NCBI RefSeq assembly: GCF_018336915.1
Contig: NZ_CP064927.1
Span: 120,001 to 152,000, forward strand
Source of the DNA: Acaryochloris marina S15
GTDB lineage: Bacteria > Cyanobacteriota > Cyanobacteriia > Thermosynechococcales > Thermosynechococcaceae
Length of the DNA: 32,000 nucleotides
Direction of reading: 5' to 3'
Position 1 is the stretch's first letter. Every line of letters begins with the position of its first letter. Below are positions 1 to 32,000 of this stretch, in pieces. The notes beneath the pieces were generated by a model. That model did not search any database and was not told the origin of the DNA. It was given only the letters and a program-made list of their open reading frames with translations. Position numbers and translations under genes: made by a program.

Positions 1-178
1 CTCTATCGTTGCTGTCACCGTGAGTACGTCATCATGAATCTCAACCGCTTGGGTATCGAACTGAGTCTCGACGTTTTCACTTCCCATTACCTGTATCCTG
101 CTGCCAGTGTAGGGTAACGCTAACACGAAGTTCCTGATTTATCGTCCGCTTGGGATAGGCCGATCTTTACACCGACTT

Positions 179-3100
179 ATGACCACTAGGGACGGGCCGA
201 TTATTACGAGTACTCCCGTCACCCAGTTTGGCCTGGCGGACGAAGTCTATCGCTATCAGCTCACGGCCAATGACCCTGAGGGGGATCCGTTGGTCTACAA
301 ACTGCTGGATGCCCCCCTCGGTGCCGTGATTGATCAGGAGACGGGAGAGCTACTTTGGTATCCCAATACCAGCGTAACGGCGGGCAGCACCACGCAATTC
401 TCCGTGCAGGTCGATGATCGGTTTGGCAATTCAGATCAGCAAACCTTTGAGGTCGATGTCGTCGGACAGCTGGGCAAGATTCAAGGGGTTGTTTTCTCTG
501 ATCTCAATAACAATGGCTATCGCGATACCAGTCTGGTACAAGGGGACTCCCCCGATGTCGTCTTTGCCATTGATGTCTCGGGGAGTACAGGTTTCCGCCT
601 CGTTGACTTAACAACGCAGGATATCAGCAGCTTGGATGAAACCACCGCGTCTATCCTCGATTTAGAACTGGCAACGACGATTGCTTTAAGTGAACAACTG
701 ATTGACCAGGGGCTGGGAGATACCGCCAAGATTGGGGTGGTGTTATGGAATACCAGCGGTCAGATTTTGGATATGGATCTGGCCCAACCCGGTATCCAGC
801 TGTATACCACTCCCCTAGCCGATACCAATAACAATGGCATCGCCGATCTGCGGGAAGCACTGGAAACAGTTAGTTCAGGTGGCTTTACGGACTTCACCCC
901 CGGACTGACCACAGCGAAAGGGGTGTTGGATAGCCTAGGTGGTGATCCAAACTTGATCTTCCTCTCTGATGGTCGAGGGGACCTGGATGAATCCATTGTC
1001 ACTGAGATTAATGAAGCAGGGATTAACCTAACCGCCTTTGGGATTGGGGCCGGGTCCAGTCTGGACCAAATCCAGAAGGTGGACCCCAATGCGATTCAAA
1101 TCTCCAATGTTGATGAGCTAGTCAATATCTTTAGTGGCTGGGATCCTCGATATTCCGTGGAACCCCTGTTAGAGAACATCACGGTCTACCTGGACCACAA
1201 CAACAATGGCGTTCTAGATCCCGATGAGCCCTACCAACTGACTCAGCCCGATAGCGGTAACTCCCGGTTAGGTGAAACTCGCTACTATTACTCCTTCGAG
1301 AATCTATTGCCTGGAACCTATACCGTCCGTCAGGTGGTACCCAATGGCTATGAAGAGACGAATCCCAGTAGTGGATCCTTTGTAGATGAAGTGACGGTCT
1401 CTGGAGGAGAAGTCTATGAGCATCTCTTTGGTCTCCATCCCATTAGTGGGCCTGCCAATTCCAATCCGGTGTTTATCACGGAGGCTCCCACTACCCCGCT
1501 CCAGGTGGGTGAGGAATTTATCTATCGAGCCCTTGCCCAAGATCCTGATGCAGATCCGATTCGCTATGACCTGCCGTTGGCCCCAGATGGGGTAACGATT
1601 GATGAGTCAGGCAATATCACCTGGATTCCCCAAGCAGATCAGGTGGGTCGCTTTGATGTGATTCTGCGGGTGCGAGATGACCAGGGGGGCACAACGCTAC
1701 AGACCTTTGCATTAGAAGTTGAGTCCAATAATCAAGCCCCCACCTTCACGTCTGGCTTGGATCATGCTCAACCCCAGGTGGGTAAAGCCTTCCAATACCA
1801 AGCCAAAGCCATAGATGCCGATGGGGATGTGCTCACCTATGAACTGGTGTCGGGTCCAAGTGGCGTCACCTTAGATAGCCAGACGGGTCTACTGAACTGG
1901 ACCCCTGTGAGTTCACAGTTAGGGAATCGCACGGTTCAACTGCGAGCGTTGGATGGCCAAGGAGGAGAGGCGATTCAGACCTTGGATCTAAGGGTGATCA
2001 ATCCCTTACCGAATCAGACTCCCACATTTACCTCAACGCCTAGAGAGCGCATCCGGTTGGGGAATACCTATTTCTATCAGGTGGATGCCACGGATGCCGA
2101 TGGTGATCCATTGACCTATAACTTATCGACCGCTCCAACGGGGATGGCGCTGCAAGATAATATCTTGGTCTGGACGCCCACGGCGGATCAGATGGGTGAG
2201 CATCAGGTAGTTCTCTCTGTCGATGATGGCCAGGGAGGGGTAGCGGCACAGACCTATACCCTGATGGTGGGCAATCAGCTGAGTAATGCCGCCCCTGAGA
2301 TTACCTCCACGCCGAATTTAGTCACGAATATAGAGCGAGAGTATCAGTACAACCTGACGGGGTCTGACCCAGATGGAGATTTGGTGCAGTGGCGCTTGGT
2401 CAATGGTCCTGAGGGTGTGGTGGTTGACCCGACTTCTGGCAGCTTGCGCTGGCAGCCGACGGTGGATCAGTTGGGGGCTCATACCTTAATCGTGGAGTTG
2501 AGTGATGCCTATGGTCTCTCGACTCAGCAGACCTTTGAAGTGCAGGTGAATGGGGCCAATACTCCCCCTGCCTTCTTGTCTACACCTTCCACCCGAGCCG
2601 CTCAAGACCAAGCCTATTCCTATCAGGTGATCGCTAAAGATCCAGAGCAGGATGAACTGACCTATAGCCTGGGGATTAACCCAGTGGGGATGACGATTGA
2701 TGCCCAGTCGGGTCTAATTCAATGGACCCCCGAGGCTAGCCAGTTGGGTGTCCATGATGTGGAAGTCCAGGTGCGGGATAGCCAAGGGGCTGTCAGTACC
2801 CAGACTTATCGATTAGAGGTGGGTGAAGCCCCGATTAATCAGGCTCCAACGATTACCTCCCGTCCGCTGTTCCAGGCTGATCTGCAGCAGCCCTATTCCT
2901 ATCAAATTGAAGCAACGGATCCAGAGGGTGGGGCGCTGTCCTACCAGTTACTGGAAGGTCCAGCGGGGATTACGGTGGATGCCCAAACAGGGGTATTGAC
3001 CTGGGATGCTCCTGTGGTGGGTGACCATCGCATTGTCGTCGCAGCCTATGATGTCGAGGGATTAGGGGCCGCTCAAGGCTATACCCTCAGGGCCTTAGCT

Positions 3101-6100
3101 AATGAGCTGCCCGTGATTCGGTCAACGCCAGAGACAACGGCTTTTGTCGGGGGTGAATATCGCTATGATGTTCAGGCTCAAGATCCAGAGGGTGGGGCAC
3201 TGACCTATGAGCTGGATGCTAATGCTCAAGCTTTAGGGGTCACCATTGATGACTATGGCCGCATTTTCTGGACGCCGACGACTGACCAGGTCGGTGTCTA
3301 TCCGATTACCTTGACGGTGACGGATGCTGCGGGAGCTAGCGTTGAACAACAGTTTGATTTGACGGTGCAGACGGATGATGTCGCTCCCGAGGTGCGGTTG
3401 GTGCCGAGTGTGGAACCCGCTGCCTTGGGTGAGTCCGTGTCTCTGTTTGCTTCTGCCACGGATAACGTTGGGGTGGATCTACTGAGCTTGACGGTGAATG
3501 GCCAAGCGGTGGCGCTGGATGCCAATGGCATTTATACCTTTACCCCAGATGCAGTGGGTGACGTGACGGCGATCGCGACAGCGAGGGATGCGGCTGGGAA
3601 TACCACCCAGACGGAGGCCACCTTCTCTGTACTAGATTTGACGGATGTGGATGCTCCTGAGATTAGCCTCCCGGATTTGAGCGGTCAGGTGTTTACGGCT
3701 CCCACGGAGATTGTGGGGACGGTGAATGATGACAATCTGGTCTACTACAGTTTGTCTGTCGCCAAGGTGGGGTCTGATGACTTCCGGGAAATCTTCCGAG
3801 GATCTGATCCGGTGGTGGATGGAGTGTTGGGAACTTTTGACCCCTCACTGTTAGAGAATGATGCCTACACCTTACGGTTGAATGCTGTGGATGCTGGCGG
3901 CAATGTCGTCACCCAGGATGAAGTGGTGACGGTAGCGGGTGAGCTGAAGTTAGGGAACTTCCAGCTATCGTTTACAGATTTGACGATTCCAGTAACGGGG
4001 ATTCCCATCTCGGTGACCCGGACCTACGATACTTTGACCAGCAATACCACCGATGACTTTGGCTATGGCTGGCGTTTGGAGTTCCGGGATACGGATCTAA
4101 GGACGAGTTTGCCTAAGGATGAGACCTTTGAGCAGTTGGGGGTCCGCACAGTTGGGTTTGAAACGGATACGCGGGTGTATATCACTCTGCCTGGGGGACA
4201 GCGACAAGGGTTTACCTTTAGACCTAGAGAGGATAACCGTTTTAATCTGATTGCTGGACCTACCTCTGCTAGACTTTTCCACCCTGAGTTTGTCGCTGAT
4301 GATGGAGTCACCAGTACTCTAACGGTGGAGGATGCCACTCTAGTCCGAGGGGCTGGCACAGATGAATTCTTTGGCGTTAATGGGGAAGCCTATAACCCGG
4401 CTGATGGTGGTTTTGGTGGGGTCTATACCCTGACGACGAAGGAAGAAATTGTCTACAAGATTGATGGGCAGTCAGGAGATCTGCTGTCGGTCACAGATAC
4501 GAATGGCAATACCTTGACCTATACCGATGGCGGCATCTTTAGTGATGCGGGCCCATCTGTCCTCTTTGAGCGGAATGCTCAGGGCCAGATCACTCGGGTC
4601 ACGGATCCATCTGGCCAACACATCACTTATGAATACGATGATCTCGGTGATTTAGTGGCCGTGACGGATCGGGAGGGGAATACCACTCGGTTTGGCTATG
4701 ACGATAATCGTGCTCACTATCTTGATGAAATTATTGACCCCTTGGGCCGCTCTGGCACCCGGTCTGAATACAACGATGACGGTCGTCTATCGAAACTGAT
4801 TGATGTCAATGGGGAAGCCCTTGAATTCATCTATGACCCGAATAACTCCTTGCAAGAAGTCAAGGATGTCTATGGGGTCTCCACTTTCTATGAATATGAC
4901 CAGCGGGGCAATGTGGTCTCCACTGTGGATGCTTACGGTACCCGCGTCAACCGAGACTATGACGAAGACAATAACCTCATCCGCGAAACGATTATTTCAG
5001 AGGAGACGGGACCAGAGGGCTATACCACCGAAATTGTCTACACCGATGAAGGTCAGGTGCTCTCGGGAACGAATGTCCTCAATCAGGAGTTTCGCAATAC
5101 CTACGATAGTGATGGCAATCTGCTTACTACGACCAATGCATTAGGACAGACGGTCACCTATACCTATGACCGCTATGGTAATCCCACCTCGGTGACAGAT
5201 GCTGCCCAACGACGGAGTGAATATGAGGTGGATGCGCGGGGCAATATTGTCTCTATCCTCAATGTGGAACAGAATCGCAGCCACTTTGAGTACGATGTCA
5301 ATGGCAATCTCACCCGGTCCGTGGATGTTCTAGGTAATGAAACCCTGTTCACCTATGACCAAAATGGCAATCGCACCAGCCGTACCCAGACCGTCACCAA
5401 GGCCGATGGCTCCACGGAAGAAATTACCACCACCTGGACCTATAACAGCAATAACCAGCTCCTAAGCCTGACCAATGCGGAAGGAGCCATCTTTAGCTAT
5501 GAATACAACGGGAGTGGCTATCTGGCAGCCTTTGTTGATGCCTTGGGCAACCGCACTGAATATCTCTACGACGATAAGGATCAGCTAGTCGAAACGATTT
5601 ACGCAGATGATACTCCAGATGACAACAGCGATAACTTGCGCTCTATCACCCTGTATGACCGGGGAGGGAGAACCCGTGCCGCTATCGATCCTGCAGGTCG
5701 GGTCACTCACTTTGTCTATGACTTACTTGGACGCCCCACAGAGGTGATTTATCCCCAAGGGTCTGAGACTTTAGAGCAGTTACTCGGTGCCATCGCGCCC
5801 GGACAGACCTTAGAAAGCGTGGATTGGGCTGATATCCTCTATCCCGATGACCCTCCCGCCTACTTATCAGATAACCCTCGCCGCCAGTGGGAATATTTCC
5901 CCGATGGCAAGGTTAAGGCTGAGATCGATGAACGAGGTCATCGGGTTGAATATCGTTATGACGAACTGGGACGGCTAATCGAGACTATCTTGCCGGATGA
6001 GACTCCTGACACTCTTGCCGATAACCCTCGCCTGTCGGCTGAATATGATGCCATCGGTCAATTGAGCCAGACCACGGATCCCCTCGGCCAGACGACTCGC

Positions 6101-9061
6101 TATGTCTATGATGATGCCGGGCAGGTGACACAAACACAATTTGCAGATGGGACGAGTGTGTCGGCGACCTATAACTTGCTGGGTCTGCAAACCTCCATTA
6201 CTGACCAAGAGAGCAATACCACCCTCTATCGGTACGACGGTTTAGGTCGCCTCTTAGAAATTGAAGATGCTCTGGCCTCGATTACCCGCTATGACTATGA
6301 CGATGTGGGTCGGCGAACTTCAACGACCAATGCTTTAGACCAAGTCACCCGCTATGACTATGACAAGGTGGGACGCCGCACCAGCATTGAGTTACCCGAA
6401 GGGCAAGAAGCCAGTTATGCCTATAACGCTAACGGCAATTTAGAAACTTATACGGACTTTGCAGGGAAGACTCAAGAATATGACTACGATGCCCTGAATC
6501 AGCTGATCTCCATTGCCTTTGCCAACGACCCCACCCAAGAGTTTACCTACACGGCGACGGGTCTAATCGAGACGATTACGGATGGTCGGGGCGTAACCCA
6601 GTTTGCCTATGATGAGCGGGACCGCCTGATTGCTCGCACGGATCCCAATGGACCCTACATCAGTCCAGGGGGACCGACCATTCAATATACCTATGACGAT
6701 GCCAGTAATCGCACCTCAGTCCAAACCCCCAATGGCACCACCACCTATGGCTTTGATGCTCAAAACCGCTTAAATAGCGTGATTGACCGAGATGGGTTCG
6801 AAACGACTTATCGCTATGACCTGGCTAGTCGGTTGGTGGAGACGGTCCTGCCCAATCAGGTAATTGAGCGTCGCGATTATGACGACTTGAATCGGTTGAC
6901 TCACCTATCCACGGTCAGACGAGATGAGGTGACGGGAGAAGAAACCCTAATCACCAGCTTTGAATACAGCCTCAATAAGATTGGGCACCGTCTGCAAGTA
7001 ACGGAATCGACGGGTCGAGTGGTCAGCTATGAATATGACCAGCTCTATCGTCTGACCAAGGAAACGATCTCTGACCCCAATGATCCCACGAATGATGGGC
7101 GAGTCACAGAGTATGAGTTAGATGCTTTAGGCAATCGACTACGCCGCATTGACTCCCTAGAGGGAGAAACCACCTATACCTATAACCAGAACAATCAGCT
7201 GCTAAGGGAGATAAGACGTCAAGGCGATGTAATTGAACAGGAAACTGTCTATGCCTATGACAACAATGGCAATTTACTGAGCAAGACGGTTAATGATTCA
7301 GAAGTAACCACCTATCGCTGGAATGATGAGAATCGACTGGTTGAGGTGGAACTGCCCAATGGCGACAGTATCAGCTTTGTCTATGACACCGCAGGTATCC
7401 AGGTCTCCCGGACACTGAATGGGGAAACAACGACGTTCATCATCGATAGCAATCGCCCCTATGCCCAGGTGATTGAGTCTTTAGATGATCAGACCCTGCT
7501 GGAATTTAAGACTTTTGGCATTGATCTAATTTCTCAATCGGATGAGAATGGAACGATTTATTTCCATACGGATGGATTAGGCAGTACACGGGCGATTACG
7601 GATGCCAATGGTGAGGTCCAGGACCGATTCAATTACAACGCCTTTGGAGAACTGTTAACGACAGAGAATAACAGTGATGTCGATAACCTATTCGCGGGTG
7701 AGCAGTACGATGCTGAGTTAGGTCTGCAATATCTACGGCAGCGTTTTTACGACCCCAGTACGGGTCGGTTTATCAGCCAGGATGCGTTTGAAGGGTTCTT
7801 GGATGACCCGATTACCCAGAATCGCTTTTTGTATGCCAATGCGAATCCAGTTACCTATACCGACCCTAGTGGATATTTCTCGATCTCGGAGCTAAATGCC
7901 GGAAAGATAATCAGCAATATCCTATCAAAAGGCTCAGCTGCCCTCAGTGCAACCGCTTCCACAGCAGTGAGTCGAACAATTGCGGGCGCTGCAACTGGCA
8001 TCTTTGGTACGGCGCTGGACAAGATTGCTAAAGGCGAAGATATCACCATTCCTGATTTATTATTAGGGGCTGGAGCTGGAGCTAGTTTTGGCTATTTAGC
8101 TCCAGCTATTGCTGCGACCGCTCCAGGTTATGCAATCGCAGGCTTGAGTCTCAACAATGCTAGAGAATCACTGGTAACGCTACATGAAGCTTTGAATGAC
8201 CCCAATGCTTCTGCAATACGAAAAACGGCGGCGTTTGTCCAAGCCTTGGAAAGTTTGTTTGATCTCAAACAAATTGTTACGAGTGGAATCCTATTTGGCC
8301 CCCAGTGTTTTGTTGCTGGAACTCCCATTCTCACACCCACTGGTAAGAAAGCCATTGATGAGCTAGAGCCTGGTGATTGGGTGCTCTCTTGGGATGATGA
8401 AACAGATGAGGTTACTGAGCGACAGGTGACGGAATGGTATCGCCGAGAAGCACCAGCTATTATTGACATCTTTATTGGTACAGAGAAAATCTCATGTACG
8501 CCAGAACATCCCTTCTGGGTTCCGGGCAAAGAATGGGTGTTGGCATCTCAAATTAAGAGGGGGACAGTTTTACAAAATCGTGCTGGAGAGGCAGTAGTAG
8601 TTGATGCTGTTCGTCGTCGCCATGAAATTACTCAAGTTTTCAATGTTGAGATTGATGGGCTGCACACTTATTTTGTTTCTAATCTCGAAATACTGTCGCA
8701 CAATATGTGCCAGAATAGACAACCTTCTCCTGCTGTCCCATATGATGATTATAGTCCTGAAGCAGTAAGTTCAAGGCAAAAACAAGCTCGTGAATACTAT
8801 GGTCAACTAGAAGAAGCTAATAATTCTCCTGCTGGACCTTCTGGGAGGAAAAAGCCAATACCAAAAATTTCAGGTAAAGAAGGATCTAAAGATATACCGT
8901 CATGGTTGAAACAAACAGGAGAGATACCATTTGTTGGTGAATCTGGAAAAGAATTTGCTAAGCGTGTGTTTGAAACTTATCGCCCAGGAGTGGAATACAA
9001 AAATGTGCCTAATTCGGAATTCAATAGAATAAAAAAATGGGCGGATCGAAACTTTAAATAA
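179..9061 (+). CDS. Giant RHS/YD-repeat polymorphic-toxin-type protein, 2960 aa (vWA + SdrD-B-like + cadherin-like repeats + Ig-like pair + RHS shell + Hint + small C-terminal domain)
   Basis: Single uninterrupted 8.9-kb ORF. Motifs read from the translation: MIDAS-like DVSGS...FTDFT...FLSDG (vWA); NNNGVLDPDE...TYTVRQVVPNGY (SdrD-B/Cna-B-like); ~92-aa repeats with YxYQxxAxDPDGDxLTY; dozens of YD repeats (xYxYDxxGN); core end RQRFYDPSTGRFISQDAF...NPVTYTDPSGY; Hint block CFVAGTPILT...HTYFV...LSHN. No Sec signal, PAAR or LXG-type N terminus noticed. The ORF opens directly inside a cadherin-like repeat, so the start and N-terminal completeness are uncertain. Confidence 0.9.
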   Translation: MTTRDGPIITSTPVTQFGLADEVYRYQLTANDPEGDPLVYKLLDAPLGAVIDQETGELLWYPNTSVTAGSTTQFSVQVDDRFGNSDQQTFEVDVVGQLGKIQGVVFSDLNNNGYRDTSLVQGDSPDVVFAIDVSGSTGFRLVDLTTQDISSLDETTASILDLELATTIALSEQLIDQGLGDTAKIGVVLWNTSGQILDMDLAQPGIQLYTTPLADTNNNGIADLREALETVSSGGFTDFTPGLTTAKGVLDSLGGDPNLIFLSDGRGDLDESIVTEINEAGINLTAFGIGAGSSLDQIQKVDPNAIQISNVDELVNIFSGWDPRYSVEPLLENITVYLDHNNNGVLDPDEPYQLTQPDSGNSRLGETRYYYSFENLLPGTYTVRQVVPNGYEETNPSSGSFVDEVTVSGGEVYEHLFGLHPISGPANSNPVFITEAPTTPLQVGEEFIYRALAQDPDADPIRYDLPLAPDGVTIDESGNITWIPQADQVGRFDVILRVRDDQGGTTLQTFALEVESNNQAPTFTSGLDHAQPQVGKAFQYQAKAIDADGDVLTYELVSGPSGVTLDSQTGLLNWTPVSSQLGNRTVQLRALDGQGGEAIQTLDLRVINPLPNQTPTFTSTPRERIRLGNTYFYQVDATDADGDPLTYNLSTAPTGMALQDNILVWTPTADQMGEHQVVLSVDDGQGGVAAQTYTLMVGNQLSNAAPEITSTPNLVTNIEREYQYNLTGSDPDGDLVQWRLVNGPEGVVVDPTSGSLRWQPTVDQLGAHTLIVELSDAYGLSTQQTFEVQVNGANTPPAFLSTPSTRAAQDQAYSYQVIAKDPEQDELTYSLGINPVGMTIDAQSGLIQWTPEASQLGVHDVEVQVRDSQGAVSTQTYRLEVGEAPINQAPTITSRPLFQADLQQPYSYQIEATDPEGGALSYQLLEGPAGITVDAQTGVLTWDAPVVGDHRIVVAAYDVEGLGAAQGYTLRALANELPVIRSTPETTAFVGGEYRYDVQAQDPEGGALTYELDANAQALGVTIDDYGRIFWTPTTDQVGVYPITLTVTDAAGASVEQQFDLTVQTDDVAPEVRLVPSVEPAALGESVSLFASATDNVGVDLLSLTVNGQAVALDANGIYTFTPDAVGDVTAIATARDAAGNTTQTEATFSVLDLTDVDAPEISLPDLSGQVFTAPTEIVGTVNDDNLVYYSLSVAKVGSDDFREIFRGSDPVVDGVLGTFDPSLLENDAYTLRLNAVDAGGNVVTQDEVVTVAGELKLGNFQLSFTDLTIPVTGIPISVTRTYDTLTSNTTDDFGYGWRLEFRDTDLRTSLPKDETFEQLGVRTVGFETDTRVYITLPGGQRQGFTFRPREDNRFNLIAGPTSARLFHPEFVADDGVTSTLTVEDATLVRGAGTDEFFGVNGEAYNPADGGFGGVYTLTTKEEIVYKIDGQSGDLLSVTDTNGNTLTYTDGGIFSDAGPSVLFERNAQGQITRVTDPSGQHITYEYDDLGDLVAVTDREGNTTRFGYDDNRAHYLDEIIDPLGRSGTRSEYNDDGRLSKLIDVNGEALEFIYDPNNSLQEVKDVYGVSTFYEYDQRGNVVSTVDAYGTRVNRDYDEDNNLIRETIISEETGPEGYTTEIVYTDEGQVLSGTNVLNQEFRNTYDSDGNLLTTTNALGQTVTYTYDRYGNPTSVTDAAQRRSEYEVDARGNIVSILNVEQNRSHFEYDVNGNLTRSVDVLGNETLFTYDQNGNRTSRTQTVTKADGSTEEITTTWTYNSNNQLLSLTNAEGAIFSYEYNGSGYLAAFVDALGNRTEYLYDDKDQLVETIYADDTPDDNSDNLRSITLYDRGGRTRAAIDPAGRVTHFVYDLLGRPTEVIYPQGSETLEQLLGAIAPGQTLESVDWADILYPDDPPAYLSDNPRRQWEYFPDGKVKAEIDERGHRVEYRYDELGRLIETILPDETPDTLADNPRLSAEYDAIGQLSQTTDPLGQTTRYVYDDAGQVTQTQFADGTSVSATYNLLGLQTSITDQESNTTLYRYDGLGRLLEIEDALASITRYDYDDVGRRTSTTNALDQVTRYDYDKVGRRTSIELPEGQEASYAYNANGNLETYTDFAGKTQEYDYDALNQLISIAFANDPTQEFTYTATGLIETITDGRGVTQFAYDERDRLIARTDPNGPYISPGGPTIQYTYDDASNRTSVQTPNGTTTYGFDAQNRLNSVIDRDGFETTYRYDLASRLVETVLPNQVIERRDYDDLNRLTHLSTVRRDEVTGEETLITSFEYSLNKIGHRLQVTESTGRVVSYEYDQLYRLTKETISDPNDPTNDGRVTEYELDALGNRLRRIDSLEGETTYTYNQNNQLLREIRRQGDVIEQETVYAYDNNGNLLSKTVNDSEVTTYRWNDENRLVEVELPNGDSISFVYDTAGIQVSRTLNGETTTFIIDSNRPYAQVIESLDDQTLLEFKTFGIDLISQSDENGTIYFHTDGLGSTRAITDANGEVQDRFNYNAFGELLTTENNSDVDNLFAGEQYDAELGLQYLRQRFYDPSTGRFISQDAFEGFLDDPITQNRFLYANANPVTYTDPSGYFSISELNAGKIISNILSKGSAALSATASTAVSRTIAGAATGIFGTALDKIAKGEDITIPDLLLGAGAGASFGYLAPAIAATAPGYAIAGLSLNNARESLVTLHEALNDPNASAIRKTAAFVQALESLFDLKQIVTSGILFGPQCFVAGTPILTPTGKKAIDELEPGDWVLSWDDETDEVTERQVTEWYRREAPAIIDIFIGTEKISCTPEHPFWVPGKEWVLASQIKRGTVLQNRAGEAVVVDAVRRRHEITQVFNVEIDGLHTYFVSNLEILSHNMCQNRQPSPAVPYDDYSPEAVSSRQKQAREYYGQLEEANNSPAGPSGRKKPIPKISGKEGSKDIPSWLKQTGEIPFVGESGKEFAKRVFETYRPGVEYKNVPNSEFNRIKKWADRNFK
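554..1132 (+). other. von Willebrand factor A-like domain within the giant ORF (aa ~126-318)
   Basis: VVFAIDVSGSTG (DxSxS MIDAS motif at nt 572-586), later GGFTDFTPGL (Thr) and LIFLSDGRGD (Asp), in the usual vWA order and spacing. Confidence 0.7.
1460..3370 (+). repeat. Tandem array of 7 cadherin-like/putative-Ig (He_PIG-type) coding repeats, period ~92 aa (~276 nt); an 8th copy is at nt 179-463
   Basis: Repeat starts read from the protein: NSNPVFITEAP, NQAPTFTSGL, NQTPTFTSTP, NAAPEITSTP, NTPPAFLSTP, NQAPTITSRP, NELPVIRSTP. Each is followed by xYxYQxxAxDPDGDxLTYxL ... GxxxWTPxxxQxGxxxV ... D.QGG...Q.F.L.V. Confidence 0.8.
3962..7876 (+). other. RHS/YD-repeat shell and RHS-associated core (aa ~1262-2566)
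   Basis: Starts with LSFTDLTIPVTGIPISVTRTYDT...FGYGWRLEF. Continuous YD repeats follow (e.g. ITYEYDDLGDLVAVTDREGNTTRFGYDD). Ends with LRQRFYDPSTGRFISQDAF...NRFLYANANPVTYTDPSGY (DPxG-type tip boundary at nt 7862-7876). Confidence 0.85.
7877..8305 (+). other. Gly/Ala/Ser-rich hydrophobic segment with glycine-zipper-like strings between RHS core end and Hint domain
   Basis: AGAATGIFGTAL and LLLGAGAGASFGYLAPAIAATAPGYAIAGL read from the translation. No family assignment possible by eye. Confidence 0.45.
8306..8704 (+). other. Hint (Hedgehog/intein-like) domain, pre-toxin HINT / bacterial intein-like type (aa 2710-2842)
   Basis: Begins CFVAGTPILTP (block A Cys), contains TPEHPFWV (block B-like) and HTYFV, ends LEILSHN. 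The residue after HN is Met, not Cys/Ser/Thr, so it is not a splicing intein. Confidence 0.85.
8705..9058 (+). other. C-terminal variable domain (candidate toxin), 117 aa: P/S/K-rich linker + ~65-aa basic block, family unassigned
   Basis: Position is distal to the RHS core and Hint domain. Sequence GKEGSKDIPSWLKQTGEIPFVGESGKEFAKRVFETYRPGVEYKNVPNSEFNRIKKWADRNFK. Noticeably more AT-rich than the RHS body. Confidence 0.5.
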
Positions 9062-9178
9062 GTATATTTTTGGTAATGAATGACACAGGCAGAACATGAA
9101 GAATTATTAGCTGAATAATTATTTAGATAAAAAACTTTATGCAAGCCGAAGCATTTCCCGATGAATATATAAAGTATA

Positions 9179-9291
9179 AAATTATAGCGGTTCCCGAATG
9201 AATGAAATACAATAAAGAGCCCTAGCCCCCTTGTAATATTTCATTGCAGTTACATCGCTATACCTCCCTTGAGAAAGAACCGCTATAATTT
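9179..9291. repeat. Palindromic element in the toxin/immunity gap: 15-bp perfect inverted repeat enclosing a second nested inverted repeat
   Basis: AAATTATAGCGGTTC (9179-9193) is the exact reverse complement of GAACCGCTATAATTT (9277-9291). Inner pair AATGAAATA (9201-9209) / TATTTCATT (9237-9245). Confidence 0.7.
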
Positions 9292-9348
9292 CAGAAAAAA
9301 ATGATTTATCTCTTTAATAAAATTTATAATTAGCTTTTAGCATTGATT

Positions 9349-9927
9349 ATGAAAAATTCAAAAAGTATTATTTTACCTAGGAATTGTGAATCCATTTGGT
9401 TAATTGGATTTCGATTTGACCCAGATATTGCAAAGCCAGACTTTTTAACTCTTATTTTTTCTGGAGATGAAGACTTACCCTTAACACTTAATAATTATAT
9501 TTTGTTTTTTAGAGATATTAAATTAATAGAAATTGAAGCCGATCCTTCAAGTGAAATACAAAACCTTCAACTACCACAAGAAATTAATTTAGTTGTTGAT
9601 ATCGCAGAGATATCATATATACTTTTCAATGAAGATATAGATGAATCAATAGCAATTCTAGATTCATTAAACATAATATTTGATTTGGTTAAAGCTACAG
9701 GAATATCATTCAAGCCTATAGATAAAAAAAATTTGTATGCATTGGCCGATCACCTTACATTCAGCAAAGATTTATCTAGTTTCTTTTGTAATATCGATAT
9801 AACGCGAGAAAATATTCATGATGCTATTCTCTGGTGCATTGGAGCAATTTGCTCTAAGTCCAAACTATTAGAAAATAAAATTATCTTGAATACAATAGGA
9901 AGCGTAACAAACCTACCTGCTAGCTAA
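9349..9927 (+). CDS. Hypothetical acidic cytoplasmic protein, candidate cognate immunity protein of the RHS C-terminal domain
   Basis: First ORF downstream of the toxin gene on the same strand. Extremely AT-rich (about 25% G+C in a hand-counted 60-nt sample). No signal peptide or TM segment. ATG at 9349 preferred over the TTG at 9343 used by the ORF track. No recognisable motif. Confidence 0.55.
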   Translation: MKNSKSIILPRNCESIWLIGFRFDPDIAKPDFLTLIFSGDEDLPLTLNNYILFFRDIKLIEIEADPSSEIQNLQLPQEINLVVDIAEISYILFNEDIDESIAILDSLNIIFDLVKATGISFKPIDKKNLYALADHLTFSKDLSSFFCNIDITRENIHDAILWCIGAICSKSKLLENKIILNTIGSVTNLPAS

Positions 9928-9938
9928 GTATTTATGAT

Positions 9939-10172
9939 ATGCTCCAAGCATCCGTTCGGTCAGGGAGCATCGTCTTGGAGTACGAGTTACGCATTGTTGT
10001 TGAGAAGGTTGCCATCAGTACTCAAGAAGTGGTTAAGCGCAACACGATTAAAGTCTACGATATTAAAGCACCTGAATCGAAATTGTCAGGGCTGATTGTC
10101 CAGAATTGAGAAATCGACACCGTCCTGATAGGCTGAGCCTTGTCCCTGAGCCATACTCTGTCTGTATTTAAT
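9939..10172 (+). CDS. Unlisted 77-codon ORF (MLQASVRSGSIVLEYELRIVVEKVAISTQEVVKRNTIKVYDIKAPESKIVRADCPEL...), hypothetical
   Basis: Hand translation from the ATG at 9939 runs without a stop to the TAA at 10170-10172, which overlaps the IS6 transposase ATG. It is absent from the supplied ORF track. No motif recognised. Confidence 0.25.
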
Positions 10173-10527
10173 GGATTGTCCTCATTGCAACTCAACCCGA
10201 GTCTCATTTCTTTAGAGTAAGACTGACCTTGGCTATGCTCGGTTTCGATGCAAAGTGTGTCGGCGGAGTTACAATGAGCGAACTGGTACTCCCTTCAACT
10301 TTATTGAAGTTCCGACAGACATAGTATTCCAGGTGCTTCTACTTCGAGTACGCTACAAACTCAGCTATCGAGATGTGGCCGAGTACTTCTTGAGCCGGGG
10401 CTTAGTTTTCACTCATGAAACCGTGCGAGATTGGGAGGAAAGATTTCTGCCTCACTTTACGGAACAGATTCGGACTAAACGGAAGGGAAAAGTAGGCAAG
10501 GTATGGCTTGTGGACGAAACTTATGTC
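10172..10527 (+). pseudogene. IS6-family transposase, N-terminal fragment with an in-frame TAG and 3' truncation
   Basis: MDCPHCNSTRVSFL*SKTDLGYARFRCKVCRRSYNERTGTPFNFIEVPTDIVFQVLLLRVRYKLSYRDVAEYFLSRGLVFTHETVRDWEERF...VWLVDETYV. Zn-finger + HTH + the first catalytic Asp motif DETYV are typical of IS6/IS26-like enzymes. Similarity stops right after DETYV. Confidence 0.75.
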
Positions 10528-12281
10528 GGCCTTCCAATAGTAACGGTTCCTGTTGGCGAATGTATTTGTGAGCATTAATACTTAGCGATCTGTCCAAATA
10601 CCCCCTTGGAAAATGAGGAATTGCAAAGGCCCATTTTTCTGTTACTTCATCGACCTAGCATGAACTCAACGCTGTTCATAGAGCAAGGAGCACCCTGCTA
10701 TGTCTATGCACCCTCACCCCATTCAGCCAGTTCCCGAAAACACAGCCACAGTCGCTCATCTAGCATTTCCTAAAGGCAATCGATACATCACGCTACGCGA
10801 TGAAATTGGCACCTTCTTTACTGATGAAGACTTCAGGGACTTGTTTTCAGTTTATGGTCAATCTGCGATCAGTCCCTGGCAACTTGCCCTCATCTGTATC
10901 CTGCAATTTCTAGAAGATCTGACAGATCGACAAGCAGCAGATGCCGTTCGTAGCCGCATTGATTGGAAATACTTACTAGGACTGGAGTTGACCGACCCAG
11001 GATTTGACTATTCCGTATTATCTGAATTTCGAGCACGGTTGATTGAAGGGCAAGCAGAACAACGCTTGTTGGATTTACTCCTATCAGAATGCAAAACCCG
11101 AGGCTGGCTGAAGCAACGAGGTAAACAACGAACTGATTCAACGCATGTATTAGCTGCCACACGCACCCTCAACCGTTTAGAGTGTGTGGGTGAAACCCTA
11201 AGAGCAGCACTGAATAGTATTGCTACGGTTGCGCCAGATTGGCTACAAGCGTGGGTTCCCCTTGAATGGTTTGACCGTTATCGTCGTTCAATTGAGGAAT
11301 ATCGCTTGCCGAAGGGAATTACTCCTCGTCAAGAATATGCGGCAGTCATTGGTGCAGATGGGATGCATCTACTAGAGAGAGTTTGGGACGATTCAGCCCC
11401 TTCAAAGTTGAGAGAAATACCGACTGTTGAGGTCCTGCGCCGTACTTGGGTCAACCAATACCAGATTGTTGAAGGACAAGTCCAGTTGAGAGCAGCCAAG
11501 AATATTCCGCCTGCAGGAGAGCGAATTGATTCTCCCTATGATCCAGATGCCCGGTTTGGGAATAAACGTTCTACGACCTGGACAGGCTATAAAGTTCATT
11601 GGACTGAAACTTGTGATGATGAGCAGGTGCATTTGATTACTCATGTCATGACAACCCATGGCCATCAAACCGATCTTGGACAGACCCCACAAGTGCATAT
11701 GGCTCTTAAGGCAAAAGGTTTGCTACCGGCTGAGCATATGGTTGATACAGCTTATGTCGATTCTCCTTTGATGCTGAATAGTCCAAGAGATTATGGAATT
11801 GAACTGGTCGGCCCTATGCGTCCAGTTGCCAATTGGCAATCTCATGATCCTGAGGCCTATGACTTGAAGCGTTTTCAGATCAACTGGGAAACTCAAACCG
11901 TAACATGTCCACAAGGGAAAACGAGTAAGAGTTGGGGACCGGGAAAAGACACAGCAGGACGCCCAATATTTCATGTCAAGTTCTCATCAAAAGACTGTAG
12001 TCCTTGTGCTCAAAGATCTCTGTGCACTCGATGTAAGCGTTCACCTCGTCATTTAATGGTGCGTCCCAAGGAGGAACATGAGGCGATAGAAGCTATTCGT
12101 CAGGAGCAGAAGACTCCAGAATGGCAAGAACGCTATGACAGACGTGCAGGCATAGAAGGGACTCTGGCAACAGGTATCCAAGTTTTTGGGTTGAGACAAA
12201 CTCGATATATTGGCCTTGCCAAAACTCATTTGCAGCATGTTTTCTCGACCGTAGCCATGAATATACGTCGTCTCGTTTCAT
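10528..12281 (+). mobile_element. IS1182-family-like insertion sequence, inserted into the IS6 transposase gene and itself truncated at its right end by the Tn3-family IR (left boundary approximate)
   Basis: The IS6 reading frame loses similarity at ~10528. The transposase ORF starts at 10700 after an AAGGAG site. The right end is replaced at 12282 by GGGGTATGAC... Confidence 0.65.
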
Positions 12282-12337
12282 GGGGTATGACAACGATTCC
12301 TAGGTTAGAGGGCCATAAGGCTGAAATCTATATCTGA
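10700..12337 (+). CDS. IS1182-family (IS5-like, InsH-N/DUF772 + DDE) transposase; last ~18 codons are read-through into the Tn3-family IR
   Basis: SPWQLALICILQFLEDLTDRQAADAVRSRIDWKYLLGLELTDPGFDYSVLSEFRARL (InsH-N-type), Cys-rich TCPQGK...CSPCAQRSLCTRC, C-terminal RYDRRAGIEGTLATGIQVFGLRQTRYIGLAKTHLQHVFSTVAMNIRRL. The sequence ...LVSW|GMTTIPRLEGHKAEIYI* is encoded by the transposon IR from nt 12282. Confidence 0.8.
   Translation: MSMHPHPIQPVPENTATVAHLAFPKGNRYITLRDEIGTFFTDEDFRDLFSVYGQSAISPWQLALICILQFLEDLTDRQAADAVRSRIDWKYLLGLELTDPGFDYSVLSEFRARLIEGQAEQRLLDLLLSECKTRGWLKQRGKQRTDSTHVLAATRTLNRLECVGETLRAALNSIATVAPDWLQAWVPLEWFDRYRRSIEEYRLPKGITPRQEYAAVIGADGMHLLERVWDDSAPSKLREIPTVEVLRRTWVNQYQIVEGQVQLRAAKNIPPAGERIDSPYDPDARFGNKRSTTWTGYKVHWTETCDDEQVHLITHVMTTHGHQTDLGQTPQVHMALKAKGLLPAEHMVDTAYVDSPLMLNSPRDYGIELVGPMRPVANWQSHDPEAYDLKRFQINWETQTVTCPQGKTSKSWGPGKDTAGRPIFHVKFSSKDCSPCAQRSLCTRCKRSPRHLMVRPKEEHEAIEAIRQEQKTPEWQERYDRRAGIEGTLATGIQVFGLRQTRYIGLAKTHLQHVFSTVAMNIRRLVSWGMTTIPRLEGHKAEIYI
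12282..12319 (+). repeat. Tn3-family terminal inverted repeat (tnpA-proximal end)
   Basis: GGGGTATGACAACGATTCCTAGGTTAGAGGGCCATAAG. Same GGGG...TAAG, 38-bp format as classical Tn3 ends. Confidence 0.85.
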
Positions 12338-12451
12338 TAGTTATTCCAGGCGACGTTTGAATTTAATTCTGTGAGATGGAAGTCCATTTCGGTACTGATG
12401 TCCTATTCTTAAACTCTCTTGCCAACTGATCAACATAGTTTTAACCACCGA

Positions 12452-15400
12452 CTACACCAATATGGGTTCAGCCTCTTGTTCCTTTAGAGCAATCGGAATA
12501 TCAAAATTGATGGGTGGCGGATTACGCTGTTGATCTAAGAAGAATAGTCCGAACCGATTGAGATGGTCCATCCAATAAGGGCTCAGTAACGCCAATACCT
12601 CTGCATCAAACATGCGGCCATTTTGGGCTTCCTCATTGAGAATGCGACTCATCTCTGAAACGTTGTAGAAAATGAGACAGTTGGCCACCAGGTGATTGTA
12701 TTTGATGCGCTTTCGGAGTTCAGCTCGGTTATTGCTAGAGAGGACTTGGTTTTCACCGCCAAAGGCGAGCCACTTAATAAAGCGATTGAATGACTCACAC
12801 TTGTTGGTTTCAGCATGGATCGTTTCCTGCATTTGAGGGTCGTTGATGTACTGCAGTAAGAAAATGGTTCTCAAGACACCTCCAAGCTCATGAAATGCTT
12901 GAAATAGCTTATTCTTGCGGCTATTGGTTCCCAACTTTCTCAACAGGGTAGAGGCTTGAACTTTCCCTTCTTTGATGGACAACGCTACCCGTAACATATC
13001 CGGTAAGTGGGTTTCAATTAGATCCCAGTCCGTCACCTCGGTGAACAAGCTGTCCAAATGCTTGTAGCGGGTCCCCCGAGATGGCCGATAAAACGCTAAG
13101 CTCTGCCAACCTCGAATGCGAGGCATCAGGGTAATGCCCAATAGAAACGCCAAGGCAAACACCGTACAGCTTTGGGATTGAGTATCGCCATGAATCGTGT
13201 CCGGTTGAATTTCAGACGTATTTTTGAGCAACCCATCAAGGATGTAAATGGCTTCCCACACCCCGCAAGGAATAAAGTGACTGAACAGGGCAATGTAGGT
13301 GTCGCTGATGTGGTAGTAGCCAATGCCGCCATAGCCACCATAGCGGATGTGATATTCCGCCAATAGATTCTGCTCATACATATCCCACTTGGTTCCATCC
13401 ACTGAAGCCTGTTTGCCGGACCCCCAAACCTTGGGAAGCGAAAAGCGGTTATAGGAATCGATGATCTCAGTAATGGCCTGCTGGATGTTCTCTTCACTTA
13501 TGTGGCGATGGTGAATCCAGGAGATTTGACGACGGTTAGTTCCGGGTAACGACCGTTCCAATTGGCTGGTGCCAATGTTACAGCCGAAACAGAATGTGGT
13601 GGCGATATATCGTTCAACTGGATCTGTGATCTTGGCGTCAAAGCCAGATAGGGGACCGAAGCATTGGGTCCAGTTGAGCCATTTCTCGGTGTCACACAGC
13701 ACATCCAGAATAGAGACGGGTTTGATCTTCCGTTCAATGAGTGCCTTCACTTCCGCCAATCCTTCGGGTAATTGACGTTGGCGTTTATGGATTACCAGAC
13801 GGTCTTTTTTAAAGCTCAAGTGAGCATTGGTGGGGAAGGCCTGATCTGCCGTCTTGGCCGCTTCTCGTAACCGGTGCTTCATCTCTTGAACAAAGGCCTT
13901 ACCCTCCGTTGGCAGATTGATCATCTTGCCATACTCTTCAGCTGAGTCCTGGTATTCTTCCCAAGAAATCAACTGGCTGTAATAGTCCCCAAATTCGTTA
14001 CTGCCCGGAATATACAAATCCCCCGACTGCAATTCCAGACTGATATGGGAGAACACACACAACTCAAAGTAAAGGCGATGAACTTTGGTGGGTGGAGTCT
14101 GTTGTGAATCCATGATCAACGACCGCCACTTGTTAGGCACCCAACTGAGATCCAGCATCGGGACAACCGCTTCATCAGGGCTGCCCTGATTCACGATCTG
14201 GGTCATCGGCACCCATTTACTGCGTTTGGACCGATGGGCTTTGATAAATTCAACCGCGTTGATTAAAGACTGGTCCTGGGTGCTGGAGCACAAGGGGAGT
14301 TGCTCTAGGAGTCGGAAGAATACGGCTCGATGAGCACGATAGAAACGGGTCAAAAAAGAGAAGTAGTTGTTGCCCACATAGGCTAAATGCTCTTGGCAAT
14401 CGTCAATGAGCTGTTGTGGATCATTCCCAATCACAATTTTCATCGACTTGAAGCGTGTGGTGATCCGGCCTTCAGAGTCATAGGCCAACAGAACATGCAA
14501 GAAGATGTCGATGAGTTCATCCGTGCGAGCTTGCGTCCTGCGACGATAGTCACTCAGGGCTTCTGCTCCCTTGTGATGGAGCTGGCGGACCCGTTTGATA
14601 AACATCTCCGCTAAATCATCCAGTGTGTTGGCATATTGAGACGATAGCAAGGCCAGGGCTAAGGTATAGCGTTTGGCGTCGCTCATTTCTTTCATGCGAG
14701 CAGCATCTAAAGACTGGGCCTCTGCGGCGAGGGCCTTGATCTTGACGGCGGGAATATCCTGCAAACCGGAATTTGGGATCTGCAGATCAGCCAACCATTC
14801 CAACCGTTCAATCCACTCTTGCAGCCGCGAGAGCAAGGGTTTGCCGGGGTCTTCCTTCAAGCGGTTCCATAACGATTTCTCTACTAGCGAAGCCGACACA
14901 AATAACCGATTCAGCTTCACCCGCTCCGTCCGCTTTAAGGTCTGACTGACTTGTTCATACTGCTTTGTAGCCACCGCTTTTCGGACCTCTCGTGCAGCTT
15001 GGTCTAGGGTATAAAAAGCTGGGAGCTCAAATCGATGGCGGACCAATTCTTCAATGGCCACATTGATCAAGTCTGGGAGTTCATGTTTGGTCAATGCCGC
15101 CTTTTCCATCGATTCATGGACAACGGCACTGGCTTGGGGGCCATACTTGGTAATTTGTAAATAGCTGCGAATCACCCGCAAATGTCGTTGATGGGCTTTA
15201 GAACGATCATAAGTTGCCAGATCGGGTTGGAAACCGCGTAGGCCAGCTAAGGTGGCGATGTGACGTACCGCAGTAGTTGGTGCATCACTGGTCTTGATGG
15301 CATAGCCTAAGCGTTGGTAAGTTTTCAGGGACACCAAAAACCCCAATTGAGTTTGAGCACTTCGGGTGAGGTGCTTTGCTAGGGCTAATTCCTCTTGGGT

Positions 15401-15481
15401 TGGGGTGTAGATGGCTGAGAGATCTTCATTGGAGGGGTTCCGCTTTAAGCGTGGATAAGCAGTCTCATGTACACTGGCCAC
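12452..15481 (-). CDS. tnpA: Tn3-family transposase TnpA (~1009 aa)
   Basis: Length and N terminus MASVHETAYPRLK... (DUF4158-type) plus a large C-terminal DDE region. Start assigned to the GTG at 15481 (codon 44 of the 1052-aa track ORF), preceded by AAGGAGA 9 nt upstream. The longer ORF would overlap the upstream gene out of frame. Confidence 0.9.
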   Translation of the reverse strand: MASVHETAYPRLKRNPSNEDLSAIYTPTQEELALAKHLTRSAQTQLGFLVSLKTYQRLGYAIKTSDAPTTAVRHIATLAGLRGFQPDLATYDRSKAHQRHLRVIRSYLQITKYGPQASAVVHESMEKAALTKHELPDLINVAIEELVRHRFELPAFYTLDQAAREVRKAVATKQYEQVSQTLKRTERVKLNRLFVSASLVEKSLWNRLKEDPGKPLLSRLQEWIERLEWLADLQIPNSGLQDIPAVKIKALAAEAQSLDAARMKEMSDAKRYTLALALLSSQYANTLDDLAEMFIKRVRQLHHKGAEALSDYRRRTQARTDELIDIFLHVLLAYDSEGRITTRFKSMKIVIGNDPQQLIDDCQEHLAYVGNNYFSFLTRFYRAHRAVFFRLLEQLPLCSSTQDQSLINAVEFIKAHRSKRSKWVPMTQIVNQGSPDEAVVPMLDLSWVPNKWRSLIMDSQQTPPTKVHRLYFELCVFSHISLELQSGDLYIPGSNEFGDYYSQLISWEEYQDSAEEYGKMINLPTEGKAFVQEMKHRLREAAKTADQAFPTNAHLSFKKDRLVIHKRQRQLPEGLAEVKALIERKIKPVSILDVLCDTEKWLNWTQCFGPLSGFDAKITDPVERYIATTFCFGCNIGTSQLERSLPGTNRRQISWIHHRHISEENIQQAITEIIDSYNRFSLPKVWGSGKQASVDGTKWDMYEQNLLAEYHIRYGGYGGIGYYHISDTYIALFSHFIPCGVWEAIYILDGLLKNTSEIQPDTIHGDTQSQSCTVFALAFLLGITLMPRIRGWQSLAFYRPSRGTRYKHLDSLFTEVTDWDLIETHLPDMLRVALSIKEGKVQASTLLRKLGTNSRKNKLFQAFHELGGVLRTIFLLQYINDPQMQETIHAETNKCESFNRFIKWLAFGGENQVLSSNNRAELRKRIKYNHLVANCLIFYNVSEMSRILNEEAQNGRMFDAEVLALLSPYWMDHLNRFGLFFLDQQRNPPPINFDIPIALKEQEAEPILV

Positions 15482-15486
15482 TGCCT

Positions 15487-15960
15487 CTACTCTCCTTTCG
15501 TCTGTAGCTGGGTTTGATAAGGGGTTCCGCAATAGGGGCAAAAACGATGCTTGAGAGAGGTGATGGGTTCTTGGCAGCTGATACAGCGATCTTGTAGCCG
15601 AGTACCACAAGCAAAACAGTGTTTAGATCTGATATCCATCCACAGGGGTTCAGGCGCACTGCCGGCGCGCCAACACTGGGGGCAAAACTTCAAAGTTTGC
15701 GTGGCTTGGATGGCTCGGCCTCTGCTAATGGAATCCAAGTAATCTGGAGGGATTTGTAGGGCACATGCTAAACCCTGACGTGTTTTGTGATTGAGGGAGT
15801 GGGTTTTACCGCGCTCCAGCTTACCCAAACTTTGGGCGTGGATATTGGCCTTAAGGGCGACTTCCTTCTGGGTGAGACCGAGTCTGACTCGCAGGCGGCG
15901 AAGATACTCAGCCAAGGATTCATCAGGATGGGGGAGGGCATCAGATTCTAAAGGTTGCAT
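15487..15960 (-). CDS. XRE-type helix-turn-helix protein with two C-terminal zinc ribbons (157 aa), transposon-encoded, translationally coupled to tnpA
   Basis: LAEYLRRLRVRLGLTQKEVALKANIHAQSLGKLERGKTHS (HTH_XRE), then CPQC-x17-CFAC and CISC-x11-CPYC. Its stop TAG (15487-15489) lies 5 nt from the tnpA GTG, and the tnpA RBS is inside its last codons. Start set at MQPLE (15960) because the longer track ORF overlaps the divergent recombinase gene. Confidence 0.75.
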   Translation of the reverse strand: MQPLESDALPHPDESLAEYLRRLRVRLGLTQKEVALKANIHAQSLGKLERGKTHSLNHKTRQGLACALQIPPDYLDSISRGRAIQATQTLKFCPQCWRAGSAPEPLWMDIRSKHCFACGTRLQDRCISCQEPITSLKHRFCPYCGTPYQTQLQTKGE

Positions 15961-16040
15961 GGATTTATCACTTAATATTCCTTCTCCAGAGGTATAGTGC
16001 ATGAGGCGAAGTGAGTCTTTAGATTTAAGCAAAGCTCTAG

Positions 16041-16934
16041 ATGAATCAGCCTTTAGCCACCGTGGCGACCCAGTTTTTAGATCGCCCCCATCTGGCCCCG
16101 AGTACAACCCGTTCCTATGAACTGACCCTGATGCCGTTATTGAAGCAATATGGCAGCTGGTCAGTGGAATTATTAGATGCTGAGATCCTGTCAGACTATC
16201 TCAATAGCCTGACGCACCTGTCTTACACCACTCACCACCGGCATCAAGCTACCCTCAATGCCTTGCTCAACTTTGCTGTTCGCCAGAGGTATATCCGCAG
16301 CAATCCCATTGCCCAGTTAGAGCATCGTTCACCGGATAGAGCTAAGGGAGAACATCTAAGTGATCAGCCCATTCGATTCTTGAAACCAGAGCAATTGACC
16401 ACCCTGTATCAAGCTGTTTATAACGATGCGCGTTTGTATGCACTGGTGAAGCTATTGCATCACAGTGGGGCCCGCATTTCAGAAATTTTGGCCTTGGATT
16501 TGGCAGAAGTCGATCTAGAGCAACGACAATTTCAGGTCGTGGGTAAAGGCAACAAAACCCGTTGGTGCTTTTATAGCGAAGATGCAGCTGCAGCCTTGCA
16601 GAAATACATTGAGTTCTATCGCCATACGCCCTCGCCGGCATTATTCACAGCCCAAAAGACCCCCACAAGTTCGGTGACACGTATGAGTTACCGAACAGCC
16701 CATCATCACTGGCATCAATCGATTCAAAGCTATCAACATCTTCAGGGAGTGAGGTTGCACGATCTGCGCCATACCTTTGCGACAGAGCGAGTGGGACTAA
16801 TGGGGCTTGAGGAACTCAGAGCCTTAATGGGACACCAACATATCCAGACAACCCTTCGATATCAGACAGTCACATCCGAACAAGCAAAAGGGGCTGCTCA
16901 GCGAGCGTTTCAACGTTTAGCAAATACAGTCTAA
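16041..16934 (+). CDS. Tyrosine recombinase (phage-integrase/XerC-D-like), probable cointegrate resolvase of the transposon
   Basis: Catalytic signature in order: GARISEILAL (Arg), KGNKTR (Lys), LHDLRHTFAT (His-x-x-Arg), LMGHQHIQTTLRY (His, Tyr). Divergent from the HTH gene, inside the IRs. Confidence 0.9.
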   Translation: MNQPLATVATQFLDRPHLAPSTTRSYELTLMPLLKQYGSWSVELLDAEILSDYLNSLTHLSYTTHHRHQATLNALLNFAVRQRYIRSNPIAQLEHRSPDRAKGEHLSDQPIRFLKPEQLTTLYQAVYNDARLYALVKLLHHSGARISEILALDLAEVDLEQRQFQVVGKGNKTRWCFYSEDAAAALQKYIEFYRHTPSPALFTAQKTPTSSVTRMSYRTAHHHWHQSIQSYQHLQGVRLHDLRHTFATERVGLMGLEELRALMGHQHIQTTLRYQTVTSEQAKGAAQRAFQRLANTV

Positions 16935-17135
16935 TAAGATGCTTTCAAACTAAGGATATTGGTAGCTCGATAACTACTACCTTGCAGGTAAAAATGGAGA
17001 GATCTCAGAATATAAGAATTACTCTGCAATCAAAGAATGAGTTTAAAAACGAGGCTAAGACAATGAAAATGACTTCCATTTCACGAGATTAAATTCAATC
17101 GTCGCCTGGAATAACTATCAGATATAGATTTCAGC

Positions 17136-17173
17136 CTTATGGTCCTCTAACCTAGGAATCGTTGTCATACCCC
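17136..17173 (-). repeat. Tn3-family terminal inverted repeat (recombinase-proximal end)
   Basis: The reverse complement reads GGGGTATGACAACGATTCCTAGGTTAGAGGACCATAAG (one mismatch to the other end). Extended similarity continues to ~17071, versus ~12384 on the left. Confidence 0.85.
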
Positions 17174-17650
17174 GTGTTGGCTAATATCCGAGGAGTGAAA
17201 GAACCATGGGCGGTGATTACAGATGAATCACCCACGCTACAGACCTTGTGGCAATACGCTTTGAGGTTTCGGGTCGAAGAATTATTTCTCGATAGTAAGT
17301 CTGGAGTGTTTGAGCTAGAAGAGTCGAAAATTCGCTGTGCTGATGCATTAGAGAGGCTTTATCTGGTTGCTGCTGTGGCACTGCTATTCAGCACGACTCA
17401 AGGAATGGCTGTTCACATTAAAGGGCTGCGCCAACAGGTTGATCCACATTGGCGGCGAGGCATTAGTTATCTCAAAATTGGATTACGGTGGCTCAAGGGG
17501 GTAGTCCATAAAGGACGGGAGTTGTTGATGCCAGTCCCCTTGCTCTGCCATGATCCACAACCGTGTTTTGCGTCTAAAAAAGCTCAAAAGAAACACTACA
17601 ACAAAATCTGGTTCTCTCGCATCCGCTCTTTACAGTGCAAGGCTTTATGA
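17174..17650 (+). pseudogene. IS4-family (DDE_Tnp_1) transposase, C-terminal fragment truncated at the Tn3-family IR
   Basis: ...EPWAVITDESPTLQTLWQYALRFRVEELFLDSKSGVFELEES... (the catalytic Glu region typical of IS4-type enzymes). The track start at 17162 lies inside the transposon IR, so the N-terminal ~250 aa are missing. Confidence 0.7.
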
Positions 17651-17972
17651 GCAGGGGAAGGCGAAGATCTGTCAGGCAGTCAGGGTCTTTGGTCTTCTTG
17701 AGTCGCTAGAGTCTATTCAGAAGGTTTTGTCTGCCCTGACTGCTTTGTATCCAGAAAGCCTAAGCTATGATGATTAACCTAGTACACTCCCTAGCCGCCC
17801 AGGTAGCTGTTGATGGCTTTACCTTTGATGTTATCTGCGATTTTAAGTCTGTTGGTATCTTTGTTCTGGATGGGTGTGGGGCTTTCCTATTTCCAACGAG
17901 AGAGCTGCTCAATATAGGCTGGGAGATAGCTCTGTTCCTGATAGTGGCAAGACTTTATATTCTCCTCTGCCC

Positions 17973-18467
17973 TCACCATAAAACTGGAGGTCCAGGATTG
18001 CCTTGTCGATGATCAAGCTTTATAGCGTCTGCTTGCCAGATCAACTTAAATCGCTCCAATCCTTTTGGGCTGATATCGATCTCGTCATCGGTCAATATCA
18101 GTTCACCATTAGCAAAGGTTGAGCCAGCTGCACTGAGGATACCAATGAACTCATCGTGATCTGCGATAACCTGAACAGAGCGCTTCAGACCACCATAGGA
18201 ATATATCTGGGCAATTTGATCCATGGTGACAGGGTAGTGATCAAATAACACTCGAATGTAGAGAGAGAGCAGGGGCATCGGATCATCGCTGCCAAACACG
18301 GCATTGCAGATGCAGGTCGATGTAGACAGCATCCAAGTAGCAATCTTTTTGGGATCGGTAGAGCGCTCTCGTGCCATTTCCAAAAGAAGATCCATCATAT
18401 TGTTCCTAAAGGGAACATTCAGACGAGTTTCTAGATTTTTCCAGACGGCTAAAGTATTAGGATCCAT
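17973..18467 (-). CDS. Hypothetical protein (164 aa)
   Basis: Clean ORF, divergent from the methyltransferase gene. No motif recognised. Confidence 0.5.
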   Translation of the reverse strand: MDPNTLAVWKNLETRLNVPFRNNMMDLLLEMARERSTDPKKIATWMLSTSTCICNAVFGSDDPMPLLSLYIRVLFDHYPVTMDQIAQIYSYGGLKRSVQVIADHDEFIGILSAAGSTFANGELILTDDEIDISPKGLERFKLIWQADAIKLDHRQGNPGPPVLW

Positions 18468-18688
18468 TTTAGGTCGAGCTTTTCACTTGCTATATCCTTG
18501 GATACCCAAATTAGCGCAAAAACCGTCTAGCGATTTACTCAATAAGACAATCTGGACAGCAATCCCTCCAAAGACTCCTGTCATTGAATAACCACTGAAT
18601 GAACTGTGGGTCTGATGAAGGTGGGTTGGGGTTGCGATGTTTCGATGATGGATTGCACTAACAATCAATATCATTCCTTTAATGAACT

Positions 18689-19378
18689 ATGGACGACCCA
18701 ACTAAAGTAATTCTGAACATCAAAGAAAGCCAGGTTGTTGAGTCCTGGTGCAAGAATGCTCAACCTTGGATTGATGCTATCAGAGGAAATCAAATTGAAA
18801 GTCGAATTAGGGTTACCAACCAGGCTATCTGCGAAGCCGTGACCAAACTCGCCCCTGAGAGGGCATTAGATCTTGGTTGCGGTGAGGGGTGGCTGACGCG
18901 ATACCTTCTATCTAAAGGTATAGAAACAGTGGGTGTAGATGCTTCTGCTAAGCTGATCGAAGAAGCTCAAAGCCATCACATTAGTGAGTATTACTGCATT
19001 GAGTATAGTGCGATTCCTTTGCAGCTTATGCATCGGCAATTTGATGTAGTAGTTGCCAATTTTTCATTGTTTGGAGATCAATGCGTTGAAAATTTACTGC
19101 CTAGTATCAAGGGAATGCTCAATGATTCTGGTTCACTAGTGATTCAAACACTACATCCCAAGATTGCCTGTGGTAGCTTGCCTTATCAAGATGGATGGCG
19201 TGATGGTTCATGGTCAGGCTTTAGCAGTGACTTTACTAATCCTGCACCCTGGTACTTTAGAACCTTGGAAAGTTGGATATCCTTATTATCACGCTATGAT
19301 ATGCAGCTTACAGAAATAATAGAGCCCACAGATCCTGTTACAGGTAGGATAGCCTCAGCTATTTTTATTACCTCATGA
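18689..19378 (+). CDS. Class I SAM-dependent methyltransferase
   Basis: Motif I ALDLGCGEGWLTRYL followed by VGVDAS and VVVANFSL, typical Methyltransf_11/25 spacing. Confidence 0.8.
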   Translation: MDDPTKVILNIKESQVVESWCKNAQPWIDAIRGNQIESRIRVTNQAICEAVTKLAPERALDLGCGEGWLTRYLLSKGIETVGVDASAKLIEEAQSHHISEYYCIEYSAIPLQLMHRQFDVVVANFSLFGDQCVENLLPSIKGMLNDSGSLVIQTLHPKIACGSLPYQDGWRDGSWSGFSSDFTNPAPWYFRTLESWISLLSRYDMQLTEIIEPTDPVTGRIASAIFITS

Positions 19379-19390
19379 ATGAAACAAGAA

Positions 19391-19747
19391 TTATTCTTCC
19401 CAATAAGTCAATTGCACCGTTTGCATATCCACATCATTGCTCAGTAATGTTTGTGAGTCTCCGACAAAGTTCTCATGAGGCATGCCTAACTCGTACATAG
19501 AATTTTTGGTATTTACATACATGCGACCACTATTAGAGAAGTATCCCTGAATAGGAGAAGTTCTTAATGGTGTTCCTGACGGATACTTAGGATGATTGTG
19601 AATTTTTCCACGAATCACAACATTGTTACTCAGATCAACGCACATCCAAGCTTCAATAATAGATTGGCAAAGAGAGGGTGTATCAGGTGTAGTCGGGGAA
19701 GATTGAGCGTTCTGCAAAAAATAGTCAATGATTTCATCAGCAATCAT
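19391..19747 (-). CDS. Hypothetical protein (118 aa)
   Basis: ORF only, directly downstream of the sigma gene on the same strand. No motif recognised. Confidence 0.45.
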   Translation of the reverse strand: MIADEIIDYFLQNAQSSPTTPDTPSLCQSIIEAWMCVDLSNNVVIRGKIHNHPKYPSGTPLRTSPIQGYFSNSGRMYVNTKNSMYELGMPHENFVGDSQTLLSNDVDMQTVQLTYWEE

Positions 19748-19894
19748 AGTGACGAGGTTCTGAAGATGGCATGTAATGACTTAGAGGGCCAAAGAATAGG
19801 AAAATCATGTGTTTTTCCACTCTAACAATCATTAATTTCCTCTCCACGCCTGCTTTTAGAGGCTATTCCATGAGGATCAAGATGAGGTGCCTCT

Positions 19895-20704
19895 CTAAGC
19901 AGACTCAGCATGTTTCTCCAGTTTTTTCATGATTTTGTTGAGGATCAGTCGGATAGCTTCATGACTCAAACCAATCTGTTGGCCGATCGCTCTCATCGAC
20001 TTGGGCTGATCATCCTCCAGGCCATATCTTTGGCTGAGTACAAATCGTTCCCGTTCATCTAGATTCGCCATTACCTGAGACAGTTCCTCGTCAAGTTGTA
20101 GAGATTCCATGTAAAGCGTCGGTTGATCATCTCCAGCTAGTAGATCGAGGAGCGTATCTTTTTGTTGTTGGCCGACAAGCTGATCAAGGGACGATACCTT
20201 TTGGAATAATTGCAGGGTACGACTAATAGTTTTCGGCTTGATATCGGTGGCTTCCGATAATTCTGATAGTGATGGTTTTCTACCAAGTGTTTGATTGAGT
20301 TCTCTGTAGTGCTTCTTGATTTTGTTGGCCTTATCCCAATGATTGTGAGGTAGGTAGATGGGACGTGATTTTGCTCGGACAGCAGCCGTAACCCCTTGTC
20401 GAATCCACCAGTAGGCATAGGTGCTGAAACGACAGCCTTGGGCAAGGTCAAATTTATCAACTGCGGTACTCAATCCAATGCTGCCTTCTTGAATCAAGTC
20501 CATCAAAGGTAAGCCCCGGTTCTGATGTTTCTTGGCAATGGAGACAACCAAGCGCAGGTTGCACTCGATCATCCTTTGCTTAGCTCGGAGGCTTCCCGCT
20601 TTAGCTTGTCTGGCAAGCTCAATTTCTTCTTCATGGGATAGGAGGGGATAACGGCCCATTTCCTGGAGGTATAAATGAAGACTGTCATTGTTTGTAGCCA
20701 TCAT
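19895..20704 (-). CDS. Sigma-70 family RNA polymerase sigma factor (RpoD-like, regions 1.2-4, no region 1.1), copy 1, 269 aa
   Basis: LYLQEMGRYPLLSHEEEIELARQ (1.2), NLRLVVSIAKKHQNRGLPLMDLIQEGSIGL...FSTYAYWWIRQG (2.1-2.4), SMRAIGQQIGLSHEAIRLILNKIMKKL (4.2). Start set at ATGATGGCT (20704), which matches copy 2. Confidence 0.9.
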   Translation of the reverse strand: MMATNNDSLHLYLQEMGRYPLLSHEEEIELARQAKAGSLRAKQRMIECNLRLVVSIAKKHQNRGLPLMDLIQEGSIGLSTAVDKFDLAQGCRFSTYAYWWIRQGVTAAVRAKSRPIYLPHNHWDKANKIKKHYRELNQTLGRKPSLSELSEATDIKPKTISRTLQLFQKVSSLDQLVGQQQKDTLLDLLAGDDQPTLYMESLQLDEELSQVMANLDERERFVLSQRYGLEDDQPKSMRAIGQQIGLSHEAIRLILNKIMKKLEKHAESA

Positions 20705-20917
20705 TGAACCTTGCAAACATCATGGGTAGAGGAATACACCGAAATACTATCAATGGGGCCAGAATTTTTTATTTCTTAAGAAAATCGAAGAATGATTGAC
20801 AAGTTTCTCAGAGTTCGGGAGTATTGCTGAAAATAGTTCAGTAGTCTCACTCAGGCTACTCTGCCACTCATTTCAGACTATAGAAACATCCAATAGCTCA
20901 ACTGTTCCCTTTGATCG

Positions 20918-21133
20918 ATGAGTTCTCCATCCCAACAACAGTTTATTCAGTACCTGCAAACTGAGCTAGAGATTTCAGAAGAAGCGATTGACTTGGCCTT
21001 GCGTCGTCAAAAGCCATCACGGGGTCCGTTGCATATGGTTCTATGGCAACATGGGCTGATCGACCTTGACCAACTTGGGAAAGCTTTTGAATGGCAAGTG
21101 AACGCAAAAGTAGCCATTGCGAACAGATTGTAG
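20918..21133 (+). CDS. Small cyanobacterial-type conserved protein (DUF2949-like), 71 aa
   Basis: FIQYLQTELEISEEAIDLALRR...GPLHMVLWQHGLIDLDQLGKAFEW matches my recollection of the DUF2949 pattern (L..EL.IS...I..ALR...LPM.LWQYGL..L.QL...FDW). Divergent from the sigma gene. Confidence 0.6.
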   Translation: MSSPSQQQFIQYLQTELEISEEAIDLALRRQKPSRGPLHMVLWQHGLIDLDQLGKAFEWQVNAKVAIANRL

Positions 21134-21138
21134 TTCCC

Positions 21139-21177
21139 AATAAAAAAGCCGGGAGGTCTAAAAGGTTACCCACCAGC
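21139..21177 (-). terminator. Probable intrinsic terminator downstream of the HU gene
   Basis: On the minus strand GCUGGUGGG (21177-21169) pairs with CCUCCCGGC (21156-21148): 8 of 9 pairs including 2 G-U. A 12-nt loop, then UUUUUUAUU. Confidence 0.4.
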
Positions 21178-21222
21178 TTGGTTGCAGGAATGCAGTGAAA
21201 ACAAAACTTGTCTGTCAGACTA

Positions 21223-21498
21223 TCAAGATTTTACTTTCTCCTTGAAATCCTTCCCAGCACTGAAAGCAGGGACTCTCGTTGCTGGGATATTCATTTTTTC
21301 TCCTGTCTTAGGATTACGCCCTTCTCTAGCCTTGCGATCTCTGGCTTCAAAGCTGCCGAAGCCAACGACGACAACTTTCTCACCGGAGCTAACCGTTTCC
21401 ACGATTGTCTCAATAGCAGCCGAAAGAATTACATCAGCTTCCTTCTTAGTGGCACCAGTATTTTCAGCAATTTGGTCAATCAATTCGCCCTTATTCAT
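21223..21498 (-). CDS. hup: HU family DNA-binding protein
   Basis: MNKGELIDQIAENTGATKKEADVILSAAIETIVETVSSGEKVVVVGFGSFEARDRKAREGRNPKTGEKMNIPATRVPAFSAGKDFKEKV is a full-length canonical HU sequence. Confidence 0.95.
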   Translation of the reverse strand: MNKGELIDQIAENTGATKKEADVILSAAIETIVETVSSGEKVVVVGFGSFEARDRKAREGRNPKTGEKMNIPATRVPAFSAGKDFKEKVKS

Positions 21499-21753
21499 AT
21501 AAGTCTGTTGAAACGCCGTTGAGCATTGTAACTCAGGGCATTAGAAGGAAGTGATGGATCGTTTGAATCTTATTCCGAATTGGGAATGCTAGAAAAGTCA
21601 TGCGAACTCTGTGAGCTTTAATTCACGGAGTGTATGGCTCCCTAGTCGTTCTCTAGTTCTTCTTGAATTGGAGAACGACGCACCAAAATTTATATGTGAC
21701 TACTATAGAAGAAGATAGCCACTTTTCTGGTCGTCTAGCTTACTCTTACAACT

Positions 21754-21781
21754 CCCAGCCAAATATTGGGCTGGGCTTTTC
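21754..21781 (+). terminator. Orphan stem-loop with short T tract (terminator-like) in the 450-bp gap upstream of hup
   Basis: CCCAGCC (21754-21760) / GGCTGGG (21769-21775), 8-nt loop, then CTTTTC. No annotated plus-strand gene precedes it. Confidence 0.3.
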
Positions 21782-21949
21782 ATGGCTACCTGAACACTCT
21801 CCAGTACAAGCCACGAGGGCATGGTTCAAGCTTTAGGATGCCAGGGTAACACTTTTCGATAATTAAAAAATCTATATAACCCTTGTATAGTAGTGCTCTT
21901 AAGCTTTTTCTCTTAAGTAAAAGTGTTGCCCTGATTTGAACAGTGCCAC

Positions 21950-22411
21950 TTAAGTTGATAACCTTCGTTGCGACTTATACCAGTTGTGGGCTTTATTAAC
22001 TTGCTCTGTCCAGAAGCTTAAAACAGTATCTTCCTTTTTATCAGGCAATACATTTAGCAACTCCATCCAATCGAAAAAAATCTTACTGGGTTTATATTCA
22101 GTGCGATTGACTACAAGTGCATTTGCCATGAAGCCATGCTCACAATAGCTATGACATGAAATTTGCCCTAGGAAATCGCCAATGATATGTCTATCTAATC
22201 CTGTTAAGCCAGAGGTGTTCATGTAATATGAATCTCCATCATCAACACTAGGCAAATGAAATTCTATACCGCTGACCAAATCAGAGTATGTTATTAAGCT
22301 CGACCTTTTACCGATTTTCGCGATTCGTTTTTCTAATTCTGCATAGGCAATAGGATCTTGTGGAGCATAGGTCCATTGCCATTCAGCTAGCTTTTTAGCA
22401 ACTTCATCCAA
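21950..22411 (-). CDS. Hypothetical protein (153 aa), AT-rich orphan
   Basis: Clean ORF in a visibly AT-rich stretch. No motif confidently recognised. Confidence 0.5.
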   Translation of the reverse strand: MDEVAKKLAEWQWTYAPQDPIAYAELEKRIAKIGKRSSLITYSDLVSGIEFHLPSVDDGDSYYMNTSGLTGLDRHIIGDFLGQISCHSYCEHGFMANALVVNRTEYKPSKIFFDWMELLNVLPDKKEDTVLSFWTEQVNKAHNWYKSQRRLST

Positions 22412-22485
22412 ATTTCGCCACCCTTAGACTTACCACTTTCTTATTCATCTCTTGCATTCTATCAAGCAGAACAGTGACAAGCTCT

Positions 22486-22509
22486 TAGTTGGTATAACTC
22501 CACCCCAAA
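22486..22509 (-). repeat. Dispersed intergenic repeat, copy E (inverted orientation, weakest copy)
   Basis: TAGTTGGTATAACTCCACCCCAAA shares the blocks AGTTGGTAT and CACCCCAAA, in the same order, with the reverse complement of copy B. Confidence 0.3.
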
Positions 22510-22812
22510 CCCCCTCAAGTCTCCACCACCCGAATCACCACCGGGGGAACTGCGGGCTTTGTGAAGTGCCAGAGAAAAACTGCTGATACACCTATGACTA
22601 TGGTAATGATCGCGACGAGGATAGCAGCGGTCTATCAGATGATCGATTAATCATCCCAGTCAACCTCAGTCTCGCATTCTTCATCTGGCAAGGTTTCTTC
22701 AAACCTTCCAAGCTGATAACAAAAACTTCTATCTCACTGGCATTTTCGCATCTGCATTCTTTGGTCAATATTATTGCCCACGTCGAGCTGATTGACGAGC
22801 CAGCCAATACTT

Positions 22813-23157
22813 TCAAATTGATAAACGTCCGATATTTGGTGCGATCAGGCTACCAATATAGAGGTAATCCTCCGTTTCTGTTACAGCCGTGTTCAGGGGA
22901 TAGGTCCCTTGTGGATCTTGTAAATTCTGAACAACGTTACCACTGCTATCAACAGCAATGATATGACCATATGGCTGTGCTTTAGGCCGCAAGAACGCTG
23001 GCATACGCTGTACAACCTTTCGCATAAAGGGCTTATCCGATAGTTGGTCTAATACAGCACTTCGAGGAGAAACTAGTGCTATCCAAAAGCGATTGTCTAG
23101 CCCTGTGGTTATGTTATCTGGGAAAGCAGGTAAGTCTTTGAGAAACGTCTCATATTG
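22813..23157 (-). pseudogene. Strictosidine-synthase-like (SSL/SMP-30-type beta-propeller) gene, C-terminal fragment split off by IS insertion
   Basis: ...QYETFLKDLPAFPDNITTGLDNRFWIALV... continues in frame from the N-terminal fragment once the IS and one copy of the 9-bp duplication are removed. Confidence 0.8.
23149..23157. repeat. 9-bp target-site duplication, left copy (CTCATATTG)
   Basis: Identical 9-mer immediately outside both IS ends. Confidence 0.85.
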
Positions 23158-23235
23158 CTGAAGGGGCGACATGCGCCGTAAACCCCTTGCTATTTGTGCA
23201 ATAACCCGATAGATAAGAAAAAAGATGGGCTGCAA

Positions 23236-24410
23236 ATGATGTATCTCCAGCTCACCTTATTGACAATGATATTGCCACTATACCAACCCCATTTACGCCG
23301 TCAACTGTCTCCTGCCCAGTATCTTCTCCTAGAGATCCTCGTTCATCTATTACAAACACTTCGCTGCGTCAAAATCGAGACGCTAGCAGAAGGGCTGCCA
23401 CTGCCGATTCTTTTTGCCAGTCGCCGAAAAAAATCCAACGGTTCTTATCCTTACCGACCCTTGAGCTTGAAACGCTTTGGCTACCGCTGGTTAAGCTGTG
23501 GCTGAGCCAGCAGTATCCTCAAGGCTCCCAGCTTTATGTCGTCATCGACCGTACGAGTTGGGGAGTGATTAATCTATTGATGGTCAGCGTGGTCTGGCAA
23601 CATCGCGCTATTCCCGTATGGTGTGAAGCCCTCTGCAAAAAGGGCAGCAGCAACTATGACGAGCAAACCGCTGTTTTAAGCAAAGTTATCCGCCATTTAT
23701 CAGCCTATCGTCTGGTCATCCTCGGTGACCGAGAGTTTTGTTCCGTCAAGCTGGGGCAGTGGTTAGGCCAACAGAAGGTCTACTTTTGTCTGCGACTCAA
23801 GCGCAATACCGAAGTGGCTCTGGCCCAGCAGTTTACTCAACAACTCCAACAGTTTGGCCTTGTCCCAGGTCAAAAGCTATTTCTCAATGATGTGCGCGTC
23901 ACTCAGGCTAAAGGCTTTGGAACTTTCAATGTGGCAGCCAAGTGGAAACGACGGTATCAGGGCTTTGCACCTGATGAAGCATGGTTTATTCTCACCAACT
24001 TCTGTGACCTCAATAGTGCTATCGTCAGCTACCAAAAACGCTTCTCTATCGAAGAGATGTTTCGGGACTTCAAGCAAGGAGGCTATTCTCTCGAAGGCTC
24101 TCAAGCCATGCAAGAACGGTTGGTGGCTATCGTTATTGTGATTGCCATTGCCTATACCAGTGCGGCACTGCAAGGGCAAAATCTCAAGCAAAAAGGACTA
24201 CAGCGCTATATTACTAGACCCGAATCCACCACTTCACTGAACAAGCGGCATAGTGCATTCCGAGTTGGACTATCTGCGTATATGTGGGCCATAACGGGGG
24301 ATGGAGTTCTGGCTCGATTGGTGGATGAGCTAATGAAACTCTCTCCCAATAAGCTGCCTGAATATCAACGGGGTATGAGAGCGATGGAGCTTGTCTGTGC
24401 TGGGTTGTAG
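23236..24410 (+). CDS. IS4-family DDE transposase in two frames joined at an A7 run (needs a -1 shift at 23427-23433)
   Basis: The upstream frame ends ...LPLPILFASRRKK. The -1 frame continues IQRFLSLPTLELETLWLPLVKLWLSQQYPQGSQLYVVIDRTSWGVINLLMVSVVW...GDREF...FSIEEMFRDFKQGGYSLEGS (D, D, E regions). Confidence 0.75.
23427..23433 (+). other. A7 run forming an A_AAA_AAA slippery heptamer at the transposase frame junction
   Basis: CGA AAA AAA TCC in frame 0. A -1 slip gives ...R K K then ATC CAA CGG (IQR), which restores the long ORF. Confidence 0.6.
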
Positions 24411-24430
24411 CCTTCATGTCGCCCCCTCAG

Positions 24431-24439
24431 CTCATATTG
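24431..24439. repeat. 9-bp target-site duplication, right copy (CTCATATTG)
   Basis: Identical to 23149-23157. Confidence 0.85.
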
Positions 24440-25207
24440 CCCTTTTTTGGGGCCATTGAGCCAATAACGAATTACTCGGTAATTCCCTGTTTCATTGACT
24501 AGCACATACGTTTGGTCGTGGCTGACCGCAACGCCATTAGCGAAGTTCAGATCGTCTAATAGTGTCTGTACAGTTCCATCAGTAGGGTTAAAAACTAACA
24601 GTCTTCCATGACTTCCATGCTCCATCAGATCAAGAAGACTAGCTTCGTAGGTACCTCGCCATTCCTTTGCCCCAAATTTTGTAGAAGCGTCTGAAAAGTA
24701 GATTTTGCCGTCATCGGCTATGTCTACATCATTTGCATAGCTAATCGGCACTCCGTCCGCTTCAGTGGCCAACTCAGTAATTGTTTTATCTTTTGCTATG
24801 GATAAAAGGCCACGAAAAGCATCAGCAACAATCAAATTACCACTCTTGTCAAAATCAATGCCTAGCGGGCGACCACCCGTTTCAATCCAATTCTCTGAGC
24901 TTGAACCATTAGGTTGCAGTCGTACAATCCGACCTTCGTGGGTCGAGGCATATATACGCCCTTGGCTATCTAGGGCAATATCCTCAGGGCCATGATTGTC
25001 CCCTAGAGGTAACTCCTGAATATCTTTGAGGCGTTCATTGGATTCAAATGCTCCGCTGTAGCCAGGATTGAATGGTGCCTCCCATGCGACGGGTTCAATG
25101 GGTACAGGCCAGGCAGTCAAGTAAAGAACAATGAGGGCAACGATTAGTAGTAGCCTTAGAGACCTATTGCGCTTGCCTCGCTTCGTGGTGACTGAAATTC
25201 GTGACAT
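24431..25207 (-). pseudogene. Strictosidine-synthase-like gene, N-terminal fragment (signal-anchor + propeller blades)
   Basis: N-terminal hydrophobic anchor LRLLLIVALIVLYLTAW, then GPEDIALDSQGRIY..., GRPLGIDFDKSGNLIVADA..., GRLLVFNPTDGTVQTLLDDLNFANGVAVSHDQTYVLVNETGNYRVIRYWLNGPKKGQYE, then the IS end. Confidence 0.8.
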
Positions 25208-25286
25208 AGTAGGGGCTGGTTAGTACAAATTGAAGAACAATAGCTATAACTAGGGGTATTGTTTAAGAACCCCAAAAATAACGATT

Positions 25287-25844
25287 ATGGGCTCTAAACC
25301 AAATGTTGTGATTCGCTCAGCGAACTCAACTGATCTCCCTTATTTAGAAAATATACGAAAGTCAGCGTTCGTACCTGTCTTTTCCTCATTCCGTAAAATT
25401 CTGGGGGATGAAATCTACAATTTGGCGCAAGCGCATGAAGATGAAGCACAAGGCGACTTTCTTGCATCCTTGCTCGAACCAGACTCTGATTGGAAAGTCT
25501 ATACTGCTGCGATAGATAGCACGGTCGTTGGTTTTGTCTCGTTCCAACTCAACTTAGATAGGAAAGTTGGTGAGATTGGACTTAACGCTGTAGACCCAAA
25601 CCATTCAGGAAGGGGTATTGGCACAATTATGTATAACTTTGCAATTGCAAAAATGAAAGAGGTGGGGATGCAAGTTGCAACGGTGGCTACGGGTGGAGAC
25701 CCAAGTCATGCCCCAGCACGTCGAGCTTATGAGAAAGCTGGTTTTACGGTACAGATTCCAAGTGTGTGGCTGTGTCAAAACTTTAAATGTGGCAGGCCAA
25801 GAATAGGCCATTTCGTATTGGGCACATCAGCAACGGCATCTTGA
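25287..25844 (+). CDS. GNAT family N-acetyltransferase
   Basis: VGFVSFQL...IGLNAVDPNHSGRGIGTIMYNFAIAKMKEVG...ARRAYEKAGF (motif A R-x-x-G-x-G and C-terminal YEKxGF). Confidence 0.85.
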   Translation: MGSKPNVVIRSANSTDLPYLENIRKSAFVPVFSSFRKILGDEIYNLAQAHEDEAQGDFLASLLEPDSDWKVYTAAIDSTVVGFVSFQLNLDRKVGEIGLNAVDPNHSGRGIGTIMYNFAIAKMKEVGMQVATVATGGDPSHAPARRAYEKAGFTVQIPSVWLCQNFKCGRPRIGHFVLGTSATAS

Positions 25845-25967
25845 TTGACTTCCTATTAGATGGCTTGTACTTCCAGGTGACCCTTGAACTTTTGATGAAG
25901 CTACCGCTGTTTTATCAGCCGCTGGAACCGTAAGGATAGGTGATCTCATTCCGGGGATTGCCTCGCG

Positions 25968-26040
25968 TTCTCAATCTCCGATACCAACCTTCGACATCAC
26001 ACCTATTAATTTCACCCAGTCTTCCGGCTTTTCAGATTCT
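25968..26040 (+). repeat. Dispersed intergenic repeat, copy A
   Basis: TCTCAATCTCCGATACCAACCTTCGACATCACACCTATTAA...CTTTTCAGATTCTA aligns with copy C over ~70 nt, with a few substitutions and indels. Confidence 0.55.
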
Positions 26041-26070
26041 ATATTACTTAGCTTTGATTAGGATAAAAGC

Positions 26071-26091
26071 CCCAAATTGCAGCAACTTGGG
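26071..26091. terminator. Possible bidirectional terminator hairpin between the GNAT gene and the convergent small-peptide gene
   Basis: CCCAAATTG CAG CAACTTGGG (8 pairs, 1 mismatch), flanked by AAAA upstream and TTCTTTT downstream on the plus strand. Confidence 0.4.
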
Positions 26092-26206
26092 ACTTCTTTT
26101 ACTTTTAGCTTGATTCAGTTACTTATCGTTTGATGCAGTCCAATGACTCTCCTGATCCATTCGATTTTTTAGCTAACCTATGCTATTCGGTAGTCTTTCA
26201 CTAGGA

Positions 26207-26521
26207 TTACCACCATCTAAAAAAACGACGACGACGGCCACGACGACGCAAAAATCGGAAAAAAGCGACTTTTTCTTGACTTTCAATCTTATTCAAAGCT
26301 TCAGCGTCTTCCAACGCATTAGAGTCAAGTTCATTCAGCTCAGAGTTCACCGCAGAAAGGTTTTGATGCTCAGGTGTAGTGGGGGCAATGGTGGTTAGTA
26401 GAGGTTGTATCGGCTCTGTCGTTTTACTCATCGCCTTTTGTGTTGCAGTAGTCATAAGACATAAAGAAAATAAACTGGCGCTTAGTAATACTTTGGTGGG
26501 GGTGCTTTGGTATTGAGTCAT
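26207..26521 (-). CDS. Small secreted protein (104 aa): signal peptide + acidic middle + poly-Arg/aromatic C-terminal tail
   Basis: MTQYQSTPTKVLLSASLFSLCLMTTATQKA (n-h-c signal-peptide layout), acidic SELNELDSNALEDAEALNKIESQEK, and terminal FFRFLRRRGRRRRFFRWW. The opposite-strand ORF 26180-26398 is low-complexity and less protein-like. Confidence 0.55.
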   Translation of the reverse strand: MTQYQSTPTKVLLSASLFSLCLMTTATQKAMSKTTEPIQPLLTTIAPTTPEHQNLSAVNSELNELDSNALEDAEALNKIESQEKVAFFRFLRRRGRRRRFFRWW

Positions 26522-26643
26522 TGTTCAGAACCTCGTTTAGTGAAAAGAAGTAAGTTGTTTAACTTGTCCTCACTATCGCGAAACCCATAAGCAGAAACAA
26601 TCCTGTTTTATTCAGGAAAATTCAGGTCTTGTTTTTGGGGTGT

Positions 26644-26671
26644 GATCTCAACTCGATACCAACTCCCTCGA
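26644..26671 (+). repeat. Dispersed intergenic repeat, copy B
   Basis: GATCTCAACTCGATACCAACTCCCTCGA. 17 nt are identical to copy C (AACTCGATACCAACTCC), and about 21 of 24 match copy D. Confidence 0.6.
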
Positions 26672-26829
26672 ACTAAGCTCAGAACTGCCAGAACGATCAA
26701 CCGTATTTAAATTAGGGGCAAGCTGATGATATCCACAGACAATCACATAACTGGGTCCAAGAGTTGTCTTTTCTTCAAGACAATTGATTCAAAGCAAAAC
26801 CTGAATACTTAAACTCAGAAACTGCCAAC

Positions 26830-27591
26830 ATGAAATTTCACTGTACCTATTGCGGACGTAAAATTGAATCTGGAAATAAGCTGTCTGGACACTTGATGAA
26901 GTGCCCGAATTGTAAGGCCGAGGTTACAGTACCCCATCAACAGAGAGTCCAAACTCCTGAGAAACTCGTAGCCAGTTCCAACAAGTCTGAATCTCATCGA
27001 ACAAAGGGCTTTGCTTATCGACGCATGTTTCTCATTAGTCTAATAGCATGTCTAGTTTTCGGTGCTTTGACCGCGATCTATTCGCTGACTACATCCAGTT
27101 TTAACTCAAGCCAAGCAACCATACTGCTTACGACCATCTCATTAGGAACGTATAGTATGACTGGCTTATGTTGCGCTACTTTGATAGGCCATCCTCAGTA
27201 CAGCCTACTAGGTCGGATTGGTATTGCAATATCAATGATTGGTGGATTATGGGCTTTTGTGACTAATCTGTTCCTCTTGGCTGCTCCCAAAATTTTTGAA
27301 GGGGGATCATTATTACAGGGTCGTTTATCCTTTCTCGTGATTGCAGTCGCTTTTGCTCATAGTGCACTGTTACTAAGGATAAACACGATAAATGCAACTG
27401 TGCAGAACATACGATATTTTACCCTCGGCATCATAGCCCTGTTTTCAGTGGTGCTTTTGGGTAATATTATGGCCCCAGAAGATTTTCCCAAAGCTTGGAG
27501 ACTATTTAGTGTGCTTGCGGTATTAGATGTACTGGGAACAATCGCAACACCTCTTTCACATGCAGCAACTAAGGAAACTAAAGCTCACTGA
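26830..27591 (+). CDS. Membrane protein with N-terminal zinc ribbon and ~5-6 predicted TM helices
   Basis: MKFHCTYCGRKIESGNKLSGHLMKCPNCKAEV (CxxC-x17-CxxC), followed by hydrophobic stretches (FLISLIACLVFGALTAIYSL, ILLTTISLGTYSMTGLCCATL, IGIAISMIGGLWAFVTNLFLLAA, LSFLVIAVAFAHSALLL, FTLGIIALFSVVLLGNIM, LFSVLAVLDVLGTIA). Confidence 0.7.
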   Translation: MKFHCTYCGRKIESGNKLSGHLMKCPNCKAEVTVPHQQRVQTPEKLVASSNKSESHRTKGFAYRRMFLISLIACLVFGALTAIYSLTTSSFNSSQATILLTTISLGTYSMTGLCCATLIGHPQYSLLGRIGIAISMIGGLWAFVTNLFLLAAPKIFEGGSLLQGRLSFLVIAVAFAHSALLLRINTINATVQNIRYFTLGIIALFSVVLLGNIMAPEDFPKAWRLFSVLAVLDVLGTIATPLSHAATKETKAH

Positions 27592-27772
27592 TAAACTGTT
27601 CATTTCTGTTTACTCCTCTAAATCCTTAGCAGAGCTTGAATACAACAGTGATAACCCCCTGCCTGAACTGCTGCTTAGGAAGCTCTGCAATCCTTCCTAT
27701 GAAATACCTGCAACTGATGAGGCAGTGCTAAAATCTCAGATTTTGCAGGGGATTTATGTTTAGGTTTGGGAT

Positions 27773-27892
27773 GGGGGTTGGTATTAGGAAATGTGGGCTT
27801 GCGATGGCCGAAGGCCGGTCGGAGACCATCGTAACTCGATACCAACTCCTCGACATTGCACCTATTAAATAACTCTATCTTTTCAGAATCTA
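27773..27892 (+). repeat. Dispersed intergenic repeat, copy C, with an upstream inverted arm and nested GC-rich hairpin
   Basis: The left arm GGGGGTTGGTATTAGG (27773-27788) pairs imperfectly with CTCGATACCAACTCC (27835-27849). The inner hairpin GCGATGG CCGA AGGCCGG TCGG AGA CCATCG spans 27801-27831. The repeat core and tail run to 27892. Confidence 0.6.
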
Positions 27893-27951
27893 GCGAGAAT
27901 CTGTATTGCCTAGCCTTTTTCTTTCTTGCTCAAAACCTGTTGCGGTGTTAG

Positions 27952-28242
27952 CTAAACCTTAACTGCTAACCGCTTCAACTCAGCATGATCATTTTCTTGC
28001 TGTGCATTCCAAATATCATGATCGGCCTGCATTCGCATCCAGGTTAGCGGCTCCAGGCCCAAAACCCTAGACAGCCTCACGGCCATATCAGAACTCAGGG
28101 AAATTTTGCCATTGGCCAGCCTTGAAAAATTACCGGGGCTGACCTCTAAAGCATTTGCAACATCGGTCAAAGTCCATTCATTCGGTTCAAGAAACAATCC
28201 CTGAATGACCTCGCCGGGGTGGGGTGGGTCATGCATCAACAT
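27952..28242 (-). CDS. higA: HigA-family antitoxin (XRE HTH)
   Basis: HPGEVIQGLFLEPNEWTLTDVANALEVSPGNFSRLANGKISLSSDMAVRLSRVLGLEPLTWMRMQADHDIW is the canonical HigA/VapI pattern. Its ATG overlaps the TGA of the upstream higB remnant (TGATG). Confidence 0.85.
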   Translation of the reverse strand: MLMHDPPHPGEVIQGLFLEPNEWTLTDVANALEVSPGNFSRLANGKISLSSDMAVRLSRVLGLEPLTWMRMQADHDIWNAQQENDHAELKRLAVKV

Positions 28243-28316
28243 CAGTGGTAGTCCTCGTAATCAAGCAGAATAACGTTGCCATCGGTGAATTCAATTATGC
28301 CAAATAAGGTATAATT
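28242..28316 (-). pseudogene. higB: higB (RelE-superfamily toxin) 3' stub, only the last ~20 codons retained
   Basis: The minus strand reads ...FGIIEFTDGNVILLDYEDYH*, the characteristic HigB C terminus (...DYH). It is preceded by a TAA at 28317-28319. No N-terminal part was found in any minus frame of 28970-29132. Confidence 0.55.
28310..28315 (+). promoter_or_regulatory. Perfect -10 hexamer TATAAT 6 nt before the ATG of the Gp49-like toxin gene (possible leaderless transcript)
   Basis: aggTATAATtttaacATG. No convincing -35 hexamer and no Shine-Dalgarno sequence. Confidence 0.3.
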
Positions 28317-28321
28317 TTAAC

Positions 28322-28660
28322 ATGACTGATAAACCCATTAATTGGATAGGAACATCGTTAGAAGATATATCAAAATTTCCAGAAAATGCGCGTCGCAAAG
28401 CAGGGTTTCAGCTTCGTCTTGTTCAAACAGGTGAGGAACCAACGGATTTCAAATCCATGTCTACCGTTGGGGTAGGAGTCAAAGAAATTCGCATACGTAC
28501 TGAAGATGCTTATCGTATTTTCTATATCGCTAAATTTAAGGAGGCTGTTTATGTCCTTCATGCATTTCAGAAAAAGACCCAAAAAACATCGAAGATGGAT
28601 ATTGAGATTGGGCAGAGACGTTATCAACAATTACTTCAATATAAGAAGTCAAGGGAGTAG
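28322..28660 (+). CDS. Type II TA toxin, Gp49-like (RelE/HigB superfamily)
   Basis: INWIGTSLEDISKFPENARRKAGFQLRLVQTGEEPTDFKSMSTVGVGVKEIRIRTEDAYRIFYIAKFKEAVYVLHAFQKKTQKT matches the phage Gp49-like pattern (W.G.S..DL..FP...G..L...Q.G..P.D.K.M...G.GV.E.R......YR..Y......VYVLHAFQKK). Confidence 0.8.
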   Translation: MTDKPINWIGTSLEDISKFPENARRKAGFQLRLVQTGEEPTDFKSMSTVGVGVKEIRIRTEDAYRIFYIAKFKEAVYVLHAFQKKTQKTSKMDIEIGQRRYQQLLQYKKSRE

Positions 28661-28666
28661 CCGACT

Positions 28667-28969
28667 ATGAATCAAGAAGAGCTTAAAGTAACTCAGGGCA
28701 GCCAAAATGTATTTGACGATCTGGGGTTTGCCCCAGAGGACTCCCAGAACCTGAGAATCAAAGCTGATCTGATGCTAAACTTGCGTAGTTTCATTCAATC
28801 TAAAGGATGGACCCAGCAAAAAGCAGCTCAATTTTTTGGTGAGACACAGCCTCGCATAAGCGATCTTATGACTGGAGATATTGAGCGATTTAGCATTGAT
28901 AAGTTAGTCAAGATGTTGTCTCGTGCAGGTCTTGAAGTAAGGGTTGAAGTGGGCTTGAAAGCTGCTTAA
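28667..28969 (+). CDS. XRE-type HTH antitoxin partner of the Gp49-like toxin
   Basis: GSQNVFDDLGF...NLRIKADLMLNLRSFIQSKGWTQQKAAQFFGETQPRISDLMTGDIERFSIDKLVKMLSRAGLEVRVEV is typical of HTH_37-type antitoxins. It starts 6 nt after the toxin stop. Confidence 0.8.
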   Translation: MNQEELKVTQGSQNVFDDLGFAPEDSQNLRIKADLMLNLRSFIQSKGWTQQKAAQFFGETQPRISDLMTGDIERFSIDKLVKMLSRAGLEVRVEVGLKAA

Positions 28970-29132
28970 TATCCTCTCCTTGTATGCCCAATAGTGCAAC
29001 ATCCTCAAATAAAGGCAGGGAGCAGAGCAAAGGCACGGCTTTGTGATGGCGACATTGCCGATCTGATGTGTGCTAAGCTCTTGCTCGTTTCGGGGGTGCC
29101 CACTTTCGCATCGTCTTAGGCCAATTTTCGAC

Positions 29133-29625
29133 TCAACACCAGCCCCCGAAACCTGCCAAACGGCGAGCGTCTTTTCTTAACATTTGCACCGATAGCCCAG
29201 CATTGCCATTCTCAAACTGTTCGGAGACTCCCCGCCAGCCCAACTCCCGGTAAAATCTAGCAGAACTGACCCTAGCGTTAGACCAAATCGGTCTTACTTG
29301 ATTGGACTCTCGCAAATCCTCAAGCAAGCATTGGATAAATCCTGTGCCAATCCCCTGATTTCTCTAGCCTGGAGCTGTCGCCATTGCTCTAAGTCGCCAT
29401 GCAGCTTCCCCGTGCCAGGTCGAGGGAATGAGGGTAACGCAGCAGATCACCTCTCTCTGGTGGTTCAGTGCTCCATAATGCCGGGTCTCCTGGTCCTGGT
29501 CTTCTGCAAAGATGACCTCAGCGATAGGCAAAGCTGGCCGTAAAACTTGGTGGCGAAGCTGGCCGTAAAACTTGGTGGCGAAGCTGGAGGATACGATCTG
29601 CGGTCGTTGGGGTGAAGGTGATCAT
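29133..29625 (-). pseudogene. GNAT family acetyltransferase pseudogene (25-bp tandem duplication frameshift + in-frame TAG)
   Basis: Removing one 25-bp unit gives a 156-codon frame MITFTPTTADRILQLRHQVLRPALPIAEVIFAEDQDQETRHYGAL...WRLRAMATAPG*RNQGIGTGFIQCLLEDL...ARFYRELGW. The TAG (29364-29366) sits where GNAT motif A usually has Tyr. Confidence 0.8.
29531..29580. repeat. Perfect 25-bp tandem duplication (AAGCTGGCCGTAAAACTTGGTGGCG x2), followed by a 7-nt partial third copy AAGCTGG
   Basis: 29531-29555 and 29556-29580 are identical base for base. 29581-29587 repeats the first 7 nt. Confidence 0.95.
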
Positions 29626-29634
29626 GGTGGGTTG

Positions 29635-29670
29635 GATCTCAATTCGATCCCAAACTCCAATCGTCATACC
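29635..29670 (+). repeat. Dispersed intergenic repeat, copy D
   Basis: GATCTCAATTCGATCCCAAACTCCAATCGTCATACC. About 21 of 24 match copy B. It lies just 5' of the GNAT pseudogene ATG on the other strand. Confidence 0.55.
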
Positions 29671-29691
29671 TAACAATGTGGAGCTAGAATC

Positions 29692-29979
29692 TTAAGCTGC
29701 TAGATGCTCTCCAAAATCTGACACTTCAATGTCAGATAGGCTATACAAAAACACACCATTGCCAATATTTACAGCTTGTCCAGATAGAATATCGACGCTT
29801 CCAGACAGAACATCAATAATACGTTGAGCTAAGGTAGGAGACACTTCAGACACATTTAGCATAATCAACTGACCAAGCTTCAGTTGTTCAATAACCTGTT
29901 GAACCTCTTCAAAAACTTTAGGTTTAACCAATCTAATTTTTTGTGTAGAAGAACCAAAGAGAGGAATGACGTTACTCAT
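29692..29979 (-). CDS. SepF-like (DUF552) cell-division protein paralog, minimal 95-aa form
   Basis: IRLVKPKVFEEVQQVIEQLKLGQLIMLNVSEVSPTLAQRIIDVLSGSVDILSGQAVNIGNGVFLYSLSDIEV aligns with the conserved SepF C-terminal domain (V...P..F.......L......V.NL......AQRI.DFLSG...A..G....I....FL..P..V.V). Confidence 0.75.
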   Translation of the reverse strand: MSNVIPLFGSSTQKIRLVKPKVFEEVQQVIEQLKLGQLIMLNVSEVSPTLAQRIIDVLSGSVDILSGQAVNIGNGVFLYSLSDIEVSDFGEHLAA

Positions 29980-30185
29980 GATCAGAGTTGCTGCCGGATT
30001 AACATAAACACTAATGTTCCCTCTCCGAAACTAACTTATTTATTAGCAGTACGAAGAATAGATTTCCTTTAGAATTAGAGAGCTTAAAACCTTTATCTAA
30101 GAATCAACTAGCATCTCAGTTTCCACTTAAAGCTTGAGATACCATTATTCCTAAACAGTCTCCAATCTTGAAAAGGAGGTTATAG

Positions 30186-31073
30186 ATGCAGCGATTTGAG
30201 CGCTTCCAATCAATTCAACAGCTCGACCCGAGAAAGGATAACTGCGAAATTTGCAGACAACTAGTGGGTTATGAATTTCCTTGGGATATCACCCGTGCAT
30301 TAGAAATTGCACTCTTTCGCACCTTTTGTGTACCCAGCATAGCTACTCTCCTAGATCGTACTGCGGAGTTCCACCACCATTCCCAAAAACGCTACGACGA
30401 CACGGGATTGATGGTTTCTTTACTGTTTAAGTGGGGGCATAATTCACCTAAAGGCCAGGCTGTAATTCAACGCATGAACCAAATTCATGGTCGGTTCCCT
30501 ATTGACAATGCTGATTATGTTTACGTTCTCTCTACCTTTGTGTATGAACCTATACGGTGGGTTGAGCGATTTGGGTGGCGTCAGTTAAGCCAATTAGAAA
30601 AACAGGCTTTATTTCACTTTTGGTCTTCTGTCGGACAACAAATGAAGATTCAAGATATCCCCAGCACCTATGAAACCTTTGAGCAATACAACCTAGAATA
30701 TGAGCATCATCATTTTCAGTACAGTGAGGTCAATCAACGAGTGGGAGAATCTACATTAACCCTCTTTCTCAGTTGGTTCCCAGCCCCTTTACGCCCGCTA
30801 ATCCAACCCTTTGTATATGCGCTCATGGATGATGCCATGATCCATGCGTTTGGTTTTCCATCTCCACAAATATGGCAGCGAGAATTTTTAGAGAAATTGC
30901 TGAGGTCTCGTGGAAAGCTACTTCGCTATTTCCCCCCACGTCAAATCCCTAGTTTCTATAGCGATGAACCGCAACGGAGTTATCCTAAAGGTTATGGTTT
31001 AACTGATTTAGGCCCACCCAAAATACTATCGGACTTAAATGCTCGAAGAATAAAGACGCAGCAGGATCGATAG
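30186..31073 (+). CDS. MpaB/DUF2236-family oxygenase-like protein
   Basis: YEFPWDITRALEIALFRTFCVPSIATLLDRTAEFHHHSQKRYDDTGL matches my recollection of the conserved N-terminal block of the ER-bound oxygenase MpaB / rubber oxygenase family. Strong RBS AAGGAGG 7 nt upstream. Confidence 0.65.
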   Translation: MQRFERFQSIQQLDPRKDNCEICRQLVGYEFPWDITRALEIALFRTFCVPSIATLLDRTAEFHHHSQKRYDDTGLMVSLLFKWGHNSPKGQAVIQRMNQIHGRFPIDNADYVYVLSTFVYEPIRWVERFGWRQLSQLEKQALFHFWSSVGQQMKIQDIPSTYETFEQYNLEYEHHHFQYSEVNQRVGESTLTLFLSWFPAPLRPLIQPFVYALMDDAMIHAFGFPSPQIWQREFLEKLLRSRGKLLRYFPPRQIPSFYSDEPQRSYPKGYGLTDLGPPKILSDLNARRIKTQQDR

Positions 31074-31139
31074 AAATCTGAGTGGCTCGACCACTCTCCT
31101 CGTCTGACTAGCCTTGCAATCCTCTAATTTCGCTCATGC

Positions 31140-31949
31140 TTAAGCAGACTCAGCGTGTCTCTCCAACTTCTTCATGATCTTATTAAGGATTAGTCGAATA
31201 GCTTCATGACTCAATCCAATCTGTTGGCCTATTGCTCTCATGGACTTGGGCTGATCATCTTCAAGGCCATATCTCTGGCTGAGGATAAATCGCTCCCGTT
31301 CATCTAAATGCGCCATTACCTGAAACAGTTGCTCGTCGAGTTGTAGAGCTTCCATGTAGAGGGTCGGTTGATTATCACCAGCCAGTCGATCAAGGAGGGA
31401 ATCTTTTTGTTCAGGACCAACGGGCTGATCGAGGGACGATACCTTTTGGAATAATTGCAGGGTCCGTCTAACGATTGCCGGTTTGATGCCTGTAGCTTCC
31501 GATAATTCGGAGAGGGATGGTTCTCGACCGAGTTGTTGATTGAGTTCTCGGTAGTGCTTTTTAATTTTGTTGGCTGTATCCCATTGATGATGAGGGATAT
31601 AGATAGGACGTGATTTGGCTCGAAGGGCAGCGGTAATCCCTTGTCGAATCCACCAGTAGGCATAGGTACTGAATCGACATCCTTGGGCAAGGTCAAATTT
31701 ATCAACAGCAGTACTTAATCCAATGCTGCCTTCTTGAATCAGGTCTAGCAAAGGTAATCCTCGGTTTTGATGCTTCTTGGCAATGGAAACGACCAGGCGC
31801 AAGTTACACTCGATCATCCTTTGCTTAGCTCGAAGGCTTCCCGCTTTGGCTTGTCTGGCCAACTCAATTTCTTCTTCATGGGAAAGGAGGGGATATCGAG
31901 CCATTTCTTTGAGGTAGAAATGAAGACTGTCAGTGGTAGTAGCCATCAT
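31140..31949 (-). CDS. Sigma-70 family sigma factor, copy 2 (paralog of 19895-20704), 269 aa
   Basis: Same length and no indels relative to copy 1, with roughly 30 substitutions by eye. Regions 2 and 4.2 are almost identical. Confidence 0.9.
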   Translation of the reverse strand: MMATTTDSLHFYLKEMARYPLLSHEEEIELARQAKAGSLRAKQRMIECNLRLVVSIAKKHQNRGLPLLDLIQEGSIGLSTAVDKFDLAQGCRFSTYAYWWIRQGITAALRAKSRPIYIPHHQWDTANKIKKHYRELNQQLGREPSLSELSEATGIKPAIVRRTLQLFQKVSSLDQPVGPEQKDSLLDRLAGDNQPTLYMEALQLDEQLFQVMAHLDERERFILSQRYGLEDDQPKSMRAIGQQIGLSHEAIRLILNKIMKKLERHAESA

Positions 31950-32000
31950 TGAACCTGGTGAACATCACTGGTAGAGAATTACCCTGAATAGCTTGATAGG

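Follow-up and report, generated by a model that had tools for sequence, protein, structure and literature searches.

A predicted toxin and immunity cassette at the C-terminal tip of an RHS protein in Acaryochloris marina S15

RHS/TcC-type shells encapsulate the C-terminal tip of the protein and release it by aspartyl autoproteolysis. For the pretoxin HINT domain (PT-HINT) of polymorphic toxins, Zhang and colleagues are reported to have put forward a role as release module in 2012. The T6SS effector Tde1 needs a glycine zipper for its translocation (PMC10240207), and membrane-depolarising glycine-zipper toxins, e.g., EsxX and the ionophoric CdiA-CTs, have been described. Here we analysed a 32,000-nt stretch of A. 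marina S15 (the window; contig NZ_CP064927.1, positions 120,001-152,000), and we consider it likely that the locus described below holds the payload found at the C-terminus of a polymorphic RHS/YD-shell toxin and, next to it, the predicted immunity gene (Table 1).

Table 1. Features of the RHS locus and its 3' surroundings (window positions).
Feature	Position (nt)	Strand	Basis or content
Carrier protein	179..7876	+	Ig-like repeats (He_PIG, Big_9, Cadherin_5), RHS/YD repeat shell, Rhs_assc_core
G/A/S/T-rich spacer, 143 aa (aa 2567-2709)	7877..8305	+	Composition, motifs, hydropathy
Pretoxin HINT, Cys2710 to Asn2842	8306..8704	+	PF07591; Hint_2; intein N- and C-terminal models; motif positions
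P/S/K-rich linker (aa 2843-2895), HINT to toxin domain	8705..8863	+	Translation; without family match
Unnamed 65-aa basic all-alpha toxin-type domain (aa 2896-2960) and stop codon	8864..9061	+	Profile search, AF2
AT-rich gap, 287 nt	9062..9348	.	Contains a 113-nt inverted-repeat element
192-aa acidic ORF, predicted cognate immunity protein, unnamed family 'o192'	9349..9927	+	Homologues after toxin domain elsewhere
Downstream flank common to Acaryochloris plasmids, 3' limit of variable region	10078..10254	+	Nucleotide identity

The ORF at nt 179..9061 translates in an intact frame into a 2960-aa RHS protein. Pfam searches of the carrier part identified 12 stretches of RHS_repeat (E=3.8e-113) as well as He_PIG and Big_9. 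The Rhs_assc_core (aa 2486-2565) was matched by TIGR03696 (E=8.7e-19, model positions 1-75 of 76, match end at aa 2565), and the carrier ends with NPVTYTDPSGY, of which DPSGY (aa 2562-2566, nt 7862-7876) is the point where a preliminary description of this DNA had placed the end of the core; the spacer, HINT, basic C-terminal domain and AT-rich ORF that it had listed were also found at the positions it gave. Its complete Hint fold, running from Cys2710 to Ser-His-Asn before Met, was borne out by PF07591 (E=1.1e-18, 68.2 bits vs a cutoff of 27.7) and by the motif positions, and the intein_Cterm model TIGR01443 scored above its cutoff in this region. All catalytic blocks are present: Cys at 2710, the TxxH block (TPEH) at 2774, and Ser-His-Asn at 2840-2842, followed by Met 2843. 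Because this +1 residue is Met, and not Cys, Ser, or Thr, the HINT module is expected from its sequence to cleave without splicing. A HINT also directly precedes the toxin domain in L041, L060/L061, P0155, P0038, and P0151, and the +1 residue varies among these cases.

The C-terminal 118 aa had no match in Pfam, NCBIfam, or PDB sequences even at E<=1-10, and the earlier description had likewise been unable to assign the block to a named toxin family. A profile search for the domain formed by the last 65 residues (pI 9.7) retrieved 1,096 clusters at E<=1e-3, of which 642 remained at E<=1e-10, and the suggestion that the effector may be novel therefore holds insofar as the domain is unnamed, but it belongs to a large family and is not an orphan. 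In the best 150 clusters listed, the match was located at or near the C-terminus. Judging from this distribution, the block is a recurrent and modular C-terminal domain, carried by RHS, CdiA-type (DUF637), and Tox-PAAR-like proteins, and it also occurs in free-standing 'orphan' cassettes of 62-80 aa without a hydrophobic part, one of which is labeled 'hypothetical protein' by NCBI. The family consensus is SGKEGAKDxPSW..GESGKxFAKR..KYG..SEFNKIKKW[GA]DRxF. The AF2 model of the domain is confident (pLDDT 89), while the domain had no match in PDB, BFVD, Pfam, or NCBIfam and its model had no fold neighbor. In the literature we found no measurement of toxicity, neutralisation, or cleavage for any family member, and a full-text search found none of the family motifs. 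Where the domain is fused to a DUF7336 protein, the GK, GESGK, and DR motifs have disappeared, as would fit a need for those residues in toxicity. From the basic character of the domain, the Gly-rich GESGK turn that starts a helix, and the conserved Glu, Lys, Asp, and Arg, it might be guessed, tentatively and with the odds rather against it, that the toxin binds or cleaves a phosphate-bearing substrate, a nucleic acid or a nucleotide. Sixty-five residues are few for an enzyme, and the fold offers no neighbor from which an activity could be inferred; both points count against the toxin reading as a whole.

The stepwise fall in G+C noted earlier proved real, although not as a single step at the core boundary. 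Total G+C declines from 0.50-0.54 (RHS part) through 0.48 (spacer), 0.45 (HINT), 0.42 (linker), 0.35 (toxin domain), and 0.30 (gap) to 0.29 (ORF), and is back at 0.45 from nt 9928 onward. GC3 starts at 0.53-0.57 for the RHS part, drops to 0.385 (spacer) and 0.338 (HINT), and amounts to 0.17 in the linker, 0.23 in the toxin domain, and 0.20 in the ORF. A single change point has its maximum likelihood at nt 8622, close to the 3' boundary of HINT; composition shifts most sharply where HINT meets the linker (about nt 8620-8700) and not at DPSGY. Linker, toxin domain, gap, and ORF up to its stop codon (about nt 8620-9927) form a compositionally foreign cassette that was probably acquired horizontally.

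The ORF that follows the toxin domain matches an NCBI 'hypothetical protein [Acaryochloris marina]' at 100% identity, has 4 homologues, and had no hit in Pfam, NCBIfam, or PDB; its product (ORF192) has a pI of 4.5 and no N-terminal signal-like hydrophobic stretch. To describe the usual neighbors of the toxin domain, 86 occurrences were surveyed for a gene <=400 nt downstream on the same strand. In 84 of these, the domain was followed by a member of one of three small acidic families, namely DUF7336 (64), a ~170-aa family called fam3 (13), and o192 (7), the rarest of the three alternatives, and this constancy supports a toxin/immunity pair. Seven further contigs, of which six are distinct (L005, L027 = L030, L048, L059, L084, and L088), have a relative of the ORF directly after the toxin domain, and L005 is a pair beyond the census. 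The immunity-like character first attributed to the ORF is upheld by these loci, and we predict from them that it encodes the cognate immunity protein. It is very improbable, in our judgment, that the cognate DUF7336 gene was lost here and that the AT-rich ORF came to lie beside the tip as an unrelated gene of foreign origin. Such a history would accord with the absence of DUF7336, the usual partner, from the whole window, with the 287-nt length of the gap and a possible inserted inverted-repeat element in it, and with P0011, a close o192 homologue (56% identical) that has no toxin domain upstream; however, a DUF7336 gene is also absent within <=400 nt in all six census o192 loci, where the relatives adjoin the same toxin domain, and low GC3 is common to the toxin domain, gap, and ORF. 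Moreover, the o192-linked toxin domains have a distinguishing residue in common, Ala before the terminal Asp-Arg (6/6 non-redundant domains vs 12/65 others; Fisher p=1.3e-4 with phylogeny ignored). The gap in the window is unusually long compared with other o192 loci, in which the family match starts 25-77 nt past the toxin stop codon. A perfect 15-bp inverted repeat (9179-9193 and 9277-9291) delimits the 113-nt element within it, for which no Rfam family was found, and an RNA fold in the gap reaches -28.3 kcal/mol (z=-5.28).

The hydrophobic segment of ~143 aa described earlier is present, with 46% G/A/S/T and one perfect GxxxGxxxG glycine zipper (GAGAGASFG, aa 2630-2638). Its Kyte-Doolittle 19-residue maximum is only 1.47, below the typical transmembrane threshold, so that the hydrophobicity is moderate and does not indicate a clear transmembrane helix. 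It had no Pfam or PHROG match, and a homologue search was also empty. This spacer may aid membrane insertion or translocation. That it is instead the toxic element, depolarising membranes or forming pores, with the basic domain as an accessory binding or targeting module, is an idea to which we give hardly any credence: EsxX and the ionophoric CdiA-CTs provide precedents, the zipper motif is there, and hydrophobic stretches occur <=200 aa upstream of the domain in about half of the carriers (45/80), but the low hydropathy peak and lack of homologues argue otherwise, as does the fact that the conserved unit that travels with partner genes, or stands free, is the 65-aa domain. The partner proteins are furthermore soluble and acidic, not membrane proteins, and HINT sits between spacer and domain, where the domain would be released.

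Homologous RHS genes do not always carry the same tip. At the syntenic position in pMB01 of Acaryochloris sp. 'Moss Beach', conserved flanks enclose a NucA/NucB DNase tip with an SMI1/KNR4 immunity gene; the downstream flank of the window shows 86% nucleotide identity to pMB01 just after the SMI1 gene, and 98% to plasmids of A. marina MBIC11017 and MBIC10699. The idea of a horizontally swapped effector/immunity cassette is favored by this different tip, the partner census, and the base composition, but the YD shell as a whole, and not the tip alone, has diverged in this single syntenic comparison (47% aa identity).

In another A. marina assembly (L010), which is 98.85% identical over window nt 191-10170, the RHS gene extends further upstream, with a called length of 6920 aa. 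Before nt 191 the window diverges completely from L010 and contains in-frame stop codons, and its RHS gene begins with an internal Met and lacks an obvious export signal; the copy in the window therefore looks 5'-truncated and may not be deployed. It is possible, though we lean against it, that this copy is a decaying remnant whose 5' part (~3,960 codons, including any export signal) was lost by rearrangement, leaving the tip and ORF192 as undeployed relics. An IS6 fragment, IS1182, a Tn3 transposase, and an integrase surround the locus, and the RHS protein of the window was absent from the results of both protein searches although ORF192 is on record, which would fit a pseudogene annotation. 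Nevertheless, the remaining 2960-codon frame is intact, and no difference separates the window from L010 between about nt 3600 and nt 10170, so that tip and ORF show no decay. The question in any case concerns deployment in one strain and leaves the nature of the cassette unchanged.

For the toxin/immunity cassette that we favor, we propose that the YD shell would enclose the tip and that the Rhs-associated core would cleave after DPSGY (aa 2566). The released tip of 394 aa would comprise the glycine-zipper-like spacer, pretoxin HINT, flexible linker, and all-helical toxin domain; a tip of this size is large for encapsulation, which counts against the scheme. HINT cleavage would detach linker and toxin (aa 2843-2960) from the spacer, which may help the toxin across the target cell membrane. 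The toxin would probably act in the cytoplasm, because the partner families are small and acidic, ORF192 lacks a hydrophobic N-terminus, and none of the three families has a conserved transmembrane segment; ORF192 would neutralise it by binding. The contents of this cassette are uncharacterised and its architecture is canonical, that of an ordinary toxin/immunity cassette.

The C-terminal block of the RHS protein (aa 2896–2960), which the preliminary description could not place in any named toxin family, indeed matches none in Pfam, NCBIfam, or the PDB, but it is a member of a large recurrent family. The last 118 aa of the protein (2843–2960) gave no match in Pfam, NCBIfam, or PDB sequences, permissive thresholds included, and none in PHROGs. 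A word-indexed search with the block retrieved nine relatives sharing a motif of ~65 aa, and a profile built from these nine was searched against 1.84 billion cluster representatives. At E ≤ 1e-3 it matched 1,096 proteins, of which 642 also passed E ≤ 1e-10. Among the best 150 of the 1,096, which range from 62 to 2135 aa in length, the domain is placed C-terminally or close to the C-terminal end. Carriers with recognizable domains contain RHS repeats, DUF637 (the region that precedes the toxin in proteins of the CdiA type), or Tox-PAAR-like/DUF4150, and a Minicystis carrier has the annotation DUF4150 protein. Genome-level matches came from Gilliamella, a Bryobacteraceae MAG, and Ca. Sulfotelmatobacter. 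In Gilliamella, a 1392-aa Rhs protein terminates in the domain, and 1.8 kb further downstream a 65-aa "orphan" gene encodes it again, free-standing; a copy at the carrier end plus a downstream orphan copy is the classic layout of displaced toxin cassettes. A free-standing copy is labeled "hypothetical protein" at NCBI. Because this nameless family is large, modular, and C-terminal, the block would be a typical polymorphic-toxin payload.

The family consensus is xPKxGxSGKEGAKDxPSWAKGxRPxVGESGKxFAKRLxDxKYGxGNYxxGPxSEFNKIKKW[GA]DRxF. None of 67 members matched any Pfam model, and a profile search with the family returned only noise from PDB sequences. A confident AlphaFold2 model based on the 67-sequence alignment (pLDDT 89, pTM 0.77) consists of two short and two longer helices, and its best Foldseek match in PDB and BFVD had E = 3.4. 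Among the papers searched in full text, none contains the toxin-domain motifs and none mentions DUF7336, the domain of the most frequent partner protein.

At three genome loci and on one JGI contig, a DUF7336 (PF24024) protein of ~70 aa is encoded by the next gene downstream of the toxin domain. For a census of partner genes, 80 metagenome loci were fetched with the toxin profile and scored across all six reading frames with one HMM each for the toxin, DUF7336, the family of ORF192 (the predicted immunity gene of the window; family o192), and a third family of 160–185 aa (fam3), which was defined from the genes left over after DUF7336 and o192; a partner had to lie within 400 nt on the same strand. 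The partner of the 86 strong toxin-domain occurrences was DUF7336 in 64, fam3 in 13, and o192 in 7 (window included), with none in 2; without identical copies, the counts were 54, 9, 6, and 2. An extra o192 pair is present on contig L005, where an uncalled toxin-domain ORF directly precedes the o192 protein P0014. With L005 included, o192 members follow the toxin domain in seven contigs besides the window, of which six are distinct. From the called genes upstream of P0014 and of P0011, another ORF192 homologue, ORF192 could have been regarded as independent of the toxin, but this was refuted by the uncalled ORF of L005 together with the census pairing.

ORF192 is 100% identical to "hypothetical protein [Acaryochloris marina]" of NCBI. 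The o192 proteins form one clear family with the conserved blocks LIGFRxDPD, CLNxxFDL, LADHLTF, and LWCxGxI, and have no Pfam, NCBIfam, or PDB match. A fold search of the PDB with the ORF192 model gave no usable match, the model itself being poor (pLDDT 55.8), partly because its alignment was limited to five sequences. Assignment of ORF192 to SUKH/SMI1_KNR4 was rejected, as there was no Pfam match at E ≤ 1 and hhalign against the SMI1 protein of pMB01, a plasmid of Acaryochloris sp. "Moss Beach," gave a probability of 0.2%. ORF192 is acidic (pI 4.5), without an N-terminal hydrophobic stretch, and the toxin domain is basic (pI 9.7). An Ala residue before the terminal Asp-Arg is found in 6/6 non-redundant o192-linked toxin domains vs. 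12/65 of the others (Fisher p = 1.3e-4, with shared ancestry ignored). Judging from the recurrent pairing, the linked Ala residue, and these properties of the two proteins, ORF192 is likely the cognate immunity protein, and the same features argue for the cytoplasm as the putative site of toxin action.

The fam3 gene lies directly after the toxin domain in L033, L035/L036, L040, L043, L050–L053, L060/L061, L064, and L086 (fetched loci); its products carry conserved W..DG and FWN..D blocks and have no Pfam match. A comparison of fam3 with o192 by hhalign gave E = 1.4e-3 (probability 17.6%), and the fam3 HMM matches o192 proteins at E ~1e-3; fam3 may be a distant relative of o192. Elsewhere, P0011, which comes from marine metagenomes (L001, also L002–L004) and is 56% identical to ORF192, lacks an upstream toxin domain and is followed by two small unannotated ORFs; it may represent an orphaned immunity gene within a cluster of such genes.

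DUF7336 proteins fused to a C-terminal toxin copy were found at four independent loci (L006, L007, L046/L049, and L052). The otherwise conserved GK motif is replaced in the fused copies, as are GESGK (by EESNN, GENSI, GETSE, or EETKK) and the terminal [GA]DR (by RNR, KEL, KEM, or GEL), and these copies look like inactivated "toxoid" copies. Because the same motifs are replaced in these presumably inactive copies, Glu2921, Lys2924, Asp2956, and Arg2957 are candidate functional-site residues. We consider it possible, though rather unlikely, that the toxin domain has a new fold with a new activity or target, and that it is countered by three structurally unrelated immunity families and, in some lineages, also by DUF7336 "toxoid" decoys competing for the target or pairing with the toxin.

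Coordinates of the features discussed (window features in window nt)
Feature	Contig or locus	Coordinates	Remarks
RHS ORF	window	179..9061	2960 aa
Gap element	window	9179-9291	113 nt
ORF192	window	9349-9927	predicted immunity gene
IS6-family fragment	window	10255-10578	
IS1182 transposase	window	10700-12337	
Tn3 transposase	window	12452-15610	minus strand
Tyrosine integrase	window	16041-16934	
Uncalled toxin-domain ORF	L005	340-636	directly before P0014
P0011 region	L001	321-1735	with ORF192 homologue P0011
DUF7336-toxin fusion	L006	3061-3537	
DUF7336-toxin fusion	L007	3229-3651	
DUF7336-toxin fusion	L046 and L049	4219-4704	
DUF7336-toxin fusion	L052	5639-6103	
Coiled-coil-rich carrier	L006	35-3046	
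pMB01 locus (L093)	NZ_CP071718.1	204386-213444	6276-aa Ig-repeat RHS protein, NucA/NucB DNase end, then SMI1/KNR4 gene

The toxin domain is preceded by a complete Hint fold, as had been described from Cys2710 to the Ser-His-Asn ending at 2842 with Met as the next residue. PT-HINT (PF07591) scored 68.2 bits vs. a cutoff of 27.7, the intein C-terminal model TIGR01443 scored 16.4 bits vs. 15.6, and all motif blocks were located (Cys2710, TPEH (TxxH) at 2774, and Ser-His-Asn at 2840–2842, followed by Met2843). The HINT-then-toxin junction recurs in L041 (an RHS protein), L060/L061, and the proteins P0155, P0038, and P0151. Homologous junctions have C, G, R, T, or K next to His-Asn, and the window has M; this variability at the +1 position fits a HINT that would cleave, and speaks against splicing. 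Pretoxin-HINT domains (PF07591) reportedly serve as release modules of polymorphic toxins. The window HINT resembles such modules in its score above the Pfam threshold, its catalytic blocks, its position directly upstream of the toxin, and a junction recurring in at least five other proteins, and is unlike them in general in that it lies inside an RHS tip, so that two potential cleavage devices are predicted in series.

Between the RHS core and HINT lies a spacer of 143 aa (aa 2567–2709; 46% G/A/S/T), for which a homologue search detected no relative. It contains one perfect GxxxGxxxG (GAGAGASFG, aa 2630–2638), so a glycine-zipper motif is present in the hydrophobic stretch, and its peak 19-residue hydropathy of 1.47 is moderate, under the usual transmembrane threshold. 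Among the other carriers, 45/80 have a hydrophobic stretch (19-residue hydropathy ≥1.4) no more than 200 aa upstream of the toxin domain, and 23/80 contain GxxxGxxxG. A role of the spacer in translocation is plausible by analogy, because the T6SS DNase Tde1 depends on an N-terminal glycine zipper for its translocation (PMC10240207). Like that of Tde1, the glycine zipper of the spacer is N-terminal to a toxin domain that we read as cytoplasm-acting; unlike Tde1, the window protein has a single perfect GxxxGxxxG, and HINT separates this segment from the toxin.

The remainder of the RHS protein shows Pfam matches to He_PIG, Big_9, and Cadherin-like Ig repeats in addition to PT-HINT, and its YD shell is recognized by the RHS repeat model PF05593 (E = 3.8e-113, 12 stretches) and by TIGR01643. 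The core had been described as ending in DPSGY at nt 7862–7876; translation places this motif at aa 2562–2566 with the same coordinates, and the Rhs_assc_core model TIGR03696 (aa 2486–2565, 67.8 bits vs. a cutoff of 32.5) stops immediately before Tyr2566. There was no PAAR or VgrG link of the carrier and no secretion gene within the window. In L010, another A. marina assembly with the same region, the carrier gene extends upstream of window nt 191 and is called at 6920 aa. The sequences before nt 191 (L010 counterpart 1–843) are unrelated, with in-frame stops in the window, and the window ORF starts at an internal Met (MTTRDGPIIT vs. ...NDGPIIT in L010); the window copy may thus be a 5′-truncated remnant. 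Neither of two protein searches returned the RHS protein of the window itself. From nt 191 to 10170, the two sequences are 98.85% identical, and all 115 differences between them are confined to the Ig repeats (nt 191 to ~3600); no difference occurs in the YD shell, the tip, ORF192, or the flank as far as nt 10170. The same region is carried by three public assemblies of Acaryochloris sequencing runs; the assemblies L011 and L012 are 100% identical.

The drop in base composition at the core boundary noted in the preliminary description is real by G+C and GC3 computed per segment but graded, not a single step at DPSGY. From the RHS part (0.50–0.54), the G+C content declines over the spacer (0.48), HINT (0.45), linker (0.42), toxin (0.35), gap (0.30), and ORF192 (0.29), and it recovers sharply behind the ORF192 stop codon, to 0.45 from nt 9928. 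The more informative GC3 is 0.53–0.57 in the RHS part and then 0.385, 0.338, 0.17, 0.23, and 0.20 in the spacer, HINT, linker, toxin, and ORF192, respectively. The first step lies at the core boundary and a larger one near nt 8622, close to the end of HINT.

The RHS stop and the ORF192 start are 287 nt apart; elsewhere the o192 match begins 25–77 nt after the toxin stop. This gap contains an element with a perfect 15-bp inverted repeat (AAATTATAGCGGTTC) at its two ends, with a predicted fold of -28.3 kcal/mol (z = -5.28 vs. shuffled sequence), no other copy in the window, and no Rfam match; it may be a small insertion or a structured RNA. By eye, a degraded DUF7336 gene (e.g., EAFPDEYIKYKII) could be suspected in the gap, but the DUF7336 HMM found no such gene in the six-frame translation of all 32 kb, its best match (E = 1.7) lying elsewhere in the window. 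Rfam recognized nothing in the window, and promoter and terminator scans of nt 8900–10300 stayed at background level. A cluster of mobile-element genes (10255–16934) directly follows the cassette.

Comparison with pMB01, on which a syntenic locus was found by a plasmid protein search with the C-terminal part of the shell (WP_235111743.1 and WP_235111343.1), showed that tips and immunity genes differ at this locus. Like the window, pMB01 encodes a giant RHS protein with Ig repeats and, after it, a predicted immunity protein of 192 aa; unlike the window, its tip is a NucA/NucB DNase (PF14040, E = 3.9e-9) without HINT, its immunity gene is SMI1/KNR4 (PF09346), and its YD shell is only 47% identical in amino acids. 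The 5′ Ig-repeat region (window 3000–4218; 90% nucleotide identity) and the 3′ flank (10078–10254; 86%) are conserved and bracket a region where shell, tip, and immunity gene all differ, so the shell is part of what was exchanged between these two loci. The proposed comparison of RHS alleles was thus borne out as to a different tip and immunity gene at a syntenic locus, but identical cores with different tips were not seen. When plasmids were searched at the DNA level, matches to those of Acaryochloris were confined to the final 125 nt of the query. Two A. marina assemblies share the tip and ORF192 with the window, and in other cyanobacterial homologues the annotated tips are of the colicin E3 type or contain HINT.

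On L006, the C-terminal end of a large coiled-coil-rich protein is formed by a different tip. A 99-aa gene comes next, and then the orphan cassette P0007, whose N-terminus repeats the junction sequence of the carrier (FMPFAKIFKFLKGNAAKLGIKK vs. MPFGKLFKLLKGASVKLGIKE). This arrangement suggests that a tip was replaced by recombination at the junction in a non-RHS carrier.

Taken together, these results support the earlier interpretation of an effector/immunity cassette, in which both the effector domain and the immunity family are real, recurrent, and unnamed. By its sequence features, the architecture is the standard polymorphic-toxin design of carrier, predicted release module, toxin, and immunity gene. 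The toxin domain spans >1,000 clusters (50% identity) and occurs in Cyanobacteria, Acidobacteria, and Gammaproteobacteria as well as in many metagenomes; it has no name, solved relative, or fold neighbor, and has three alternative partner families, of which o192 is also unnamed. If its toxicity holds true, it would provide a compact new antibacterial effector with natural "inactive" variants and a set of immunity proteins for specificity studies. In addition, polymorphic-toxin exchange is documented here at a defined locus in Acaryochloris, a group little studied for such systems.

RHS/YD-shell polymorphic toxins include TcB-TcC of the Tc toxins, T6SS Rhs effectors, and Bacillus WapA. The window locus shares with them the YD shell, a core ending in DPxG[L/Y], a variable tip with a downstream gene, and tip/immunity differences between genomes, and is unlike them in its giant Ig-repeat carrier (up to 6920 aa in L010) and its 394-aa tip with an extra HINT and a hydrophobic spacer. 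The closest published analogues in kind of the toxin domain are PT1–PT9 (Nachmias et al., bioRxiv 10.1101/2021.10.19.465003), unannotated C-terminal toxin domains of <150 aa on RHS, PAAR, DUF4150, or filamentous-haemagglutinin carriers; such domains are also encoded by short stand-alone genes next to an immunity gene. Unlike PT1 and PT7, whose structures have been solved, our domain has no PDB sequence or fold match. Its main partner, DUF7336, is ~70 aa, unlike the PIM partners (PIM9, a DUF4279 protein, 147 aa; other PIMs 116–157 aa; bioRxiv 10.1101/2021.10.19.465003); this comparison is one of descriptions, which give no sign that the domain is one of PT1–PT9; identity with PT2, PT4, PT5, or PT6 is conceivable. 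Several immunity proteins acting on one toxin have been described (PMC13392607; EsxX, PMC12744356). As with toxins that have several unrelated immunity families, one toxin domain is accompanied here by three predicted immunity families; unlike the immunity proteins of those toxins, DUF7336, fam3, and o192 are alternatives at different loci, and fam3 and o192 are possibly distant kin.

Follow-up and report, generated by a model that had tools for sequence, protein, structure and literature searches.

A portable recombinase and zinc-ribbon gene pair in a Tn3-family transposon of Acaryochloris marina

Introduction

Transposases of the Tn3 family bind the terminal inverted repeats (IRs) of their elements and form cointegrates. 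In the searchable literature, the resolvase types named are only TnpR, TnpI, and TnpS plus TnpT. A 4.9 kb element found at positions 12282–17173 of a 32,000-nucleotide stretch of the Acaryochloris marina S15 genome (the window) raises the question of how its cointegrates would be resolved, and of what makes it different from known transposons. An earlier, sequence-only reading had regarded the element as a member of a probably undescribed subgroup, combining long IRs with a recombinase module laid out as tnpS/tnpT.

Results

Ends and insertion state of the element

The outer 38 bp of the element, GGGG...TAAG in format (GGGGTATGACAACGATTCCTAGGTTAGAGG(G/A)CCATAAG), are located by pattern match at 12282–12319 (plus strand, tnpA-proximal end) and 17136–17173 (minus strand, recombinase-proximal end). 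The two are identical at 37 of 38 positions, as the sequence-only reading had it, and the pattern occurs twice in the window and never in 100 shuffles. The similarity had further been followed by eye to about 103 bp, with some 6 mismatches and then decay, and counting gives the same picture: in ungapped comparison the ends differ at 1 of 38, 2 of 80, 6 of 103, 8 of 109 and 17 of 120 nt, similarity fading past ~110 nt. Repeat-finding on the window returns arms at 12279–12390 and 17065–17176 (112 nt, 92%), and blastn of the two ends an alignment of 109 nt at 94.5%. The terminal IRs are accordingly placed at 12282–12390, where similarity to the other end reaches ~109 nt, and at 17065–17173, as indicated by repeat search, pattern match, blastn and ungapped comparison. 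A second block common to both ends, TT(C/T)TTAAACTC, lies 125–135 nt from each tip, at 12406–12416 (TTCTTAAACTC) at the tnpA-proximal end and at 17039–17049 at the other. In the alignment of IRs over relatives the outer blocks GGGGTATGrCmmCGA and CATA(A)GGCTGAAAGC are conserved, and more distant relatives feature IRs of their own, measuring 110–139 nt.

The extended part of the repeat might have been flanking IS1182-like sequence, the possibility raised by the first reading against itself. This is rejected, because 89% identical copies, one on A. marina pREB4, another on the A. marina chromosome, keep the extended IR amid different surroundings; the repeat belongs inside the element.

No 5-bp target duplication marks the window copy, which is bordered by TTCAT at one side and GTGTT at the other. 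Pieces of two different ISs flank the copy, whose arrival is therefore not explained by a simple insertion preserved intact. Among 28 complete elements checked, perfect 5-bp duplications border L002 (AATAC) and L067 (AATCA), and 4 of 5 positions match in three more, the number of elements with matches at 4 or more positions expected by chance being ~0.4. The exact recombinase was found only on collapsed-repeat contigs of 4.6–4.7 kb. The window element is an intact replicative transposon and is probably active.

Gene content and transposase

The element carries tnpA, an HTH/zinc-ribbon gene and a divergent tyrosine recombinase gene; no other credible genes were found, and the gene content initially described holds. 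Serine resolvase, TnpS and TnpT are absent, as judged from ORFs, Pfam, BLASTP versus TnpS and hhalign versus TnpT. Pfam and NCBIfam assignments, as the comparison of the IRs, support the description of the locus as a compact Tn3-family transposon with ~100-nt IRs and no serine resolvase.

The tnpA gene (12452–15481, minus strand) encodes a DDE transposase of 1009 aa, recognized by Pfam (DDE_Tnp_Tn3, E 2.6e-143, plus DUF4158) and NCBIfam (transpos_Tn3, 659 bits versus a cut-off of 500). In alignment with Tn4430 TnpA its catalytic residues fall on the DG, DT and GE motifs, taken to be D679, D751 and E881 in the latter. The start is most likely the GTG at 15481, and not position 15610 of the raw ORF. 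The GTG lies 5 nt beyond the stop codon of the gene before it, and an AGGAG ribosome-binding sequence precedes it by 10 nt; the same 1009-aa protein is predicted independently by another gene caller on Logan contigs of identical sequence. Similarity places the transposase in the Tn4651 subgroup: it is 44.2% identical to that of TnXax1, the closest named relative, and 36.4% to that of Tn4651 (TnXax1 and Tn4651 are 36.0% identical to each other). The long IRs, earlier viewed as part of an unusual combination, are thus normal for the subgroup, as the IRs of TnXax1 measure 92 bp. IS1071 also has very long IRs (110 bp), but its TnpA is ~20% identical to the window protein in the C-terminal half only, and resolution genes are missing.

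The recombinase, its partner and the spacer

The recombinase gene (16041–16934, plus strand) encodes a tyrosine site-specific recombinase of 297 aa. The protein matches Pfam Phage_integrase (1e-22), while XerA, XerC and XerD models score under their cut-offs; it matches XerD (1a0p) at 1.8e-14 and is 28% identical to Tn4430 TnpI over 149 aa of the catalytic domain (BLASTP E 4e-13). Catalytic residues are R145, K169, H240, R243, H265 and Y274, and the R-K-H-R-H-Y hexad is kept at a level of at least 98% in 121 homologues. A TnpS-like assignment was discarded, BLASTP E values being 0.065 versus Tn4651 TnpS and 0.46 versus TnpS of the TnXax1-like element of pCFBP2530-87. Judged from these alignments the enzyme is Xer/TnpI-like, not TnpS, and is proposed to be the cointegrate resolvase of the element.

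The partner gene (15487–15960, minus strand) starts at ATG 15960 and encodes 157 aa, versus 206 in the raw ORF list. The product (HTH-ZnR) is made by an XRE-type HTH, of the standard 434 Cro/cI type, in the N-terminal half, followed by a double zinc ribbon, and eight Cys are invariant in alignments of homologues (Pfam DZR 3.9e-12, HTH_3 1.3e-9). It had been suggested that the accessory partner is a different kind of protein from TnpT, and hhalign detects no relationship between the two (probability 0.1%). HTH-ZnR shows a moderate likeness to the minimal TniQ of cyanobacterial Tn7-like/CAST elements. A PDB profile search matches ShCAST TniQ (7oxd) at 1e-4, hhalign versus small TniQs gives 85–92% probability (E 6e-6 to 5.8e-7) over 141 columns, and the best Foldseek matches of the AF2 model (pLDDT 80.6) are TniQ 8bd5_Q and 7oxd. 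TM values are only 0.36–0.40, the Pfam TniQ match (1.4e-3, 19.7 bits) is below the cut-off of 27, and each half on its own gives a weak hhalign signal. The minimal TniQ of type V-K CAST (ShTniQ; PDB 7oxd, 8bd5, 8ea3) is similar to HTH-ZnR in size and domain order (N-terminal HTH, then two Cys-rich zinc modules), provides its best full-length profile and fold matches, and resides in hosts of the same phylum. The two differ in sequence (identity ~19–21%) and domain packing; moreover, HTH-ZnR has a canonical XRE-type HTH, and neither a TnsC partner nor Cas12k is present in its element. The HTH-ZnR gene is predicted to be co-transcribed with tnpA, and its product is proposed to be an accessory or regulatory partner of the recombinase.

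The two start codons are separated by 80 nt (15961–16040), a divergent control region which is a candidate res site and may host the promoters of all three genes. It includes the conserved blocks CAGAGGTATAGTGCAT (15988–16003), in which a -10-like TATAGT points towards the recombinase gene, and GAGTCTTTAGAT (16013–16024). This is the best-conserved non-coding stretch in the comparison with the A. marina copies (96%), and a conserved footprint is found among 74–95% relatives. Spacer sequences are poorly conserved, yet in 62 of 78 loci their length stays within 79–85 nt. Core-like inverted repeats are found in spacers of other lineages, as L079 (16-nt arms, 9-nt spacer), L016 (16/8) and L054; no clear 11–14-bp dyad like that of some relatives is seen in the 80 nt of the window.

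Spread and exchange of the cassette

Recombinase gene, HTH-ZnR gene and the fixed spacer of ~80 nt make up a portable cassette of 1.43 kb, shared by numerous unrelated transposons of cyanobacteria. The transposons associated with it are exclusively replicative. The two genes are adjacent and divergent in 77 of the 78 related loci with room for an HTH-ZnR gene. The cassette is found on either flank of tnpA, which lies directly downstream of the HTH gene in 34 loci and of the recombinase gene in 11, at distances of 16–206 nt. The Tn3 transposases linked to the cassette represent no fewer than 6 deep clades, among them neighbours of Tn3, TnAs1 and TnXax1. In L040, L046, L053 and L066 the pair resides right behind tniQ of TnsB/TnsC/TniQ sets, the slot taken by res-tniR in Tn5053; in L026 the tniQ beside the pair is only partial, being located at the start of the contig. 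The tnsA slot just upstream of tnsB, checked in L040 and L046, is free of co-oriented ORFs reaching 100 aa, and resolvases have been predicted in such TnsA-less clades (Benler et al. 2021). Of 80 related loci, 30 have no transposase within reach; short contigs account for many of them, 6 have TnsB/TnsC/TniQ, and some look like remnants.

The pair is strictly linked, and replicative transposons that are themselves unrelated exchange it as a whole. Compared with L067, four other loci (L057, L047, L077, L068) have recombinases 92–95% and HTH-ZnR proteins 93–97% identical, and TnpA proteins only 20–23% identical; in these comparisons the similarity of the exchanged DNA, which spans 1438 nt, stops at both stop codons. 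Divergences of recombinase and HTH-ZnR correlate with each other (rho 0.43) better than with that of TnpA (0.22 and 0.14).

Discussion

The window element is an intact Tn3-family replicative transposon, which joins a Tn4651-subgroup TnpA to what is likely a self-contained cassette for resolution and control. TnpA would bind both long terminal repeats, giving rise to a cointegrate by copy-and-paste transposition. The recombinase would cross over two directly repeated sites in or around the 80-nt spacer, so that the cointegrate comes apart into donor and target and one copy of the element remains in each. HTH-ZnR may bind the same region as an architectural or specificity partner, as TnpT in Tn4651, and may also repress the divergent promoters, which would drive tnpA as well, always directly downstream of one cassette gene.

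The tnpS/tnpT-like layout noted at the outset is borne out by the divergent recombinase and accessory genes, with tnpA beside one of them. TnXax1 and Tn4651, in which TnpS and the TnpT helper are encoded at the two sides of the rst site, have the closest transposases and share with the window element a divergent pair, a presumed site in between and tnpA directly after one of the pair. Homology to TnpS is however limited to the catalytic motif, the Tn4651-type helper is a KfrA_N-type protein of 330–350 aa, the spacer measures ~180–190 nt rather than 80, and tnpA follows the recombinase gene rather than the helper gene.

TnpI-type recombinases work without a partner protein, and the zinc-ribbon protein thus need not join recombination. 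It is conceivable, though rather unlikely, that the recombinase resolves alone at a site upstream of its gene, as TnpI does, and that HTH-ZnR only represses tnpA and the recombinase gene. The enzyme is closer to TnpI and XerD than to TnpS, and a repressor would fit the Cro/cI-type HTH, the TATAGT of the spacer and the position of the partner gene, which in 34 loci comes first in the operon with tnpA. Tn4430 and Tn5401, where TnpI acts at an IRS site, similarly have a Xer-like tyrosine recombinase of ~285–300 aa as the only catalytic resolvase candidate. In Tn4430, however, tnpI and tnpA are colinear, whereas the pair is divergent in the window, TnpA is only 21% identical, and IRs measure 38 bp. 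Moreover, the HTH-ZnR gene stays with the recombinase and not with tnpA, found at the other side in 11 loci, TnsB/TnsC/TniQ elements have no Tn3 tnpA to be regulated, the pair moves as one unit with correlated divergences, and two conserved zinc ribbons are needless for a plain repressor.

In Tn7, Tn5053 and CAST elements, the targets are selected by TniQ proteins. In the light of the likeness in profile search, hhalign and fold, HTH-ZnR could be a true TniQ-type adaptor, steering the transposase, or the recombinase as an integrase, to target sites rather than aiding resolution. This is very improbable, since TniQ acts via a TnsC/TniB ATPase, which Tn3-family elements lack, and the linkage of HTH-ZnR is with the recombinase, not with the transposase. 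L040, L046, L053 and L066 already have a canonical small TniQ alongside, and HTH-ZnR is therefore not the TniQ of those elements; insertion sites of complete elements have no sequence in common.

That the pair is mere cargo is hardly credible. It would then be a module for integration and excision, or for inversion, that works on its own, for instance a DNA invertase switch or a small integrative element. In favour of this view, the pair lacks a transposase within reach in L014, L024, L035 and L049 and moves between backbones, and a 2016 survey interpreted Tn3 transposases that neighbour recombinases in heterocyst 'interruption elements' as serving excision. Yet in compact 4.7–4.9 kb elements the pair is the sole content besides tnpA, and so core rather than cargo; no inverted or direct attachment-like repeats flank it, it was not found on viral contigs, and the transposases that it accompanies come from two unrelated families, both of which form cointegrates.

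Resolution with the help of HTH-ZnR, the reading preferred here, may also be considered beside Tn5053/Tn402-type elements (TniA-TniB-TniQ-res-TniR) and TnsA-less Tn7-like elements, which are likewise expected to form cointegrates. Their resolvases are a serine recombinase in the former and an unspecified tyrosine recombinase in the latter (Benler et al.), with no TniQ-like partner described, and TnsB and TnsC are absent from the window element.

The claim of an undescribed subgroup is half true. The same gene set, a zinc-ribbon/HTH gene, a divergent tyrosine recombinase and a Tn3 transposase with no serine resolvase, is formally already present in a named ISfinder/TnCentral entry, ISNpu13/TnNpu13, from plasmid pNPUN04 of Nostoc punctiforme PCC 73102. 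This element is also compact (4,823 bp; spacer 77 nt), and its recombinase and HTH-ZnR are 58% and 46% identical to those of the window. Its TnpA is only 24% identical and falls in another clade, with L059, L071 and L020; gene order differs, tnpA being downstream of the recombinase gene, and IRs measure 55 bp. ISNpu13/TnNpu13 is assigned resolvase type 'R', the code for TnpR elements, in Table S1 of Lima-Mendez et al. 2020, and the cassette was thus not recognized there as a separate type. The cassette is catalogued, and no characterization of it was found in the searchable literature. What distinguishes the window element is not a transposase subgroup, but a portable two-gene cassette carried by many transposase lineages, which is best read as a fourth type of module for cointegrate resolution and regulation, a function it would exert through the spacer as res.

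Organization of the element

The Tn3-family transposon spans window positions 12282–17173, the interval assigned to it by the sequence-only reading. Read inward from 12282 on the + strand and from 17173 on the - strand, the ends open with GGGGTATGACAACGATTCCTAGGTTAGAGG(G/A)CCATAAG, and 37 of the 38 terminal residues match. This pattern, which has two matches in the window and none in 100 shuffled versions, bears out the GGGG...TAAG ends described earlier, and has the features of Tn3-family inverted repeats (IRs), which measure ~38 bp or more, start with GGGG and carry TAAG at the inner side. In an ungapped alignment from the tips, the ends have accumulated 1 mismatch by position 38, 2 by position 80, 6 by 103 and 8 by 109, and then 17 by 120, in agreement with the estimate made by eye (similarity to about 103 bp with ~6 mismatches, followed by decay). 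The IR arms measure 112 nt (92% identity) in a repeat search and 109 nt (94.5%) in blastn alignments, and a block common to both ends, TT(C/T)TTAAACTC, is found 125–135 nt from the tips.

Three credible genes reside between the IRs, and domain searches identified the set already suspected: a transposase gene (tnpA, 12452–15481) and a gene encoding an HTH_3 plus double-zinc-ribbon protein (HTH-ZnR, 15487–15960), both on the - strand, and a tyrosine recombinase gene on the + strand (16041–16934), divergent from the HTH-ZnR gene. According to homologue comparison and to gene calls on identical public contigs, tnpA starts with a GTG at 15481 and encodes 1009 aa, and the HTH-ZnR gene starts with an ATG at 15960 and encodes 157 aa. 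Since the tnpA start lies 5 nt past the HTH-ZnR stop codon, behind an AGGAG motif, the two genes constitute an operon. A distance of 80 nt separates the HTH-ZnR and recombinase start codons, and the pair makes up, with the spacer (15961–16040), a cassette of ~1.43 kb. No matches were obtained in Rfam and tRNA scans of the window. As a whole, the earlier reading of the element was largely right.

The transposase and the long terminal repeats

TnpA matches DDE_Tnp_Tn3 over the full 389-position profile (E 2.6e-143), as well as DUF4158, and scores 659 bits against the NCBIfam equivalog model transpos_Tn3, whose cut-off is 500 bits. The protein has the length (~1000 aa), the Tn3-type DDE domain and the N-terminal DNA-binding region of Tn3-family transposases. 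The D-D-E residues are intact, being located in the motifs ...SVDGT..., ...HGDTQ... and ...NKCES... when aligned to Tn4430 TnpA (7qd4), whose catalytic residues we take to be D679, D751 and E881. In tblastn searches of all PLSDB plasmids, the nearest non-cyanobacterial TnpAs were found on Xanthomonas and Paraburkholderia plasmids (43–44% identity). TnpA is 44.2% identical to that of TnXax1 (pXAC64) and 36.4% to that of Tn4651 (pWW0), which are themselves 36.0% identical, versus 20–25% to those of Tn3, TnAs1, Tn4653, Tn4430 and IS1071; the backbone is therefore assigned, by similarity, to the Tn4651 subgroup. In a neighbor-joining tree without bootstrap, TnpA is sister to the TnpAs of P. fungorum and of a TnXax1-like element of pCFBP2530-87, which is 85% identical to TnXax1.

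The long IRs had been viewed as part of an unusual combination. TnXax1 carries 92-bp IRs, and its authors mention long IRs in other family members; long repeats thus belong to the traits of the family and are usual in the subgroup, so that the one seen here is not a novelty. The possibility that the extended similarity stems from the flanking IS1182-like sequence does not withstand comparison with copies found elsewhere. Elements ~89% identical, residing in plasmid pREB4 and in the chromosome of A. marina MBIC11017, have other surroundings and the same long repeats, which belong to the transposon. In the pREB4 copy (L001:5180–6009), tnpA is inactivated by an IS1-family insertion. A named identical element was sought by megablast among PLSDB plasmids and none was found, the only match being the 89% copy on pREB4, which is generically annotated.

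The genes of the window element are 87–100% identical, per 100 nt, to those of the A. marina copies. The IRs are ~71% identical between the two, and ~90% within each element. The least conserved coding stretch is the N-terminal, IR-binding part of TnpA (69–79%). To judge from the sequences, the divergence of both the IRs and the TnpA N-terminus looks like transposase-end co-evolution. More distant relatives have IRs of their own, 110–139 nt in length, and an inner IR block, AAAAGTACTAACTAACAGAC, is strongly conserved ~95–120 nt from both tips in a single clade (L047, L054, L063, L068 and L076). The long repeat is therefore regarded as bipartite and functional, and the inner block looks like a candidate second protein-binding site. 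The block is kept at both ends where the sequence between has diverged within the IRs.

Insertion site, flanks and neighboring regions

The window copy is not flanked by a 5-bp target duplication, as TTCAT is found at one side and GTGTT at the other. To the left (10700–12281) lies an IS1182-family transposase gene, represented by its 3' part and reading into the IR; the right flank (17174–17684) is formed by the final 511 nt of an IS4-like element, interrupted 696 nt inside its transposase gene. The missing halves of both insertion sequences were sought in the window and are absent. Since the flanks are pieces of two different insertion sequences, the simple insertion is no longer present, and a later rearrangement is likely. 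Rearrangements of this sort are common with replicative transposons; the cause was likely a deletion or inversion next to the element, or else copies recombining with each other. Plasmids of Acaryochloris sp. 'Moss Beach' (pMB05 and others) carry copies that match the right flank at 99.6% identity, which suggests a close relative of this strain as source.

Among 28 complete relatives, 2 feature perfect 5-bp duplications and 3 duplications with 4 of 5 matching residues (by chance, ~0.4 elements would reach 4/5 or better). The perfect duplications are AATAC, kept at the pREB4 copy, and AATCA, found at L067. Taken together, elements of this kind behave as expected for the Tn3 family. The exact recombinase sequence was found only on contigs of 4.6–4.7 kb broken at the IRs, and contigs ending at IRs are the signature of a collapsed repeat.

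Other features mark the window. Positions 179–9061 encode a 2960-aa RHS-repeat protein that carries a PT-HINT pretoxin domain and Ig-like repeats. The C-terminal tip of this protein and the next ORF (9343–9927, no Pfam match) are sharply AT-rich, GC content being 0.31–0.35 versus ~0.50 upstream (region 8500–10000), an appearance typical of an exchanged polymorphic-toxin tip followed by its immunity gene. Two group-2-like sigma-70 genes (19896–20735 and 31141–31979, - strand), 86% identical in DNA over 840 nt, form a dispersed direct repeat, 11 kb apart.

The recombinase

The recombinase is a 297-aa Xer-like protein, and scores well below the cut-offs of the XerA, XerC and XerD models. It matches the XerD structure 1a0p (E 1.8e-14), and residues R145, K169, H240, R243, H265 and Y274, the counterparts of the XerD catalytic residues, are conserved in at least 98% of 121 homologues. 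About 1000 clusters of homologues were found at E <= 1e-5, and the closest 120 are all at least 60% identical.

Orthology to the proteins of known tyrosine-recombinase resolution modules (TnpS, TnpT, TnpI) was assessed against pWW0, two Xanthomonas plasmids and one B. thuringiensis plasmid. Of these, Tn4430 TnpI comes closest, being 28% identical over the catalytic domain (E 4e-13), a likeness no better than that to XerD. Similarity is at superfamily level and confined to the catalytic domain, and the TnpI/IRS type (Tn4430, Tn5401) is set aside also on account of the layout, divergent and with an extra gene here, colinear, with tnpI upstream of tnpA and no helper, in Tn4430. The sequence-only reading had likened the divergent layout to that of TnpS/TnpT. 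BLASTP gave E values of 0.065 to TnpS of Tn4651 (pWW0) and 0.46 to TnpS of the TnXax1-like element of X. citri pCFBP2530-87, with alignments limited to the region of the H-x-x-R...Y motif, or none; the Cre-like TnpS type was rejected, and the enzyme is Xer/TnpI-like instead.

The partner protein

HTH-ZnR features a 434-Cro-like HTH followed by four CxxC pairs, invariant in 99 homologues. Identity with the TnpT helper, a 330–350-aa protein of the KfrA_N type, was dismissed, the hhalign probability being 0.1%; the earlier notion that the accessory partner is a different kind of protein holds, as HTH-ZnR combines HTH_3 and DZR domains.

Likeness to TniQ emerged from several searches. The Pfam TniQ model (PF06527) scores 19.7 bits (E 1.4e-3), below its cut-off of 27, over residues 59–165 of the raw 206-aa ORF, corresponding to residues 10–116 of the 157-aa protein. 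A profile search of the PDB matched the TniQ of ShCAST (ShTniQ) at 1e-4 over residues 9–133. Compared by hhalign to four small TniQs from neighboring loci, which themselves pass the Pfam TniQ threshold, HTH-ZnR gave probabilities of 85–92% (E 6e-6 to 5.8e-7) over 141 collinear columns; either half alone scored weakly. An AlphaFold model (pLDDT 80.6) retrieved by Foldseek, as top matches and the only full-length ones, ShCAST TniQ chains (TM 0.36–0.40). These four independent comparisons, of profiles and of a predicted fold, point with moderate, not decisive, weight to the minimal TniQs of cyanobacterial Tn7-like elements. TniQ proteins operate with a TnsC/TniB ATPase and a TnsB/TniA transposase; a gene for neither resides inside the element, and where TnsB/TnsC genes are found nearby, a separate TniQ is present. 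A profile search of 1.84 billion representatives retrieved 38 clusters at E < 1e-30, beyond which generic multi-HTH proteins dominate, so that it adds nothing to the comparison with TniQ.

Conservation of the gene pair and of the spacer

A pattern scan, covering one genome per species, identified relatives of the partner protein at 263 loci, 80 of which, nearly all cyanobacterial, were kept and listed. A divergent recombinase gene adjoins the HTH-ZnR gene in 77 of the 78 kept loci with sufficient room. The sole locus with upstream room and no adjacent recombinase gene resides in Acaryochloris sp. IP29b_bin.137 (L013), and two tandem HTH-ZnR genes are found in L050:2064–3069. In two Synechococcus MAGs (L014 and L016), the recombinase has an unusually diverged sequence (48% and 42% identity to that of the window), and HTH-ZnR is ordinary (62%), which may reflect reassortment inside the pair. 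By tblastn, the partner gene was found on 56 cyanobacterial plasmids; no cassette was found in the viral contigs searched.

The spacer measures 79–85 nt in 62 of 78 loci, and its sequence is scarcely conserved across the cassette family. In the comparison with the A. marina copies it is the best-conserved non-coding part (96%), and CAGAGGTATAGTGCAT and GAGTCTTTAGAT are kept within it among relatives 74–95% identical. Core-like dyads mark the spacers of other lineages, with 16-nt arms and a 9-nt gap in L079, and 16-nt arms and an 8-nt gap in L016, the clearest case; the spacer of L054 contains three copies of GTAAAsGCTAG. The crossover site was sought by measuring the information content of 62 spacers, by inverted-repeat scans, by footprinting among the 74–95% relatives and by promoter/terminator scans. 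The search for a core in the window copy yielded lineage-specific dyads and conserved blocks, and no single assignable motif. Symmetric CCTTTAG motifs are located at the starts of both genes (15948–15954 and 16050–16056), and are not conserved in other lineages; they may be binding sites or, alternatively, may result from Pro-Leu coding in both proteins.

Exchange of the cassette among transposons

Wherever a Tn3 tnpA is present, it lies directly behind one gene of the pair, at distances of 16–206 nt: 34 loci have it after the HTH gene and 11 after the recombinase gene. All the cassette-linked transposases are genuinely Tn3-type, and fall in a neighbor-joining tree into at least 6 deep branches, neighboring Tn3, TnAs1, the TnXax1-like element and others. 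When loci are compared two by two (595 pairs), the recombinases have a median identity of 62%, the partner proteins of 54% and the TnpAs of 28%. The sharpest contrast is offered by L067: compared to L047, L057, L068 and L077, its cassette proteins are 92–97% identical, the TnpAs 20–23%, and the IRs are unrelated. DNA similarity between L067:4646–6083 and L057:223–1660 extends over 1438 nt, exactly from stop codon to stop codon; border motifs were sought in this pair of loci and none was found. The same exchange also touches L068, L047 and L039.

The cassette resides also in transposons of another family. In L040, L046, L053 and L066 the pair is located immediately after the tniQ of a set made by tnsB (rve plus Mu-transposase C), tniB/tnsC and a small tniQ. 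In L026, where the contig starts inside tniQ, a partial tniQ lies beside the pair, and L022 has the pair behind a TnsAB-TnsC-TniQ set. In L040 and L046, the two loci checked, the tnsA position upstream of tnsB contains no co-oriented ORF reaching 100 aa, and no Cas12k was found in the loci with scanned neighboring ORFs. L040 (Leptolyngbya sp. BL-A-14) carries two tandem TniB/TnsC-like genes (6962–8631), which share 45% identity. Cointegrates are the expected products of TnsA-less Tn7-like elements, and in Tn5053 the res-tniR unit occupies exactly the same slot after tniQ as the cassette does here. Serine or tyrosine resolvases have been reported in such TnsA-less clades (Benler et al. 2021).

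It could be argued that the TnsB/TnsC/TniQ elements are mere 'res hunters' inserted near a resident cassette. This is unlikely, as the tniQ end, and not a transposon end, abuts the cassette, and in L040 the 174-aa tniQ ORF shares 25 nt with the 3' end of the HTH-ZnR gene. Since these elements carry a TniQ of their own, HTH-ZnR is not their target selector.

Discussion

The element is a fresh example of a kind of Tn3-family transposon known from catalogues and so far uncharacterised. The assignment of the element to an undescribed subgroup stands in part. The kind is already listed: TnNpu13, on N. punctiforme plasmid pNPUN04, is placed in the Tn4651 subgroup in Table S1 of Lima-Mendez et al. 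(2020), with resolvase code 'R', denoting TnpR elements. The RefSeq annotation of this region (L107:11072–15894) comprises the same three-gene set between Tn3-type IRs of 55 bp, with a zinc-ribbon protein encoded divergently from a tyrosine recombinase, and a 'Tn3-like element ISNpu13 family transposase'; despite the 'R' code, no serine recombinase was found in ISNpu13/TnNpu13. Its recombinase shares 58% and its zinc-ribbon protein 46% identity with the window counterparts, TnpA is 24% identical, and the gene order is different. Identity of the pNPUN04 ISNpu13 TnpA to TnXax1 was measured at 24%, versus the 43% published for ISNpu13 (Ferreira et al. 2015). What stands is that no description of the cassette was found in the searchable literature, where three resolvase types are described for the Tn3 family, TnpR, TnpI and TnpS+TnpT. 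A 2016 survey of heterocyst 'interruption elements' noted, in two cyanobacteria, Tn3 transposases next to genes for recombinases, and gave them another interpretation. Interest lies more in the cassette than in the window copy, because the former is abundant, encodes a TniQ-like helper and has been cleanly exchanged between Tn3-family and Tn7-like elements.

Judged by its anatomy, the pair is most likely a cassette for cointegrate resolution and control. This reading rests on the intact recombinase, the inseparable DNA-binding partner, the length-constrained spacer, from which all three genes would be transcribed, and the exclusive association with cointegrate formers, whose transposases belong to two unrelated families. 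Conservation of the spacer (96%, with the kept blocks CAGAGGTATAGTGCAT and GAGTCTTTAGAT) and the dyads found elsewhere would place a putative res in or around it. The partner may both shape the recombination complex and repress the promoters; TnpR at res in Tn3, and TnpT at rst in Tn4651, are precedents for such a dual role.

Taken jointly, the data may be read in a broader way, which we put forward as a possible but rather doubtful scheme. The cassette would be a fourth, unrecognised class of cointegrate-resolution system, in which a Xer-like tyrosine resolvase has recruited a genuine TniQ-family protein as the subunit that binds DNA and provides the architecture; it would be the natural resolvase of cyanobacterial Tn3-family and TnsA-less Tn7-like (CAST-related) transposons, and would move between them as a 1.43-kb unit. 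If so, there would be an evolutionary link between TniQ target selectors and resolvase helpers, and two small genes and a ~80-bp site would provide a compact natural tool for resolving type V-K CAST cointegrates.

A fourth system would be among the commonest, yet uncharacterised and scored 'R' in one table. As its helper resembles a minimal TniQ, and as it occupies the resolvase slot in TnsA-less elements, the cassette bears on how cointegrate-forming Tn7-like elements, type V-K CASTs included, are naturally resolved. Its swapping between unrelated backbones makes it a good case for the study of how transposon modules are reassorted.
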